In this document: positions 1 to 64,000 of the stretch, one piece after another
Position numbering within the stretch: the first letter of the stretch is position 1
Layout: each line of letters begins with the position of its first letter
Translations under genes and position numbers: made by a program
The notes under the pieces: generated by a model
Seen by the model: the letters and a program-made list of their open reading frames with translations, nothing else
Databases searched by the model: none
Told to the model about the DNA's origin: nothing
Assembly: GCA_965216025.1 (NCBI GenBank)
Contig: CBDCEX010000015.1
Span: forward strand, 7,063 to 71,062
DNA from: Dehalococcoidia bacterium
Lineage (GTDB): Bacteria; Chloroflexota; Dehalococcoidia; Lucifugimonadales; UBA3495
Reading direction: 5' to 3'
Length of the DNA: 64,000 nt

Positions 1-1097
1 CGGAAACGATCACAAACAATAACCCTTGGCCTTCCCCATTCCTCTTGTATCGCGGCCCACACTTGCGCCACTGTAGGCACCTGTAGCCCCTCAGCAAGGC
101 GTAGAAGGCCAGAGTCCACCAACTTCCTGTAGGTGTTCGGGCTTACCCTATCGCGGCGTTCCTGCGCCGCCACGTCCGGCACACCCGGCGCAATGGCCAA
201 CGCTTCGGTGCGGCCCGATGGGAAGATGGCAACCGCAGCACTCCAACTGCGATTTTGGCCAAGGTCCAGGCCAACCAGCGGCCTACCGTCCCGCTCTGGC
301 ACCTCCCGCGCGCAAACCTGCTGCCAATCCTCTACCGTTAAAAGCATGGCGGCAGAATCAGCGGAAGGCAGGTTAAGGCGGAAGGATAGGAACCTAGCTT
401 TCAACCTTGTATCCCGCCATGCTTCGGCCCGTTCCTCTTTTAGCTTGTCCAGGAATTCCGAGCTTATCGCGGTCAAGGGGTTGCACCGCTTTATTTCTCT
501 CAGGTCTGCCCACTTGTCGGGCTTGCCAGTAAGCGATTGAACGTAGGTTTTGCCGCGCGAACCATCCGCTACCAGGTCGTGCCACCATCCATTTAGCGCC
601 GGTGCCAACGTGCCAATGAAAATCGCTTTCATTGGGCTTCCAGGTTTTCCGAGTGACGTAAGGATGGCGTTGGCCATCAACTCGCCCCCAACTACCTCCC
701 AACTTCCGGGTTCGTCTGCCACTAAAATTCTTGTGTTTACGATGCCCATTGCCGACTTACCGTTTGAGCTGATAACGCGTAGCTTCGTGGAAGATGCCTT
801 GTGAAGGATCGCCAGCCTTGTCACGCTGTCATTGAAACGGTAATCAGTGTTATCAACACCGCCCAACGCCGCAACCACGAACCTAAAGGCAAGCCTAGCC
901 TGTTCTATGCTACTGGCGCATAACAAGTATTCAGTACCAGGATAATGCAGCGGGTCGCCAGGTGTCATTCCGCGTGTGAGGATATGTGCTGCAAGAAAAG
1001 TTTTGCCGTTGCCTCTGGGCAAACTGAGACAGGCAACATCCACACCCGGAGCCAGCGCCCGCTTCAAAAATCGCTTCTGAAATGGCAGCAGGTCCAT
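1..1097 (-). CDS. phage terminase large subunit-like protein (element 1; 3' end lies beyond window edge)
   Basis: Reverse-strand frame is open from ATG 1097..1095 to position 1; it is missing from the ORF track because it is open at the edge. Hand translation: MDLLPFQKRFLKRAL..LSLPRGNGKTFLAAHIL (P-loop-like), ..NTRILVADEPGSWE (Walker B-like), ..GLDLGQNRSWSAAV (RNaseH-like nuclease start). Clear paralog of 9211..10743. Confidence 0.75.
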   Translation of the reverse strand, partial: MDLLPFQKRFLKRALAPGVDVACLSLPRGNGKTFLAAHILTRGMTPGDPLHYPGTEYLLCASSIEQARLAFRFVVAALGGVDNTDYRFNDSVTRLAILHKASSTKLRVISSNGKSAMGIVNTRILVADEPGSWEVVGGELMANAILTSLGKPGSPMKAIFIGTLAPALNGWWHDLVADGSRGKTYVQSLTGKPDKWADLREIKRCNPLTAISSEFLDKLKEERAEAWRDTRLKARFLSFRLNLPSADSAAMLLTVEDWQQVCAREVPERDGRPLVGLDLGQNRSWSAAVAIFPSGRTEALAIAPGVPDVAAQERRDRVSPNTYRKLVDSGLLRLAEGLQVPTVAQVWAAIQEEWGRPRVIVCDRF

Positions 1098-1156
1098 CAA
1101 AACACCTCTAACACTGAATAGCCCCACCTACGCCGATATACCCACCCAACCATCAT

Positions 1157-1390
1157 TTAACAGGGTTCCCTTGATTCATGATACTTAATATCATGATTTA
1201 GCCTAAGCACACGGTAACGGGTATAGGCATCTTGAGCGCCGCCGCCCTTGCTCCTGATTGCATCAAAGCACCTATCGCACACGCGCCATAGGACCGTGTT
1301 ACATCCATTACAACCCACCGCATTATTACCAAAGTCTGGGATTGGCTGCCCGCAGAAATCGCATACCGCCTCTTGCTTGTCTTGTGCCAT
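1157..1390 (-). CDS. small Cys-rich (zinc-ribbon-like) protein, element 1
   Basis: 77-aa ORF with CDFCG..CNGCN..CDRC cysteine pairs. Sits between the ATPase and terminase, like the small ORFs of element 2. Confidence 0.45.
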   Translation of the reverse strand: MAQDKQEAVCDFCGQPIPDFGNNAVGCNGCNTVLWRVCDRCFDAIRSKGGGAQDAYTRYRVLRLNHDIKYHESREPC

Positions 1391-1457
1391 TGGTCCACCT
1401 CCAACTATCCTATCTTCCCATTGTGCTGATTATATTTGTATCTGAAACGTCATTGTG

Positions 1458-1547
1458 TCTGTGTCCCCTTATAAGGGGGGGACACGGAACACGTTATAAC
1501 GCTGTGTGTCTGGGACACGCTGAGACACGTTGGGACACGGGACACGT
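1458..1547. repeat. iteron-like array, candidate replication origin of element 1
   Basis: Palindrome GTGTCCCC-TTATAA-GGGGGGACAC (1458-1484). GGGACAC(G) or close variants at 1478, 1512, 1522 (GAGACAC), 1532 and 1539, plus GGAACACG at 1487. Lies immediately 3' of the ATPase gene 1554..2828. Confidence 0.55.
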
Positions 1548-1553
1548 TGGCAT

Positions 1554-2828
1554 TTAATCTCCACCTTCTGCAACGTCTATTCCCTCCGGTGTGGCGAAAT
1601 ATAACCACGCCTTACCAGTCTTATATCGGTCCACTAATCCAGCTTTCATCAAATCCTCTAGGGCTATATCTGCTGTCTTGCCCTTGTGTTTAACCAGTGA
1701 CCTAACAGCCCGACTACCCGTTACGCCTTCACTTCCCATCTTGGCTATCTCAAAGAGTAGGCTATCGGCAACTTGGGCAGCGTCAATATCCTCTTTCTCA
1801 GGTGGGGTTATCTGATAGGCCAGCACCCCCTCAACATAGGTAGCGACGATGTTGCAGATAGGCTTATTCGGGCTAACCATTAGCTGTCCAGCCCTATCCT
1901 TGTGGTTGACCAATAGCAGCTTCCCACATTCCAGTTGATTCCAAGGTGTGCCAGTAACGAAGATAGCAGCACCCGTCATCTTTGACCGCTTATGCGTACT
2001 CCCAATAGCCCCTAGCGGCCTTTCCTCTTTACGCTTGGGAACATGGTCCAGCAGCAGCAGGGTAGCGCCTATGGATTCCCAAGGCTTGCAGAATTTATCG
2101 AACCAAGGCTTGACCGCGCCGCCGTCACTCGGACAGCCCGCAGATTCGCAAGAGTCTATTACTACCAACCCAGGCCGTTCACCTTTCATTAACCACGCTT
2201 GGGCATAGGGTAGGATGTTGATTTCTTCCTCAGTTTCATCTTCAAGGAAGCTGTCATTGACGAACCGCAAGGCGGGGTTCTCAATTAGATCATCAGCTCC
2301 AAGTGCTGCCAACCTGGTAGCAAGGGTAGCTTGCCTATCCTCAAAATCCCACCATAGGACGTTGGAGCCATTACGGACAGCACTAATAGCCGCCATGATC
2401 GCAACCCAAGTTTTGCCAACGCCAGGCTCGCCAAATACGCTATTGAGCTTGGATTCGTAAAGGATGGTGCGCCCATCATCACGAACCATAAGAGAAGGTA
2501 GGATAGGCGGGTCGGTAAGGGTTACAGGCTGTGCCATGCTGTCGAATGTTCCAGCCATTGCCGCCAGGGTAGCTTTCCGTTCCCTTTCGGAGTAGGTGAA
2601 GTCTAGGCGGTCCTGGTCGCCTTCAAACATAGCCGCGATGGTTTCGGGCTCCAGGTCGTCAATGGTCCAGGCTTGCTCAGGTAAGGCTTGGCCAACTGTG
2701 AGATACCTTTTGTTGTACTCTTGGCAGTCAACGCATGGGCAATCCTCATCGTGGAGAGACCCACCAATGAAAAGCCCTTCGTCGGTTTGACTAAGTAGGA
2801 TGCTTTGGTTTATATTTGTGGCGTTCAT
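1554..2828 (-). CDS. RecA-fold (AAA_25/RepA-like) replication ATPase with N-terminal Cys cluster and C-terminal wHTH-like tail
   Basis: 424-aa ORF. Walker A FGEPGVGKTW, Walker B LVVIDSCES, LLLLDHVPKRK and NHKDRAGQ motifs typical of RecA-family AAA_25 proteins. N-terminal DEDCPCVDCQ. About 45% identical by eye to 7432..8352. Confidence 0.7.
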   Translation of the reverse strand: MNATNINQSILLSQTDEGLFIGGSLHDEDCPCVDCQEYNKRYLTVGQALPEQAWTIDDLEPETIAAMFEGDQDRLDFTYSERERKATLAAMAGTFDSMAQPVTLTDPPILPSLMVRDDGRTILYESKLNSVFGEPGVGKTWVAIMAAISAVRNGSNVLWWDFEDRQATLATRLAALGADDLIENPALRFVNDSFLEDETEEEINILPYAQAWLMKGERPGLVVIDSCESAGCPSDGGAVKPWFDKFCKPWESIGATLLLLDHVPKRKEERPLGAIGSTHKRSKMTGAAIFVTGTPWNQLECGKLLLVNHKDRAGQLMVSPNKPICNIVATYVEGVLAYQITPPEKEDIDAAQVADSLLFEIAKMGSEGVTGSRAVRSLVKHKGKTADIALEDLMKAGLVDRYKTGKAWLYFATPEGIDVAEGGD

Positions 2829-2886
2829 TATCTCCTCAGCGTTAGATTGCCCGCCGGCTTGGACGAATCGGCGGGTTTTCTTTTGT

Positions 2887-3102
2887 TTATCTGCATTTCA
2901 GTTGCTTCCATCCATCCTCCCGTTGGTGTCTTAGCAACCGGCCAGTGTGGTCATTTTGGCGAGTCCTATTCATCCTGGATACGCAATATTCCCCAACTCC
3001 CACACCGCACGTTGGGCAGGGTCGTGGGTATTTCTCCAACAGTTCCAATAGCCGCCTTGCTTTTGTTAGTGGCAACATCGTATTCCAAGCCATCAATTCC
3101 AC
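2887..3102 (-). CDS. small zinc-ribbon-like protein
   Basis: 71-aa ORF with CPTCG..EYC. Overlaps the upstream ORF by 10 nt, an operon-like arrangement. Confidence 0.35.
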   Translation of the reverse strand: MELMAWNTMLPLTKARRLLELLEKYPRPCPTCGVGVGEYCVSRMNRTRQNDHTGRLLRHQREDGWKQLKCR

Positions 3103-3410
3103 CCCAGCTTTTCAGATTCTCCGGTCAGTAACTCCCGCGCCAGGTCACGGCTAAGGCCAGGGTGCCAACCATCCCGTTCCATGCGCTCCCTGGTCTTGAC
3201 TTCCACCAACTCCCGCACCTTGTCGGCAACGTATTTCTTTTGCATACCCGCCGCTGTTGCCATTTGGCATATTGCCGCCGAGAAGGTCAGCCCTTCCTCT
3301 TGCACCACGGCGTTGACTGCCGCCAGTGTTACCGGGTCCACCCCTACTAAGATTTTTACCATTTCAACTTTGCTCCTACGCCGTTGCTTCACTGCCATAA
3401 ATACCTCCAA
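3093..3410 (-). CDS. hypothetical (possible regulatory) protein, first gene of the leftward operon of element 1
   Basis: 105-aa ORF divergent from the integrase. No motif recognised. Confidence 0.4.
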   Translation of the reverse strand: MEVFMAVKQRRRSKVEMVKILVGVDPVTLAAVNAVVQEEGLTFSAAICQMATAAGMQKKYVADKVRELVEVKTRERMERDGWHPGLSRDLARELLTGESEKLGWN

Positions 3411-3491
3411 AATTGGGATATAACTAATTCTATCAGGCTAAAATGTCCTATGCCAAACAAAACGCCAGACACCAAAAATGTCTATGCGACT

Positions 3492-3641
3492 GGTGGTATC
3501 AGGTGGTAAGGTACTGTCCTATGTACCTACACAGATACAACTACCGGATACCTCCAGAGTACTTTTTACCACATTTTCCATTGACTTCCGTTACACTGCG
3601 GTCTATACTCCCTTTAACCCGGTGGTAAATCGCTGGTGGTA
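3492..3641. promoter_or_regulatory. four GGTGGTA(A/T) direct repeats in the divergent int/regulator intergenic region
   Basis: GGTGGTA at 3492, 3502, 3621 and 3635. The last pair lies just upstream of the int RBS (AAGGGGG) and ATG 3655. Candidate operator or arm-type sites. Confidence 0.3.
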
Positions 3642-3654
3642 AAAGGGGGTAAAA

Positions 3655-4884
3655 ATGAGCAAGCTAACCAATGCAGCAATCAAGGGACTGGACAAGCCGG
3701 GGCGGTATGGGGACGGCGGCGGGCTATACTTGAACGTCGCGCCCGGAGGTTCAAAGTCTTGGATTCAACGAATCAGGATTGACGGCAACCGGACTGACAA
3801 GGGATTGGGCGGGTATCCCGCCATGACTCTTACCAAAGCACGGCAACAGGCAGACGCTAACCGCATAGTGGTTAAAGCGGGCCGCAATCCCTGGACTGAA
3901 AAGCGCATGGCCTCACCCGCGCTGGCTGCACCAGTGGCCGACATTCCGACACTACGGGAAGCCACATACACAGTCCACAACCTCAATGCACCTTCACGTC
4001 CGGCGAGTGCTGCCCGATGGATTGGGCAGCTGGAAAAGCACATCCTTGCCAGTGTTGGCGATACTCCCATTGACGAATTCACCCGCGCGAACTTGGCAGA
4101 GATCATCGGGCCGTTGCGCCAATCAAACCACGAAACATCGCGGAAGGTTAAGCAGGCGCTCCATGACGTTTTCCGCTGGAGCGTAGCAATGGGGCATATC
4201 GCAACTAACCCTGCTGATGATGCCTTGGAAATCCTGTTGCCCAAGGTCCGGAAGGAAGTGACTCACCATCTGGCTTTGCCCCATGGGGAAGTCCGGCGGG
4301 CAGTCCACATGGTCAAGTCCAGTGAGGCACGGCTGGCGACACGTCTACTGCTCCAGTTCATTATCCTAACGGCTGCCCGTGCTGGTGAGGCAAGGCTGTC
4401 AACGTGGGGTGAAATTGACCTGGACGGCGCAACGTGGACGGTCCCGGCTTCCCGAATGAAAAACAACCGCGAACACGTCGTACCTTTGTCGGCGCAAGCC
4501 GCCGGAATACTGAGGCGGGCCAAAGAACTTTACCGCGATCCCGACGAAGAATTTGAATGGACGGTAGATGTTCAACCGGACTGGTGGATATTCCCGAATC
4601 CCAACAACGGCAAGCCTATCTCCGATGCCCTGGCGCAACGGCTGGACAAAGACGGCATACCTTCCACAATGCACGGCTTCAGAACTTCGTTCAGGACGTG
4701 GGCGGCTGAGACCTATGGCGATGATTGGGATACGGCGGCTGAAATGTGCCTCTCTCACTACCCTACCGATGCGGTAGTCAAGGCATACCAGCGGAGCGGC
4801 TTGGTGGATAAGCGCCGGGGACTGTTGGCAGCGTGGGCAGACTACGTTGACCCTGTAGCTTCCGTTGAACCGCCGTTCTCATAG
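3655..4884 (+). CDS. int: tyrosine recombinase, P4-type integrase
   Basis: 409 aa. N-terminal GLYLNVAPGGSKSWIQRIRIDG (DUF4102-type arm-binding domain). C-terminal catalytic region ARAGEA..., HGFRTSFRTWAAE, LSHYPTDAVVKAYQR (catalytic Tyr). Confidence 0.9.
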   Translation: MSKLTNAAIKGLDKPGRYGDGGGLYLNVAPGGSKSWIQRIRIDGNRTDKGLGGYPAMTLTKARQQADANRIVVKAGRNPWTEKRMASPALAAPVADIPTLREATYTVHNLNAPSRPASAARWIGQLEKHILASVGDTPIDEFTRANLAEIIGPLRQSNHETSRKVKQALHDVFRWSVAMGHIATNPADDALEILLPKVRKEVTHHLALPHGEVRRAVHMVKSSEARLATRLLLQFIILTAARAGEARLSTWGEIDLDGATWTVPASRMKNNREHVVPLSAQAAGILRRAKELYRDPDEEFEWTVDVQPDWWIFPNPNNGKPISDALAQRLDKDGIPSTMHGFRTSFRTWAAETYGDDWDTAAEMCLSHYPTDAVVKAYQRSGLVDKRRGLLAAWADYVDPVASVEPPFS

Positions 4885-4893
4885 AATAGAGGA

Positions 4894-4917
4894 AGTCCAG
4901 TTTTCCTTTTCTGGACT
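4894..4917 (+). terminator. hairpin after int
   Basis: AGTCCAG-N10-CTGGACT located 10 nt after the int stop. Confidence 0.4.
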
Positions 4918-5004
4918 ACCTCCTCTAAGGCCCTACTGTGCCCGCAGTGGGGCCTTTACTGTTGCAACCTTATTGTAGCAAGCTAATTTATGGAGGGTTG
5001 AACA

Positions 5005-5226
5005 ATGGTAAGGCACACGGTAGCACTCCGCCCGGTGGCGTTTCAGAAGCTACAGAACTTGACCGAGGAGCTGAGCAGGTAAGCGGGCTGGAAACTGTCT
5101 ATGGCGCAGGTGGTGGAAATGGCGATTGATCAAGTCGAAAGGATAGAAGCCATGAAAGACGAAGACGACATAGTTGGCTACAGGGAGAAAGAAGAGCAGC
5201 AAAGGAAAAGCTATCAAGGGCACTAG
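5005..5226 (+). pseudogene. ribbon-helix-helix (CopG/Arc-like) protein with an in-frame TAA
   Basis: GGAGGG RBS 7 nt before ATG 5005. MVRHTVALRPVAFQKLQNLTEELSR, then TAA (5080-5082), then AGWKLSMAQVVEMAIDQVERIE..., all in one frame. Beta-strand/helix/helix pattern of RHH proteins. Confidence 0.45.
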
Positions 5227-5664
5227 AACAGAAAGCCGGGCGCACCAACGCCCGGCAATCTAAACCAATAAGGAGCATCATGGGTAGTATAACGCCGAAG
5301 TGCATCTATTGTCAATTGGTGCGGAAATCGTTTGGCGGCGATCCCTGCCAATGCCCCAAAGCCATCGCAGCGCTGGGTCCGGTGCTGCTCTGCGAAGAAT
5401 GTAACCAACCGACCTATATGGGAAACGGTAACCCCCGGACTGAAATCTACGGCGGCGGTCCAGCGTGGGAACATTGCAATTGTGCGGGAGCTAAAGCCAG
5501 GGTTGAGGCCAAGAACGCCGCACAAGCCAAGCAATGGGCAGAATTTGAGGCCAAGAAAAAGGAAGAATCTGACAAAGAGGATGCTGCACGGCGCGCAGAC
5601 TGGGCCAAGATGACGCGGCAGTTTGCCAAGGAACAGGCCATCGTCAATGATGATGCGGGCCTAG

Positions 5665-7116
5665 TACTACAACGACGAGTTGTCTGGTAGGATGGCTGGA
5701 CAGATGATGTTGGGTGGTTTGAGTGATGGATGCGGCGAGCTTCGAGCGGGTCTACGACAGCCTTCAGGAATTCCACGCCTTCTTTGCGGCCTCCTTCGGC
5801 CGCAAGCAGTGGCGGGATCACAGCGGGAATTACCTTCAGGCGCTGCTGGTGCAGGACCAGGAGCGGCGCAACGCCGAGAATCTCTCGGAATCGGTGGGCA
5901 TCTCGGCCCGGGCGATGCAGCGCTTTCTCACCGAGGCCCGGTGGTCCGATGAGACAGTCATAGGGCGGTTGCAGGAATACTTGGCCCCCAGGCTGGGACA
6001 CCCGGAGGCGGTGTGGGTGTTCGATGGCAGCGACTTCCCCAAGCAGGGCAGGAAATCGGCGGGAGTGGCCCGGCAGTACTGCGGCAGGCTGGGCAAGGTG
6101 GCCAACTGCCAGGGTGGGATGTTCCTGGCCTACGTCAGCCCGCTGGGCCGGGCGTTGGTGGACAAGCGGCTGTATCTGCCCAAGAGTTGGACCTCCGACC
6201 AGGACCGGTGTGCTGCGGCGGGTGTGCCGGAGGACCGGCGGAACTACCGGTCAAAGACGGAGTTGGCCCTGGAGATGCTGGAGCGGGTCCTGGAGTTGGG
6301 CTACCTCAGGGCCGAGTGGGTTGCCGGAGACGACGCCTTCGGGATGTCGCCGACCTTCCGGGAGGGACTGGCGGCCCTGGGGATGCGCTACGTGCTGGAC
6401 GTTCCGGGCGGCACTACGGTCTGGCCCTTGGACCCGGCTTGGACCAGTCCGGAATATCCGGGGTTCGGCCGCCCCCGCAAACCCAAGCTGCGGCCTGGGC
6501 AGCGGCGGACCATGGAGCAGCGCGGTGATGAACTGCCGGATGAGGCTTGGCGGGAGATAACGGTGGCCCAGGGAAGCCAGGGGCCGCGCACCTACCGGTT
6601 CAGTGCCCAGCGGGTGCGGGCCACCAGGAGGCGCAAGCCCGGCGAGGAACTGTGGGCCGTCTGGCGCCGGAACCTGGACGGCAGCGAGCCCCGCTACTAC
6701 CTGTCCAACGCTCCCGAGGGCACAACCTTGGAGACTCTGGCCTACGTGGGTGGGTCCAGGTGGCGCATTGAAACGGAGTTCGAGACTGAGAAGGGTGACG
6801 TGGGGCTGGACGAATACGAGACCCGCAGCTGGGCAGGGTGGCATCACCACATAGCCATGTGCCTGCTGGGTGGGGCGTTCCTGCTGAGCCTGCAGCAGGA
6901 TTGGGGGGAAAAAGATGCCCCGGATCACGAGGCCACAGGTGTACCGGGTGGTGCGGGAGATGCTGCCCCGGGAGCAGTTCGGGCCCGATCAATTGCTGTT
7001 GTGGCTGGAGGATACGCAGCTACGCAACGAACGGGCTCGCCGTTCCCACGAGAGACGCCGCTCCACCCGCCGCGAAAGCAGGATGGAGCCGCCACCTTAA
7101 ACCCGTCGTTGTAGTA
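5665..7116 (+). mobile_element. IS701-family insertion sequence
   Basis: Terminal inverted repeats (G)TACTACAACGACG at 5665 and 7104-7116. CTAG on both sides (5661-5664 and 7117-7120). Carries a DDE transposase. Confidence 0.85.
5723..7114 (+). CDS. IS701-family DDE transposase (C-terminal ~60 aa out of frame)
   Basis: RWRIETEFETEKGDVGLDEYETRSWAGWHHHIAM is typical of the IS701/IS4 superfamily. After the G6A5 run at ~6903-6913 the family-like tail KKMPRITRPQVYRVVREML..RNERARRSHERRR continues in the +1 frame (ORF 6915..7100). Confidence 0.8.
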   Translation: MMDAASFERVYDSLQEFHAFFAASFGRKQWRDHSGNYLQALLVQDQERRNAENLSESVGISARAMQRFLTEARWSDETVIGRLQEYLAPRLGHPEAVWVFDGSDFPKQGRKSAGVARQYCGRLGKVANCQGGMFLAYVSPLGRALVDKRLYLPKSWTSDQDRCAAAGVPEDRRNYRSKTELALEMLERVLELGYLRAEWVAGDDAFGMSPTFREGLAALGMRYVLDVPGGTTVWPLDPAWTSPEYPGFGRPRKPKLRPGQRRTMEQRGDELPDEAWREITVAQGSQGPRTYRFSAQRVRATRRRKPGEELWAVWRRNLDGSEPRYYLSNAPEGTTLETLAYVGGSRWRIETEFETEKGDVGLDEYETRSWAGWHHHIAMCLLGGAFLLSLQQDWGEKDAPDHEATGVPGGAGDAAPGAVRARSIAVVAGGYAATQRTGSPFPRETPLHPPRKQDGAATLNPSL

Positions 7117-7120
7117 CTAG

Positions 7121-7290
7121 AAGTCTGGCCGGAAAGCCATTGGCCGGGTTTTGCGCTACGCGAAGCAGACGTATTCAAGACTTATATGGCATGGTGGTGC
7201 ATGTAATACGTTGCAACACCCACTATGCCATCGATAATCGACGTTAAGAAAACGCTGGCCTAGGGGGAATCGAGGTTTCCGGCCAGACTT
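7121..7290. mobile_element. 170-bp MITE-like element, copy 1
   Basis: Perfect 19-bp terminal inverted repeat CTAGAAGTCTGGCCGGAAA, counted with the flanking CTAG. Flanked by CTAG at 7117-7120 and 7291-7294. Second copy at 42788..42958. Confidence 0.6.
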
Positions 7291-8356
7291 CTAGCAGGCC
7301 GTGAGCGGCTCCTTAAGGGCCGTGAACTCTCCCGCAGGGAACAACGCCAAGACGACTACGACACCCCACCCCAAGACGACCACACGACCGCCGAGGGCCA
7401 GACCTTTACCGACTTCACGAAGGAAGTAACATTGCTGGGTGTGGACCGACTCCCAGCGGCGTTTGTGCGCTCGGACTGGGCAACGTTGGCATACGAGGGC
7501 AAGTTTAATACCATCTTCGGGGAGGTTGGGTCAGGCAAGACGTGGGTTGCGCTAATGATGGCTATCGAGCGCCTACACGCTGGCCGACACGTGATTTGGT
7601 GGGATACCGAGGACCAGCCATCCACTCTAGCAAGACGCCTCCAAGTCCTGCGGGCTACCGACTTGATCGGTCACCCTGCCTTGAAATGGACTAACGGCGA
7701 CTTTCAAGACAACCCGGCGATAATGGCCGAGGCGCTAGAAGGGCTGGGCAGCGGCAACGGGCCGGGGCTGGTGGTGATTGATTCTGCAACGTCGTTCGGC
7801 TGCCCCAGCGACGGCGGCAACGTAGCCGCTTGGCTGAAAGCCTTTATTGACCCGTGGGAGAACGCGGGCCATTCCGTGGAACTCTTGGATCACGTACCGA
7901 AGCAAAGGAAAGATAGGCCGCGTGGTGGAATAGGCAGCCAGGCTAAGTTGGCCAGAGTAGACGGGTCAGCGCTCTACCTTCACGGCAACCCTTGGAACGC
8001 CACCGAGGGCGGGTATATCCACATGCAAATTCATAAGGATAGGCATGGGCAGCTACCCGCTACACTGATGGGAGCAGCAGCCACTATTACCGCTGAATGG
8101 GATGGGCCTACCCTTGACTATACAGTGGGCCTACCCAATGCTAAGGCTGAGGCTGAGAACTTGGAAGATGAACTGATGGACGCATTGGATCAGGCAGGCC
8201 CAGATGGGGTGCGGGGTGGCCGTGCTGTCCGCGATCTGCTGAAGGGCAAGCGGGCCAAGGATATAGACGCTGCCCGTGAAGAACTGCTGAGCTCTGGTAT
8301 GATTGAGCGGGTGAAAGAGGGTAAGGCATATGTCTATCGATTCGTTGGATGAGTTG

Positions 8357-8475
8357 ACGTTCATTGACGTTTGGGACCACTTGGGACACGCAAACGTCAA
8401 TGAACGTTTGCTGTTTCACCCCTAAGGGGTGAAACACAAACAACAACACGTACAGATACGATTAGGGCGGGACAC
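8357..8475. repeat. palindromes plus GGGAC(C)AC motifs 3' of ATPase 2; candidate origin or terminator region of element 2
   Basis: Perfect 17-bp inverted repeat ACGTTCATTGACGTTTG (8357-8373 / 8391-8407). Its loop holds GGGACCAC and GGGACACG. Second palindrome GTTTCACCC-CTAA-GGGGTGAAAC (8413-8435). GGGACAC again at 8469. Confidence 0.5.
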
Positions 8476-8514
8476 GGTAATCAAGGTGAAAATTGAAGGA
8501 TAGGAGATGATGGA

Positions 8515-8829
8515 ATGGCAGAAGAGCGAAACGGCGTAGTCTTGTTAGAGGACGTGGAACGCAACGGCCAGATCGCGGTGACGGGCTGGCGGGTATTCTT
8601 TTGGCTCTCTGGTGGACAGGATGATATGCGCGAGGCATTAATTAAAGCTGAGTTTAAAGCTGAGTCTAAGGAGCTGACTGAAAGGCGGGTAGGGGCCTAT
8701 GTCCAGCCTTTCCACGTTGAACAGCCTACCGCCTGGGGCGTGAGGCCGTACTACTATCTGCCAAACAAATCCCAAGATGAAACGAGCGAAGCCCTGCTGA
8801 GCGCCGGGTTTTCCGTGTGCTTTCCGTGA
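8515..8829 (+). CDS. hypothetical protein, element 2
   Basis: 104-aa ORF with AGGAG upstream. No motif recognised. Confidence 0.4.
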   Translation: MAEERNGVVLLEDVERNGQIAVTGWRVFFWLSGGQDDMREALIKAEFKAESKELTERRVGAYVQPFHVEQPTAWGVRPYYYLPNKSQDETSEALLSAGFSVCFP

Positions 8830-8952
8830 TTCACAAAGGGAACCCTGCTGTAGGATCGTGGTGGGGCGAGGGTGATATGGCACCATCGGATTCCGCTAGG
8901 GTGGCGTATAGCGCAGAGGGAGTGACACGTTACGCAGAGAGGAGAGAAGGAC

Positions 8953-9207
8953 ATGAAGTACCTGCTGAATAACAACACGGTCAACGAGAAACTGACGAAC
9001 GGGAGCGTGGACTTGGAGAAAGCCGCGACGGGGCGGGATGAGGTGCTAAGTGCGCTCGATGCAATCATGCCATGCCTACCCGGCTCTGCACCGCTCAAAG
9101 TTGAGTACGGCAAGATTAAGAGTGCTGCTAGGTGCGTTCGTATCGCGAACGGTCGTCTTAGTGAGATTCTAAAACTGCTCCCGGAGGAAGCCTTGAGGAA
9201 GCGGTAG
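8953..9207 (+). CDS. hypothetical protein immediately upstream of terminase (position suggests small terminase subunit)
   Basis: 84-aa ORF ending 4 nt before the terminase start. The function is guessed from position only. Confidence 0.35.
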   Translation: MKYLLNNNTVNEKLTNGSVDLEKAATGRDEVLSALDAIMPCLPGSAPLKVEYGKIKSAARCVRIANGRLSEILKLLPEEALRKR

Positions 9208-9210
9208 GTT

Positions 9211-10743
9211 TTGATTGTGAAGGAGTTGATACCGAGTCTGCAATCCGCACCAGTCGGCGACGGGGACCTTATCGGCCAGCCGTTCAAGGTGATGCCGTAT
9301 CAGCGCAAGTTCCTGGACGGGGCATTCAAGTCTGGCATCCTCCGGGCCGGTTTGACTTTGGCGAGAGGCGGCGGAAAAAGCGGATTGGCCTCGGCGTTGG
9401 CGCTGGACAGCATTCGACCGGCTGGGGCACTTCACGTCGTGGGTGGCGAGACGGTGCTTGTGGCCAGCAGCTTCGCCCAGGCAAGGATCGTTTTCGAGGC
9501 GGTGAAGACATCTCTGGAGCTGATGGGGGAGGATGGCGAGTACCGGATCAGGGATCAGCAAAACCTTGCGGACATTCAGCACCGGGAAACGAAGGCACGG
9601 CTGAGGGTGGCCGGTTCTGATAATCGAAGGGCCCATGGTTGGCGGTTCAACCTGGCCATCGTCGACGAACCTGCACAGCACGGGCCACGGGGAGAGATAC
9701 TCGCGGCGGCGATCAGGACGGCGTTGGGTAAGCGCAAGGATGCGAGGGTTATCTACATCGGCACCAGGCCGTCAAGCGACGCCCACTTCTTCGCGCGGCT
9801 GCTGGACGAGAACGACCCCAGCGTGTTCTCCCTGGTGTACGCCGCTGATGACGCTGATGACCCCTTCTCCAAGAAGACGTGGGCCAAGGCGAACCCTGCG
9901 CTGCGGTACGGGATGCCCAACATAGAAGTCCTGCGAGCTGAGGCGCGGATGGCGAAGAGGGACCCGGCGGAGCTGGCGACGTTCCGCAGCCTACGACTGA
10001 ATCAGGGAACCAGCGAACCAGCGAAGTTGAGAGCCAGCACTTGATAGACTCACTTGTCTGGAAGTCCATCGAAACCGAGGAACTGCCGCCGGCGGAGGGG
10101 CCAATGAGCCTTGGGATTGATCTCGGAGGAACGGCTGCCTTCTGTGCGGCGGCGGCGTGGTGGCCTCAAACTCACAGATTAGAAGGGTTTGTCGCTTGCG
10201 GCACCAGTCCACCACTGAGCGAACGGGCGCTGGCCGATGGCGTCAGCGGCGTGTATGAGGCGATGCGCGACCGCAACGAGCTGGTGCAGTTGGGCAACCG
10301 TGTGGTGCCGGTCGGTGTGTTTCTGCAAGAGGCCGTCAACCGCTTTGGCAAACCGCAGGCTATCAGCGCCGATAGGTGGCGCGCCGGTGAGTTGGAAGAC
10401 GGAGTTAAAGACGTGGGCCTGAACCTGCCTGAACCTGCCTGAACCCACCTGGCGCGGGCAGGGATGGCGCGATGGTGCTGTTGACGTGAGGGCATTCCGA
10501 TCTGCGGTACTGGAAGGCAAGGTAGCGGCGCCGGTGTCCATGGCGATGCGGGCGGCACTGTCTGAGGCCAAGACGGTAGCGGACAGTTCGGCGAATGAGA
10601 AACTGGCGAAGTCCGGTGAAGGACAACATCGTCGCCGTGGACGTGATGACCTTGCCGCTGCCATCGTCTTGGCGATTGCTGAAGGCACCAGACGGGAGGC
10701 AGACAAGCCTGTCTCCCGTGGGCGGTATCGGGGCAGAATCTAA
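9211..10743 (+). pseudogene. phage terminase large subunit, broken into three frames by two short tandem duplications
   Basis: The three pieces are 9211..10044, 10041..10442 and 10486..10743. Motifs: PYQRKFL..LARGGGKSGL (P-loop), NLAIVDEPAQ (Walker B), GIDLGGTAAF (nuclease). GAACCAGC x2 at 10007-10022 and GAACCTGCCT x2 at 10421-10440. Removing one copy of each restores a single frame. Confidence 0.8.
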
Positions 10744-10763
10744 TTTGGGAAAGGAGATATAAC

Positions 10764-11216
10764 ATGCCGATTACAGGCTCAGTAAAAACCACCGGCGGCA
10801 AGAAATTGGAAGCTATCTTGAAAAAGGCAGAACAGCCCCGGCGCAAGCAGGTCAAGGTGGGCTTCTTCAGCACCGCCAAGTATGACGACGGGACGCCCGT
10901 TGCGGCGAATGCGGCGATTCAGGAATTTGGCCTCGGTGCCAGCATCCCGGAGCGGCCCTTCTTCCGGCAATCCATCGCCATCATAGAGCAGGAACTGCCG
11001 GCGAAGCTGGCGAAGATCATTGACCCGGCGACGATGGAGGTATCAGCCGCCGACGCTGCCAAGATTGGGGAATACGCCAAGGAAACGATTCAGGGTCGCA
11101 TACGCGATTTCAAGGACCCGCCGAACGCGGAGGGCACCATCCTGCAAAAGGGGTCAGACTCGCCCCTTCAGGACACCGACAAGATGCTGAACAGCGTGGA
11201 CTACGAAACCGAGTAG
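10764..11216 (+). CDS. phage head-tail/morphogenesis protein (HK97 gp10 / Mu gpG-like, tentative)
   Basis: 150 aa. ..IPERPFFRQS.. and ..SPLQDTDKMLNSV.. resemble the RPF and DTG-L motifs of those families. Sits in the phage structural module. Confidence 0.35.
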   Translation: MPITGSVKTTGGKKLEAILKKAEQPRRKQVKVGFFSTAKYDDGTPVAANAAIQEFGLGASIPERPFFRQSIAIIEQELPAKLAKIIDPATMEVSAADAAKIGEYAKETIQGRIRDFKDPPNAEGTILQKGSDSPLQDTDKMLNSVDYETE

Positions 11217-11530
11217 TGGGGCACGGTCGGCGAGTACCGCCTGGTTGGGCGCGGTTCAGGGCGATGGTCCTGGAACGCGCCCATTATCGTTGTGAGTGTT
11301 CGGGGTGCGGGCATTGAGGAGAAGGGTGTGGGCGACCGAGCAAGCTTGAGGCCGCGCACATCGTCAGTGTGTACAAGGCACCGGAGCGCGAGATGGACCC
11401 GACGAACGTAATGGCGAAGTGCGTCAAATGCCACCTATCTCAGACACTCGCCGAACGGCGAGGGGACACACCGCAAAGCACCGCATGGCGGCATTTGGTG
11501 AACGACCTCCTATGTAATAAGATGGAATAA
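11216..11530 (+). pseudogene. HNH endonuclease, frameshifted
   Basis: Frame 1: ..RAHYRCECSGCGH then stop (11315). Frame 2 continues ..KLEAAHIVSVYKAPEREMDPTNVMAKCVKCHLSQT.. These are the C-x-C..H..N..C-x-x-H HNH elements split over two frames. Confidence 0.6.
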
Positions 11531-11569
11531 ATATCATCAACTAATGGTTATATTACGGTAGGGGTTGTT

Positions 11570-12841
11570 ATGACACCATTGCAGCGTATTCGGATTGAAC
11601 AAAGCACACACCGCGAGAAGATCAATGCGTTGCTGGCGGTGGAAACTGAACTGGACGATACCCAGCGGGGCGAACTCGCCGGCCTCACCACCAGGATGCA
11701 GAACCTGGAGCTTGAGTACCGGGCCGCAGAGATGGCCGACGGCCCCATGGAAATTGCGGATGACGCGCCGGTGATCTCCAAGGACCAACGCCAGCGCCTT
11801 GAACTGCGGAGCGCCGCCCGGTTGACCAACTACCTGCTCTCCCATGCCCAGGGCAAGATGCCCAGCGGTGCGGAACTGGAATTGCAGCAGGAAGCGCACG
11901 TCAACGGAATTCCGGTGGAACTGTTCGACGTTGCAACCCGTGAAACCCGCGCCGACTCACTGGCGCCCACCACCGGCGTCGGCGTAAACGTGGACCCGGT
12001 TCGCCCGATGCTCTATGCCCGCGCCGTGCTGCCCCGGCTGGGGGTAGCGATGCCCAGGGTGGAGAACGGCAGTTACAGCACCATGACCGTCAGCACCGGC
12101 TTGACCGCTGCTGCCACCACCGCAGGGAGCGCATTCACTGCTACGGCGGCGGTGCTGACTCCGCAGACCACCCGCAACCACCGCGTAACGGGCCGGCTGT
12201 CTCTGAGGGTTGAAGACATTCAACACATCGGCGTCGACAACTTCGAAAGCATCCTTCGCCAGAATTTGATGCTGGTGATGTCTGACCAATTGGACGCGCT
12301 GGGACTGACCGGCGACGGCACCGACCCCAACCCCGAAGGGCTGTATCCGCAGTTGACGGACCCGACCGATCCTTCGGACACCGTTACCTGGCCTCTGTTT
12401 GTTGCGGCGATGGCCGGCGGTATTGACGGTGGGCCATGGGCCGAAACCATGCGGGAGGTAACGCTCCTTGTGAACCCGGAAACCATGCGGCTGGCTGAAT
12501 CTACGTTCCAGGCTGGCACAGGGAATCAGGCCACCCCTGGCGACATCAGCGCCGCCGCCTACCTCCGGGCTAACAGCGCGGGATTCTTCAGCAGCCGCAG
12601 AATGCCAGACACCGACAGCAACATAGCGGGCTGCATCATCTACCGGGCTGGCACCATGGGCCTGGACGGGGTGGACGCAGTTCGGACCGCCGTATGCCCG
12701 ATGTGGAATGAAATCAGCATTGATGACATCTACTCCGATTCGGCCAGCGGCGTCCACCACTACACGATGCACTCATTGATTGGCTCTGTCTTGATCGAGC
12801 AACCCAACGCCTACAGCCGCGTTGACCTGAAGGTTAGCTAA
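11570..12841 (+). CDS. HK97-fold major capsid protein with N-terminal coiled-coil (delta/scaffold-like) region
   Basis: 423 aa. The N-terminal ~90 aa are charged and helical. The remainder resembles the phage major capsid family (PF05065-type). Located next to the prohead protease. Confidence 0.75.
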   Translation: MTPLQRIRIEQSTHREKINALLAVETELDDTQRGELAGLTTRMQNLELEYRAAEMADGPMEIADDAPVISKDQRQRLELRSAARLTNYLLSHAQGKMPSGAELELQQEAHVNGIPVELFDVATRETRADSLAPTTGVGVNVDPVRPMLYARAVLPRLGVAMPRVENGSYSTMTVSTGLTAAATTAGSAFTATAAVLTPQTTRNHRVTGRLSLRVEDIQHIGVDNFESILRQNLMLVMSDQLDALGLTGDGTDPNPEGLYPQLTDPTDPSDTVTWPLFVAAMAGGIDGGPWAETMREVTLLVNPETMRLAESTFQAGTGNQATPGDISAAAYLRANSAGFFSSRRMPDTDSNIAGCIIYRAGTMGLDGVDAVRTAVCPMWNEISIDDIYSDSASGVHHYTMHSLIGSVLIEQPNAYSRVDLKVS

Positions 12842-12850
12842 AGGGACGCC

Positions 12851-13135
12851 ATGGCACAGCAGGCACCATACGAGGTTACGGACACCCCCACGGACATCGC
12901 CAGTGCCTACGGGCCGGGGCGATACCTGGCGCAACTGTCCAGGTTCATACAGACGCCGCACGGTGTCCTATTCGCCACCAGCGCGTCCGCCCCAACGGAT
13001 GACGATGCCTATTTCCGGTGCAACCTGTCGGAACCGTTGTTTGAATTCTCTAGCGTGTCGGGCCTGCCGACGTGGGTAAAGACCTCGGCACCGGGGCTAA
13101 CCTTCACCCTGGCGGTGGCGCAGATTGGCAACTGA
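12851..13135 (+). CDS. hypothetical protein between capsid and protease
   Basis: 94-aa ORF, tightly packed (9 nt after the capsid stop; overlaps the protease start). Confidence 0.4.
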   Translation: MAQQAPYEVTDTPTDIASAYGPGRYLAQLSRFIQTPHGVLFATSASAPTDDDAYFRCNLSEPLFEFSSVSGLPTWVKTSAPGLTFTLAVAQIGN

Positions 13136-13700
13136 ATATCCTGTCTTTGAAGAGCAGCTTGAAATCCGGCAAGAAGGCGGCCGGCCGGTCCTGACCGCCA
13201 CCTTTCCGCTGAACCGGACCGCCACCACCAGCAACGTGGGGCGTGTTCGGAAAGAACGGTTTGCCAGCGGTTCCATGTCCTGGCAGACACGGGAATTTGC
13301 CAAGTTGCAGGACGAAATGGCGACCGTCCTATCTCGTGGCGTTGACGACTTCATGGCCCAACGGCGTGTCGCTGAACTTGACGAACAGTTGGAGCGGAGG
13401 AACACCCACCTGCTGGTAGGCCACTCATACGACCATGCCATTGCCGACACGAAGAGCGGCAACCTGGCGATACAGCACACCGATGAAGCTGTGTTCCTTC
13501 GGGCTGAACTGCCACCGGAGGGAGAGCAACCGAGTTGGGTTAAGGACGCAGTTCTAGCGGTGCGTGGGCGTCAACTTCGGGGTATCAGCCCTGGATTCCA
13601 AGTAACGCCGCAGGGCCGGCAGCGCCTGGTGCCGGAGGATGGGCCGGGTGATTCCCTCGTGCGGGAAATCCAAGATTCGACGGTGTACGAGTACTCCCTA
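13125..13700 (+). pseudogene. HK97-family prohead protease (S78/U35-like), 3' end cut off by IS630 copy A
   Basis: LLVGHSYDHAIA (His), RGISPGFQV (Ser), VYEYSL. The native sequence stops at the IS end at 13700/13701; the ORF tail NQSQGGNYIGQ is IS sequence. Confidence 0.7.
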
Positions 13701-14857
13701 AACCAAAGCCAAGGTGGGAACTACATTGGGCAGTGATGGCAAAGGCACGGCAGGTGTAAAGATCAAAGCATCGGCTCGGGCCTGTAACCGGGTTGGGCAG
13801 CGATGTTTCACTTCATCCTTACGATGAATTAGCCCGCCGAAGAATTGATTCATCTTCTCTTGGACTTTGGCTTTTGTTCCCAGGCATTCGTTGGCCGTGA
13901 CCTCTTCTCTGGCCCAGTCCCAGACGGCTTCGTCGGCGTTGAAGTCTGGGCTGTAGGCCGGTAAGGCCACCAACCTCAGATGCAAGTCAGGAGTGGTCAA
14001 ATAGCTGCGAATCGCTGCTCCTCGGTGGGCTGGCCCATTGTCCCAGATTACTACCAGAGGTCCAGGATGGTTTGCTCTTAGCTGCTGTAAAAAGGCGGTG
14101 GAGGTCTCGGCATTGCTGTTTCCAGCTATTTCCATGGCTTCCACCTCCCCAGTCTCCAGACAAACTCCCGAGTAGTAGCAGGCCTTCTCTCCCCACCGAG
14201 GACTGGTGGAGTCCACCAGCGCTGCCTCTCCCTTGAGTACCCATTTGCCTCGCAGGTCGGCATCGGCCCGAAAGTGGGCTTCATCCACGAAGAAGATCTT
14301 GGCTCCATTCTCTTGGGCCTCCTCTCGGATTTGGCTGTACTGGAGGACGAAGGCTTTCCGTTCTTCATCCTTGGCTTTCAGGAGGCGTTTCTTGGGTCGC
14401 TTCAGCACGAAGCCCAACCGATGGAGGTAGTTCAAGCAACTGCTCCGACTCAGCCCCAGGTCAAAGCTCTGCTTGAGAAATTGCCTTACTACTTTCCAGT
14501 TCCAGTTGGACAATTCAATCCCCGCCTCCCCAGGCGGATTTTGCATCGCAGACTTCAGTTGGTTCTGTTGACCTCGGTTCAAGACGGGGGGGAACCCCCA
14601 GTCTGCTCAAAGACCAAACCTTGGGCCCCGCCTTGGCGAAAGTTGTCCTGCCAGTTTCCGATGGTATGAGGCTCTCTCTCCAAAGCCTCAGCCACTTGAG
14701 TGGCCGACCACCCTTGGGCCAACAACCATAGCCCATGCCATCGCTCTCGCTCCCGAGGTGTTGGCGCCCGATACATCCTTTCCCGTAAGTCGCCTACATC
14801 CAGTTGCCACCGTTCTAGGAGTTGCACTATGTCTGTCATCCCTTCCCCCACCGCCAA
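13698..14857 (-). CDS. IS630-family transposase (orfA 14579..14857 HTH, orfB 13698..14582 DDE; +1 shift needed at a C7 run)
   Basis: orfA ends ..FEQTGGSPPS-stop. orfB begins LNRGQQNQLK.. in the +1 frame; one extra C would give a typical IS630 GG-PP-L junction. The stop TAG is made from the TA duplication plus a flanking G. Confidence 0.85.
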
Positions 14858-14929
14858 TCGACTTCTTTTACAGAATATCGCAACTCCTCTTCGGGTTCGC
14901 TTTATGTAGGTTTCACCTTAGATTTGGTT
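13701..14929 (-). mobile_element. IS630-family IS, type 1, copy A (1229 bp)
   Basis: Ends AACCAAAGCCAAGGTGGGAACTACAT / ATGTAGGTTTCACCTTAGATTTGGTT. TA on both sides within C-TA..TA-G. The flanks are unrelated genes (phage protease | dppC-like permease). Confidence 0.9.
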
Positions 14930-14931
14930 TA

Positions 14932-15359
14932 GTCTGGTCAACGTCATGATTGCGGTGTCGGTAGTTTGGTGGACCGGGCACGCTCGGGTGATTCGGGGCA
15001 TGGTGCTATCGGCGCGACAACGAGAGTATGTGGTAGCCGCCCGGGCCATCGGTGCCAGCGACCTCAGGATCGTGGGATATCACATTGCTCGCAATATCCT
15101 GGGTCCCTTCGTGGTGCTGGCCAGCCTGGATATGGGGTGGATTCTTCTAGGCATAGCCGGTCTGAACTTCCTGGGTTTGGGTGCCCAGCCACCGACACCA
15201 GAGTGGGGAGCAATACTTAACGACTCGCGGTCTTATTTGCAGACGGCGCCCCGGCTTTTGCTTTTCCCAGGCACTGCTATCTTCCTTTTGGTACTGGGAT
15301 TTAACCTTTTAGGGGATGGCCTGAGAGATGTACTGGATCCTACTACTTACCGGCGCTGA
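14932..15359 (+). pseudogene. oligopeptide/dipeptide ABC transporter permease (DppC/OppC-like), C-terminal fragment
   Basis: ..VVWWTGHARVIRGMVLSARQREYVVAARAIGASDLRIV..LGLGAQPPTPEWG.. is the C-terminal half of a binding-protein-dependent permease. The frame is open right up to the IS end at 14931; the N-terminal half is missing. Confidence 0.75.
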
Positions 15360-16017
15360 AAATCTCTTCTTTTTAGACCACCGGGAAGCGGGGCGCCGTA
15401 GGCTCAAATTATTGAGTGGTGGAGATACTGCCTGAAGAGGTTGATGATGAGCGGGGGCAGCAAATGGCTAATAGGCTTCGGCATTGCCCTTGCTGTGCTG
15501 ATCGCATATTTCCTGGGTTGAAGGAGGAGACGCCTCCGATGAGGATGATGCACGGAGGCTCAGCCACTACCTACTCTTTCCGAGCCTCACTATACAGGCT
15601 GCCGCAGCCAAGATTACCACGTAGTCGACGTTCCGGAATACTCCCGCTTCGATCGGGTTTACTTCGAGTCTGGGCGACCGTTGGCAGCGGATGCCGTGTG
15701 TAAGGAGACTCCCGTCAGAGAGGTGGGGCTAAAAAGGGGTCGTTAGTTTACAGGCGGGGTCGACGGGAAATCGGGTAGGGGTAGCCGCTGAGATGGCTAC
15801 CCCATTAATTTGCTAGGCGAGTCGGTAGAGGAGTTGGTCGGATGGCGCTCCAAAACGGCAGGTCGAGCTGGCGTAGCTAGATTACCGAAAGATCTAGGGT
15901 CTCCACAAGGACTTGTATATTAAACGGGTAGAATAGGCCCATGGGGGTCGGGGAGTCGACGGCCAGTGTCAGTCAACGCTCCACTTGGGGTTATGGCCGG
16001 CCTCGGCTTGCCAATGA

Positions 16018-16581
16018 TCTACGATCCAATCCTTCGTTGAGAACCTGACGGGTTTGCTACAGATAATCGCCGCAGAAGCCAAAGTCCAGGTGGACTTCAA
16101 TCCCGAAATAATCAGCCGCTACCGGCTGTTGGGTTACGAAAATCGGTGGGTAGCCGATGAAGACTTCCTCAACGACACGGTGGACGCGGGCGAGGTGGGC
16201 GCAGGCCACGCCGTGACGGCGCTGTACGAGGTGAAGCTGCACCAGGGGGCCGAAGGTCACCTGGCTACGGTTCACCTCCGCTACGAAGACCCGGACAGCG
16301 GAGATGTAACTGAAATCAGCCGCGAATTCCACACGGGCGAGTTGGGCACCGCCTTCTAGGAGGCGTCACCTAGCTTCCAGCTTGCTGCTGTTGTTGCGGA
16401 GTATGCGGAAATTCTGAGTGAGAGCTACTGGGCTCGGGGGAGCAGCATGGAAGAAGTAATGGTACTCGCGCAGCGGGTAAATACCTTGTTGCCGGACGAC
16501 CCGGACGTAACCGAGTTCGCAGACCTAGTGACGCGAGCAGAACAAATCTCCGCCCAGGCTCGATTGGCAACATCGGGCTAA
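16018..16581 (+). pseudogene. vWA-protein C-terminal fragment (YfbK/DUF3520-like) with an in-frame TAG
   Basis: KVQVDFNPEIISRYRLLGYENRWVADEDFLNDTVDAGEVGAGHAVTALYEV. TAG at 16357-16359 is followed in frame by EASPSFQLAAVVAEYAEILSESYW... The vWA domain itself is absent upstream. Confidence 0.6.
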
Positions 16582-16961
16582 AGGACTTCTGACAGGTGTA
16601 TCCTTCGTAAGAAATGAGGAGTTAGCTGGGCGGCCCTACTGCGAGGGCCGCCCAGGGAAAGACTTTTGCCAAACACTGAAGGTTTTCAGGCCGATCTCTT
16701 GCCAGTACGTGAAGGTCTTCAGAAGTAAGGCTACAGGCCAATGTGGCCCGTCGGGTAGTCAGCCGCGATAATGTTCTCCTCCTGGAACCGCTTGGCGGTC
16801 CCCGACGGGCCTCAAATGCAAGGGAGAGACTCCCCCCTGCGGCTCCAGGAGGACGACGAGCTGGACAATGGAGGTGGGGTGGAGGGAATAAGTCTTCAGG
16901 AATAGCCTTCGCCAATCCCGAATAGCGGGTCTTTTGGTGCTAGCAGTAGCCTAACCCGATA

Positions 16962-18185
16962 TTGCTGGAAGGAATTGCCACAGCTTGTGATATCAGCGCT
17001 ATTTTGGTGGACGGTATGGCGTCGCGATTCAGCTTGAGAATTGTCCGAAAATGGGTACTCCGGATGGGCATCGGCCTTGGGGCATTATTGCTGGTATTGG
17101 TGCTTGTTACGGCCCTTACTCCCCAAGGCCGAAGTGGGTTTCACACAGCCCTTTTCGTTACTCAAATCCTGGATGCCCCGGTGAAGCCTCAATCGTGGTT
17201 CACCGCCGACCCGGTGCGGCAGGAAATAACCTATGAACAAGACACCGGGGTCGGTATAGCTGACATCTATCGCATTCCCGATGGGCAAAGCCGGGCTGCA
17301 GTGTTGCTTTTCCTAGGCGCCAACGCCGCTGGGCGGGATGACAAGGACGTGGTGAAATTGGGCGACGCTCTAGCTCGAGCCGGGTTTGTGACTATGTTTT
17401 ATTGGTCGCCCACCATGGCCTTGAGTTACGATATTGACTCCACTGAAATAGAAAATCTGGTATGGGCCTTTAAATATTTAAGGGCGCAAGACTTTGTAGA
17501 CCAAGAACGGGTTGGCATGGGGGGTTTTTGTGTGGGCGCCTCCTTTACACTGGTAGCAGCATCCGACTCCCGAATCAGCGATGAAGTGCACTTTGTCAAC
17601 GCGTTTGGCCCTTACTACGACGCCCGCGACCTTCTTCTGCAAATATCCAGCCGCTCCCAATATTACCAAGACCAGCGCAAACCTTGGGAGCCAGACCCGC
17701 TGACTATTCGGGTGTTCGCCAATGAATTGATCGAGGCCATGGACCTCCCTCGAGACCGGAAAATATTGAGCAGCGTTTTTCTGGAGGGGGAAGAGGCGGA
17801 CCCCCAAGAACTGGCCAAACTTTCCACTGGAGGCAGAGTCATACATCGGTTGCTAACCGGAACTAGCAGAGAGGAGGCGGAGAGCCTTTACTTGAGCCTC
17901 CCCTCCGATTTTCGGGACGACATGAGGAGCATATCGCCCAGTAACAATATCTCACATCTGAAAGCTCTCGTCATGATAATGCACGACCGAGATGACCGCT
18001 TGATGCCCTCTGTGGAGTCACGCCGGTTGGCCGATGCGCTGGAAAGTCGGGGAGACTACCGATATACAGAGCTGCTGGCCTTCGAACACGTGAGGCCCGC
18101 CGGTGGGGGTAGCCTGTGGCTGTCATTGAAGGAGGGCTACAAGCTGTTCCGTCATATGTACGACATTATCCGGGTGAGCAGCTAA
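16962..18185 (+). CDS. membrane-anchored dienelactone-hydrolase-like alpha/beta hydrolase
   Basis: N-terminal TM segment (GIGLGALLLVLVLVTAL). Nucleophile elbow GMGGFCVGAS (G-x-C-x-G as in DLH). C-terminal HDRDD..FEHV. The true start may be internal (e.g. the Met of MASRF). Confidence 0.6.
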   Translation: MLEGIATACDISAILVDGMASRFSLRIVRKWVLRMGIGLGALLLVLVLVTALTPQGRSGFHTALFVTQILDAPVKPQSWFTADPVRQEITYEQDTGVGIADIYRIPDGQSRAAVLLFLGANAAGRDDKDVVKLGDALARAGFVTMFYWSPTMALSYDIDSTEIENLVWAFKYLRAQDFVDQERVGMGGFCVGASFTLVAASDSRISDEVHFVNAFGPYYDARDLLLQISSRSQYYQDQRKPWEPDPLTIRVFANELIEAMDLPRDRKILSSVFLEGEEADPQELAKLSTGGRVIHRLLTGTSREEAESLYLSLPSDFRDDMRSISPSNNISHLKALVMIMHDRDDRLMPSVESRRLADALESRGDYRYTELLAFEHVRPAGGGSLWLSLKEGYKLFRHMYDIIRVSS

Positions 18186-18328
18186 TCTCCCATATTCCAA
18201 TTTCTAACGATATTCACTAATCAGGGACCAGACTAGCTCCCTTTCGTTTACCTGAGTGGTCTACTCTCTACAGCAGCCGCAGCCTCTCCGGCCATGCCGG
18301 CGATTATTTTGGTGCGGCAAAGCTAACG

Positions 18329-18775
18329 ATGAGCACTGTTTCCAAGCCATCTGTACTGGCGCTCATTATCTCCGTCCTCGCACTGTTTACCGCCGCTTGC
18401 GGACCTGCAACCTCACCCCAGTCCACGATCGCGCCCGTCACACCCGCCGCTACGCTGGCACCAACGCCTCCTCCACCCGCAGTGTCTACACCCGCACCCG
18501 TGTCTCCATCCCTCACTGCGTCCACACCCGTACCCGTGCCTCCGCCCACCACTACGTCTACACCCGCGCCCAGCGACTTCATCCTGGTGGGCGGCACAGT
18601 CGACTTCGAGGCCGACACGGCGACGATTCATCCAATCATGGAGTTGAGGGGCGCTTTCCCGGCGCCCGCCCCAGGCGAATACCGATTTCAGCTGCTCGAC
18701 GGCAAAGGGTTGGAGTTGTTCGGCGCCGACTTCGCTCCGTCCGTCATGGTCGCCGACCCGGAGCAGCCGAGGAAA
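18329..18775 (+). pseudogene. putative lipoprotein with Pro/Thr-rich linker, probably 3'-truncated
   Basis: Signal peptide plus lipobox LALFTAAC, then a PT-rich linker. Sense is lost near 18770, where it collides with a truncated convergent AKR gene. Confidence 0.45.
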
Positions 18776-19374
18776 CGAATCTTGCCGTCGCGCCTCAGGT
18801 CTTGTAGCGTTTGTATTGCCCCCTCTTGCTCTATGACCTCCCTGGCGGGGCTGAAGTGGAGCTGCAGGACGTCCAGATAATCGGTCCTCATGCGTCGCAG
18901 GCTTTGCTCGCATGCCTTTATGATGTTCTCTCGGCTGTAGTCGTGCAGCCGGGGCAATGGGACGCCGAATCTCGTGCGCTCGCTCGGCGAGAATCTGGAC
19001 ACATCTGGCGGGCACCCGCACTTGGAGGCCAACAAAAATTCCTGGCGACGGCCGGAGATGCACCTGCCTATGTGATCTTCGGCCTCACCGTAGTCAACGG
19101 CGACATCGATGTAGTTGATGCCGGCATCCAGAACAGCATTCAGGATGCTTTCGGGCTGGCCGGGTCTCAACGGTCGGCCGACCCCCGCAACCATGCCGCG
19201 CAACTCTAGCGCACCAAAGCCCAGGGCGGTGACGTTCAATCCGGTACGTCCGAGTTTTCTCTTGGGTAGGTCCGGCTTGTCTATGACGCGTCCAACCCTT
19301 TTAGCGAAGCATAATCTGGCAACTGCTGCATCGGCAGGTCTATGAGACCGTGAACGCCCTATGAACACGTTCAT
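18775..19374 (-). pseudogene. aldo/keto reductase, N-terminal fragment
   Basis: KRKLGRTGLNVTALGFGALELRG.., ..INYIDVAVDYGEAE.., ..DYLDVLQLH.., ..GKIRFLGCSG are AKR motifs. After about residue 205 the sequence is no longer AKR-like, and the C-terminal third is missing. Confidence 0.6.
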
Positions 19375-19425
19375 CGGCCGCGCTCAGGGAACGGTAGCCG
19401 TGGAAGCGGCAGCTTGCCTACCAAT

Positions 19426-20390
19426 GAACGGTGCGTTCCCAGGTTGTCCACCAATCGGGTAGGAGGGGGCCTCGCGGCCCCCGTCCTCCCACACCACCGG
19501 ACGTACTCAGCGTATCCGGCGGTTTCCTCTACTGTTTCAACAGGTGCTACCACCCGTCAAGGCTCGTTTCCGTTCAGACACCGTGGTCGCTGGCTGCTCC
19601 TCGCTCACCCCAGTTCCGGTTCCGCCTTCACCAGGGACGCCGGGGCGCACGGTCTCCTTCCTCCATTCAAGAAGGAAGAGTAGTTAGGCCGTGCCTTGCT
19701 GCCGCTCTACGCCCATCGAGTCCTCTTGACTGGCTCCTTGCAGTAGAGGATTCGGCCCTTCATCCTTCCCGTGCGGGAAGGACTACTATGGCCTCGGCTG
19801 ACTTCTCCGGAGCCTTCCCCCACCGTTGCTGGTGCGGTAGTCCCGATTCCATCGGGACAGCCCCAGAGATCTCCCAGGGTAAGCTATGCATCCTTCCCTC
19901 GGTCCCCGCCGGATTTACCAACGCACATGTCCGGATGACTACCGGGCCTCCCCGTCCATGGCCGGGTTACCCCACTGCGCCGGCCTTGTATCCGATTCCT
20001 GTTCGTCGGGTCCGAGTTTTGCCATCAGCTTCCTTCAGATTCCACCTCACGGTGGACACCCTTGCTTAGGCTAGCGGTTCCGGTCATCACGGCCCGCAGA
20101 GGACTTTCACCTCCAAGATGCACAACATGCCTGGCACACCAAAATGCCACCGCTGGTCTGCGCATCGCTGGCGATCACTGCCTCCAAATGCTGAAAGAAG
20201 TACGCCCCAGTACGGCATCGGTACGTCTGGGGCCCCATAGGGGCTCTACAATCTGACCCGCCATCACATCTCGACTGATGATGAAGGAGCGAGTACCATG
20301 CCGGATGTATTCAAACTCCCGTCGTTCTACCTTAAACCAGGATGTTTACGCTCCATGGCTTCGGTTTGCTTGGAGCGCTTCATGCCTAGG
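19426..20390 (-). mobile_element. fragment of IS630-family IS type 2, carrying a group II intron
   Basis: 19426-19453 and 20139-~20390 align with 55884-55912 and 55913-~56160 of the full copy. Both IS ends are missing and the coding sense is degraded. Confidence 0.6.
19454..20138 (-). mobile_element. ORF-less group II intron (685 nt)
   Basis: Reverse strand starts GUGUGCCAGGCAUG. Near the 3' end there is a domain V-like hairpin ACCGCCGGAUAC-GCUGA-GUA(CG)UCCGGUGGU with a 2-nt bulge. A domain VI hairpin GGGAGGACGGGGGCC-GCGA-GGCCCCCUCCU(A)CCC has a bulged A 7 nt from the 3' end (..GAU). The uninterrupted site GTTGTCCACCA|CAAAATGCC exists at 55912/55913. Domain IV is a short hairpin with no ORF. 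Confidence 0.65.
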
Positions 20391-20780
20391 CAAGATGTGG
20401 TTCATTGACCGTATGGTATGGGTTTATCAAGATATGGAGAAAGCAAGCCCGGAGTAAACAAAAGCTGGATATAATGAGGGGATGAGAGTTCCCCAGCTTT
20501 GAGCGGCTCACCCGGGTTGAATAGGGAGCGCGTCCTGTTTCTTCGGTATATCCGCCTTAGGGATCTCCGGAATGTGGGAATTCCATTACCGGGGTCGTGG
20601 ACACGGTGTTGGTTACTACTACCACTTCCCCTATCGGGTAGTATCGCCCGTGGGGATGGCGGATAACATCGATGACTTGTTGGGTCCAAACATTCTCCAA
20701 GAGAAGACAAAGGTAACGTAACATCGTATAAAATCCGCTTGAATTCTATTGAAGATAATCGAAGTTTCTAGGAGGAACCA

Positions 20781-21503
20781 ATGGCAGCATCCTGGGAAAC
20801 CATCAAAGTAGACGGATCAGACATGCGGATGTACCTGAGTGTCCCCGATGGTTCGGGGCCCTTTCCGGCAGTGTTGGTGAGCCAGCATGGACCGGGAGTT
20901 AACGAGTTTATCCAAGACATCGCTAACAACCTGGCCAAGGAAGGCTACGTCGCTTGTGCGCCGGAGTTGTACCATCGGGTCACCGAGGAAATGTTGGCCG
21001 ATGGGTCAGGCCCGGGCGACTACAACAACGACATTGATACCATTACCGACCTCAACGCCACCGTGGAGTACCTGAGAAGCCATCCCTCCGTCGACGGGGA
21101 ACGGCTGGGCATAACCGGGTTCTGCGCTGGTGGTCGAACAACCTGGTTAGGCGCCGCTACCAACTCCCATTTCAAGGCGGCGGTTCCATTTTTCGGCGGC
21201 AACATCATGGTGCCCAGGGGAAATACCGACCAAAGCCCCTTTGACCGGACCAGTGGGATGAAGTGCCCCGTTCTTTTCCACTTTGGTGGCATAGACACAA
21301 ATCCATCCCCGGAAGACCAAGCCAAGTACGACGCAGAGTTGACCCGCCTGGGCATACCCCACGAATTTTACAGCTACCCGGGGGCCGACCACGCCTTTAT
21401 GGACTACAACCGCGATCGGTATCAAAAAGAGGCCTCTGATGTTGCCTGGCCCAGGACCTTGGAGTTCTTCACTGCTCATCTCAAGGGAGTAGCGGTAAGA
21501 TAG
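20781..21503 (+). CDS. dienelactone hydrolase family protein
   Basis: 240 aa. GITGFCAGGR (Cys nucleophile elbow) and YPGADHAF. AGGAGG RBS upstream. Confidence 0.85.
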   Translation: MAASWETIKVDGSDMRMYLSVPDGSGPFPAVLVSQHGPGVNEFIQDIANNLAKEGYVACAPELYHRVTEEMLADGSGPGDYNNDIDTITDLNATVEYLRSHPSVDGERLGITGFCAGGRTTWLGAATNSHFKAAVPFFGGNIMVPRGNTDQSPFDRTSGMKCPVLFHFGGIDTNPSPEDQAKYDAELTRLGIPHEFYSYPGADHAFMDYNRDRYQKEASDVAWPRTLEFFTAHLKGVAVR

Positions 21504-21526
21504 CCTCACACACCTAAGGAGCAACC

Positions 21527-23053
21527 ATGAAATATGACTTTATCGTTATAGGAGCCGGATCGGCAGGCTGTGTGATGGCTACCCGCCTGTCCGAAATCCC
21601 GGACCGATCGGTCCTGCTATTGGAGGCGGGCCCGGATTACCCCGACTTCGAGAGCTTACCCGACGACCTGAAGTTCGGCTACGACCAGACCGCCTCAGCG
21701 ATAGACGCGCCCCACAACTGGTCCTTCGTCGGTAATCCAAATCCCCAACAGCCTGCCACGATGCCGGTCCCCAGGGGCAAGGTGGTGGGGGGCACCAGCG
21801 CCATAAACGGCCAGGTCTTGCTGCGGGGAGTTCCCGAGGACTACGACAACTGGGCCGCTTTGGGCAATAACGAATGGGAATTTATCAAGGTGTTACCTTA
21901 CTTCCGGAAACTGGAAACAGACGACGACATCCGAGACGACTTCCACGGCTTCGACGGCCCGATTCCCGTGCGACGCCACCAGCGTGAAACCTGGCTGCCG
22001 GTCCAAAACGCCTTCCACCAGGCTTGCTTGGAAGCGGGTTTCGCCCACGACCCAGATATGAACAACCCGGACTCTGGTGGGATCGGACCTCTGCCGATGA
22101 ACAACCCCGAAGGCGTTCGCATGAGCACTGCCCTGAGCTACCTCAATCCTCAGCGCCACCGGCTCAACCTGACCATCAGGGCCAACGTGGTGGTCCGACG
22201 GGTGCTCTTTGATGGGACTAGGACCACCGGCGTGGAAGTGGAAAGCGGCGGAGAGATCTTCACCTTGGAAGGGGAAGAGATCATCCTCAGCGCCGGAGCG
22301 ATCGCTTCTCCCCAGTTGCTGATGCTGTCAGGCATCGGCCCGCCACACCATCTTCGAAGTCTGGGTATACCGGTGGTCCACGAGTCGCCTGGCGTTGGCC
22401 AGAATTTGAGGGATCATCCGAACATCAGGGTGCCCCTGGAAGTCAAAGACGATTTCCCCATGGACCCTAAGGCACCCAGGTCCCAAACTGCCCTGCGCTA
22501 TACCGCGGAGGGCTCCACGTTACGCAATGACATGCAACTGATGGCATCCTCCTTTTCTTCTCCCCTCGCGGGAGACCCGCTGGAGGCTGAGGGTATCCGG
22601 TTCACTTGCATTCTGGAGTTAGCCAACGGCGCTGGGGAAGTAACTCTGGCCTCCACGGACCCAAACGACCAGCCAAATCTTTCTTACCACTTCCTGGAAG
22701 ACCCCTTTGACCTCCAGAGGCTACGGGAGGCGGTTCGGCTGTGTATCCGGTTCCAAGATCACGAAGAATATCGGAACATCGTCAAGCGGCGGATAACACC
22801 CACCAACGAGGACTTGGCCACCGATGAGACTTTAGACGCCTGGCTGCGGCGCAACGTGTCGACTTCCCAACATCTGGCAGGGACATGCAAGATGGGACCG
22901 TCATCCGACCCGACTGCGGTGGTGGACCAGTATTGCCGGGTTCACGGTCTGCAAGGGCTCCGCGTTGTGGACACCTCGGTGATGCCCAACGTCGTCCGGG
23001 CCAATACCAACGCAACCGCCATCATGATCGCCAGCGGGTGGCCGATTGGATGA
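21527..23053 (+). CDS. GMC family oxidoreductase (choline dehydrogenase-like)
   Basis: MKYDFIVIGAGSAGCVMATRLSE (FAD fold), ..GGTSAINGQ.., C-terminal ..HLAGTCKMG.. and ..VVDTSVMP.. The last few residues look shifted: the expected ..IMIAERVADWMK is readable one frame over at ~23030. Confidence 0.85.
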   Translation: MKYDFIVIGAGSAGCVMATRLSEIPDRSVLLLEAGPDYPDFESLPDDLKFGYDQTASAIDAPHNWSFVGNPNPQQPATMPVPRGKVVGGTSAINGQVLLRGVPEDYDNWAALGNNEWEFIKVLPYFRKLETDDDIRDDFHGFDGPIPVRRHQRETWLPVQNAFHQACLEAGFAHDPDMNNPDSGGIGPLPMNNPEGVRMSTALSYLNPQRHRLNLTIRANVVVRRVLFDGTRTTGVEVESGGEIFTLEGEEIILSAGAIASPQLLMLSGIGPPHHLRSLGIPVVHESPGVGQNLRDHPNIRVPLEVKDDFPMDPKAPRSQTALRYTAEGSTLRNDMQLMASSFSSPLAGDPLEAEGIRFTCILELANGAGEVTLASTDPNDQPNLSYHFLEDPFDLQRLREAVRLCIRFQDHEEYRNIVKRRITPTNEDLATDETLDAWLRRNVSTSQHLAGTCKMGPSSDPTAVVDQYCRVHGLQGLRVVDTSVMPNVVRANTNATAIMIASGWPIG

Positions 23054-23144
23054 AGTGACCTCCAAAACCTCTTCGTGAGTGAATCCCGCACTCCCATTCG
23101 AAGCAGTTAAGGGTGACGAAGATCATAGATAGCGAGGTGTAGTT

Positions 23145-24292
23145 ATGGCGGCAAGTCCGAAAAGTATCGTCCAGGAAGCTGTCGACGTCAGCGAACGCGG
23201 GGAGATTGGAGTTCAGGTCGCTGCCTATCTGGACAGCGAGCTAGTAATTGACGTGTGGGGAGGGCTGGCGAATGAGACCACCGGTCGGGAGGTCGATGGG
23301 GACACACTCTTCCCGGTCTTCTCCAACATCAAAGCAATGACGGCAGTGGCGCTCCACATACAGGCTGAGCGGGGGCTGGTAGACTACTATAAGCCGGTGG
23401 CCCATTACTGGCCCGAATTTGGCAAGCATGGCAAAGACAAAGGGACTGTGTTCGATGCGTTGACCCATCGTATCGGCGTTCCCTTGATGCCGGTGGGGGT
23501 TACCCCCGAGTTGATGTGCGACTGGGACTGGATGGTGGGGCAGATCGCGGACATGCATCCCCTCTTCGAGCCGGGAACCAGAAGCGGTTACATGGCTTAT
23601 ACCTTCGGCTGGGTTATTGGCGAGGTAGTGCGCCGTACCGATACGGAACATAGGCCCTTCGGTAGGTTCATTCAGGAAGAAATCTGCCAGCCGCTGGGCA
23701 TCGACAACCTGTGGGCAGGAATCCCGCCCGATGTTGAACCGCGCGTCGCCAAGCTTACCAACTTGCCGCCGGTCCCTCCCGGAGCGCCTGGAATACCACC
23801 CGATTCACTCAGATTCCGGGCATCCCCGCCCGAGGTTGGAACCAACCAGGAGGTGTTTGGGCGTTCTGATGTGCGACGGGCCTGTATCCCAGGAGCACAG
23901 GGGATTATGAACGCTCGTAGCCAGGCCAGGTTCTACGCCATGCTGGCCAACGGCGGTGAGCTAGACGGAGTCCGCCTTCTTTCGGAGGATAGGGTCCGCA
24001 CGTTCAACATACCGCGTCCCCCCAGTGATTACGATCCAGTGCACGGGGTACCACATCATGGGACCATCGGCGGCTTGCACTTCGCCGGTAGTCCCGGGAT
24101 GGGTGCGATGGGTAGTAACCCCGTGCTTTCGGTCATAACGGCGCTGGTGGCTCTCTGGGCTGGGCCGACCCCGGGCATCGACTGGCGGTTGCTATTCATC
24201 ACAACCGCATGGTTCCCCATGGCCCAGCCGAGGAAAGCCCACTGACGCCTATCGAAGGCGCAGTTAGAGAGGCTCTGGACATATCGGAGTAA
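23145..24292 (+). pseudogene. beta-lactamase-fold serine hydrolase, frameshifted near the 3' end
   Basis: S-x-x-K motif FSNIKAM. At ~24119 (AACCCC run) the family-like continuation PRAFGHNGAGGSLGWADPGHRLAVAIHHNR.. is in another frame and ends at 24292. Confidence 0.7.
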
Positions 24293-24479
24293 CCTCGCAA
24301 GGGCGTTTAATGAAGCAGAAGTGAGAATGGAACTGCAGGCAGGAATACCGGCTCCTCTGAATCAGTTCCTCTACACTGTGCTCAAGACATTATTGATGGA
24401 GTGGCAAGCACCTAAATACTCTCCCCTTGTCGCGCCATCCAAAAAATGTAAATCCAACAGAATCGGCAGGTGATTAAAA

Positions 24480-25250
24480 ATGACCACGTTAGAGTGGATT
24501 GATGAGGGGATTAACGAAGCCGGGGTCCAAGAACGCCAATTCGTAATCAAAGAGGGAAGGAGTCCGGTTCCTGGTATCATTTGGACCCCCCAGTTGGTGG
24601 AGAACCCTCTACCCTTGGTGTTGCTTGGCCACGGCGGTAGCGGCCACAAGCGTAACGACCGGACGTTGATGTTGGGACGCAGATTCGCCAGCAACGATCA
24701 GTTTGCTGTAGTGGCTATCGATGGTCCTGCTCACGGTGACCGGGCACTTCCGCAGTCCGAATCGGAAGGTATAGACCCCATGAAGGTATTGGAGGATATC
24801 GGTGTCGATGCGACTATCGACGGAATGGTCGAAGACTGGTGCGCAACGCTAGACCAAGTTACGGCCATGGAATTCATCAAGACCGATCAAGTGGCCTATG
24901 TTGGGTTTTCAATGGGGACTCGCTTTGGCCTCCCCTTTGTCGCCGCAGCCGGAGACCGGCTTCGTTGCGCGGTCCTCGGCAAGAATGCCCTCAAAACCAT
25001 AGATGAATCCCGTATGGCAAATAGTGCAGGCCCTCGTTTTAAAAAGGACGCGCCGAACATCCATGTACCGGTGTTGTTTCACATGCAATGGGATGATGAG
25101 TTGTTTTCCAGAGAGTCCCAATGCGAACTGTTTGACCTAATCGGCTCCGAAGACAAACGGCTGATTTCCTATCCAGGCCCACACGGGCGAGCGCATCCAG
25201 AATCAATAGACCAATGGTGCCGATTCGTCGAGGGGCATCTAAAAAGCTAG
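24480..25250 (+). CDS. alpha/beta hydrolase
   Basis: 256 aa. LLGHGGSGHK and nucleophile elbow YVGFSMGTRFG. Confidence 0.7.
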   Translation: MTTLEWIDEGINEAGVQERQFVIKEGRSPVPGIIWTPQLVENPLPLVLLGHGGSGHKRNDRTLMLGRRFASNDQFAVVAIDGPAHGDRALPQSESEGIDPMKVLEDIGVDATIDGMVEDWCATLDQVTAMEFIKTDQVAYVGFSMGTRFGLPFVAAAGDRLRCAVLGKNALKTIDESRMANSAGPRFKKDAPNIHVPVLFHMQWDDELFSRESQCELFDLIGSEDKRLISYPGPHGRAHPESIDQWCRFVEGHLKS

Positions 25251-25366
25251 CATGACGCGCCTCTAATAACCCAATGGGGCTCCAGAGAGACGGGTGCCCC
25301 CCTGTTTCTGGAGGATCTCGTCGGGACTTATTTAGACCGCCCGAAAATCATAAAGGAGGCTCGCTC

Positions 25367-26383
25367 ATGCCATTTGGAGGTAATGACTGGCTCGCTCTGA
25401 CACAGGAGCCAACGTTGGAACCTGCGCTGCCCATCTGTGACCCCCATCACCACTTTTGGGATTTTAGACCCGTGCGGCTTCCCTACCAGCGTTATCTTCT
25501 CCACGAGTTGGCCGCCGATATCTACAGCGGTCACAACGTACGATCAACGGTTTTCATTGAAACCAGCTCCATGTACCGTCCTGATGGACCGGAGGAGTTG
25601 CGTCCTGTTGGAGAGATCGAATTCGTGCAAGGTTTGGCGGCGGCCAGTGCCAGCGGCCTCTACGGACCCGCCAAAGCGGCAGCAGCCATCGTGGGCAGGG
25701 CCAACCTCAACTTGGGGGAAGAAGTGAAGCCAGCTTTGGAGGCGCTTCAGGCAGCCAGCCCCAATCGGTTTCGGGGCATCCGCCAATCCGCCGCCTGGGA
25801 CTCCGATCCCGAGGTAGAAGACCGGGCGCCTAAAGGCCAGCTCGCGGATTCCAATTTTCGGACCGGCGCCCAAACGCTAGCGCAAATGGGCCTGTCGTTG
25901 GATATTACACTCTACTTTCCTCAGTTGCCCGAACTAGCGGACTTCGCCAACGCCGTCCCTGAGCTAACAATCGTTCTGAACCACATAGGTGGTCTGCTGC
26001 GGACAGGTCCCTACGGCGACCGAGATGATGATGTACTGCCCGTCTGGAAAAGCGGTATTGCCGCCGTGGCCAAATGCCCCAACGTCAACGTCAAGTTGGG
26101 TGGTGTAGGACAACCCCGTTACGGGTTCGACTGGTACGCCCGAACGGAACCCGTTGGCTCTGAAGAACTGGCTGGGGCTTTAGACCCCTTCTTGAACTAC
26201 TGCGTTGAGCGGTTTGGACCTGACCGCTGCATGTTTGAGAGCAACTTCCCTCCGGACAAGTTCTCTTATTCCTACAACGTTCTATTTAACGCATTCAAAC
26301 GGCTCTCCAGGGGCTACTCGACCGCCGAACGAGCCTCCTTGTTTCATGATACTGCCACAAGGGTTTACCGGATTGACGTTTAG
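25367..26383 (+). CDS. amidohydrolase-2 family metal-dependent hydrolase
   Basis: AAAGGAGG RBS before ATG 25367. CDPHHHFWD metal-binding motif and a TIM-barrel hydrolase pattern. The stop TAG (26381-26383) overlaps the first base of the IS5-family element. Confidence 0.8.
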   Translation: MPFGGNDWLALTQEPTLEPALPICDPHHHFWDFRPVRLPYQRYLLHELAADIYSGHNVRSTVFIETSSMYRPDGPEELRPVGEIEFVQGLAAASASGLYGPAKAAAAIVGRANLNLGEEVKPALEALQAASPNRFRGIRQSAAWDSDPEVEDRAPKGQLADSNFRTGAQTLAQMGLSLDITLYFPQLPELADFANAVPELTIVLNHIGGLLRTGPYGDRDDDVLPVWKSGIAAVAKCPNVNVKLGGVGQPRYGFDWYARTEPVGSEELAGALDPFLNYCVERFGPDRCMFESNFPPDKFSYSYNVLFNAFKRLSRGYSTAERASLFHDTATRVYRIDV

Positions 26384-27303
26384 TAACTATCTCAAAACCT
26401 TGAATTGAATTTGAAACTTATATTATACTTCCACCAAAAGTGTGGAGGTGAAAGCAGTGAAACCAATGAGGCAAGTTGAACCGCTGGAGACTATTTGGGA
26501 GATTCCGGACGATTTGTGGGAGAAAGTTGAGCCAGTGATCCTGGAGGGAATCCCTCCCAAAACCACCGGTCGCAAGCGGGTCAACCCAAGGCCAATCCTT
26601 AACGGAATTATCTTTCGCTTACGTAGTGGTTGCCAATGGAACCATCTGCCCAAGACTTTTGGTGACGATAGTACTATCCATCGTACTTTTCAGCTATGGG
26701 TAGAATCGGGAGTGTTGAACCAAGTGTGGTCGGTCATGGTAGAGGAATGTGAAGAGCTGGGAGGTGTGGACTGGGAATGGCAAGCAGCGGATTGCGCCCT
26801 GGGTAAAGCTCGCCTGGGGGGGACGCAATTGGCCCCAATCCCACGGACCGTGGCAAGGCGGGCAGCAAGCGAAGCCTGTTGGTAGAGGGGGACGAGGGCC
26901 TCTGAGTCTAGTGGTAGCTGGAGCCAATGTCCACGACACCAAGCTGCTGGAAGCCACCCTGGAAGCCATTGTGGTGGAGCGGCCTCAGCCCACTGACCAG
27001 GCACCCCAGCACCTATGTCTGGACAAAGGGTATGACAATCCCACCGGCCACCAAGCTGCCGCTGCCCACGGGTATCAGCCCACATACGACGTATTGGTGA
27101 GGAGAAGCTGGATAGCTTCGGCGAGAAGACCCATCCGGCCCGACGTTGGGTGGTGGAACGAACCCTGTCGTGGCTGTCCAAGTGCAGAGGATTACTTGTC
27201 CGTTACGACAAAAAGGCATCCAATTTCCTGGGTCTTTTGCAACTGGCCTGCGGGCTACTGTGGTACCCGCGAGTTTGGCGCCTTACTGTTTTGAGATAGT
27301 TAC
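26383..27303 (+). mobile_element. IS5-family (IS427/IS1031-like) insertion sequence, 921 bp, degenerate
   Basis: Inverted repeats GTAACTATCTCAAAAC at both ends. 3-bp TTA direct repeats at 26380-26382 and 27304-27306. Confidence 0.8.
26442..27296 (+). pseudogene. IS5-family transposase, at least three frame changes
   Basis: orfA ..ILNGIIFRLRSGCQWNHLPK.. (DUF4096-like), then DAIGPNPTDRGKAGSKRSLLV, GANVHDTKLLE..CLDKGYD, and IRRIGEEKLD..RRWVVERTLSWLSKCRGLLVRYDKK, each in a different frame. Confidence 0.75.
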
Positions 27304-27373
27304 TTAGTGGCCAGACCATTGGGGAGCTCGAGAGCATGAGGCAACGAAACGGGTCTAAGGAAGGAGGGCTCCC

Positions 27374-27589
27374 ATGGCGAAAGGCTTCAACTTACCCGAT
27401 GTTAGAGATGGTCTCAGCCACAGTGAACGAATCGTCCTCTGGTGTTTCTACGAACTAAAGCAGCAATATGGTGACAGGCAGATTCCAACGAGCCTGCTCT
27501 ATGGACGGGTTGTTGAACATGTCGACATGAGCGTTGGGGATATGAAGAGTGTTCTCGTGCGGTTCGTCAGGAATGAGCTTTCACCGTGA
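27374..27589 (+). CDS. hypothetical small protein (contains a GyrA-like LPDVRDGL motif)
   Basis: 71-aa ORF with a GGAGGG RBS. NLPDVRDGLSHSERIVLW resembles the GyrA/ParC N-terminal signature. Confidence 0.3.
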   Translation: MAKGFNLPDVRDGLSHSERIVLWCFYELKQQYGDRQIPTSLLYGRVVEHVDMSVGDMKSVLVRFVRNELSP

Positions 27590-28187
27590 GGTAGGTGTGG
27601 TAGCCCCAAAGAGGTGGGACAGGAGATAGCGGAAAGTGCGATGCTGGGCGCGTACCTTGGGGCAAGCAGACCGGAATAGTGTGGTTGCTTACGTTGAAAC
27701 TGTGAGTGGGTGGCAGGAGACAATTACAACCGACAGGAGAACGTATTAGCACGTTCGTGTTCCCCGAAATCGAAGGCATACTCCAAGTCGTCTAGGCGAA
27801 ATTATTTTACCGTCCTCCACGCTGGCCTTTATCGAGCTAATCTACCGTCGGACCTCGTCGATGTGGGCCTCAGAAAGCTCCAATTGGACCATCACCTCGG
27901 CCACGTTGCTCACCGTATCCAGCCGTTTCAGCACTTGAACAAGTTCCCTAACTTTATCTTCTCCAGCCCGCAGGCCCACGAGGTAGGAGAATTTGGCATC
28001 TAGCTCCGCCTCGGTCATCTGCCGGTCCTTGCTCCCTTTGCGCAGCTTTCTACCATCCTTGGTTATGACGGTTACTCCCGCGTAGAAACGGTCTTCATAC
28101 CCTGCCCAGTCGCTCCTAGCGGAGATTTTAACCCGGTCTCGCATGGCGCTGAACTCTGGAGTGTTGGAAAACTTTTCGTCATGAGCC

Positions 28188-29437
28188 TCACGTAATCCCA
28201 TCCCGCCATGCAGCGCGGCCAAGGCCAGCACCTCCCTGCCAGAATGGGAGAGGCTGGTATTTGCATGGTGGACACTGCTGAACCAAAGCCAAGGTGGGAA
28301 CTACATTTTGGAGCGATGGCAAAGGCGTGGCAGTTTTCATCATCAGTGCGTCGGCTCGGGCTTGTAAAAGGGTTCGGCAGCGATGTTTCACTTCATCCTT
28401 ACGGTGAGCTAGCCCGCCGAAGAATACATACATCTTCTCTTGGACTTGGGCTTTTGTTCCCAGGCATTCGTTGGCCGTGACCTCTTCCCTGGCCCAGTCC
28501 CAGACGGCTTCGTCGGCATTGAAGTCTGGGCTGTAGGCCGGTAAGGCCACCAACCTCAGATGCAAGTCAGGAGTGGCCAGATGGCTGCGAATCGCTTCAC
28601 CTCGGTGGGCTGGCCCATTGTCCCAAATCACTACCAGAGGTCCAGGATGGTTTTCTCTTAGCTGCTGTAAAAAGGCGGTGGAGGTCTCGGCAGTGCTGTT
28701 TCCAGCTATCTCCATGGCTTCCACCTCCCCAGTCTCCAGACAAACTCCCGAGTAGTAGTTGGCCTTCTCTCCCCACCGGGGACTGGTGGAATCCACCAAA
28801 GCAGGCTGACCTCGCAACACCCATTTCCCCCTCAGGTCGGCATCGGCCCGAAAGTGGGCTTCGTCCACGAAGAAGATCTTGGCCCCACTCTCTTGGGCCT
28901 CCTCTCGGATTTGGCGGTACTGGAGGACGAAAGCTTTCCGCTCTTCATCCTTGGCTTTCAGGAGGCGTTTTTTGGGTCGCTTCAGCACGAAGCCCAACCG
29001 GTGGAGGTAGTTCAAGCAACTGCTCCGACTCAGCCCCAGATCAAAGCTCCTCTTGAGAAATTGCCTCACTACTTTCCAATTCCAGTTGGACAATTCAATT
29101 CCCGCCTCCCCAGGCGGATCTAGCACCGCAGACTTCAGTTGGTTCTGTTCACCCCGGCTCAAGACGGGGGGGAACCCCCAGTCTGTTCAAAGACCAAACC
29201 TTGGGCCCCGGCTCGGCGAAAGTTGGCCAGCCAGTTTCCAATGGTATGAGGTGCTCTCTCCAAAGCCTCAGCCACTTGGATCGCCGACCACCCTTGGGCC
29301 AACAACCATAGCCCATGCCAACGCTCCCGCTCACCAGGTGTTGGTGCTCCATACATGCTTTCCCGCAGGTTACCTACATCCAGTTGCCACCGTTCCAGGA
29401 GTTGCGCTATGTCTCTCATACCCTCCACCACCGCCAA
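28188..29437 (-). CDS. IS630-family transposase, copy B (orfA 29159..29437, orfB 28188..29162 with read-through tail)
   Basis: Same C7 run and +1 architecture as copy A. More diverged from copies A and C than they are from each other. Confidence 0.8.
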
Positions 29438-29509
29438 TCGATTTCTTTTACAGAATATCGCAACTCCTCTGCCGGTTCGTTTTATGTAGGTTTCACCTTA
29501 GCTTTGGTT
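28281..29509 (-). mobile_element. IS630-family IS, type 1, copy B (1229 bp)
   Basis: Same termini as copy A. The left flanking dinucleotide is TG instead of TA. Because the stop normally supplied by the TA duplication is lost, the transposase ORF reads 32 codons into the flank (ORF 28188..29162). Confidence 0.9.
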
Positions 29510-31131
29510 TAGTTAGACCCCCATCACGCCTGGGCACAACCTCTGCCTGGATTTCAGCGATATGCCCAGCACTTAAGCCGTTCTTGGACATCAACTCAAG
29601 AAGAACTAACCTGGCGACATGGTAGCCCCCACCCGCATTGTGCCTCTTGAAGATCAAGCCCATGATGCCGTATTCTTCGCCCAGTCCTCTCAGAAATTCA
29701 GTGCCCGGAGCACGAACACCCAGGCGGCTATGGAAGAAGCCCGGCTCCCCGTCAAAGATGTCTCTCGGAGCATCATAGCCGACTTTGGCCATCAGCGCCG
29801 CGGCCACTCCATTTCTGGCGCCTACTCCACCACGCAAGAAAGACGCGGTCATGTGCGCCGTTTCTCCGGCATAGGCGGCAATGTTGCAAGGACATATGGG
29901 CTGCTACACCGAGGGCTACTTCCAGCCGGTCTGACGGTAGCCCCAAGGTGATTCCGGCCGCGACAGTTGCTCCCATTGTGTTGCCCGCATCCACCGGGCC
30001 AAAATCCTTTCCAGTTTCACTTTCCTCTTGAGCGGCCACCCTTACCAATCTCTTCGACAATTCATATCCCAGAACAACACCTCGTAGTACCTCTGGCCCC
30101 GAGGCTCCTACTAGCTGGCCTGTTGCCAGAGCCCCGGCCATAACTGCGGCCAAAATATGAGTTCCGCGACCATCGCCGTCATGGGCATCCATCTCATCAC
30201 CGTGGCCCAGGGTGCCGTTGACCTGGGCGGCATTTAACGCCGAGGTACACATCGGGAAGCCCATCATGGTACAGTCCGGATATCCTCCGACCAGGTTAGC
30301 AAAATCTACCATTCGGTGGGCTGAAGGTAGCATAGAGCAAGCCAAATTGCAGCCAATGCCCTCGTACAGGGCCAACAAAGTCATCTGCTTGACATCAGAG
30401 GGGATGTCCTCGAATCTGGTGGCGTACATCCAGTTGAGATAGCTCTTCGTGGCGCTAAGCTCTGCCATCGCGTTTCCTCCGAACGAAGGTGGTTGTGGCT
30501 ACCGCAACCACATAAATGGCAATACGGTTAGTGGCGCCGGATTGGCATAAGGATATTGGATTGAAGTACCGCCTACAAGATCAACAGTAACACCGTCCAG
30601 AGCATCAGAATCGACAGGTCGATCTCAATGCCAACCGCGATAACAACAAGGGGAGCAACTTACTCAATGGCACGAATGACACACGGCGCATGCACGAAAG
30701 TGGCACTGAAATAGCATTGGGTACGCATATGTTCCTGGGCCCAAGTTTTGGTCCTTACTGATACAAAATAGCGTTTAGCATTTTTCTTGATGCAGATTTG
30801 GCCGAGAGCTTTTTCCGCCGGGCAGGTCAAGATTGGCAAAAATTGAGGTGTAGAAAGGGTAGCAAAAACAGTGGCGGTGTGATATACTTTTTCAAGTCCT
30901 CACGAAAAGAGGGCTTTTTTATTGCCCAAAAACAGTTCCCTGACTTGGCCCCTTCGTTCTCCTGCACCCCCGCTGCGATGAACCGGACTGTCCGGATGGG
31001 CGTCTCCTCAATGGCTGTGGCTTTCTTTATATTCCCAGACCTCGGCAAGGAGAGATTTTAGCCGGGAAGCCCATTTGTGGTTGCCTCCCCGATCTCTGTT
31101 GTTAGATGAAAAGGCTTCTATGTCCTAGCTA

Positions 31132-31973
31132 GTGCAGTTATACTTGGCGCCAAAAGTTGGAGGTTCCGTGAGTGACGTTGTAGTCGAAAAAGAATTAGTT
31201 ATCGGCAAAGGTGGGGGCCGCAAGCTCAAGGTGGATGTGTTTCGCCCCGCCGTTCAATCTGGTCCTGTTCCTGGAGTGCTGTTTATGCCAGGAAAAGGGT
31301 GGCGCAATTGTGACCGCGCCGCCCTGGCAGAGCGGTACGGCTATGCCATTGCGAAGTACGGTTACGTGTGTGTAAACGGGAGTACCGGGTCATGGACGAA
31401 GCTCTCTGGCCAGCTCAGATTCACGACGTCAAAACGGCAATTCGTTGGGTAAGGGCTAATAGCGAGAGTCTTGGAATCGAGCCGTCGCAAATAGTGATCG
31501 CAGGGAAATCCTCGGGCGGGCAGCTCGCTTTATTGGCGGCCGGCACCCCCAACCTTGCCGAGTTCGAAGGGAACGGTGGCAACCCCGGAGTTAGCACCGA
31601 CGTGGCCGGTGTAGTCGGGTCGGCCCCCGTTTCCAACATGACCGATTTTGCCGAGAGGCGGGACTTGGAACCCCTGTTCGGTGCCAACCCGAGCCCGGAA
31701 CTCTTAAAAGCGATAAGTCCGATCACTTACGCCAACGAGAACTATCCGCCGACGCTCATCTTTCATGGTACTGCTGATACCCGCGTACACCACCACGAGA
31801 CCGTGCGATTTTTCGAGAAGCTGGAGCAAGCGGGGGTTCCAATGGACCTGCATTTGTACGCCGGACAGGACCACTTCTTCGATCGAGAGCCTCATTTCTA
31901 CCAGGCCGTGGCCGACGCCGTAGCATTGTTCATTTCTCGCTGTGTGCCGCTGCGGGAGCCGGTTACGGCGTAG
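31132..31973 (+). pseudogene. alpha/beta hydrolase (esterase/lipase), frameshifted
   Basis: 31132..31452 ends ..KYGYVCVN. The family-like continuation EYRVMDEALWPAQIHDVKTAIRWVRAN..IAGKSSGGQLAL (G-x-S-x-G)..HGTADTRV..DH is in ORF 31368..31973. The shift is at ~31375. Confidence 0.7.
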
Positions 31974-32311
31974 ATTGCAGTAATTCTCCGGCTAGAATAT
32001 CCCTGCTAGGATGCTGAGGAGTTAAAAAATGACTACCGTAAAAGCCCAGGAAAAGTTCGTCACGGTAAACGGTGTCCAATTGCGCTACCTGGACTGGGGC
32101 ACGGCTGGAAAAACCCCATTGGTATGCCTGCACGGCCACACGGGCCAAGCCCACATCTGGGACGAGTTCGCGGAAGCGACGGCCCCCCACTACCACGTGC
32201 TGGCCGTGGACCAGCGGGGGCACGGCGGCAGCCAATGGGCCGACACCGGATACGCCCGAGACCGGTTCGTGGAAGACCTGGCGGGCTTTGTGGACTCTTT
32301 GGGCCTATCTA

Positions 32312-33540
32312 AACCAAAGCTAAGGTGAAACCTACATAAAGCGAACCCGAAGAGGAGTTGCGATATTCTGTAAAAGAAGTCGATTGGCGGTGGGGGAAGG
32401 GATGACAGACATAGTGCAACTCCTAGAACGGTGGCAACTGGATGTAGGCGACTTACGGGAAAGGATGTATCGGGCGCCAACACCTCGGGAGCGAGAGCGA
32501 TGGCATGGGCTATGGTTGTTGGCCCAAGGGTGGTCGGCCACTCAAGTGGCTGAGGCTTTGGAGAGAGAGCCTCATACCATCGGAAACTGGCTGGACAACT
32601 TTCGCCAAGGCGGGGCCCAAGGTTTGGTCTTTGAGCAGACTGGGGGTTCCCCCCCGTCTTGAACCGAGGTCAACAGAACCAACTGAAGTCTGCGGTGCAA
32701 AATCCGCCTGGGGAGGCGGGGATTGAATTGTCCAACTGGAACTGGAAAGTAGTAAGGCAATTTCTCAAGCAGAGCTTTGACCTGGGACTGAGTCGGAGCA
32801 GTTGCTTGAACTACCTCCATCGGTTGGGCTTCGTGCTGAAGCGACCCAAGAAACGCCTCCTGAAAGCCAAGGATGAAGAACGGAAAGCCTTCGTCCTCCA
32901 GTACAGCCAAATCCGAGAGGAGGCCCAAGAGAGTGGAGCCAAGATCTTCTTCGTGGATGAAGCCCACTTTCGGGCCGATGCCGACCTGCGAGGCAAATGG
33001 GTACTCAAGGGAGAGGCAGCGCTGGTGGACTCCACCAGTCCCCGGTGGGGAGAGAAGGCCTGCTACTACTCGGGAGTTTGTCTGGAGACTGGGGAGGTGG
33101 AAGCCATGGAAATAGCTGGAAACAGCAATGCCGAGACCTCCACCGCCTTTTTACAGCAGCTAAGAGCAAACCATCCTGGACCTCTGGTAGTAATCTGGGA
33201 CAATGGACCAGCCCACCGAGGAGCAGCGATTCGCAGCTATTTGACCACTCCGAACTTGCATCTGCGGTTGGTGGCCTTACCGGCCTACAGCCCAGACTTC
33301 AATGCCGACGAAGCCGTCTGGGACTGGGCCAGGGAAGAGGTCACGGCCAACGAATGCCACGGAACAAAAGCCAAAGTCCAAGAGAAGATGAATCAATTCT
33401 TCGGCGGGCTAGCTCACCGTAAGGAAGAAGTGAAACGTCGCTGCCCAACCCGGTTACAGGCCCGAGCCGATGCTTTGATCTTTACACCTGCCGTGCCTTT
33501 GCCATCACTGCCCAATGTAGTTCCCACCTTGGCTTTGGTT
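32312..33540 (+). mobile_element. IS630-family IS, type 1, copy C (1229 bp)
   Basis: TA at 32310-32311 and 33541-33542 within C-TA..TA-G. The flanks are contiguous halves of one gene. Confidence 0.9.
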
Positions 33541-33543
33541 TAG
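32384..33543 (+). CDS. IS630-family transposase, copy C (orfA 32384..32662, orfB 32659..33543)
   Basis: orfB differs from copy A at 7 of 294 residues (hand count). Same C7 run. Confidence 0.85.
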
Positions 33544-33721
33544 GTTCGTGTTGGCCGGACTGTCCATGGGAGGCTGGCACTCCTTGCTCTACACCCCGGA
33601 CCACCAAGACCGGGTGGAGCGCATCATTATCGTGGACAACCAAGGATGAACAAGACAAGATCCTTTTCGGCACAATGATTTTGGAAATACCGGTTAAGGC
33701 AAAAATATAGGAGAAGGAAAC

Positions 33722-34687
33722 ATGGCAGCAGTCTATAACCCTTCGGCACAGTACGAAGTAAAGAGTTGGGACGTGGAGTACCGGCAAGACCCGGTCCGTA
33801 CCTTGATGGCTCGTATCTACCAACCGCAGGGCTCCGACCACTTCCCAGTCCTTTTGGATGTGCATGGCGGTGCTTGGAACGACCAAGACCGCACCGCCAA
33901 TGCGCTGGTGGACCAATAATTGGCGGCCAGCGGCGTCCTGGTGGTGGCCATCGACCTACGCCTGGCCAGCGAAGCCCCCTACCCGGCCTCGGTGGCCGAC
34001 ACCAATTTTGGCATCCGCTGGCTTAAATCCAGAGCCCGGGAGTGGAACGGCGACCCCGCAACCCTTGGTGTCTTGGGTAGCTCCAGCGGCGGACACGTAG
34101 TCGAGTTGATCGCCATGCGGCCCAACGACCCACGCTACAACGAGTTCCCCTTGGAAGAGGCCCCTGACTTGGACGCTACCCTGAATTACGTCATCGCTCG
34201 CTCGCCCATCAGCAACACCATCGCTCGCTATGAAAACGCCAAGAGCAGACAGCGTCAGAACATGGTGCACAATAATGAGACCTATTTCAACCCTTGGGAC
34301 AGCATTCACGAGGCCAATCCGCAAGAAATCTTGGACCGGGGAGAGGTGGTTTCCTTGCCGCCGATGTTCGTCTTGCAAGGTTCCCTGGATGACAATGTGA
34401 TGCCCGAAACCCAGGCGCATTTCGTCGATTGCTACCGGAACGCCGGTGGCGACATCGAGTTCGAGGTATTCGCCCGCGCCGAACATCGCTGGGTTCACAC
34501 TCCCAGTCCTGAGACGGATCGGGCCATCGACATGATGAAGGACTACATCGCCAGCCGGCCAGGGGCAATGCAGCCAGTGGCTAAGGGCTTGTCACCAAAT
34601 AACGTTATCATGCATCGAGGGGATGCTATAAGCTTGTCGGCATGGAAAACATTTGATGTAAGGCGGGATTTGTTTGTGAGTCCATGA
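33722..34687 (+). pseudogene. esterase/lipase (HGG-type alpha/beta hydrolase fold-3) with an in-frame TAA and an IS in its 3' end
   Basis: ..LLDVHGGAWNDQDRTANALVDQ, TAA (33917-33919), then LAASGVLVVAIDLRLASEAPYP..VLGSSSGGH in one frame. The last ~35 codons of the ORF are ISAzo13-family end sequence. Confidence 0.75.
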
Positions 34688-35960
34688 ATTAAGCAATATA
34701 AAGTAAGGTTGTCGGCATGGAAAATATTGATGCTGTCCGACAACGTTTTACCCTGCTTGAGGGCGTCTTGGACCAGCGGACCCGGCGGCTGGTCGCCGCA
34801 GCCGAAGCGCTGACGCTGGGCTGGGGTGGCGTTACCTGGGTCGCTCGAGCGACCGGCTTCTCGCGGCGGACCATCCAGCAGGGCATGCAAGAACTGCAGC
34901 AGCCCGAGCGGGTCAGCGCGGGCAGAGTCCGCAAGCCGGGCGGTGGGCGCAAGACCACTGTGAGCCAGGACCCAACGCTGCTGAGCGACCTGGAGCGCTT
35001 GGTTGAGCCGGTGACCCGTGGCGACCCGGAATCGCCCCTGCGCTGGACCTGCAAGAGCCTGCGGAACTTGGCGGCTGAACTCCAGCAGTTGGGGCACCGG
35101 GTCAGTCGCCGGTTGGTGGGGGATCTTTTGCACAGGTTGGAGTACAGCTTGCAGGCCAACAGCAAGACCTTGGAGGGTGGCGATCATCCTGACCGTGATG
35201 CCCAGTTCACCTACCTGAACCAGCAAGCGCAGACGTATCTGGATGCGGGTGAGCCGGTGATCTCGGTGGATGCCAAGAAGAAGGAACTGGTCGGGAATTT
35301 CAAGAACGGAGGGCGTGAGTTGCGGCCCCAAGGGGACCCGGAGCGGGTGCGGGTGTACGATTTCGTGATACCAGCCTTGGGGCGCGCCACACCGTACGGG
35401 ATCTATGATGTAGCGGAGAACACGGGCTGGGTGAATGTCGGGGTGGACCACGATACAGCGGCGTTTGCAGTGGAGAGTATCCGGCGCTGGTGGTGGGGGA
35501 TGGGGCAGGCACGGTATCCGAAGGCAACCCGGCTGCTGGTGAACGCCGATGGTGGGGGTAGTAACGGGAGTCGTGTGCGGCTGTGGAAGCGGGAACTGCA
35601 GCGGTTTGCGGACGAGACGGGGTTGACGATCACGGTGGGCCATTTGCCGCCGGGGACGAGCAAGTGGAACAAGATCGAACACCGGTTGTTTTCGTTCATC
35701 ACGCAGAACTGGCGGGGCCAGCCGTTGGTGAGTCATGAGGTCATTGTGAGCTTGATTGGCGGAACCCGGAATACCAAGGGGTTGCGGGTAGAGTGTCACC
35801 TGGACACGAACAAGTACCCGGCGGGTATCAAAGTGTCTGATAGCGAACTGGCCCAGGTGAACCTGCGGTGCCATGAGTTTCACGGGGAGTGGAACTATAC
35901 CATCCTGCCCAGCAACCGCTCAAGTTGAGATGGTTATTCGGTGACGAGCCCTTAGCTCAG
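34578..35960 (+). mobile_element. ISAzo13-family insertion sequence
   Basis: About 26-bp inverted repeats GCTAAGGGCT(T/C)GTCACC(A/G)AATAAC at ~34580 and ~35958. The exact ends are uncertain by a few bp. Confidence 0.7.
34717..35928 (+). CDS. ISAzo13-family DDE transposase
   Basis: 403 aa, apparently intact. ..PVISVDAKKKELVGNFKNGG.., ..LLVNADGGGSNGSR.., ..HLPPGTSKWNKIEHRLFS.. are typical of this family. Confidence 0.85.
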   Translation: MENIDAVRQRFTLLEGVLDQRTRRLVAAAEALTLGWGGVTWVARATGFSRRTIQQGMQELQQPERVSAGRVRKPGGGRKTTVSQDPTLLSDLERLVEPVTRGDPESPLRWTCKSLRNLAAELQQLGHRVSRRLVGDLLHRLEYSLQANSKTLEGGDHPDRDAQFTYLNQQAQTYLDAGEPVISVDAKKKELVGNFKNGGRELRPQGDPERVRVYDFVIPALGRATPYGIYDVAENTGWVNVGVDHDTAAFAVESIRRWWWGMGQARYPKATRLLVNADGGGSNGSRVRLWKRELQRFADETGLTITVGHLPPGTSKWNKIEHRLFSFITQNWRGQPLVSHEVIVSLIGGTRNTKGLRVECHLDTNKYPAGIKVSDSELAQVNLRCHEFHGEWNYTILPSNRSS

Positions 35961-36168
35961 TTGCTACCCCAACCTCCCTTTAGGGGGAATGAAGACGCGG
36001 CCATATGGGCCGCGATCGTAAGACGCATGCTAGGCTCAGGAGGGCGGTCTGGCGCGTTGTGCGGATTACGATGACTCGAAGCGGGATGTCTGCGATAACG
36101 TCCAGGAAGGCCGATCCAACGGATTCACCTTTGGTTGGTTTCGTATTACCATCACTCTACCGGAGCAG

Positions 36169-36459
36169 ATGCAAGGCCTAGACATCAGGGGTAATCGGGT
36201 CTTTTTTGAGACCTGCATATTTGAGACCTGCATAGATGATTACGGCGAAATCTGGGTAAATGGCGAGTGCGACAGGGTCAGGGGAACGGTGGCGGGATTT
36301 AACATACCCCAACGGGTACCGATAGCCGCCGACGCGCAGCCGGGCGAGAAGTACGTTATCGCCTGCCTCGCTGCTAACGGTCCCTTGGCGGCCCCTGGCG
36401 GTGGAATCTTCATGCGCTATGTCCACTTAGCCTTTGAGAATTATTCGACGTCGCGTTAG
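36169..36459 (+). pseudogene. fragment of a sugar-binding/jelly-roll domain protein (tentative)
   Basis: ..FETCIDDYGEIWVNGE.. resembles the VWVNG strand of glycoside hydrolase family 2 N-terminal domains. Contains a 15-bp in-frame tandem duplication, GAGACCTGCATA(T/G)(T/A)T, at 36208-36237. Confidence 0.25.
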
Positions 36460-36943
36460 ACAAAGGACTAACCCGAAGCTGTTGTAACGGTCCCAATTCG
36501 CTCGATCTCCGCGGACTCAACCCAAGTGTTGAGCTGTCCCACCCATGGGCTCCGGAGGCAGGTAGAGAGGTGTCTGGACCTGCTATGAGCTGCAGGTTGT
36601 CCTGCTCCACGCGAACATCTTCGCCAAAAGGCGGGTCATTCCAAGGAAACCTCGCACGTATCGGCAAAGATTGGATCTCTTGCCAGAGACCACTCTTCGG
36701 TCGTGCCACGTGGGCAGATTCCTTGGGTCAGGTACGTCGCCCCCCACCGCTGATTATTTCCCCATCCAGGTACGTACGTATGCGTACGGTCGGGTGCGCA
36801 GAAATCGGTCCGCGCCGCGTAAACCGTAGTTACATTGTACGGTACGCTGCGCAATTTGTTTGATTAGTCCGCGACGACCTTCGTCGTTTGTAGAAAATCA
36901 CTACTAATCTTAACTCGTTCGGGATTGTCTCGCTATGATCGGG

Positions 36944-37147
36944 TTAATTAATGCAGGGCAATCGCGTCTAAAACTGCCTTTTCGAACTTCGGTACAGAAG
37001 GCTAGCGAATGGTAGATATTCCGATGCTTTCCCAGGTATTTTGACTATAACACGTAAAGATCGAAAGACTTCCGGGACTCGTCAGACCCCAAAGAGCCAC
37101 TGTCCCAAACCTGGGGGCGATTAAGACGCGATTGCCCTGTTAATTAA
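36944..37147. repeat. about 26-bp inverted repeats enclosing a ~150-bp AT-richer segment
   Basis: TTAATTAATGCAGGGCAATCGCGTCTA (36944-36970) against the reverse complement of TAAGACGCGATTGCCCTGTTAATTAA (37122-37147). 25 of 26 positions match, with one indel. Confidence 0.5.
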
Positions 37148-37287
37148 TGACGTTTCGACTCTCTGATTTCCGACAACCATCACGTAAAATCACGTAGCGG
37201 TAGGATTTCACACCACGTTGAGCGTCTAATTTGATATGGCAGCACCTGCTCCATAAATGCTTGCGAACTTCACACCGCGCCGAGCGT

Positions 37288-38304
37288 CTAGTCCAGCCCG
37301 TCTAGAAGATCCGGCTCGTGCGTCCCCAGGGCACAGGGAGGGGAAAGCCGAACAAAGTAGGCAGTCGCAAAGGCAAGCCGGCGCAGCTCTGGGGGCAAGC
37401 TGACCAAAAAGCTATCCGGTGGGATTTGAGTGCGATGGGCTAGCAGAGCTCGGCGCTGGTGTTCACTGTAAGACCGGACATCCAGCGCCACCGTGGCCGT
37501 CTCAGGCCCCGGGCCCCGGGAACGGCGTGGCTTCCGCTCCATCCAGTCCATATCAAATCCCGCAGCGATGAATTTGGGCACCAATTTCTCCCAACCGCCG
37601 TCGTCGATCTGTGCCACACCGTACAACTTTCCTGGTCGCCACGGCGGTCCGGCCGCTGGAAATGCTTCGGCATCCCCAGCGGCTTGAAAGGCATCAACGC
37701 TGATTTCATGACACATGACGTGGTCTGGGTGAGGATACATTCCACCAGGTGGCTCGGTGACGATGGCACTTGGCCGAAGCTCGCGGATAATGCGGACCAA
37801 TTTGCCCGCTGCCTCAACTCGTTCGGCATTCACAAACGCTTCCGGGTGTTGATTGGCCGGCGTGCCCGCCATCCCCGAATCCCGGTAGCCGAGCATCCGG
37901 AGCTCAGCCACACCGAGAATCGCACAGGCGTCCTTCACCTCCTGGGTTCGGATTTCCCGCAGCCTCGATCTATCCGCCACCGGGTCCAGGTCTGGGTCGT
38001 GGATCTCACCCTCCTCGCCCCCGGTGCAGATCACAACCCCGGTCCGCACATCTCGCGCACTGTAATAGGCGAGCATCCCGCCGGTCGAGGTGCTTTCATC
38101 GTCCGGGTGTGGACGGACTGCCAGCAGGGTCACGGATTGAGAGCCAAATTCATCCGAGGGAATCGTCCTGTCTATTGCTCTTCCTCCAGTAATACAATTC
38201 AGCGTACTCAAAAATAGTGCAGCCATCCTAGGTGCCTGGACGGATTCGGTCGTTTCCTTCATGGGCATGCACTGTAGCCAGTCGGAAGGGGTCACCCCAA
38301 ACAT
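37288..38304 (-). CDS. PIG-L family deacetylase (LmbE/MshB-like)
   Basis: ..LLAVRPHPDDES.. and ..GMYPHPDHVMCHE.. zinc-site motifs. The true start may be internal. Confidence 0.8.
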   Translation of the reverse strand: MFGVTPSDWLQCMPMKETTESVQAPRMAALFLSTLNCITGGRAIDRTIPSDEFGSQSVTLLAVRPHPDDESTSTGGMLAYYSARDVRTGVVICTGGEEGEIHDPDLDPVADRSRLREIRTQEVKDACAILGVAELRMLGYRDSGMAGTPANQHPEAFVNAERVEAAGKLVRIIRELRPSAIVTEPPGGMYPHPDHVMCHEISVDAFQAAGDAEAFPAAGPPWRPGKLYGVAQIDDGGWEKLVPKFIAAGFDMDWMERKPRRSRGPGPETATVALDVRSYSEHQRRALLAHRTQIPPDSFLVSLPPELRRLAFATAYFVRLSPPCALGTHEPDLLDGLD

Positions 38305-38342
38305 CTAGGGCGGCCACCAATCACAGTTCAGGCTGCTGAAGC

Positions 38343-39188
38343 CTAAGGCAGACCGGCTTCGTGCACCTGGGTCTGTTCATACCCACCGCCCTCCTCTTCG
38401 AAGACTGCCTTGGCTTGTTCCAGCGCGTCCTCCACGTACGGCCAACCGCGATACCAGCCGGCCTGGGAAAAGACCTCGCATATCTCCCGCTGGCTGAGGC
38501 CCAGGTTGAGGGCGTACCCAATGTGCTCCTTGAGCTGCCTCATGTGCCCGCGACACATCAGCGCTACCAGGATGCAGACCGTGCGCTCCTTGGGAGTCAA
38601 ATCACCTCTGGCCCACGCTTCGCCGTAGTTATAAGCATCAACCAGGTCGGCCGTCTCTGGCACAAGTTCCTGAGAAAGGGTGCTTTCCAGATCCACGTCG
38701 GCCTGCTGCCCCCAACTGTTGCGGCGGAGTCGCCGTCCCCGCTCCAACTTTTCTTCGACAGAGGCCAACCACTCGGCCTTTAGGGGTTCTCTGTCCTCCT
38801 CTTGCCACATCTTTTGCTCATTGATCACCTTTTGTGCCTGGGTGAGGGCGAAAACAGTGGCGGGTATCCCGGCGTAAAAGAGAAGCTGGAGAAATATACC
38901 CTTTATCTTTTGGGGGGACATACCCAAAGAAAGCCCCACTCTAATCTGGTGCTGCAACCCAAAGTCCCAGCCGTTCACGCACTGGGCGGAGATGGTGGCC
39001 AGACTCCGCAGCGTTATGTCCAGTCCGGGTACCTGCCATATGCCTCCCCACATTACTTCTTCTTGCAGCTTCACGTAGTCCTTGCTGATGTCCGGCAAGG
39101 CGCCGGTGAGCCTGCCCTGAGGAACATGCTGATCGATGAAGGCATGCAGGTTGGCTGCCTTCTGTGCCAGGTCCTCTGCTCTGGTCAT
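38343..39188 (-). CDS. carboxymuconolactone decarboxylase (CMD/AhpD-like) family protein, paralog 1
   Basis: Two CMD-like halves: ..LRSLATISAQCVNGWDFGLQHQIRVGL.. and ..CILVALMCRGHMRQLKEHIGYAL.. Confidence 0.75.
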   Translation of the reverse strand: MTRAEDLAQKAANLHAFIDQHVPQGRLTGALPDISKDYVKLQEEVMWGGIWQVPGLDITLRSLATISAQCVNGWDFGLQHQIRVGLSLGMSPQKIKGIFLQLLFYAGIPATVFALTQAQKVINEQKMWQEEDREPLKAEWLASVEEKLERGRRLRRNSWGQQADVDLESTLSQELVPETADLVDAYNYGEAWARGDLTPKERTVCILVALMCRGHMRQLKEHIGYALNLGLSQREICEVFSQAGWYRGWPYVEDALEQAKAVFEEEGGGYEQTQVHEAGLP

Positions 39189-39267
39189 TTAAGACTCTCC
39201 TTTACCCGGATTTAGACCGGGACGTAAACCGTAATACTCGGGGATCGACTCTCCTCAAGTCGGAAAA

Positions 39268-40059
39268 CTACAAACCGCGTTCCCTGAAGACCTGATTGGC
39301 TTCCTCCAAAGCATCTTCAACGCAGGGCCAGCCCCGGTACCATCCCGCCTGAGCAAACACCTCGCATACTTCTTTTCGGTTTAGTCCAGCTTCCAAGGCG
39401 TAACTGACGTGCCGCTTCAGCTGCCTCATGTGACCCCGGCACATGAGAGCTGCCAGGATGCTCACCATTCGCTCTTTTTGACTAAGGTTGGCCAGGGCCC
39501 ACACTTGACCGAAATGGTAACCATCCACTAGATCAGCTGCTTCTGGCACCAACTGCTGGGCCAGCGAGCCTTCAATTTCCTGATCGGCCAGCTCTCCCCA
39601 GTTCTTAATCCGCAGAGATTTGCCTTGTTTGAGCATATCCTCTATGGAATTCAGCCAGTCCACGTCCAGAGGGACATCGTCGGATTTCCACTCCTCGCGC
39701 TCATTAATAACTTCCTGGGCGATTCGTAGCCCGAAGACGGTGGCGGGTACCCCGGCATAAAATAGGAGTTGGATAAATATGCCCTTGATCTGCCGCGGAG
39801 TGATTCCAATGGTAAGGCCGGTACGAACCTGGTGCTCTACTCCGAAGTCATACCCGTTCACACACTGGGCCGTGATGGTGGCGAAACTGCGCAGCTTCAA
39901 GTCCAACCCGTCCACCAGCCAGACACCGCCCCACATAAGTTCGTGTTGGATTCGGACGAAGTCGGCCAGCACTGGAGCAGGGCGAGCGTAGGGCAGATGT
40001 TGGTCGAAGAATTCCCTGAGCTCGGCGGACTTTTGCTGCAACTCTGCTACCGTACCCAA
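39268..40059 (-). CDS. CMD/AhpD-like family protein, paralog 2
   Basis: Colinear with paralogs 1 and 3; same conserved blocks (CVNGYDFGVEHQ; LMCRGHMRQLKRH). Confidence 0.75.
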   Translation of the reverse strand: MGTVAELQQKSAELREFFDQHLPYARPAPVLADFVRIQHELMWGGVWLVDGLDLKLRSFATITAQCVNGYDFGVEHQVRTGLTIGITPRQIKGIFIQLLFYAGVPATVFGLRIAQEVINEREEWKSDDVPLDVDWLNSIEDMLKQGKSLRIKNWGELADQEIEGSLAQQLVPEAADLVDGYHFGQVWALANLSQKERMVSILAALMCRGHMRQLKRHVSYALEAGLNRKEVCEVFAQAGWYRGWPCVEDALEEANQVFRERGL

Positions 40060-40111
40060 AAAAGCCTCTCCTGCGGGGTCAAGCTAATCATCAGAATATT
40101 GATCGTGATGC

Positions 40112-40894
40112 TTAGACACCCTTCTCTTCAAAGACTGCCTTGGCCTGTTCGAGGGCATCTTCGACATGAGGCCAACCTCGATACCAGCCGGACTGGGAAA
40201 ACACCTCGCAGATCTCTCTCTGATTGAACCCCATGTCCAGCGCGTAGCCAATGTATTGCCTTAACTGCTTCCAGTGACCCCGGGCCATCAGCGCGGCCAG
40301 AACGCATACCATCCGCTCCTTAGGGCTGAGATCAGCCCGGGCCCACACCTCTCCAAAGTTGTACCCATCTACTATGTCGGAAGCCTCCGGCACCATCTGC
40401 TGGGCCAGCGACCCTTCCACATCCTTGTTGGCCTGTTCTCCCCAGTGCTGGCGGCGAATCTCACTCCCTCGCTGGAGCTTCTCTTCGACAGTGTCGAGCC
40501 AGTCGGCGTCCTTGGAGACATCGGCGGCCCGCCATTCCTCTCGTTCGTTAATTACCTGCTGAGCCTGCAGCAAGCCGCAGACAGTGGCGGGAATCCCGGC
40601 ATAAAACAGCAATTGGACGAATATTCCCTTAATTTGTTGGGGGGTCATCCCCATAGTAAGTCCTACCTTGATCTGATGCTGCAGGCCAAAGTCCCAGCCG
40701 TTCACGCATTGGGCCGATATGGTGGCGAAGCTCCGCAGCTTTAAATCTAGGCCCGGCACTTGCCAGATACCGCCCCACATCAGAGGCACCTGAATTTGGG
40801 AATATTCCGGGGATATGGCTGGCATGGGGCTCTGGGCTGGCAGATAGTCCCGAAATGCCTCGGCTCTCCTGGCTAGCTCATCGGCGGTAGTCAA
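40112..40894 (-). CDS. CMD/AhpD-like family protein, paralog 3
   Basis: Colinear with paralogs 1 and 2 (CVNGWDFGLQHQ; LMARGHWKQLRQY). Confidence 0.75.
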   Translation of the reverse strand: MTTADELARRAEAFRDYLPAQSPMPAISPEYSQIQVPLMWGGIWQVPGLDLKLRSFATISAQCVNGWDFGLQHQIKVGLTMGMTPQQIKGIFVQLLFYAGIPATVCGLLQAQQVINEREEWRAADVSKDADWLDTVEEKLQRGSEIRRQHWGEQANKDVEGSLAQQMVPEASDIVDGYNFGEVWARADLSPKERMVCVLAALMARGHWKQLRQYIGYALDMGFNQREICEVFSQSGWYRGWPHVEDALEQAKAVFEEKGV

Positions 40895-40970
40895 GATATG
40901 TCACTCCTCGTTCTGGAACCGCTTGGCCTGGCGTATACCAGTGATCGGCGGGGTGGAACATAACACTGGC

Positions 40971-41810
40971 TTAGCTGTCCCTGAAGGACTCCAGCCTGGG
41001 TATGTGGTATCGGTCTTCAGGATTCACCCAGCCCCTGAAGTTGGGCTGGCGTTTTTCAGCGAATGCTCTTCGGGATTCCATCAGGTCTGATTTGTCGCCG
41101 TGTTCGTGAAGGGCTTCTGCCAACCGGCTTAAATCGGGAGCGACTGCAGGACGCATCTGCCGCATCATGTAAACAGTATTGACCCTAGACGCGGGAGGCA
41201 GAGTGAGCAGGTGCTCTGCCATCTCGAATGCAGTGGGTAGCAGCTCTTCCGGCTCAACCAAACGATTGAGGTACCCGACCTCGTAAAGCCGCTGGGCAGT
41301 AAAACGGAACCCGAGAGCCATTTCGGTCGCAATAGGGTGGGGGAGGCCGGCAAACAAACCGTGGTTATAGCCGCCCAGTAGCCACCTTTTAGCTTCAGAC
41401 ACCTCGAACACCGCGCTGGGAACTGCAACGCGCAGGTCAGTACGCTCCACCAACATAAACCCACCGCCCATGGCATACCCGTTGACGGCGGCGATGACTG
41501 GCTTGTCTATCGTCCCGTCGTTGAAGGGGTTGCTAATTGGATGGGCAGCACTTCCCGGGGCCCCCCGTTCCAAAGCCTCTTTCATGTCTTCTCCGGCACA
41601 AAAGGCACGCCCAGTACCGGTAAACACGGCAACCTCTAAATCTGGGTTGTCTTTGAACTCGTTAAAAGCCGCCGCAAGCTCAGTACGGAGCTCCACCCCT
41701 AATGCATTCATGCGTTCAGGTCGATTCAGCTGAATCAGCATGATTTGACCTTTTCGTTCAGTATTGACTACTGCCATATTTTTTCCTCCAGTTTCGGATT
41801 GGCTGACCAT
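40971..41810 (-). CDS. enoyl-CoA hydratase/isomerase (crotonase) family protein
   Basis: ..LNRPERMNAL.., ..FTGTGRAFCAGEDM.., ..AAVNGYAMGGG.. Confidence 0.85.
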   Translation of the reverse strand: MVSQSETGGKNMAVVNTERKGQIMLIQLNRPERMNALGVELRTELAAAFNEFKDNPDLEVAVFTGTGRAFCAGEDMKEALERGAPGSAAHPISNPFNDGTIDKPVIAAVNGYAMGGGFMLVERTDLRVAVPSAVFEVSEAKRWLLGGYNHGLFAGLPHPIATEMALGFRFTAQRLYEVGYLNRLVEPEELLPTAFEMAEHLLTLPPASRVNTVYMMRQMRPAVAPDLSRLAEALHEHGDKSDLMESRRAFAEKRQPNFRGWVNPEDRYHIPRLESFRDS

Positions 41811-41861
41811 TTTGTTAAAGTAAAAATCAGTAAAACTTATAAAACGCCGAACATCTGAACC

Positions 41862-42338
41862 TCATTGGCCGGGGTGGCTTGGCAACTCGCCGCGGAACTC
41901 CTGGTACAAGCGCTGAACATTGAGTAAGACCCGCTCCGGCTCTACCCGGTCGGCGTACCGTCCCAGGCGGATGGCCCGGCTAGTCTCCTCAGCGCTTGCG
42001 CCCCGTTCAAAATGTAATCGAGACGTTCGCTTTACCAAACGGATGTACTCCAAGGTCTTGCTAACCACCTCCTTGCCGCTCACGGGCCCATGTCCCGGCG
42101 TGCCGGGACCCGACGTCGTCAGGCACGCCACCGGTTTGCCCGAAGCCCGGGCGTAGCCGTAGGCCATGAAGGCCGCGCCCTCCTCGTGCCGGGTATCTAT
42201 GAACTTGATGTTATCCCGGCCGTAGAGTTCGGTGACAATACTATTGGTGGTGGTGCCCACCAGTCCAAAGACATATTCCACGCCTTCGGCCCGCAGCGAT
42301 TCGACGATTGCCCGCCCGGCAGCCATGTTTGCCATCAA
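41862..42338 (-). pseudogene. thiamine-diphosphate enzyme (acetolactate-synthase-like), N-terminal domain only
   Basis: ..AIVESLRAEGVEYVFGLVGTT..HEEGAAFMAYGYARASGKPVACLTTSGPG matches the TPP_enzyme_N pattern and then diverges. 158 aa against the ~550 aa expected for this family. Confidence 0.55.
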
Positions 42339-42787
42339 ATACCTTGCTAAACATCAAACTCGAATTGAATCCCATCCGGGTATTAGCCGGTCCGGTGCTC
42401 GATTCAACGAAGGAGCAAACCCGCCGAACAAACCCTATTGGGCTGCCGGTCTATTCTAGCACCGGGTGGCAACGGGCGCGGGGAACCAGCCGGCCATGAC
42501 GTCGCTATGAAGGTTTCCGAAGTGGGCATCGCGGTACACAGGTTGGCCGCGGGTGTACATCTGGATCATTCCCGGCGTCGATGTCGAAGCCCAGTGCTAC
42601 CTGCATACCTCACACTATGCTGCACAAGGGTGGTACCGCCGGCGGAGCGGATTATTCAATTAAACAAGCCGTTCCACTCTCAGCTTTCAGTTCAATTGCC
42701 AGGAGCCTATCCCCGAAACCCTGAATGCTCTAATCGGCGCCATCTACCAAAGATGACTCATCGGAGGCCAGATAGAGTACACCCTAG

Positions 42788-42958
42788 AGGTCTGGCCGGA
42801 AAGCCATTGGCCGGGTTTCGCGCTACGCCAGACAGACGTATTATAGTCTTATATGTCATGATAGTGTCTGTAATACGGTTCAAGAACCCACTGTTACATC
42901 GACAATCGTCGCTAAGAAAACGACGACTTGGGGAGAATCGGGGTTTCCGTCCGAGTTT
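42788..42958. mobile_element. 170-bp MITE-like element, copy 2
   Basis: Aligns over its full length with 7121..7290 (roughly 80% by eye). Flanked by CTAG (42784-42787 and 42959-42962). The right terminal repeat is degraded. Confidence 0.6.
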
Positions 42959-43311
42959 CTAGGCGATGTCTTCTGATACCCCGACCCGGTTCAGAGGTAT
43001 CCGCTGGATTCATTGCTTCGACTGGATGGGACCGACGTGGCCAGGAACATGGATGTCACTCAGGAGATGGGTCCGATCCCCCCACTGGATGCTTATTTTT
43101 GCGTCGCTGGTGTACTCGAGGCGCAAACGATCGTCCCCAACATTAACCGCTGGCCCACACAACGCGGGCGGCTGGGGACGGGGTGATCTGGATTCTGACC
43201 GAAGCGTTTTCTGCCCGGGTCTCATACGCTCCGAGTTCGCGAGTAGACTGCCATGCGTCCGGCATAGCGGTGGCATTATAATGTCCCTGTAATGATGCAG
43301 GAGTATGATTT

Positions 43312-44088
43312 ATGCCTTACTTAGAACTTCGCGGCGTGCGCCTGTGGTTTGAGGACTCCGGTGTTAACCACCCCCCCGTTATCTTCTTGCACGCCGCCTC
43401 CGGCACCTTCGAAAGCTGGGTATATCAGTTGCCGGCTTTCACCCAGGCGGGCTTTCGCTGCATTACCTACGATCGGCGCGGCTGGGGTCGTTCCCAGCCC
43501 ATGGATACTGGAGATCAGCCTGGCTGCGGGAGTTTGGATCTCCACGGGTTGGTGGATCACCTGGCGCTGGACAGTTTTCATTTGGTGGCCACCGCTGCCG
43601 GCGGTATCGTCGCACTGGACTACGCGCTGACCTTCCCGGAGCGGGTCCGTGCCTTGGTGGTGGCCAACAGCATCGGCGGCATCCAGGATCCGGAATACCT
43701 AGAGGTGCAGCACCGGTTGCGGCCGTCCCAAATACAGGACCTGCCCATCGAGTTGCGCGAGGTAGGACCGTCCTACCGGGGGACCAACCCCGAGGGGACG
43801 CAACTGTGGGTCGAGATCGAGCGTTCCAGCCGCCAGGGTGACACCCACGGACCGGCCCAACTGCTTCAGAATCCAATGACCTACGACCGGCTTGCCACCA
43901 TGGGCGTCCCAACCCTGATCATCTCAGGCGGGGCCGACCTGCTGTCGTCGCCGGCCTTGATGCGGATGATGGCCGCGCCCATCCCAGGCCACAAGTGGGC
44001 TTCCATCCCGGAAGCGGGTCACGCCTCATTCTGGGAAGAGCCGGACACCTGGAACCGGCTGGCGCTAGACTTCCTGGCCGATAAGTAG
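43312..44088 (+). CDS. alpha/beta hydrolase fold protein lacking the canonical nucleophile
   Basis: ..VIFLHAASGTFESW.., elbow HLVATAAGG in place of G-x-S-x-G. The acid (GGADLL) and His (EAGHASFWE) motifs are retained. Confidence 0.7.
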   Translation: MPYLELRGVRLWFEDSGVNHPPVIFLHAASGTFESWVYQLPAFTQAGFRCITYDRRGWGRSQPMDTGDQPGCGSLDLHGLVDHLALDSFHLVATAAGGIVALDYALTFPERVRALVVANSIGGIQDPEYLEVQHRLRPSQIQDLPIELREVGPSYRGTNPEGTQLWVEIERSSRQGDTHGPAQLLQNPMTYDRLATMGVPTLIISGGADLLSSPALMRMMAAPIPGHKWASIPEAGHASFWEEPDTWNRLALDFLADK

Positions 44089-44377
44089 GCGGCTACCCCA
44101 ACCTGTCCTCCACCCCAGGGAGTAGAATTACATCTAACAGGTTGAATTACTAGAGAATCGGAAAAGGCGAGCTCTCCCGAATCTGGCAGCCGCGGTCGTG
44201 GGAAATTAAGCCGCAATCAGGCCCTTGGTCTCGCATGGTTGGCGGCAAACCCGATATGCTGGTTCAGTTCGCCGAAAAATTGCCGGAACATGCAGCCTAA
44301 TGGCCCTGCGACTAACCAAGAGGTGAGGTTCGACTAAATAACTGAACACGCGCAAATCCAAACGGAGGAGTAGAGCC

Positions 44378-45259
44378 TTGACCATCAAGACCATAGCGAT
44401 CATCAGCCCGGGAGACATGGGGAGCGGAATCGGAAAAGCACTTGTCCATGAGGGTTATCAAGTCCTTACGTGCTTAGAAGGAAGAAGTACCCTTACAAAA
44501 GAATTGGCACAAAAAGCAGGGTTTCAAGACACGCCAAATCTTGCCACGCTACTAAGCCAAGCAGATTGTCTGATTTCTATTGTACCTCCTGAATCGGCGC
44601 TTTCTGTTGCCCAAGGCATCGCAGGACAAATCCAGAGCGCAAATCCTGGACTGCTCTACGTGGATTGCAACGCGATCGCTCCTCAAACAACCCTAAAGAT
44701 AGCAGAAATTATTGACGGTGCAGGAGGACGCTATGTAGATGGCGGAATCATAGGTTCTTCACCTGAAAGGAGGGGGCTGACCCGTGTCTACCTCTCGGGC
44801 CCTGACACGTCCGAACTGTTAGAGCTACATGGTCAAAATATTGATTTCCGCAACTTGGGAGATGAAATAGGGGCGGCTTCAGCTCTGAAAATGTGCTATG
44901 CATCTCAAACGAAAGGCACCACTGCGCTATGGCTTCACTCACTCATCACTGCGCAATCTCTTGGTGTTCTTGATACCCTGCGAAAAGAATGGACATCGAG
45001 CCATCCAGCATTATGGGGGCGTATGGAAGACAATATTCCCACTGTACCTCACAGGGCTGGAAGGTGGATAGGTGAAATGAAAGAAATTGCGCTCACCATG
45101 GAAGGAATAGGGTTGACTCCTGACGCTTTTGACGGAGCAGCTGCCATGTATGAATTAGTAGACGCAGTGTTTCATCAGAAGGGCTACAGCGAAGAGCCAC
45201 CGATACTGGAGGTGCTCACCATGATCGAAGACCATCTCAATAACCACAACGGGATCTGA
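44378..45259 (+). CDS. NAD(P)-binding oxidoreductase (6-PGDH NAD-binding + DUF1932-like)
   Basis: TTG start with GGAGGAG RBS. IAIISPGDMGSGIGKAL Rossmann motif. Locally lower GC. Confidence 0.65.
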   Translation: MTIKTIAIISPGDMGSGIGKALVHEGYQVLTCLEGRSTLTKELAQKAGFQDTPNLATLLSQADCLISIVPPESALSVAQGIAGQIQSANPGLLYVDCNAIAPQTTLKIAEIIDGAGGRYVDGGIIGSSPERRGLTRVYLSGPDTSELLELHGQNIDFRNLGDEIGAASALKMCYASQTKGTTALWLHSLITAQSLGVLDTLRKEWTSSHPALWGRMEDNIPTVPHRAGRWIGEMKEIALTMEGIGLTPDAFDGAAAMYELVDAVFHQKGYSEEPPILEVLTMIEDHLNNHNGI

Positions 45260-45426
45260 AATTATCTCGCATTTGCGAACTTTGCAGGCCTTCGCAGAGA
45301 TATGAGACTCCGTCTGCACGTTGGTTGGCCGTCAGGTGGCGCCGTCTGGGCGGAGGACGGCAAAGCACTTGTTGGAGTTGAAGATGTAGGTCTTCCCCGG
45401 CGGGATAGGAGTAGCCCATCAACCTT

Positions 45427-46014
45427 ATGCAGCAGCTATGGACGGGTGAAGAGGTAACATTCGAAGGCGAACTCTGGCAAGTCCTTGAAGCCAGAATGGC
45501 GATAACTCCAGTTCAGAAACCCCACCCGCCTATTTGGATCGCAGCTCAAAGCGCCGGAGCCGCCCACCGGGCTGCCAATGTAAGGGATGCCTGTCTAATC
45601 GGTCATCAGCCAATCTGGGAGGACTTTCGGTTCCTGGCCGGTAAATACCGGCAGGCCCTTGTAGAGGTGGGCAAAGGTTCTCGGGGTTTATTGGCAGCCA
45701 ACCGGTCCATGGCCATCGCCAAAGACCGAGAAACGGCAGTGTCCCAGGCGAAACTTGCCGGCGAGGCCAAGGCCGGAATGTACTCCTCATTCAACATACA
45801 AGAAGCCACCACCGTGGGCCTGGGGCTTGGTGGGTCTCGGGACCTCTTCCCACCGACCGTAAGAAGGACATCGGAAGTGCTGGCGGCGTCCAAAGACCGG
45901 ACCTCCTTATCAGAACTCGGATGCTCCCGAAGGCCTGTCGCCAACGTGTTTTTAGGGAGTTTTAGTCCCAAAGTACCTGAACTCGAGGATGAAGGCTCGT
46001 CATACCACCTTTAA
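45427..46014 (+). pseudogene. luciferase-like (LLM) flavin monooxygenase, C-terminal fragment
   Basis: ..LWTGEEVTFEGELWQV..PVQKPHPPIWIAAQS.. is the C-terminal half of LLM oxidoreductases. There is no N-terminal half upstream. Confidence 0.6.
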
Positions 46015-46419
46015 CATTGTAGAATCGCCCCCGGCAAGCGGTCCCTCTAACCTGAGGTCTGGCCGATTGGCCGCCGATAGTGATATTGATTATCTGGGCA
46101 CCAGGCGAGTCTGCGTCGGCGCATGCCTCTCGGTTTGGTATCGCTCAATGAATCCCGAACTCGGGAACCTGGCGAACCTCCTGATTGTTAGCTACAACTA
46201 ACCCTTAACTTCTCCGTGCCTGCCTAGATTCAGCATCACGGCCTACATCATTCGTCGCGGTACTCTTCCCCAACAGCGCCCGACTATACAACATTAGTTG
46301 TAGTGGGCCGTGAGTAAGCGCCGGTTTTCCTGTTTTGGGATTTACACAATTCCGCCGATGTTGGTTTTCACTTCCCCCGGTAACCTGATACCAACACAGA
46401 TAAGCAGGAGGAACTGAAG

Positions 46420-46617
46420 ATGGCCACGCTAAACAGCCCGGTCGATTTCCAGATACCCGCCAGTGAAAATCCCTTGGCACCTGAGGGCCTTTGGTCTCGA
46501 ATCCTCAGTCAATTGGAGGGTTTGTTCGGAAAGGCGTGGAATTATCTGAACGAAGACATGGGACCGGCAGACATAGACGACAACAATCAACCTACCGGTG
46601 GCTGCTGCTGTCTGTAA
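46420..46617 (+). CDS. small peptide ending ..PTGGCCCL (possible precursor peptide)
   Basis: AGGAGG 8 nt upstream of ATG. 65 aa with an acidic C-terminal half, a Gly-Gly and a terminal CCCL. Confidence 0.45.
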   Translation: MATLNSPVDFQIPASENPLAPEGLWSRILSQLEGLFGKAWNYLNEDMGPADIDDNNQPTGGCCCL

Positions 46618-46625
46618 CCAAAGGT

Positions 46626-47231
46626 CTAATTTTCTAGAGCCAGCCCCTCTCGCAAGGCGTAACGGGCAGCCTCGGTTCGATTACTGACACCGATCTTGTC
46701 ATAGATGTTGCTAACGTGGCGGCGTACGGTACTTTCAGTGATGACCAGTTCTTGACCAATGTCGCGGTTGCTTTTACCCTGAGTTATTAGTTGAAGCACC
46801 TCTACTTCACGGCGAGTCAAATTATCTGGATGGCTATGTGGAGCAGCGACAACTGATTCTAGTCCTTCCAACCGGTTCTGGACTCGCTCCATTAAGGGAC
46901 GCATGCCGAGTTCGGTTGAGATGGACCGCGATTCTTCCAGCAGCGATATAGCCCTCTCTCGGTCGCCGGGCTCGTCTCTTTGCAGGAGAGTGTCGGCGTA
47001 GTCGCAGCAGGTCCAGGCCAGCTCAGGGTGGTATCCGGCCTCGCGGCAGAAAGCCAAGGCATCGTCGAAATGGTCTTTTGCCTGGTTCAGATTGCCCATT
47101 GTGTGGGCCACTAACCCTAGCGCACGGTCAGCAGATAGGGCAAATAGCGTCATCGTGTTGCGGTAAGGTTCGAGTGCTGAGTACTGCTCGGCGGCCATAT
47201 CCCCATCGGACATTTCGGCAGCAAGAAAGCC
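46626..47231 (-). pseudogene. LuxR-family regulator, C-terminal fragment (TPR-like + HTH), cut by IS630 copy D
   Basis: ..LTRREVEVLQLITQGKSNRDIGQELVITESTVRRHVSNIYDKIGVSNR.. is a LuxR/FixJ-type HTH. The frame stays open up to the IS end at 47233. Confidence 0.7.
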
Positions 47232-48390
47232 TAAACCAAAGCCAAGGTGGGAACTACATTTTGCAGCGATGGCAAAGGTAGGGAAGGTGTAAAAATCAAT
47301 GCATCGGCTCGAGCTTGTAACAGGGTTCGGCAGCGATGTTTCACTTCATCCTTACGGTGAGCTAGTCCGCCGAAGAATGCATTCATCTTCTCTTGGACTT
47401 GGGCTTTTGTTCCCAGGCATTCGTTGGCCGTGACCTCTTCCCTGGCCCAGTCCCAGACGGCTTCGTCGGCATTGAAGTCTGGGCTGTAGGCCGGTAAGGC
47501 CACCAGCCTCAGCTGCAAGTCAGGGGTGGTCAAATAGCTGCGAATCGCTGCTCCTCGGTGGGCTGGCCCATTGTCCCAAATCACTACCAGAGGTCCAGGA
47601 TGTTTTTCTCTTAGCTGCCGTAAAAAGGCGGTGGAGGTCTCGGCATTGCTGTTGCCGGCTATTTCCATGGCTTCCACCTCCCCAGCCTCCAAGCAAACTC
47701 CCGAGTAGTAGCAGGCCTTCTCTCCCCACCGAGGACTGGTAGAGTCCACCAGCGCCGGCTCTCCCTTGAGCACCCATTTCCCCCTCAGATCGGCATCGGC
47801 CCGAAAGTGGGCTTCGTCTACGAAGAAGATTTTGGCCCCACTCTCTTGGGCCTCCTCTCGGATTTGGCTGTACTGGAGGACGAAGGCTTTCCGCGCTTCA
47901 TCCTTGGCTTTCAGGAGGCGTTTCTTGGGTCGCTTCAGCACGAAGCCCAACCGATGGAGGTAGTTCAAGCAACTGCTCCGACTCAACCCCAGGTCAAAGC
48001 TCTGCTTGAGAAATTGCCTCACTACTTTCCAATTCCAGTTGGACAATTCAACTCCCGCCTCTCCAGGCGGATTTTGCACCGCAGACTTCAGTTGGTTCTG
48101 TTGACCCCAGTTCAAGACGGGGGGGAACCCCCAGTCTGTTCAAAGACCAAACCTTGGGCCCCGCCTCGGCGAAAGTTGGCCAGCCAGTTTCCAATGGTAT
48201 GAGGCTCTCTGTCCAAAGCCTCAGCCACCTGGATAGCCGACCACCCTTGGGCCAACAACCATAGCCCGTGCCATCGCTCTCGCTCCCGAGGTGTTGGCGC
48301 TCGATACATCCTTTCCCGTAAGTCACCTACATTGAATTGCCACTCTTCCATGAGTTGCACTATTTCCTTCATCCCTTCCACCACCGCCAA
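47231..48390 (-). CDS. IS630-family transposase, copy D (orfA 48112..48390, orfB 47231..48115)
   Basis: Same C7 run and +1 architecture as the other copies. Confidence 0.85.
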
Positions 48391-48462
48391 TCGATTTCTT
48401 TTACAGAATATCGCAACTCCCCTGCCGGTTCGCTTTATGTAGGTTTCACCTTAGCTTTGGTT
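47234..48462 (-). mobile_element. IS630-family IS, type 1, copy D (1229 bp)
   Basis: TA at 47232-47233 and 48463-48464 within C-TA..TA-G. The flanks do not join into one reading frame. Confidence 0.9.
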
Positions 48463-49109
48463 TAGAAGCCGTGGTTTCAAATTTTTCAAGCAGCGCAGTG
48501 TGGAGGAGGCATGCCGAGGTATCGGTAAATAAAAAAAGTAGCTGTAGCCAGGACAAGACTTGGGAATGGTTTAGACAACGACAAGGAAACACGGTCTAGA
48601 CTCCCCGGCAAGTTGGAGTCAACTATGTTTAGAAATCCAAATGGAAATGACCTGGCTGAAGTAACAACGCCCACGTTCATCCAAGTGCCGTGCTTGTGGT
48701 CTTTATCCAATTTAGGGGAGACTCTCGGCCTGCCGCTTCCTGATACAAACCCAACCGACGAAGCCCTTGTTCTAATGCTGGAAGATAAGACGGAGGGTAT
48801 GCTTCAGTCGTGGTGATCGCAACGAATCGGGCGCACTCGTCGGATGGCGGCGTTGTCTCAGCATTTATTCGTTCGTCGCGCTCAGGGTTACGCCAATGCT
48901 CTTCTGGCATCGACCGGAATCGACTCAAGGAGGGCAGGCGACTAAGAATGTTCATTCTCATCTTTCGAGCTGTATCGAAAAACCCCAACTTCAATATAAA
49001 GTATATCGCCCTCCGGTGGCTCGCTGCCAAACCGAAAGCTCCAAAGGTAGAGATAACCAGTCGCGGTGTCGTGGAGTTTACGAATCACTTTGGAATGTGA
49101 CCCGGGGCA

Positions 49110-49400
49110 TCAAACGACCCGATTGCTGGAAAACACCGTCCGGGCTAGGGCGTCTCGGGTGCCGGTGCTAAACCTGGCGTAGATGATCGTGTTCTGGATG
49201 TTCTTATGGCCCAGCCAGTCCTTGGCGAAGTAGATGTCTTCACCGGCGTCCAGGATGTGGGTACCTATGGAGTGTTTCAGGGCGTGAAAGTGCTGCTTCC
49301 CGCTGGGCAAACCCGCGTCTGAACTGTACTTCTTCAATAAGATGCAACAGGGTGTGGCGGTCGATGGAGAACAGTCGGTTGGAGGGGAACAGGGTGGACT
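49110..49400 (-). pseudogene. tyrosine recombinase remnant (C-terminal catalytic region only, frameshifted)
   Basis: ..LLKKYSSDAGLPSGKQHFHALKHSIGTHILDAGEDIYFAKDWLGHKNIQNTIIYARF.. shows the H-x-x-(R->K)-H and LGH..Y motifs. The upstream part is in another frame and the N-terminal domains are absent. Confidence 0.6.
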
Positions 49401-49404
49401 TGGC

Positions 49405-50118
49405 CTAGCGGGTTTCATCCGGTCGCAAGGTAAAACGCCTTGTGGATGGGGGATTATTAAAGACTTCGATGTCCCATCCCTGACCTGTTAATAATCCATC
49501 TCTGGTCACTATTGCGCACTGCACTTTCCCTCCAATCGCCTGGTAATGTGCGTGTATTGTCGAATCGAGCGCCTCCATTACTCTAAGGCTCATCTGGCTA
49601 GGTTCAGAATACCCGCCACTGAGACGTTGTTTATCATCCAAAAGACTGGTGAACATAGCCTCCGCCTGCATATGCCCTCCGATAAGTTGATACGATCGGG
49701 AATAATGGGGGATGAATCTATCGTGGCTGGATAGCTTGAGTATGTGTGGCTCAGTGGTCGGGCCTGTAATTCCAATGAGGCATTCGACGTCTTTGTCTCG
49801 TGGCACCTCTGTGTCGAAGTAACCCCTAACCTAGGTGCCGAATTGGTCTAAACTAAAGCTCCCCAGTCCAGACATGAGCAGCTTTATTTCCTCTAGCGCC
49901 TTTCGGGCACCGGCGACGTCACCTGCAAAAACGGCGCCAGCATTCTTAGCAAGCGGCATTAACTTAAGACCGTCCTCGCATAGCGGGCGTTCCATTTCAT
50001 CGGAATATAGCGAGTCGCCGGCGATTATTATTGCTCGTTCGAACATGCCGGTGCCCGCATTACGTTCAAGATTCCTTAGATCATTGGGCGGGTAGCAAAC
50101 TGCTGCGCATAGGGTCAA
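49405..50118 (-). pseudogene. HslV/proteasome-beta-like Ntn hydrolase with an in-frame TAG
   Basis: GGAG RBS 8 nt before TTG 50118. M-TLCAAV.. gives Thr at position 2, as in HslV. ..AIIIAGDS.., ..AVFAGDVAGA.., ..LIGITG.., ..LIGGHMQAEAMF.. follow the HslV/beta-subunit block pattern. ORFs 49831..50118 and 49405..49806 are in one frame, separated by TAG 49833..49831. Confidence 0.5.
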
Positions 50119-50232
50119 TTCGATCGCTCCGGATGCCTGATGTAGGGGTGCTTTCGTACAAATCCATCATACTCGCAAGGCTCGGAATATCTATATAGTT
50201 AGTTGGGCGTCCAGTCACTCTTAACCAAATAA

Positions 50233-50955
50233 GTGATTGTCTTGGCATTTCAGAAGCGCTGCGGCCCATGCCGCGGTGAACGCTATTATGGCTTAGATTT
50301 TAAGGATACCTGTATGATCTGCTCCGGCACTCGTGTGCTTGAGCTTACAGGTGATCCAAGGGACTACAGAGATTGCGGCCCATGCCGCGGTGAAGGTTAA
50401 TATGTTCTAGATTTTAAAGATACCTGTAAGATTTGTCATAGAATAGGCTTCATACCGATTACGACATCTAGCGATTCAGTTCCGCAAGAGCCTCGAGCAC
50501 TTGTAGCATGTGCTTCGGAAAGGGAACAATTCCCGGCGATTCAGATTTTCGATGCTCACCACTTACATTTTGCCATTGTAGAGGCAAGTAGGGCTTTGTT
50601 CGCGGATGGCCATTACTCTCAGCCAATCTTCGAAGCCTTCAAGCGAGTCAACGATGAAGTCAAGGCGGTATCGGGACTACGTGATAAGGATGGAAAGGAC
50701 CTAATGGCCAACGCCTTTAGCAAGCAGGGAGCGGTTATCCGTCTCAACCCTCTGAATACTCAATACGACAGGGATGAACAGGAAGGGTTTAAATTCCTTT
50801 TCATGGGGTCGATGCAGGGGATTCGAAACCCAAAGGCACACGACAATGTGGTTCAGGACGACCCACACAAAACCCTCGAGTACCTGGGATTGGCGAGTCT
50901 TCTAATGAAGTGTTTGGAGGAACGGCAAGCTCCGGAGAAGCCGCAGACCCAGTAA
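50233..50955 (+). pseudogene. DnaJ-type zinc-finger (4x CxxCxGxG-like) fused to a TIGR02391/Ymh-like domain, with an in-frame TAA
   Basis: CGPCRGER..CMICSGTR..CGPCRGEG-TAA(50398)-Y..CKICHRIG, then ..HLHFAIVEASRALFADGHYSQPIFEAFKRVNDEV..MGSMQGIRNPKAHD.. all in one frame. The TAA aligns with a TAT (Tyr) codon in the first repeat unit. Confidence 0.6.
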
Positions 50956-51310
50956 ACCAGGCCAACCTGCCTCTCGTTGTCAACAATGCAGTGCCTGCTT
51001 GCGGGTTAATCGCTAGGGATAAGCCCTTCGTTGGAGGGAGAAGTTCATCACCATTGCACGAACATCGGCATGACTACGTGTACATAACAGCTGTCTAACG
51101 GCCCTCGACCACTCGACTTCTCTATCCTTACCAGGCAAGGATTCCCCAGGTCGATTTTCGATATGGAAAATGACTCTCTCAGCCGTTACCAAGGTCTGGC
51201 GAAGTCTGGACTAGATTTGTTGGCTTCAATGTTGATCCGAGTCGATCCAATTAGGTTAGGCCGCCATCGATTCGTATAGTCACCTTGGACTGCAAATTGT
51301 AAACGCTGGA

Positions 51311-51375
51311 CCTTCCCCCTCGAGGGGGAAGGAACTTGGCTCCCTCTCCCTATGGGAGAGGGTTGGGGTGAGGGC
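51311..51375. repeat. REP-like GC-rich hairpins, family 1
   Basis: CCTTCCCCC-TCGA-GGGGGAAGG and CCCTCTCCC-TAT-GGGAGAGGG followed by TTGGGGTGAGGGC, just 3' of clpX. Confidence 0.6.
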
Positions 51376-51401
51376 AATGCATGATAAGTGCTGCTGTAGT
51401 A

Positions 51402-52706
51402 TTAGGCCGACTTCTTCATCGGCTCCTGGGGAAGCTGGAAACTGCTGCCGCTCTCGGATATCAGAGTGGGCGAGCCGACACCTCGTATGGAATCGGCATC
51501 GACCACGCACTTCGTCACATCGTCCAGAGAAGGCAGCTCATACATCACGTCCAGGAGGGTTTCCTCCACCACGTACCTCAAGCATCGGGCGCCGGTATAG
51601 TGCTCCAGCGCCTTATCTGCCGCCGCTTCCAACGCCTCCTGGGTGAATTCCAGTTCCACGCCATCGATGCGGAAAAGCTGCTGATACTGCTTCACGATGG
51701 CATTCTTCGGCTCGGTCAGCACCCGCATCAGGTCGTCTCGGTCCAGGGGCTCCAGGGTTGTAACCACCGGCAATCTGCCGACCATTTCCGGTATAAAGCC
51801 GTACTCCAGCAGGTCTTCCGGACCGGGCTGGGACGCCAGGTTGCCCTCAGGGAGGGGCTCTCCGCGACCTCCGCCCAGGAAGCCCATTTGCGAGCCGCTG
51901 GAGGCGATCCGCTTGGAGACAATTTCTTCCAGACCGTTGAAGGCTCCCCCGCAAATAAAGAGGATATTCCGGGTGTTGATCTGGAGAAACTCTTGATGGG
52001 GATGCTTGCGGCCGCCCTGGGGGGGCACATTGGCCACGCAACCTTCGATTATTTTTAGCAGTTCCTGCTGAACCCCCTCTCCTGAGACATCCCTGGTGAT
52101 GGAGCGGTTGACCCCCTCCTTACGGGCGATCTTGTCCAGCTCGTCAATGTAGATAATGCCCCGCTCCGCCTTGGCCAGGTCCCAATCGGCGGCCTGAATC
52201 AAGCGGAGCAGAATGTTTTCCACGTCCTCCCCGACATATCCCGACTCGGTTAGGGATGTGGCATCGCAGACGACAAAGGGAACAGCCAGGGTGCGGGCCA
52301 GGGTTTCCGCCAGCAAGGTTTTACCGCAGCCGGTGGGACCAATCATTAGAATATTGGCCTTTTGCAGCTCAACCTCAGACTTCTTGGCGCCGTTCCAAAT
52401 CCGCTTAAAATGGTTGTAGACAGCCACGCTAAGGGTCTTCTTGGTCTTTTCTTGACCGATAACGTAAGTATCCAGATTCGCCCGGATTTCCCGGGGAACC
52501 AACGGCGCGCTTCGTTCCGGCGGGGCAGGTGCCGGGGGTTTTTCGGCTTCTATCAGCTCCCCTAAAACGCGGATACACTCATAACAAACGGAAGCCCGTC
52601 CATGCCCGGCAATCACCAGGTTGGAACGGGTCTGTCCTTTTCCGCAAAAGGAGCATTGCAATGCTCGAGTTCCCCCTTTAGTACTACTCGCCCTCAGCTC
52701 CACCAC
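51402..52706 (-). CDS. clpX: ATP-dependent Clp protease ATP-binding subunit ClpX
   Basis: N-terminal zinc finger CSFCGK..CYEC, Walker [22 protein letters not shown]. Confidence 0.95.
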
Positions 52707-52737
52707 CCAATCTAGTCACCATTCCAGTCGTTTGTAA

Positions 52738-53439
52738 TTAATTCTCGTCGGCTTTATCGGCGTCCGTCTTGTCGGCATCTGCCTCTTCGGCGTCTTCCTT
52801 CTTTTCTCCCAGGATTTCGTCGACTATGCCGTACTCCACCGCCTGGTCCGCCGTCATGTAGAAGTCTCGGTCCGTGTCCAGAGCTATGCGGTCATAGTCC
52901 TGACCGGTATTTTCGGACAGGATGGTGCGCAGCTTGTCCTGCAGCCGCAGAATCTCTCGAGCTGCGATCTCTATGTCGGAGGCCTGACCCTGGGCGCCTC
53001 CCATGGCCTGGTGCATGTGAATCGTCGAGTTGGGCAGGCAGTAGCGCTTGCCCTTGGAGCCACCGGAGAGCAGAATGGTGGCCATGCTGGCCGTCATTCC
53101 CAGGCAAATGGTGGAAATTTCGCAGTTGACCAGCCTCATGGTGTCGTAGATAGCCAGGCCGGAGCTGATAACGCCGCCGGGACTGTTGATATAAACGCTG
53201 ACACCCTTGTCCGGATCTTCCCGCTCCAGGTAGAGCAACTGGGCAATGATGACGTTGGCCATGGGGTCGGAAATTGGCGTTCCCAAGAAGATAATTCGTT
53301 CCCTGAGTAACAAAGAATATATGTCGAAGGCCCGCTCGCCCCGGGGGCTGGTCTCGATAACCATGGGGATAATACTCTGAGGAACGGTTAACGATGAATT
53401 CGGAAGGGAAAGGTTTCCGTCGGTGGGGTAGCTTAGCAT
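52738..53439 (-). CDS. clpP: ATP-dependent Clp protease proteolytic subunit ClpP
   Basis: ..RGERAFDIYSLLLRERIIFLG.., active-site context GMTASMAT and HMHQAMGG. Acidic C-terminal tail. Confidence 0.95.
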   Translation of the reverse strand: MLSYPTDGNLSLPNSSLTVPQSIIPMVIETSPRGERAFDIYSLLLRERIIFLGTPISDPMANVIIAQLLYLEREDPDKGVSVYINSPGGVISSGLAIYDTMRLVNCEISTICLGMTASMATILLSGGSKGKRYCLPNSTIHMHQAMGGAQGQASDIEIAAREILRLQDKLRTILSENTGQDYDRIALDTDRDFYMTADQAVEYGIVDEILGEKKEDAEEADADKTDADKADEN

Positions 53440-53559
53440 TGGGTTGCGCTCCTTAATCGGTTATCCTATTCGTCTATTCAGGTAGAGCCTTTAAGAGTGT
53501 GCTTAAAAAGTCCCTTGACATCGAGGCGCAAGGTGTCTTCCAGGTTTGGGCTTCGGCTT

Positions 53560-53634
53560 CCTCTCCCACAAGGGGAGAGGAGTGAGGTGAGGGGTATCAC
53601 CCTCATCCCAACCTTCTCCCATCAAGGGAGAAGG
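53560..53634. repeat. REP-like GC-rich hairpins, family 1
   Basis: CCTCTCCC-ACAA-GGGGAGAGG, GGTGAGGGG.., CCTTCTCCC-ATCA-AGGGAGAAGG between tig and clpP. Confidence 0.6.
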
Positions 53635-53711
53635 GGCTTTTATCAGGCCATACCAGAATGCTTATTTCTCTATTCTAGCGCGGACAATACGCCAGGCTTT
53701 TTAAGCACCCT

Positions 53712-55130
53712 TTAAGTAGACTCTTCCGGGTCGGCGTTGTCCAGGGGTTCGACATCAGCAACCGGGGCATCCCGGTCCGGGGGCTCTGAGTCCGGATCCG
53801 GTTCCGATGCCGCGGGCGGTTCGGATTCCGGCCTTTCCCCTGATTCCCCCTCCTCACCCTGGAATATCTGGACCAGCCGCGCTATGACCTTGCGGTCGGT
53901 AAGGGACGACTGGATGTTCTCCTTGGCGCTTTCCGTGGATAGCGCCCGCCGCATCGCTTCTTCCGAATCTCCGGCGGAGGATACAATTGAGTCTATCTCT
54001 TCCTCCACTTCCTCCGGGGAGACCTCTATATTTTCTTCCTCGGCCAGCTTGCGCATGACCAGGTACCTGGTTAATCGATCTTCCGCCGTCGGACGCAGCT
54101 GTTCTCGGAACTCTTCCGCCGTCTGGCCCAGGTAGCCCAGGTAGGTTTCCATCGGTATACGCTGATTCTGAAGCGACCGCTCACGTTCCTGCTGCATCAT
54201 GTCGACCTCACGTTGATACAGCATGTCCGAGGCCCGCACCGTGGCGGCCTTAATCAACTCCTGTAGGCTTTCCTGCTCCAGGCGGCGGTTAGCCTCGGCA
54301 GCGGCTTCTTCTTCCAGCCGCTGCCTCATGTGTTGCCGCAAAGCTTCCAGGTCGTCATAGCCCTCACCCACCCCTTTGGCAAACTCGTCATCCAGATCGG
54401 GCAGACGCTTCTCCTTGATGGAAAGCACCTCAACGTTAAAGATACATTCCTTGCCGGCGTGCTGCGGTCTGGGATAATCCTCGGGGATGGTCAGGGTGAA
54501 CTCTTTCTCCTCATCCTCCACCATCCCTTCCAGATAAACGGCGAAGCCTGGAAAGGGCAGCACGTTCTCCACCTGGGGCACGTAGTCTACGGCCTGGTCG
54601 TCGACCACCTGCTCTTCACCAATGGTTCCTGAAACGTTCAGGTTGAGCAGGTCTCCGAAGTTGACCGGCCGCTCGGCGGGTTCCCAGGGAGCCGACTCCT
54701 GGCGCAACTGTTCCAGGACCTCCGCCACCCGCTCGTCGTTTATCTCCGGCTCTTCCTTCTGGAGGCGAATGCTGCGGAACTCACCCAGATCGACCTGGGG
54801 TTCCAGGGGCACCACCGCCGTGAAGGACACGGGTTCGATTTCCGTTACCTCGATTTGGGGCTCGATAAAGGCCTGAACGTCTTCATCTTTCAGGACCTTA
54901 TCCAGGGTCTCGGGAATCATGAACTCCAGCGCTTCCTGCACCAGAGCCGTGCGGCCTACGTAGCTCTCGACGATGGACCGGGGCGCCTTGCCCTTGCGAA
55001 ATCCGGGGATCTGTAATCTGCCCACCGTCCGGCGATAGGAACGGTTGACGAAGGGGTCTTCATCCTCGGAGTCCATGACAATATTAAGGGTGACTTCCGT
55101 GGGAGTGACCGATTCCCTGGTGATCTTCAC
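53712..55130 (-). CDS. tig: trigger factor
   Basis: MKITRESVTPTEVTLNIVMD.., ..IPGFRKGKAPRSIVE... Classical tig-clpP-clpX order. Long acidic C-terminal tail. Confidence 0.9.
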   Translation of the reverse strand: MKITRESVTPTEVTLNIVMDSEDEDPFVNRSYRRTVGRLQIPGFRKGKAPRSIVESYVGRTALVQEALEFMIPETLDKVLKDEDVQAFIEPQIEVTEIEPVSFTAVVPLEPQVDLGEFRSIRLQKEEPEINDERVAEVLEQLRQESAPWEPAERPVNFGDLLNLNVSGTIGEEQVVDDQAVDYVPQVENVLPFPGFAVYLEGMVEDEEKEFTLTIPEDYPRPQHAGKECIFNVEVLSIKEKRLPDLDDEFAKGVGEGYDDLEALRQHMRQRLEEEAAAEANRRLEQESLQELIKAATVRASDMLYQREVDMMQQERERSLQNQRIPMETYLGYLGQTAEEFREQLRPTAEDRLTRYLVMRKLAEEENIEVSPEEVEEEIDSIVSSAGDSEEAMRRALSTESAKENIQSSLTDRKVIARLVQIFQGEEGESGERPESEPPAASEPDPDSEPPDRDAPVADVEPLDNADPEEST

Positions 55131-55300
55131 CGACTATTCTCCCGTTATTTTGTCATCCCCGGAACTCCAATCGGTCCCCAACCGGCGATGCCGGGCGGGT
55201 AGGCCGTCGGGGTCCTGGAACAATTCAAGTATAGCATAGTCCATAGTTGGATAAAAGATTCGGGGCTGGTCGGCCGGCTCTTTTACAGGCTCTTTTAACT

Positions 55301-55405
55301 GTCATTCCGAGCCCTTTGGCTGCGCTCAGGATAAACTCCGGGAAGCAATCTCTGGAGGGCAAGGAGAGATTTCTTCGGGCCTGCGGTCCTGGCAATGATG
55401 GTGAG
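55301..55405. repeat. REP-like repeat, family 2
   Basis: GTCATTCCGAG..GGCTGCGCTCAGGATAAACTCCGGGAAGCAATCTC... The ~35-nt core recurs at 61347-61383. Confidence 0.55.
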
Positions 55406-55525
55406 GAAAAGTAAAAGATTCAGGGGCTGGCCGGGACCTGACATTCTCTGCCCGGGCGCGCCTAGTTAACACATTTATGGGGTCCTGACGAGCCGCTCCA
55501 AACTGCAAGAATCCGCCGTCAACTA

Positions 55526-56816
55526 GTACAGGTTGGCGTAAATAACCCGGCAGTTCATGCGACCAGCACCTTGCCTTGGTAAGTCCATTTGAAGGGCTTT
55601 GCCATGGTCCGGTTGTAATAGTCGATGAAGTCCCACACCTTCTGTTTCAGATCGGTCACCGATCTGAATGACCCTCGCTGTAGCAGTTTTCGCACCAGAA
55701 TGCTCAGCCAGATTTCCACTTGGTTCATCCATGACGTGTGCTTGGGGGTGTAGTGAAACACGATACAGTGGCTGGGATCGCTGAGAAATGCGGCCCGGGA
55801 CTCTCGGTTCGCCAATGTGCCCCACTTGCCCTTCTTACCCAACTCCAGGTCCAGCCCAGACTCTCTGGCTACCCAGCGCACTAGAGATTCAGAACGGTGC
55901 GTGTCCAGGTTGTCCACCACAAAATGCCACCGCTGGGCCGCCCTATCGCTAGCGATCACTGCCTCCACATGCTGCAGAAAGTCCGCTTCGGTACGTCTGG
56001 GCCCCCCATAGGGCTCAACAATCTGACCCGTCACCACATCCCGACTGATGATGAAGGAGCGTGTACCATGCCGGATGTACTCAAACTCCCGCCGTCCCCG
56101 GCGCCAAGGGCAACCCAGGATGTTTGCGCTCCAGTGCCTGTACTCCGGTCAACTCATCAGTGCTCATCACTCGCTCCCCAGATTGGACCAAGGCGGGAGC
56201 TTCTCGGTACAGATCGCAGATGTCAGTGACTTTGGCGTCATAGTGCTCGTCCCCGGAGGGTGTCAACCAATAGCGTATCCGGTGGGGTTTCAGGTCCCCC
56301 TTTCTAGAAGCCTGGCCGCATGACGGGGGGAAATCCGTTCTACGATGCCTTTTTCGATGATCTCATCAGCCAATTCCCGGCTGGTCCACTGGCTGATAGG
56401 ACGACCGCACTGGCTGGGGGCCTCACAAGCCAGGGACATGATCTGGCAAACTTGCTCTGGGGTGATCCGGGCGGGATCCCGCAACCTTTCTTCTATACTC
56501 AGGTCTTCCAGAATGGCTGCCTGTAGCCCCAGCCAGCGGTTGCGCCAGAACCGTACCGTATCCACATCCAGGCCCACTTCGCGGGCTATTTGGCTGTTGT
56601 TCAGGCCAGCCGCGGCAGACAGAATGATTCTGCCTCGCCGGGCCAACTGCTGGGGGGTGCTATATCGGCGCACCAGGGTTTCCAATCCTTGCTGCTCTTC
56701 CGGGGATAATTCCACCACGGGAGGTTTCGGTCCACGCATCGCCTTCACCACCACACTTCATCTCTCCAACCTCAACGCGCTCATTATACTACTCGGGCTT
56801 TTCAGCCCACCTGTAC
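55526..56816 (-). mobile_element. IS630-family IS, type 2, full-length copy (1291 bp)
   Basis: Inverted repeats GTACAGGT(T/G)GGC at both ends. TA at 55524-55525 and 56817-56818 within C-TA..TA-G. Confidence 0.85.
55555..56754 (-). pseudogene. IS630-family transposase (type 2) in three frames
   Basis: HTH part 56290..56754. Middle part ..DLKPHRIRYWLTPSGDEHYDAKV.. (56081..~56290; shift at a G5 run). DDE part ..REFEYIRHGT..VVDNLDTH..HYTPKHTSWMNQVE.. (55555..~56100). Confidence 0.75.
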
Positions 56817-57360
56817 TAGGTCACCATCAGCTTGATTTTATAGCTGTTATTTTTATTGTTTTCAAACTCGGTACAAAACTGAGATTTACAAAAATGGTAA
56901 AAAGTGGGTTGATTGTTATGTTGACAAGGTCTTGACAAGGTTGATAAGTTCTGGCTGTGGAGTGTGGTGAGGGATTAGGGGCGGTCAATTCCCCGGTTCT
57001 CTCTACACTATTGCCGGTCGAGCCCTGAACCGGGCCCGCGCCGGTCGGAATAGGTCAACCCCCACGCCGGTGGGGATGCCGCGAAGATCTTCAAACGGTT
57101 TTTTCAGGCGATACTTTTCAGGCGGGACTTTCCAGCCGGGGTCGTGTCCTCCGTTTCGAGGAAATTTTCACCCCGAACTTACCTGTGGGGTCAACTTGTG
57201 CCAAATTTTGGCCCCTATTATTCGGAACCCGGGAAATGGACAGAGAGTGAGGTTCTCCTCAGGTCGTATGGTAGCTCTCGCAGCGCAAACCTTAAAGGAA
57301 AATCAAGTCGGGAGGATTCGTCCGGTGGGCCTGGCCCGCCGCATCGGATTCAGCGCCGGC

Positions 57361-58314
57361 ATGTCTGATATTCCTTTATACCAGCCGGTGCACCAGCCGG
57401 TATTGCTGCGGGAAGCGGTGGAGCAACTGGCGGTGCGGTCGGGTGGGGTGTGGGTAGACGCCACGGCAGGGGAAGGGGGACATTCCTTGGCCCTCCTTCA
57501 GGCGTCGGCTCCATCGGGTAGGGTGTTGGGTATCGACCGGGACCCTCGCTCTCTGGCCCGGGCCGAAACCAGGCTAACCCAGTTCGGCGACAGATTCATA
57601 ACGGCCCAAGGAACTTATGCCGACCTGGGCCAGCTGGTCCGGGGGGCCGGCATTGCCCAGGTGGACGGAGTATTACTGGACCTGGGACTTTCATCCTGGC
57701 AACTGGAGGCCGCCGGCGCCGGGTTCAGCTTCCAGCGGGACGAACCCCTGGACATGCGGTTCGACCCCAATAGTAACCAGCCCGACGCGGCGGAACTAGT
57801 CAATACGCTTTCTGAAGATGAGCTGGGGAAACTGCTCTTCCAGTATGGCGAAGAGCCCAGGGCCAGGACCATTGCCCGGGCCCTGGTCCAAGGGCGGCAA
57901 GGGAACCTCATACGCACCACCGGCCAGCTGGTCCAGCTGCTGAAAGCCATTCCCGGGCTGGGAAGGGGCCGGCGGACCCACCCGGCCACGCGCACCTTCC
58001 AGGCTTTGCGCATTGCGGTAAATGACGAGCTGACCAACCTGGAAGCGGGGCTGAAGGCGGCTATCGACCTGCTGAAACCAGAGGGCAGGCTGGTGGTCAT
58101 CAGTTACCACAGCCTGGAGGACCGGCTAGTCAAACAAACCCTGGCCTACCACGCCGCCGGCTGTGTCTGCCCGCCCCAAATCCCGGTATGCGTGTGTACC
58201 CACCAGGCAACTGTCCAACTCATAAATCGTCGGATTATCCGGCCCGCTCCAGCAGAGGTGGCCGCCAATCCGCGCAGCCGAAGCGCCCGCATGAGGGTTG
58301 CGGAAAAGCTATAG
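57361..58314 (+). CDS. rsmH: 16S rRNA (cytosine1402-N4)-methyltransferase RsmH
   Basis: ..HQPVLLREAVEQL..DATAGEGGHS..GIDRDP..DLGLSSWQL..ISYHSLEDRLVK.. The ORF-track start 57070 adds about 97 residues that do not look like the family; ATG 57361 is preferred. Confidence 0.85.
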   Translation: MSDIPLYQPVHQPVLLREAVEQLAVRSGGVWVDATAGEGGHSLALLQASAPSGRVLGIDRDPRSLARAETRLTQFGDRFITAQGTYADLGQLVRGAGIAQVDGVLLDLGLSSWQLEAAGAGFSFQRDEPLDMRFDPNSNQPDAAELVNTLSEDELGKLLFQYGEEPRARTIARALVQGRQGNLIRTTGQLVQLLKAIPGLGRGRRTHPATRTFQALRIAVNDELTNLEAGLKAAIDLLKPEGRLVVISYHSLEDRLVKQTLAYHAAGCVCPPQIPVCVCTHQATVQLINRRIIRPAPAEVAANPRSRSARMRVAEKL

Positions 58315-58387
58315 GCAGAAATTCTTAGCGAGCCCTACCGGGCTCACCAACCGGGCTCACCTACCCAGCTCTAAGGAGGGTAACAAC

Positions 58388-59632
58388 TTGGCCAAAGAAC
58401 TGTTTTACACCGCCGTCGACATCGGTAGCAACAAGGTTGCCTCCGTTATCGCCCGGGTGGGCACTGAAGGGGAACTCAAGGTATTGGGCACCGGGCTGGC
58501 CCCCTCTCAGGGTGTTCAAAAAGGACGCATCGAAAGCATAGAAGAGGCCAGCGACGCGGTAAGCGCTTCTTTAGAAGAGGCGCAACGCTACATAGCCCGG
58601 GGGTTGATCGCCGGGGTGTACGCCGTGGTTAGCGGGACTCACATATCCTGCATCAACACCCAAGACGTCATTAAAGACGTGGGGGACCTGGGCAGCATAA
58701 CCCCTCAACAAACACACCGGTTGATCCAGTCCTCCTACCCCAGCGTGGACGACACCAAAGAGGTTTTGCACATAATCCCAATTGGCTACGAGGTAGACGG
58801 ACTGCCCGGGGTTCGCAATCCCACCGGCCTGCACGCCAACGAAGTGCAGGTGGAATCCCACGTGGTGATGGGCGACGCCATCACGCTGAAGAATACAGTC
58901 AAAGCGGTGGAGGCCAACAAAGTCGCAGTTAAAAGCTTGGTGCTGCAATCCCTGGCATCCGCCGAGGCAACCCTGACCGCCGACGAACGGGAGTTGGGCG
59001 CGGTGATGGTGGACATAGGCAGCGGAACGGCTGACCTCTCCATATTCCGCTACGGCAATCCCTGGTATTCGGCGGTTATCCCAGTGGGGGGCAGTCAGCT
59101 GACCAGAGACTTGGCCGTGGCGGCCCGGATACCCTACCACCTGGCCGAAGAGATCAAGCTGAAATGGGGCCACGTGTTGCCGGAGCTGGTGCGGGCCGAT
59201 GAAGAGGTAGTTGTCCCCGGATATCAGGGACAGCCTCGGAGGGTGGTGCTGCGCCGCGCCCTCTGCGAGCCCCTGCATCTACGGATGCTGGAGGTGATCA
59301 AGCTAGTCATGCTGCGAGTCACCCAGGCCGGACTGAGGCAGCTGCCCACCGGCGGGCTGGTGCTGACCGGCGGAGCTGCGGAGATAGCCGGTCTAAAGGA
59401 GCTGGTGGAAAAGACCCTAGGCGGACCGGTGCGGATAGCTCACCCCAGCGGCATCGCCGGATTGCCTTCGCAACTGCGTAAGCCGGCCTTTTCCGCGGCG
59501 GTTGGGGCGCTTCTCTGGGGAATCAAGCACCAGGGGGAGAGCCGCCGCTATCAAACGGCCCCCCGAACTTTGTGGGGATACAAGTCCTTGGTCAAGCGGT
59601 TTTCCCGGGTCAAGGAGGGCGTATCCCAGTAA
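58388..59632 (+). CDS. ftsA: cell division protein FtsA
   Basis: AGGAGG 8 nt before TTG 58388. ..FYTAVDIGSNKVASV.., ..VDIGSGTADLSIF.., ..LTGGAAEIAGL.. Confidence 0.9.
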   Translation: MAKELFYTAVDIGSNKVASVIARVGTEGELKVLGTGLAPSQGVQKGRIESIEEASDAVSASLEEAQRYIARGLIAGVYAVVSGTHISCINTQDVIKDVGDLGSITPQQTHRLIQSSYPSVDDTKEVLHIIPIGYEVDGLPGVRNPTGLHANEVQVESHVVMGDAITLKNTVKAVEANKVAVKSLVLQSLASAEATLTADERELGAVMVDIGSGTADLSIFRYGNPWYSAVIPVGGSQLTRDLAVAARIPYHLAEEIKLKWGHVLPELVRADEEVVVPGYQGQPRRVVLRRALCEPLHLRMLEVIKLVMLRVTQAGLRQLPTGGLVLTGGAAEIAGLKELVEKTLGGPVRIAHPSGIAGLPSQLRKPAFSAAVGALLWGIKHQGESRRYQTAPRTLWGYKSLVKRFSRVKEGVSQ

Positions 59633-59701
59633 CACCCATACCCCAAGGGAACTAACCAACGGAAGTTAACCTGGATCATAAGCGATGCGGAGGAGATTAG
59701 G

Positions 59702-60856
59702 ATGGTATTTGAGAACTCGGCGTCTTGGGAGCCCGGCCACGACCTAAGCGAGCATTCCGAGCTGATGCCGGAAATCGCCCGGGGTGTCCCACTAATCAAA
59801 GTGCTGGGCATTGGCGGCGGAGGCAGCAACGCGGTCGCCCGGATGTACAAAGATAAACTGCCCGTGGTGGAATACTACGCGGTGAACACCGACGCTCAGC
59901 ATCTGTTCCGGTGCGACGTAAGCCACCGGATGGCCATCGGCCAGAATCTTACCAGGGGTCTGGGCGCGGGAGCCCTGCCCGACCTGGGCCGGCAGGCCGC
60001 CGAGGAGAGCCGGGCCGAAATTCAGCAGGCCATGGAGGGCGCCGACATGGTTTTCCTGGCCGTGGGCATGGGCGGCGGAACCGGAACCGGAGCCGCTCCG
60101 GTAATTGCCCAGGTGGCCAAAGAAAGCGGAGCGCTTACCGTTGCCGTCGTTAGCAGACCCTTCTCATTTGAAGCGGCGGCCCGGCGGAAGAACGCCGAAG
60201 AGGGCATCAGTAAACTAAAGGGTCAAGTCGATACCCTGATTACCATTCCCAACGACCGACTGCTGGAGCTAAATCGCGACAGCGAGTCGACGTTCACTTG
60301 GGAAGAAGCCCTGAAGATGGCCGACTCGGTTCTGCATCAGGGCATTCAGGCCATCGCCGAGGTGGTTACCGTGCCCGGCGAGATTAACGTGGACTTCGCC
60401 GACGTGAAAACCATTTTGCACAACGCCGGTCCCGCCTGGCTGGCCATCGGCCGGGGCAAGGGCGAGAATCGGGCCGTTGATGCCGCCAGACAAGCTACCA
60501 AGAGTCCCTTGCTGGACATCGCCATGGACGGAGCCAAGCGCATCCTCTTCGTGATAACCGGTGGCTCAACCCTCACCCTGAAGGAAGTCCAGGATGCCGC
60601 CCGGGTTATTGAGGAGATGTCGGACCCGGAGGCCAACATCATCTTCGGCACCAGCCGGGACCCGCGGTTGGAGGACGAGGTGAAAATGACCATGGTGGCC
60701 GCCTCCTTCCCGGTTTTGCAGGAAACCCAGCAGATGCGGGAGGACGAGCTCCAACGGCTCCTGCAGGACGTCAACCCAGAGATTGAAAGCGAGCTGGACG
60801 TTCCCAGCTTCCTCCGGCACCAGTCCGGCGGGAAAAGGGGCGGGCTGTTCCGCTGA
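59702..60856 (+). CDS. ftsZ: cell division protein FtsZ
   Basis: [25 protein letters not shown], ..NVDFADVK.. Confidence 0.95.
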
Positions 60857-61140
60857 ACCGGGCGGTTGCCCATTTGGTAGAGCGACTGTTAGTACAACCT
60901 GGAAGACTTGACGCCTAATCGATGCCGTAGGAGCCTATCCCCGAGCAGGCCTGGGATGGGCGGAAGGGACGGGCCGTTATTTCGGCGGCCCGCAACGGAA
61001 GAGGGGCAATGACCGGCCAAGTCGGGGCTCCTACGGTAATTTCCCAAATCTCCAGTTCCGCGAGTAATATTCTCGGAGGTCAAGTAGCTGCAATCCTCAT
61101 AAGGTATTGACACCTCCCTTGGCGCCGAGAAGCTGCACTG

Positions 61141-61164
61141 AGGCCGCCCCTTAAAGGGCGGCCT
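61141..61164 (+). terminator. GC-rich hairpin
   Basis: AGGCCGCCC-CTTAAA-GGGCGGCCT. Only a weak T tract follows. Confidence 0.35.
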
Positions 61165-61290
61165 CATCTATTGGAGGCTATATGAGATTTCATTGCGAGT
61201 TTTCATGCTCCGGCGGAGCGCCTCCGACAGATGAAAATGAATTCCCCTCGGCTCATGGTTCGACGGGCTCACCACGAGCGTTAGGGATCC

Positions 61291-61430
61291 CGTTCGTCCT
61301 GAGGCTCTCGAAGGGCGAACGGGCTATTTACAGAGCAGCCCTTCGGCTGCGCTCAGGATAAACTCAGCGAAGCAATCTCCCTTTCGGAGATTGCTTCGTC
61401 GTCCGCGCAAAGCGCACTCCTCGCAATGAC
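61291..61430. repeat. REP-like repeats, family 3 followed by family 2
   Basis: CGTTCGTCCTGAGGCTCTCGAAGGGCGAACG (61291-61322), then GGCTGCGCTCAGGATAAACTCAGCGAAGCAATCTCC-CTTTC-GGAGATTGCTTCG..CTCGCAATGAC. Confidence 0.6.
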
Positions 61431-61589
61431 TATATAAGGGCTTTTTCCAAAGCTCCCAGGGGCAACTTCCTGCTACACCAGGGCCCCATGAGAATATTCC
61501 AACCAATATCACCTTAATTTCCATTGACTTTCCCAAATTGCGCCTTTTACAATGAAACCTACAAGGGATTGTACTTTTAGATTACAATA

Positions 61590-61605
61590 ACACATTATAT
61601 AGTAT
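61590..61605. promoter_or_regulatory. candidate NrdR box upstream of nrdR
   Basis: ACACATTATATAGTAT matches 14 of 16 positions of the published NrdR-box consensus acaCwAtATaTwGtgt. It lies 43 nt upstream of ATG 61648. Confidence 0.4.
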
Positions 61606-61647
61606 TCTAAGAAAGTTTTTAATTTAGTTTAAGAAAGCGTGCAAAAA

Positions 61648-62253
61648 ATGCGCTGCCCTTTTTGTGGATTTTACGACTCCAAAGTGACCAACTCGCGAGA
61701 AGCGGATAGCGGCATCCGCCGGCGCCGCGAGTGCCGGAAATGCGGGGTGCGGTTCACCACTTACGAGAGAGTGCAATCGACCGCTTTGATGGTATCCAAG
61801 CAAGATGGCCGCCGAGAAGAGTTCAATCGAGAAAAGCTGGTAGGGGGTCTCCGCAAAGCCTGCGCCAAGCGCCCCATTCCCTCCCGGACTATCGAAAAAA
61901 TGGTGGAGGACATCGAAGCGGAACTGCACCACCTGGGACATGGGGAAGTGCCCAGCAGCAACATTGGGGAAATGGTCATGGACCGGCTCCGCAAGGTGGA
62001 CCGGGTGGCCTATATACGGTACGCCAGCGTGTACCGGGACTTCCAGGACATCGAGAGCTTTGAGCGGGCGGTCAAAGACCTGCGGGAGGGCAACACCCAG
62101 CTTTCTCTGCCGGAAAATGCACCGGGGAAACCGCGGCTGAGACGCAGTCGGTCGCCCAAAGCAACGGTTCAACCCTCATCCTCGACCCTGGGAGAGGGGG
62201 TTTTAGACCATGAGAAGGGGCAACCAGCAATATTAGGAGGAAATAGCAAGTAA
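61648..62253 (+). CDS. nrdR: transcriptional repressor NrdR (with ~45-aa C-terminal extension)
   Basis: MRCPFCGFYDSKVTNSRE..RRRECRKCGVRFTTYERV zinc ribbon, then an ATP-cone (..REEFNREKL..). Confidence 0.9.
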   Translation: MRCPFCGFYDSKVTNSREADSGIRRRRECRKCGVRFTTYERVQSTALMVSKQDGRREEFNREKLVGGLRKACAKRPIPSRTIEKMVEDIEAELHHLGHGEVPSSNIGEMVMDRLRKVDRVAYIRYASVYRDFQDIESFERAVKDLREGNTQLSLPENAPGKPRLRRSRSPKATVQPSSSTLGEGVLDHEKGQPAILGGNSK

Positions 62254-62495
62254 TGAATAGCAGCGTCCAATACTCCGCTCTCACCAGGTTGTTGGCCCAC
62301 AATAACAGGATCCACGACCTGGGTGAAATACTGAGCCGCATGCCGGTGGTGCTGGGGGAAGAGGAGGGGGACGGGATGGGTTCCAAGGGAACCGACTTTA
62401 ATCCATTTCGGGATTTGCAAGAAGAGATAGACCGGGAAGTACGGGCTAGCCTGGTGACCTGCTGGCTGGCCATGCCGGAGCTCCTGGAAGATTAG
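62253..62495 (+). CDS. hypothetical small protein
   Basis: 80-aa ORF whose ATG overlaps the nrdR stop (TAATG). No motif recognised. Confidence 0.3.
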   Translation: MNSSVQYSALTRLLAHNNRIHDLGEILSRMPVVLGEEEGDGMGSKGTDFNPFRDLQEEIDREVRASLVTCWLAMPELLED

Positions 62496-62716
62496 AAGAC
62501 TGGGTGCCGGCGGGGCGGGTGTTGCCCTAGCCCGCACTGACAGCAGCGGGGGGCCAGTCCGAGGAAAAAATGGTACAACAGTAACCAAAAAACCAAAGGA
62601 CCGCCCGAGGCAGTCATGGAACTAAGCAACTATCTCTAAACGACCTATGTCATTCCGAAACAACGAAGTGGCTAGGGACCAGAAGGGCAGCGTAATTAAT
62701 TGGAGGGGGACTATCA

Positions 62717-62750
62717 GTCGTTCGCCCTTCGAGAGCCTCAGGGCGAACGG
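62717..62750. repeat. REP-like repeat, family 3 (inverted orientation)
   Basis: CGTTCGCCCTTCGAGAGCCTCAGGGCGAACG is the reverse complement of the 61291 repeat, with one mismatch. Confidence 0.6.
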
Positions 62751-62870
62751 AGGAGCCACCGGTTGGGGAAATCCCCCTATATCCCCCTTTGAAAAGGTGG
62801 ATTCGGATCTCCCAAGTTCAGTAAACCCGTTCCCAGGTGAAAAACATCCTAACTAGGCAAGGAAGGGAAC

Positions 62871-63308
62871 TTGTCACGACAGAAATACCAGGTCCAGCTT
62901 CAATGCCAGCCTCTGGCAGCCGGTGACGCGGCCGGAATCGCGCGGTCGTTGAGTCAGAGCTTTCCGGTCACCGGATTCCGCTGCAACGAAGCGGCGGTGT
63001 TCATAGACCTGGAATCCAGGTCGCCTCTGGCTTACGGCGCACTGAAAGACCTGGCGGACCTGGTGATTGACCGAGCCACCGAGATGAACCTGCGCCTGCT
63101 GTCGGCGGTGATCCAACATGTGGACTTAGGACCGGAGGCGTTGTCGGTTGAACCCCTGGGCGGCCGCCTGGGGCGAATCTTGGGGAGGACCTTGGGCATC
63201 AAGCGTTACACCCCTGTAATGTACTTCTACCAGAACATGGTTGTTGACCTGCAGTTGGCGGCCAGGGTTAACAGTCGGCAGATGAAGCCCGTCGCCGAAC
63301 TAAATTAA
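62871..63308 (+). CDS. hypothetical protein
   Basis: 145-aa ORF (TTG start) between nrdR and nrdJ. No motif recognised. Confidence 0.45.
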   Translation: MSRQKYQVQLQCQPLAAGDAAGIARSLSQSFPVTGFRCNEAAVFIDLESRSPLAYGALKDLADLVIDRATEMNLRLLSAVIQHVDLGPEALSVEPLGGRLGRILGRTLGIKRYTPVMYFYQNMVVDLQLAARVNSRQMKPVAELN

Positions 63309-63402
63309 GCAAAAAAATAAATTGGTATTGTGGCCGGCCGGTGTTTGCCTGGAATAGGCTCTGGTATGAAGGCGGGTGGCTACAGTGTGGAGGGGTGGTA
63401 TC

Positions 63403-64000
63403 TTGGCGATTTTACAAAGGAATCCCATTTCAACTACAGAAGACACTAGGAACCGCATCCGGCAGGCCCTGCAAGAGGCGGGGATTGCCCGGCAAATCAA
63501 CGAGCGCTCGTCGGAGCTGACCGACAACTCCCAAATAGTCCTCCAGCGCAGGTATCTCTCCAAGGACCGGGAAGGCAACGTTTTGGAAGATGCCGACGGC
63601 ATGTTCCGCCGGGTGGCCCAAAACCTGTCCCAGGCCGACCTCAACTACGGCGCGACCGAGGACGAGCGGCTGGCCACCGAGGAGGAATTCGCCGACGTAA
63701 TGCGCCGGCTGGAATTCTTGCCCAACTCACCCACATTGATGAACGCCGGGCGGGAGCTGCAGCAGCTTTCCGCCTGCTTTGTGTTGCCGGTGGAAGACTC
63801 TTTGGATTCCATCTTTTCCATGGTCAAGAGCACCGCGCTGATCCACAAGAGTGGCGGCGGCACCGGCTTCTCTTTCTCGCGGCTCCGTCCCGAAGGAGAC
63901 GTGGTGGGCTCCACCGGCGGCGTGGCCTCCGGGCCGGTCAGCTTCATCAACGCCTTCGACGCCGCTACCGACGTGGTCAAACAGGGCGGCACTCGCCGTG
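63403..64000 (+). CDS. nrdJ: adenosylcobalamin-dependent ribonucleotide reductase (class II), N-terminal part; continues beyond window
   Basis: Frame open to the window end, so it is missing from the ORF track. ..[13 protein letters not shown].., ..[12 protein letters not shown].., ..[17 protein letters not shown].., ..[17 protein letters not shown].., ..GPVSF... GGAGGGG RBS before TTG 63403. Confidence 0.85.

Follow-up and report, generated by a model that had tools for sequence, protein, structure and literature searches.

The split locus and its two insertions

The stretch from 5280 to 8352 of the window, by which we mean the whole 64,000-nucleotide piece of DNA analysed here, makes up a single gene within a prophage-like element, small and in decay, of an uncultured Chloroflexota genome. 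This element comprises a tyrosine integrase (3655..4884, + strand; Pfam Arm-DNA-bind_3, Phage_int_M and Phage_integrase), the split ATPase gene that is the subject of this work and, by matches, a terminase, a neck protein and a capsid protein. The order integrase, small ORF, ATPase is found again in contigs L001, L002 and L009–L028. Read along the + strand, the ATPase gene runs gene-CTAG-[IS701, 1452 bp]-CTAG-[MITE, 170 bp]-CTAG-gene, a layout put forward in an earlier, sequence-only reading of this DNA and found here to be exact to the base. Its 5' part (5280..5664, + strand), preceded by an AAGGAG ribosome-binding site, covers codons 1–127 and the first base of codon 128, and specifies two Zn-ribbon-like, Cys-rich motifs (CxxC...CxC) together with the N-terminal half of a long helix. 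The 3' part (7295..8352, + strand) encodes the rest of this helix, a linker, a RecA-fold core of the AAA_25 family and a winged helix. Repeats lie immediately downstream of the gene. The left CTAG (5661..5664) is the original target and stands as the lone CTAG in contigs with an empty site; the middle one (7117..7120), which closes the IS on its right and opens the MITE on its left, would have been made when the IS entered the left-hand CTAG of the MITE; the right one (7291..7294) is read from the sequence. As the locus stands, the 5' ORF enters the IS by 26 nt and stops at 5690 (136 aa, P0122), and the 3' part is reported by the ORF finder as a 306-aa ORF from TTG 7432. The present-day reading is an N-terminal stub and a C-terminal ORF, neither of which is a real gene.

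The element at 5665..7116 (+ strand) is bounded by terminal inverted repeats (TACTACAACGACG) that are perfect over 13/13 bp and match at 16/17, and carries a single ORF (5723..7114, + strand) for a transposase of 463 aa, which matches Pfam DDE_5 (E 1.2e-57) and NCBIfam NF033540 over model positions 1–360 of 363. The latter match, at 358.7 bits for a cut-off of 150, bears out the IS701 identity that had been claimed. The genome holds at least 45 full copies, most of them 99.1–100% identical to that in the window, and a second subfamily that is about 81% identical. Members of the IS701 family are 1400–1550 bp long, duplicate exactly 4 bp of target in almost all cases, share the terminal consensus ---YACT-Y--YR and have a variant catalytic motif without the Tyr of YREK (De Palmenaer et al. 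2008, PMC2266710). The IS in the window is like them in its length, its one DDE transposase gene and its 4-bp duplication; the consensus fits (TAG)TACTACAACG only when counted from the TAG of the flanking CTAG, with no fit from 5665. ISGka1/2 of Geobacillus, which are members of the same family, are flanked by 4–9-bp repeats with no consensus target (PMC8024623), whereas the IS described here almost always sits in CTAG (on both sides in 41/45 full copies). One copy is flanked by CTAA on both sides and a TA-only duplication is therefore excluded for that copy, which supports a true 4-bp target duplication as the probable habit of the element. We conclude that this IS, whose host genome is that of an uncultured Chloroflexota bacterium, is new.

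The 170-bp insert at 7121..7290 (+ strand) is non-coding and delimited by terminal inverted repeats (AAGTCTGGCCGGAAA, 15/15 perfect) and flanking CTAGs, with an internal CTAG at its position 140. Near-full copies number 109 in the genome, nearly all with CTAG on both sides, and subfamilies exist that are about 81–86% identical to the copy in the window. Bacterial MITEs are non-autonomous derivatives of IS elements, and this insert is like them in being short and non-coding, with perfect inverted repeats, a high copy number and constant target flanks. It differs in that the genome yielded no full-length parent whose ends equal its own, elements of >300 bp with both MITE ends being composites only; the nearest ends, those of an element of the IS1182 family about 1.88 kb long (AAACCCGGCTGAAAAG vs AAGTCTGGCCGGAAAG), are similar, not identical. 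Because CTAG is palindromic, duplication of all four bases by the MITE looks the same as duplication of TA alone with each end extended by one base (7120–7291). MITE copies with TTAG..CTAG and CTAG..CTAA flanks beside IS630 ends were considered as proof of a TA-only duplication and rejected, because identical flanks arise when IS630 subsequently inserts into the TA of a CTAG bordering the MITE, and such neighbours are uninformative on this point.

The intact gene and its predicted product

Positions 5661 and 7291 each open a CTA codon, the former in phase with the ORF from 5280 and the latter with the ORF ending at 8352, so that the equal codon phase claimed in the sequence-only reading stands, and so does the fusion of about 480 aa that it predicted on deletion of 5665..7294. 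Thus, joining 5280–5664 to 7295–8352 gives 1443 nt, that is, 480 codons and a stop, with no internal stops. A search for uninterrupted alleles, which that reading had proposed, returned both a natural protein and natural empty sites. Protein P0132 (480 aa, on two metagenome contigs) is identical to the join at 476/480 positions without gaps, including all of residues 1–127, and contigs 96.8–99.5% identical to the flanks in the window have an empty site with one CTAG; L001, L007, L008, L019, L022, L026 and L027 show this lone CTAG. Homologs that are 52–58% identical over 99–100% of the length are single ORFs that align straight across the junction, beginning with MGSIT..C.YC..GDPC.C and continuing into the ATPase. 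Distant homologs of 430–510 aa are one protein each, with the parts in the order Zn-ribbon, long helix, RecA-fold AAA_25 core, winged helix. Among 40 representative genomes there is no close allele of the split gene; two distant matches (69–72% DNA identity) were obtained, and only that in G014 spans the junction. A profile search of the genome contigs with the ATPase family alignment gave no match.

The joined protein scores 41 bits against Pfam AAA_25 (PF13481; gathering cut-off 27) and has GEVGSGKT as its Walker A motif, in which G204, E205, G209 and K210 are invariant in a 14-sequence alignment (A1). Modelled with AlphaFold2 (mean pLDDT 82.6), the intact allele has a RecA-like core at 180–407, where pLDDT is mostly >85 with dips near 300 and 340, while the N-terminal Zn-ribbon region is modelled at low confidence (pLDDT 42–66). 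The top Foldseek matches of this model are RAD51, KaiC and RecA (probability 1.0, E 2e-10 to 1e-8), with a TM-score of at most 0.68, normalised on the KaiC C1 domain. Searching the Protein Data Bank with the one ATPase sequence gave no match, no solved structure there being close in sequence, and a profile search of solved structures matched RecA and KaiC in their generic P-loop region only. RecA-fold ATPases of the AAA_25 family include RepA-like replicative helicases of plasmids and integrated elements. The split ATPase is like them in its above-cut-off Pfam match, its Walker A motif, its RecA/RAD51/KaiC-like fold and its position adjoining an integrase in a mobile element; it differs in adding an N-terminal Zn-ribbon region, a long helix (about 80 residues) and, at the C-terminus, a winged helix. 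Judged by family and gene context, the intact 480-aa protein is a predicted replication or DNA-handling ATPase of the prophage-like element. A paralogue in the neighbouring element, ATPase 1 (1554..2828, − strand), was used for comparison only. The two had been said to share the same architecture, and this holds for the ATPase part, which is 43% identical across the C-terminal 318 aa; it does not hold for the N-terminal parts, which are unalignable, ATPase 1 having a CPCVDC cluster only, without the first CxxC pair.

Order of the insertions

Whether the MITE is present or absent at this site varies between strains, and several contigs carry it there without the IS. Once the IS is taken out, the window matches contig L029 at 99.66% identity; L029 shares the 409-aa integrase allele of the window, and its MITE is 170/170 identical, in the same orientation and directly on the left flank. 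L030 and L031, from two further samples, likewise read left flank-CTAG-MITE(+), and the 156-aa ORF predicted for the MITE-only state exists as an exact record (P0135) on a contig of 425 kb. These three contigs and P0135 therefore put the MITE first and the IS701-family element second, into the left CTAG. The sequence-only reading had taken the structure itself to reveal the order of events, naming two options, MITE first or both into the same tetranucleotide: of these, MITE first is upheld by the contigs and the record just named, and the appeal to structure fails, both orders giving the same sequence. We thus consider it very probable that one ATPase gene was split by the MITE and then by the IS701-family element at the same CTAG. 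As the natural intermediates show, the 170-bp MITE entered the CTAG in codons 127–128, within the long helix, leaving a CTAG on each side; comparison of the window with these MITE-only intermediates shows that the IS701-family element then entered the left-hand CTAG, creating the third. This order holds provided that the IS inserts more often than it is precisely excised, as precise excision from an ancestor with IS and MITE would likewise yield the MITE-only state.

Three other accounts of the locus were weighed. In the first, two distinct genes, one for the Cys-rich ORF and one for the ATPase ORF, are the normal state and their open joined frame is coincidental. It could draw on the many ATPase-only proteins of 265–370 aa that gene callers report in this family, but the short calls examined (P0001, P0125 and P0134) come from copies that have a 1-bp indel, lack the start codon or carry an insertion, and intact single ORFs of 430–510 aa are common, one of them 99% identical to the join. 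We give this account practically no credence: it is already refuted by the full-length homologs, the empty sites and the intact allele, and because these exist, ORFs 5280..5690 and 7432..8352 are products of the insertions, as had been claimed. A slim chance is left to the IS701-family element having come first with the MITE following into its right-hand CTAG, or to both having arrived as one unit. With CTAG regenerated at every insertion the final sequence is compatible with this history, and IS(+)-CTAG-MITE(+) also occurs elsewhere in the genome (e.g., C12:258432-260056); against it stand the identical MITE without IS at the site in three contigs and one exact-ORF record, the integrase allele that L029 shares, the absence of any IS-only state at this CTAG among the contigs compared, and the ORF reading into the IS (P0122), recorded nowhere but on the contig of the window itself. 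Movement as a unit is further contradicted by IS and MITE adjoining in all four relative orientations across the genome. Slimmer still is the chance that the IS is an assembly artefact, a repeat copy misplaced in a metagenome-assembled genome whose true state is MITE-only. The abundance of near-identical IS copies (at least 45) and an IS-bearing junction recorded on a single contig would suit such an error, and none of the other assemblies examined has the IS at this site; its placement rests on one assembly. Yet both IS junctions are exact, with complete inverted repeats bordered by CTAG at either end, and the left junction runs into gene sequence that is unique; wrong placement of a repeat does not as a rule create a perfect target-site duplication; and the contig, at 526 kb, spans many IS copies.

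CTAG as a shared and repeated target

The genome contains 7432 CTAG sites, vs 19275 expected from base composition, and given this scarcity and the many CTAG-flanked IS and MITE copies the structure at the locus is not due to chance. Several kinds of transposon in the genome use CTAG, namely those of the IS701 type, the MITE, the IS1182 type and the IS630 type. Tenzen and Ohtsubo (1991; in the reference list of PMC2170065) reportedly found that IS630 prefers the TA within 5'-CTAG-3'. The elements studied here are like IS630 in their target tetranucleotide, and the genome's own IS630-family copies lie at C-TA-...-TA-G, in CTAGs common with MITE and IS701 copies; the element at 5665–7116 differs in not belonging to the IS630 family. 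The probable reason why both elements came to lie in the split gene is that every insertion regenerates CTAG at each end, that CTAGs are scarce in the genome and that this one would be a preferred target.

In other strains this same CTAG is separately occupied, by a reversed MITE and by a MITE of about 86% identity (MITE-B). Only 2/8 CTAGs in the element are occupied, and all six independent primary insertions fall on these two (P ~0.007); the second, at 9128, has likewise accumulated different elements, and the two other CTAGs of the ATPase gene were never occupied. CTAGs at 7627 and 7735 are among those without any hit. Genome-wide, IS701-type ends abut MITE ends in 38/185 cases, vs 2.9% expected for a random CTAG (P ~4e-21), and a further 18 abut IS1182-like ends (a strict count, separate from the 38). 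The MITE-internal CTAG, where insertion is equally harmless, was entered only once (P ~0.01–0.04). A tentative reading, which we regard as possible and hold at rather less than even probability, is that target recognition by the IS701-type transposase, and by the enzyme mobilising the MITE, extends beyond CTAG to features such as the DNA shape or sequence at a transposon end, and that the pile-up is not purely neutral. Repeat occupancy might instead go back to one old MITE insertion that was later flipped in place or spread between strains by recombination. The (+) and (−) copies of MITE-A are 99.4–100% identical and inverted ends of 15–19 bp could support such an inversion, but the third-state MITE, at only about 86% identity, must stem from a different insertion, the (+) and (−) states have unlike flank haplotypes, and the pile-up of different elements recurs at 9128. 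We consider a single flipped or recombined insertion unlikely. If recognition beyond CTAG is indeed at work, a few CTAGs, together with those flanking MITEs, would be real hot spots at which CTAG-specific elements build nested clusters, and the same prophage gene would have been knocked out repeatedly at the same codon in different strains.

For annotation, 5280..5690 and 7432..8352 are to be taken together as one pseudogene of a 480-aa Zn-ribbon/RecA-fold ATPase, and the inserts of 1452 bp and 170 bp as an IS701-family element and a MITE. What the locus records is well-documented but ordinary gene decay and no new kind of system. It offers a rare complete natural series in one population, from the empty site through MITE only to MITE with IS, with independent hits at the same tetranucleotide in addition, and is in this way a clean case in which to test how CTAG-specific elements choose their targets and how a prophage is dismantled in an IS-rich Chloroflexota genome.

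The split ATPase gene

Reading the sequence of window positions 5100–8500, together with a script, places CTAG at 5661, 7117 and 7291, with a 1452-bp insert (5665–7116) bounded by perfect 13-bp terminal inverted repeats (TACTACAACGACG) and a 170-bp insert (7121–7290) bounded by perfect 15-bp inverted repeats (AAGTCTGGCCGGAAA); every coordinate of the sequence-only reading for the CTAGs and both inserts was borne out. The 5661 site is in phase with the ORF starting at ATG 5280, which has AAGGAG upstream, and 7291 lies in the same phase in the ORF ending at 8352. As had been claimed, in-silico excision yields a single open frame, 5280–5664 joined to 7295–8352, of 1443 nt and 480 aa with no internal stops.

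The joined protein matches Pfam AAA_25. Following the suggested alignment to database homologs, we searched 5.8 billion proteins and recovered numerous single-ORF matches, 430–510 aa long, with 52–58% identity over 99–100% of the joined protein, the full-length homologs starting with MGS(I/V)T..C.YC...GDPC.C, continuing into a charged region and aligning without a break over the junction (..DA.L.DRER..). A natural 480-aa protein, P0132, clusters with the window's own fragments at 90% identity, is coded on two metagenome contigs (L007 and L008), and is identical to the joined protein at 476 of 480 residues without gaps. In its AlphaFold2 model (48 homologs, mean pLDDT 82.6) the Cys-rich N-terminus is poorly resolved and is followed by a predicted single long helix (69–151), with the insertion point (127/128) mid-helix, a RecA-like core (180–407) and a winged helix (419–478); Foldseek on this core finds RAD51, KaiC and RecA at probability 1.0. 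The proposal that the protein shares the architecture of ATPase 1, the paralog of the neighboring element (1554–2828, minus strand), holds for the ATPase half, with 43% identity confined to the last 318 residues, but not for the N-terminus, where ATPase 1 has one CPCVDC cluster.

Several empty-site or MITE-B copies (L001:5660–6000, L009–L012, L022 and L027) carry a 1-bp deletion in a run (ACTGGGCC) within the N-terminal gene part, giving a 110-aa stub ending ..ADWPR, and in L001 the start codon ATG is ATT. Either the gene is broken differently across strains, or these changes are long-read homopolymer errors. Directly after the ATPase stop lies a 51-bp hairpin-like palindrome (8357–8407), in a region where iterons had been noted; it is inverted in L016–L018, and the haplotype table has a block of differences there.

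The inserted elements

The 463-aa ORF at 5723–7114 encodes an IS701-family transposase, scoring 358.7 bits against NCBIfam NF033540 (cut-off 150) and E 1.2e-57 against Pfam DDE_5. The genome (G000; 5.25 Mb in 18 contigs, with the window at C15:7063–71062; 94.5% complete, 4.7% contamination) holds 45 full IS copies, most 99–100% identical, 41 of them with CTAG on both sides; one copy has CTAA on either side, so the IS duplication is truly 4 bp. Length, single ORF and 4-bp target duplication all fit the description of the IS701 family (PMC2266710). The genome also carries another IS701-type subfamily at about 81% identity, with the ends TATTACAACG.

The 170-bp MITE is non-coding, with genome subfamilies about 81–86% identical to the window copy and 109 near-full copies in the genome, almost all with CTAG on both sides. 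Because IS and MITE copies genome-wide are mostly CTAG-flanked, the insertion structure is not due to chance. Since CTAG is palindromic, duplication of CTAG and of TA alone are indistinguishable for the MITE. The genome yielded no full-length parent sharing the MITE's ends; the nearest ends are those of a likewise CTAG-flanked IS of ~1.88 kb, assigned by its 567-aa transposase (NF033551, 306 bits, cut-off 270) to the IS1182 family.

An IS630-family element at 13698–14932 (transposase NF033545, 144 bits; inverted repeats CTAAACCAAAGCCAAGG.../...TTTGGTTTAG) occupies a C-TA...TA-G site, adding a third kind of CTAG-using element to the window; CTAG use by IS630 is established (Tenzen and Ohtsubo 1991, as cited in PMC2170065). 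CTAG is far scarcer in this genome than base composition predicts (7432 sites; 19275 expected at 58.7% G+C), and at least four transposon families there target it.

States of the site and order of insertion

We classified contigs from several public metagenome assemblies, which carry the same element next to the same host genes as the window, by the content between both flanks. Uninterrupted alleles, which the sequence-only reading had proposed to look for in relatives, were found as empty sites with one CTAG in L001 (=L025), L007, L008, L019, L022, L026 and L027. MITE-A, the window's MITE, is present in the window's orientation without the IS in L029, at the left junction of L030 and L031 and at the right junction of L016–L018; in L029 it is identical at 170 of 170 positions, between flanks 99.66% identical and with the window's own integrase allele. 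It is reversed in L015, L020 and L028, and a reversed MITE of about 86% identity occupies the site in L009–L013 and L021. In L014 (=L024) and L023, 27 bp of reversed MITE-A remain, ending at its internal CTAG; an IS1182-family element (~1.8 kb, 567-aa transposase; L014:1499–3363) follows and adjoins the right-flank CTAG directly; the missing MITE remainder implies insertion plus adjacent deletion. IS701 with MITE-A occurs in the window only. The locus provides the full series of states in nature.

The 156-aa ORF predicted for the MITE-only state has an exact match in the record P0135, from a 425-kb contig, and the ORF running into the IS (P0122) is recorded on the window's own contig only. These records and the MITE-only contigs show that the MITE came first and the IS later: the MITE inserted at the gene's CTAG, and the IS entered the MITE's left-hand CTAG afterwards. 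The sole alternative, that the MITE-only state arose by precise excision of the IS, is unlikely. The overall interpretation of the earlier reading is supported, and the order is now settled as MITE first.

Flank haplotypes differ among the two MITE-A orientations and the subfamily-B state, which implies at least two, and probably three, independent MITE insertions at CTAG 5661. Among the eight CTAGs of the element, only 5661 and 9128 were ever occupied across 12 loci and the other six never (six primary events on two of eight sites, P ~0.007 under even hitting). The second hot spot, 9128–9131, lies between an 84-aa ORF (8953–9207) and the terminase start (9211); empty in the window, it holds an IS630 copy in L019, L022 and L027, reversed MITE-A in L023 and L024, an 85% identical MITE in L028, and a MITE plus IS630 in L020. 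As CTAGs 7627 and 7735 of the same gene were never hit, the choice of site cannot be put down to selection on the gene. MITE flanks have C at −5 in 98 of 142 ends, giving a target cCTAGg that the 5661 site half fits.

Genome-wide, 38 of 185 IS701-type ends adjoin a MITE end via a common CTAG, against 2.9% expected for random CTAGs (P ~4e-21), and 18 more adjoin IS1182-like ends. Purifying selection could lie behind much of this excess, a CTAG adjoining a MITE being certain to be a harmless target; however, the equally harmless MITE-internal CTAG (40 sites) was used just once (P 0.011–0.036). A real target preference behind the clustering is possible but unproven. Such back-to-back pairs occur in all four relative orientations (for example C12:258432–260056, C15:335802–337427 and C17:777382–779007), and a MITE is sometimes flanked by an IS at both ends.

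Element, host and novelty

The gene's neighbors encode a tyrosine integrase, terminase fragments, a neck protein and a capsid-like protein. The element is small and prophage-like, and otherwise broken too in this genome; the ATPase may act in its replication. The large terminase (9211–10442) is broken into two or more frames (277 and 133 aa, each matching phrog_9); other strains (L002, L020 and L021) have it as one ORF of 502–505 aa. The genome's RpoB is closest to Dehalococcoidia MAGs (66–67% identity at best), with other Chloroflexota next, which makes the host an uncultured Chloroflexota bacterium.

Gene disruption by IS, bacterial MITEs and nested insertions are established. New members added by this locus are an IS701-type element and a MITE, both in Chloroflexota, together with a family of Zn-ribbon/AAA_25 prophage ATPases without a solved relative; the one mildly novel point is that true recognition of transposon ends may underlie the clustering.

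Follow-up and report, generated by a model that had tools for sequence, protein, structure and literature searches.

The window, i.e. the whole stretch of 64,000 nucleotides that was analysed, contains transposase, integrase and housekeeping genes as its large open reading frames; no RT gene was found among these large reading frames, and a tRNA scan of the 64 kb yielded no tRNA. Exact look-ups of ClpX and of the GMC oxidoreductase gave no match, probably owing to differences in start codon or strain. On the minus strand lies a relic of an IS630-type transposase gene which is interrupted by a group II intron, and a paralogous IS copy elsewhere in the window has kept the same site free. The insertion site and its unoccupied counterpart comprise the following features:

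19454..20139, minus strand: complete ORF-less class C (IIC) group II intron, 686 nt (three Rfam models; empty site of the paralog)
20140..20355, minus strand: 5′ exon, relic of the IS630-type transposase gene read on its sense strand, ∼85% identical to the paralog
20143–20140, minus strand: IBS1, UUUG, the last four nucleotides of the 5′ exon
19453, minus strand: putative IBS3, U, the first base of the 3′ exon
19426..19453, minus strand: 3′ exon, final ∼28 nt with IS homology
20140 joined to 19453, minus strand: predicted ligated-exon sequence GGCAUUUUG-UGGUGG
55480..56760, minus strand: paralogous IS630-type copy with the unoccupied site (outer limits approximate)

Excision of the 686 nt restores the 24-mer of the paralog, GGTTGTCCACCA/CAAAATGCCACC (here and below the slash in a target sequence marks the insertion point). 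The initial annotation had proposed an ORF-less group II intron within an IS630-family transposase fragment, and the restored site as well as the Rfam matches described below bear this out. Its start of the insert at position 19454 is correct, whereas the end has to be moved from 20138 to 20139 and the length from 685 to 686 nt. Likewise, an empty site does exist in the paralog, but at 55919/55920 and not at 55912/55913. The host element can be assigned to the IS630 type (Pfam DDE_3) as the fragment around the intron is ∼85% identical to the DDE region of the paralog, whose open reading frames carry a DDE_3 domain (E 7.7e-17) and HTH_32/HTH_23 domains. This homology covers ∼28 nt of the 3′ exon (to ∼19426) and ∼215 nt of the 5′ exon (to ∼20355). 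The surroundings of the intron are a pseudogene fragment, and they lie within an IS-rich, rearranging region. The paralog has the same UUUG/U motif as the occupied target and is without an intron.

Anatomy of the ribozyme

Two Rfam models match the insert over their full length and above their gathering scores, RF02001 (group-II-D1D4-3; 138.6 bits, E 1.4e-28, model positions 1–170) and RF01998 (group-II-D1D4-1; 64.1 bits, E 3.3e-9, model positions 1–84). The domain V/VI model RF00029 reaches 38.1 bits (E 8.8e-6 in a local scan), which is 1.9 bits under its gathering score of 40, and its match terminates at the final base of the intron. For the annotation of genomes this means that domain V of a class C intron can fall just below the RF00029 threshold. 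The parts of the ribozyme are arranged as follows:

20135..20139, minus strand: 5′ splice-site motif GUGUG (sequence reading)
19883..20056, minus strand: domain I core with GUGA tetraloop hairpin, the AAUCUGAAGGAAGC stretch and the EBS1-bearing subdomain (RF02001)
19957..19960, minus strand: EBS1, 5′-CAUG-3′, intron positions 180–183, in the loop GC[CAUG]GA (covariation)
19915, minus strand: candidate EBS3, A225 within the conserved GUAAAU, pairing with the first 3′-exon base U (tentative)
19755..19840, minus strand: distal domain II, J2/3 linker (AGAAGUCAGC) and domain III (RF01998)
19524..19751, minus strand: domain IV, ∼228 nt, basal stem CCUCUACUG/CAGUAGAGG, holding an RT-gene remnant (MFE fold and alignments of relatives)
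19537..19716, minus strand: remnant of the RT frame, ATG at 19716, 59 codons and a stop
19493..19523, minus strand: domain V, 31 nt (RF00029 alignment, fold and the loci with identical helix arms described below)
19457..19490, minus strand: domain VI with a 3-bp basal helix (GGG/CCC), a bulged branch A and a GNRA loop
19460, minus strand: branch A, bulged, 7 nt from the 3′ end

Both conserved termini of a group II intron, 5′ GUGYG and 3′ AY, are present, as the intron begins with GUGUG and terminates with CCCGAU at position 19454; relatives begin with GUGYG or GUUUG at the homologous position. These ends on the minus strand had been recognized in the initial annotation, which also noted a typical domain I stretch, found here as GUGAGGUGGAAUCUGAAGGAAGC, and the bulged A of domain VI. 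Its description of domain V is accurate in most respects as well: there is a 9-bp lower helix, a 2-nt bulge on the 3′ side (AC) and a short upper helix of 2 bp which is closed by a pentaloop (GCUGA). Only the triad, given as CCG, was read with a register slip of one base. In the alignment to RF00029 it is CGC (19521–19519), it is placed against AGC of the Rfam consensus and the G.U wobble is retained.

The non-AGC triad and the pentaloop had led to the suggestion that the ribozyme might be degenerate or atypical. An upper helix of merely two base pairs below a 5-nt loop and the RF00029 score under the gathering value would fit to this suggestion. Nevertheless, we consider it hardly tenable, since the triad CGC, here with the conserved G.U wobble, is known to replace AGC in some introns (PMC4424553), and since the very same helix arms are found in more than 111 loci of Planctomycetota, Chloroflexota, Gemmatimonadota, Proteobacteria and Acidobacteriota. 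In most of the mapped loci this domain V is attached to an intact class C RT gene, and 99 of 111 loci have a G-N-U-G-A loop. Domain VI is also well conserved in its structure: among 34 distinct sequences of the family 98.3% of the cells are paired, compensatory changes are found at 8 of the 14 pairs, and 31 sequences have an A at the branch position. Sub-threshold Rfam matches, among them Chloroflexi-1, coincide with domain VI and were rejected as chance matches. Judged from its sequence the ribozyme is complete, with the domain I core, EBS1, a domain V with CGC triad and a domain VI with branch A. The insert is an ordinary non-autonomous retroelement and not a degenerate ribozyme.

Class and exon recognition

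The intron belongs to class C. As the window copy is without an RT gene, the RT test was run on RTs of its relatives: the RT of one of them (L112) has its best solved-structure match in the RT of GsI-IIC (465 bits, full length), with far lower scores against TeI4h (IIB, 143 bits) and LtrA (IIA, 140 bits), and its domains are RVT_1 and GIIM only, without an endonuclease domain. In addition, 26 of 27 mapped relatives are situated directly 3′ of a strong hairpin followed by a T-run, and copies of the window intron at four other loci (L128, L130, L133 and L134) lie behind terminator hairpins as well. The window intron itself displays the CGC triad, the short domain V of 31 nt and the 3-bp base of domain VI, the latter being a property of most IIC introns (PMC4748821). 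We also considered class D, whose RmInt1-like members home into an IS630-family element. This assignment was ruled out by the best match of the RT, by the terminator targeting and by the CGC triad.

The characterized IIC introns B.h.I1, O.i.I1 and GsI-IIC (PMC4424553; PMC4748821) have much in common with the window intron and its relatives, i.e. the targeting of terminator hairpins and an endonuclease-less RT (both seen in the relatives), a full-length size of ∼1.9 kb, a very short IBS1 with what is probably a single IBS3 base, the CGC triad, the shortened domain V and the 3-bp basal helix of domain VI. The window copy differs from these introns in that its RT gene is missing and in that it has inserted into a transposase relic where no significant hairpin is present. 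Domain V of O.i.I1 has an upper helix of 3 bp and a tetraloop, whereas in the window intron the upper helix has 2 bp and carries a pentaloop. The RTs of the window subfamily deviate from the GsI-IIC RT by an N-terminal extension of ∼55 codons upstream of RT0.

Across ∼30 relatives and all sister copies EBS1 covaries with IBS1 at the end of the 5′ exon. CA of EBS1 pairs with UG in the window, in L112, in L128 and in the first intron of both L133 and L134. In L130 and in the second intron of L133 and L134 the pairing is AA to UU, and in L031 it is CUCG to CGAG; only two to four positions of EBS1 actually pair. For the candidate EBS3 the pair with IBS3 is A-U in 18 of 25 introns, G-C in two and G.U in three, with one A/C mismatch and one intron which could not be aligned, and this candidate is tentative because a 3′ exon beginning with another base than U occurs in only three alignable cases. 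At the window site the DNA upstream in the 5′ exon has no significant hairpin (z = −1.24; 25 of 200 shuffles fold equally well).

The remnant of the RT gene in domain IV

Domain IV had initially been described as a short hairpin without an intron-encoded protein. An intact protein is indeed missing, but domain IV is no short hairpin as its ∼228 nt enclose a remnant of an RT gene. The remnant reads MGVERQQGTA(stop)LLF..VRPGVPGEGGTGTGVSEEQPATTVSERKRALT/GGSTC(stop), and its codon 11 is an in-frame TAA (19684–19686). It aligns to the N-termini of the RTs of the relatives until ...RKRAL, and it also matches the N-terminus of the RT in the second intron of L133. About 55 codons (MGVERQQGT...RKRALT) have been kept, then the sequence jumps to the last few codons of the RT gene; RT0 through the C-terminus are deleted. 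The earlier view that an RT is needed in trans is supported; the window copy has lost its RT gene by deletion.

The same deletion junction, ...RKRALTGGSTC(stop), occurs in L128, L116, L129, L130–L132 and in the first intron of L133 and of L134, and at least 20 clusters of 59-aa proteins share it. Since the junction is shared with copies at other sites, the deletion predates the insertion in the window. Alternatively, a full-length, RT-encoding intron could have entered the window site and could have lost its ORF in place, without ever having moved as an ORF-less element. Independent ORF deletions do occur in the intron family, as is documented by the different junctions in L031, L039, L078 and P0030. 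The shared junction in the copies and in about 20 protein clusters elsewhere contradicts such an in-place loss, and we regard it as highly improbable.

We considered whether the 59 codons are maintained as a small protein. This was rejected, because the differences among the copies show no bias towards the third codon position and because the frame of the window copy is stopped at codon 11. Within domain IV the blocks CGUGCGCCCCGGCGUCCCUGGUGAAGGCGGAACCGGAACUGGGG and ACGAGCCUUGAC are conserved. We suggest that the stretch of ∼55 codons is kept as RNA and is probably part of a protein-binding platform.

Copies at other sites and the proposed mode of movement

A copy of the window intron which is identical over all 686 nt and has the same ends is present on a different contig (L128), where it is located behind a canonical terminator. 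Beyond the intron the two loci are identical for only 5 nt of the 5′ exon and a single nucleotide of the 3′ exon. Further copies of ∼92–99% identity are present in assemblies from the same samples: a 92% copy follows the rplT terminator in L130–L132, and in both L133 and L134 a full-length relative harbours, between its G1 and U2, a copy of 95–99% identity as intron 1. The window copy and the copies in L128, L130–L132, L116 and the first intron of both L133 and L134 occupy separate sites, each matching the EBS of the respective copy. The initial annotation had recommended a search for more copies; it contained neither the class C identity, nor the poor look-alike target, nor the mobility of the ORF-less form which the sister copies reveal. 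Shared samples and IS copies 98–99% identical to those of the window suggest that L128–L134 and the window come from one genome.

The identical and near-identical copies elsewhere argue for a recently mobile, non-autonomous intron. Doubt might be raised about L128, as its contig has only 6.8 kb and is labelled with 2x coverage, and it could be a chimeric low-coverage long-read contig which would provide no evidence of recent mobility. We find such an artefact very unlikely, for the identity is bounded exactly by the intron ends and the IBS1/IBS3 bases, the flanking sequence is a typical terminator target and the copies of L129–L134 and L116 demonstrate mobility at other sites independently of L128.

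One could also argue that the window copy is a dead fossil, i.e. an ORF-less intron which once was mobile but neither splices nor moves any longer and decays within a decaying IS relic. Its location in a pseudogene fragment of an IS-rich, rearranging region and the stop at codon 11 of the RT remnant are compatible with this view, as is the fact that some of the sister copies are themselves hit by an IS or truncated at the 5′ end. In addition, no intact cognate RT was found: the full-length hosts in L133 and L134, on contigs from the same samples, carry the only cognate RT genes that we could identify, and each of these genes is split by an IS. On the other hand, all catalytic and recognition elements of the window copy are intact and identical to those of the RT-bearing relatives, and in domains V and VI there are 0 differences in 70 nt, compared to copies which diverge by 6–9% in domains I–III. 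Moreover, the 100% identical copy occupies a canonical target unrelated to the window site, which argues for a very recent event. Hence we judge the fossil to be an unlikely explanation, though a less remote one than an assembly artefact.

In the search for a possible donor of the RT the second intron of L133 is informative. After removal of a 1228-bp IS, which is 98.4% identical to positions 47231–48465 of the window, it is an intron of 1907 nt with an intact RT of 471 aa, and by its sequence this RT is a candidate for the cognate RT. When the domain IV remnant and P0022 served as queries, no intact RT with the N-terminal tag of the lineage was recovered, all matches being stubs of 37–143 aa. 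A search with a full-length sister RT (at least 8000 clusters) gave none on a contig tied to the organism of the window among the 120 matches listed.

Taking these results together we are confident that the insert is an RT-deleted, non-autonomous class C intron, presumably mobilised in trans, which sits ectopically in an IS630 relic of an uncultured member of the Chloroflexota. We suggest the following mode of movement. The intron would be transcribed from outside, and its splicing would be aided by the class C RT/maturase of a related intron. The resulting RNA–protein particle would reverse-splice into single-stranded DNA at a target defined by the 2–4 nt of IBS1 (..UUG) and one IBS3 base (U), as a rule with a terminator hairpin upstream of it. 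Since an endonuclease is missing from class C RTs, synthesis of the DNA copy would start from primers of the replication fork. The window copy would then be an ectopic insertion at a weak look-alike of the target (GGUGGCAUUUUG/U) in an IS630-type relic which had already decayed.

A similar life-style is known from the ORF-less TeI3 introns of Thermosynechococcus elongatus, for whose mobility TeI4 introns supply the driver RTs (PMC2882425). Both systems share a single internal deletion of the ORF, ORF remnants in domain IV with a disrupted frame, several copies whose EBS match the IBS, and the nesting in related introns (twintrons); the dependence on the RT of a related intron would be a further likeness. 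They differ in that TeI3 is a IIB, chloroplast-like intron with a long EBS1, EBS2 and EBS3 and with endonuclease-containing RTs (PMC2882425), whereas the lineage of the window is class C. Furthermore, TeI3 was tested experimentally in one cyanobacterial genome (PMC2882425), whereas our lineage is known from many metagenomes by its sequence and its cognate RTs are disrupted by IS. Our results would extend this life-style, well studied for one IIB example in one cyanobacterium (PMC2882425), to the terminator-targeting class C introns. Introns of Methanosarcina acetivorans also home into related introns (PMC4424553), and the sister copies in L133 and L134 likewise lie inside a related resident intron. 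The latter differ by their insertion at G1/U2 of the resident intron, a site which is created by the T-run of the terminator together with the first G of the resident, and the window copy differs by being nested in an IS relic and not in an intron.

At least 20 clusters of 59 aa with the same junction and at least 55 clusters of stubs of all kinds bearing the N-terminal tag of the lineage indicate that the derivative occurs abundantly in metagenomes. It is conceivable, and we propose this only tentatively, that the window element belongs to a widespread class C lineage which by now survives essentially only as RT-less or RT-broken derivatives and lives as a SINE-like parasite on other class C introns. 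A single change of EBS1 from A to C would have retargeted one branch to ..UUG/U, a sequence which would arise wherever a resident relative (GUGUG...) follows the T-run of a terminator. This branch would thereby home into and disrupt the 5′ splice site of the introns able to supply the RT, and the conserved remnant of 59 codons in domain IV might serve as the RT-binding handle which makes the hijack possible.

The occupied and unoccupied sites also constitute a natural experiment on the target rules, as they include a true terminator, a look-alike without hairpin, the 5′ ends of relatives and the vacant motif of the paralog. A minor observation concerns gene annotation, as gene callers put spurious ORFs on class C introns of this kind.

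Identity and boundaries of the insert

The paralogous IS copy, which codes for HTH and DDE_3 domains, reads GGTTGTCCACCA|CAAAATGCCACC (empty site 55919/55920) where the transposase fragment of the window carries the insert, and excision of window 19454–20139 regenerates the 24-mer of the paralog exactly. Thus the initial annotation was right in describing an IS630-type fragment interrupted at a site that is intact in the paralog, but its length of 685 nt has to be corrected to 686 nt, with the upper boundary at 20139. On the minus strand the insert starts with GUGUG and finishes with CCCGAU, and the intron is oriented along the sense strand of the transposase relic, of which the following parts flank it:

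~20355 to 20140, minus strand, IS homology of the 5′ exon, ~85% identity to the paralog
19453–19426, minus strand, IS homology of the 3′ exon, only ~28 nt, ~85% identity to the paralog

The "full" IS630-type paralog (55555–56754) is probably not intact itself, as its HTH ORF (56290–56754) and its DDE_3 ORF (55555–56037) are ~250 nt apart without a continuous frame.

Only two Rfam matches reach the gathering threshold in the whole window, both inside the insert on the minus strand, where RF02001 (group-II-D1D4-3) and RF01998 (group-II-D1D4-1), each matched over its full model, score 138.6 and 64.1 bits. In a local scan RF00029 (domains V/VI) scores 38.1 bits (E 8.8e-6), 1.9 bits under its gathering score, and this match terminates exactly at the last base of the insert. 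The Rfam models thus bear out the earlier proposal that the insert is a group II intron, and this identity is beyond reasonable doubt.

Domain V comprises 31 nt: its lower helix has 9 bp and its upper helix 2 bp, with an AC bulge and the loop GCUGA. Its triad had been read as CCG and the ribozyme had been suspected to be degenerate or atypical. In the Rfam alignment C-CGC-CGGAU of the insert lies under the consensus G-AGC-CGUAU; as the consensus AGC is aligned to CGC, the triad is CGC with the G.U wobble kept, and CCG is a register slip of one base. CGC is a recognised alternative to the AGC triad (PMC4424553). In a scan of one genome per species the pattern GCCGGATACNNNNNGTACGTCCGGT is present at at least 111 loci of Planctomycetota, Chloroflexota, Gemmatimonadota, Proteobacteria and Acidobacteriota, among them the complete genome of Singulisphaera acidiphila, and the loop is GAUGA, GCUGA, GGUGA or GUUGA in 99 of the 111 matches listed. 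With the same domain V so widespread across phyla, the suspicion of a degenerate ribozyme does not hold, and the domain V of the window intron is the normal form for its subgroup.

Since domain VI lies outside the search pattern, it provides an independent test. Except at two or three of these loci, domain V is followed by a recognisable domain VI. Within 34 distinct sequences its pairing is found in 98.3% of the cells, compared to 49–65% with shifted 3′ partners, and compensatory changes are seen in 8 of the 14 pairs; an A is bulged in 31 sequences and a GNRA loop is likewise present in 31. [quoted passage not shown]

Class assignment and target sites

Among the relatives with a mappable 5′ end, about 20 are 1.9–2.0 kb long with an RT frame, which is intact in most (YADD present), and eight are 550–801 nt long without an ORF. 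The RT of L112, a close full-length relative from an Anaerolineae MAG, has the domains RVT_1 and GIIM, and a domain search revealed no endonuclease domain. Over its full length it matches the GsI-IIC RT with 465 bits; the match to the E. rectale IIC RT has 322 bits, and those to the IIB protein TeI4h and the IIA protein LtrA reach only 143 and 140 bits. A strong GC hairpin and a T-run, the class C target (PMC4424553; PMC4748821; PMC12584367), directly precede the intron start in 26 of 27 mapped relatives. EBS1 consists of four bases in the loop GC[NNNN]GA (intron positions 180–183) and its sequence covaries with the final bases of the 5′ exon: the window intron and full-length L112 combine CAUG with UUUG, and three further related loci combine CUCG with CGAG (L031), UGUG with CGCA (L036) and AUGA with UUAU (L090). 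The first 3′ exon base is T in 21 of 25 mapped introns. Paired with it, A225, the middle A of the conserved GUAAAU, gives A-U 18 times, G-C twice, G.U three times and one mismatch; A225 is a candidate EBS3, tentatively so because a 3′ exon starting with a base other than U occurs in just three of the alignable introns. We file the element as class C (IIC): the features of this class that could be tested were found in it or its relatives, except that the hairpin at the window site is not clear and EBS3 is tentative.

The RTs of this subfamily (L112, L019, L055 and intron 2 of L133, residues 1–55) share a conserved extension of ~55 residues upstream of RT0 with the pattern M..ERQQG...VRPG..GEGGT...RALT. 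It is absent from the GsI-IIC RT, whose alignment begins at query residue 57. The extension is also conserved at the nucleotide level and is exactly the part kept by the ORF-less derivatives.

Several sister copies were found. L128, detected through the exact sequence of a spurious 93-aa antisense ORF in the intron, carries a 686-nt copy among unrelated genes that is 100% identical to the window intron. Beyond the intron ends the identity covers only the last 5 nt of the 5′ exon (TTTTG) and the first base of the 3′ exon (T), and a canonical terminator, GCCCGGC-GAUAA-GCCGGGC-CUUUUCUUUUG, precedes the copy. L130–L132 come from three samples in which the window organism is present too, and their copies (679 nt, 92% identical, EBS1 AAUG) follow the infC-rpmI-rplT terminator. 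The copy of L116, from a JGI metagenome, is 92.8% identical and has a different 3′ exon, and that of L129 is 5′-truncated and 95.5% identical.

DNA-fold z-scores of the 45 nt upstream of each site
L128 site: −2.83
rplT site of L130: −10.2
window site: −1.24 (matched by 25 of 200 shuffles)
paralog empty site: +0.57

Given the weak upstream fold, the window insertion is an ectopic event at a look-alike target that offers little beyond IBS1 and IBS3, and the identical motif left unoccupied in the paralog is consistent with this.

The 5′-truncated copies consist of domains V–VI only (L119, 669–749) or of intron positions 178–686 only (L129, 4688–5197), as might result from reverse transcription that stopped early or from a deletion at a later time. 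Among the loci L012–L111, more than 25 contigs of one Gemmataceae MAG (JAIEPT01) start or stop 5–8 nt from this domain V, which implies that a near-identical class C intron has multiplied massively there and has broken up the assembly.

The lost RT frame and the cognate RT

Domain IV spans intron positions 389–616 and is closed by CCUCUACUG/CAGUAGAGG. An ATG at position 424 opens the remnant frame MGVERQQGTA*LLFLLEWRKETVRPGVPGEGGTGTGVSEEQPATTVSERKRALTGGSTC*, which aligns with the RT N-termini of the relatives as far as ...RKRAL; there the relatives run through ...LMEE... into RT0, whereas the window copy skips to the last few codons. A search of the 54-residue remnant against 5.8 billion protein clusters returned 23 clusters, all small and most exactly 59 aa long with the common end ...RALTGGSTC, so that this deletion derivative is widespread. 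Different junctions in L031, L039, L078 and the database protein P0030 indicate repeated ORF loss within the family.

That the remnant is maintained as a protein can be ruled out, as its differences from three sisters spread over the codon positions (4, 4, 6; 3, 10, 7; and 1, 5, 0). Long blocks within it are invariant in the sisters and partly conserved in distant relatives. We infer that the remnant may be kept as RNA, with domain IV most likely binding the RT, as it does in group II introns elsewhere.

A search with P0022, a tag-plus-RT0 fragment, gave 55 hits of 55–143 aa, without an intact RT. Two of these stubs lie on large contigs, L133 (1.36 Mb, ERZ21829562) and L134 (90 kb, ERZ25074053), which are two different loci, as their terminator hairpins and 3′ exons differ. 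In each, a terminator is followed by an ORF-less copy (95–99% identical to the window intron, EBS1 CAUG, IS-split) and directly by a full-length intron beginning with UGUGCC. Thus G1 and U2 of the resident intron flank the ORF-less element, for which the resident G is the last IBS1 base and the resident U2 is IBS3; the resident EBS1, AAUG, fits exons ending in UU.

Both resident RT genes are broken at one and the same CTAG (codons REEL|VASL). The interrupting element of L133 is of IS630 type, 1228 bp long and 98.4% identical to window 47231–48465; that of L134 is of IS5 type, 925 bp long and 99.2% identical to window 26382–27308. Two different IS families (L133 ~4304–5537, L134 ~4237–5165) have inserted at one CTAG in two separate full-length introns, which may mean that the site is a hot spot for insertions or that inactivation of the RT was selected repeatedly. 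After removal of the IS the L133 resident measures 1907 nt, and its RT is intact, with 471 aa, YADD and the N-terminal tag of the lineage, and is 78.6% identical to the L112 RT. A cognate RT-encoding intron is thus present in an organism that is very probably that of the window, and it is broken in both assemblies seen. A sister-RT search returned at least 8000 clusters, and none among the 120 matches listed was tied to contigs of the window organism.

ORF-less introns of bacteria, twintrons and the targeting of terminators have been described before (PMC4424553). In T. elongatus the ORF-less TeI3 introns go back to a single ORF deletion, retain remnants of the ORF and depend for movement on driver RTs that related introns encode (PMC2882425), and the window element may work in a similar way. 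Its modest extras are the abundance of the deletion derivative, the choice of ..UUU| or ..UUG| sites according to EBS1 and the insertion within the 5′ end of introns related to it.

The locus across assemblies and its surroundings

All six long-read assemblies covering the locus contain the intron and the IS relic at 99.6–99.8% identity, and two short-read contigs end within the intron, as expected of a repeat. Assemblies of the same organism, an uncultured Chloroflexota bacterium (L120–L125), compared over ~18450–18770, diverge upstream of 18760: L121 and L124 have an intact aldo/keto reductase gene (343 aa), which is truncated (228-aa ORF) in the window, and L120 and L123 have an ISAZ013-type transposase near the equivalent of ~18450–18770. 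L121 and L122 differ further near 20386–20990.

The window is rich in mobile DNA:

1554–2828, AAA_25/IstB-like ATPase
3655–4884, phage-type integrase
5723–7114, DDE_5 transposase
11570–12841, weak capsid-like ORF
13698–14933, 28278–29513, 32309–33547 and 47231–48465, four copies of a ~1.23-kb IS630-family element (DDE_3 and HTH_33)
26382–27308, IS5-type element (DDE_Tnp_1/DUF4096 in the homologous locus)
34717–35928, ISAZ013-type transposase

The four-copy element is distinct from the IS630-type host of the intron, and its copies are 92–98% identical to the IS splitting the L133 RT gene.

Spurious antisense ORFs of 212, 93 and 90 aa are called on the intron (19431–20069, plus strand) and at homologous positions in L120–L128, and the remnant of the RT frame is called as small sense ORFs of 59 or 37 aa. 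Such spurious intron ORFs fill protein databases as orphan families.
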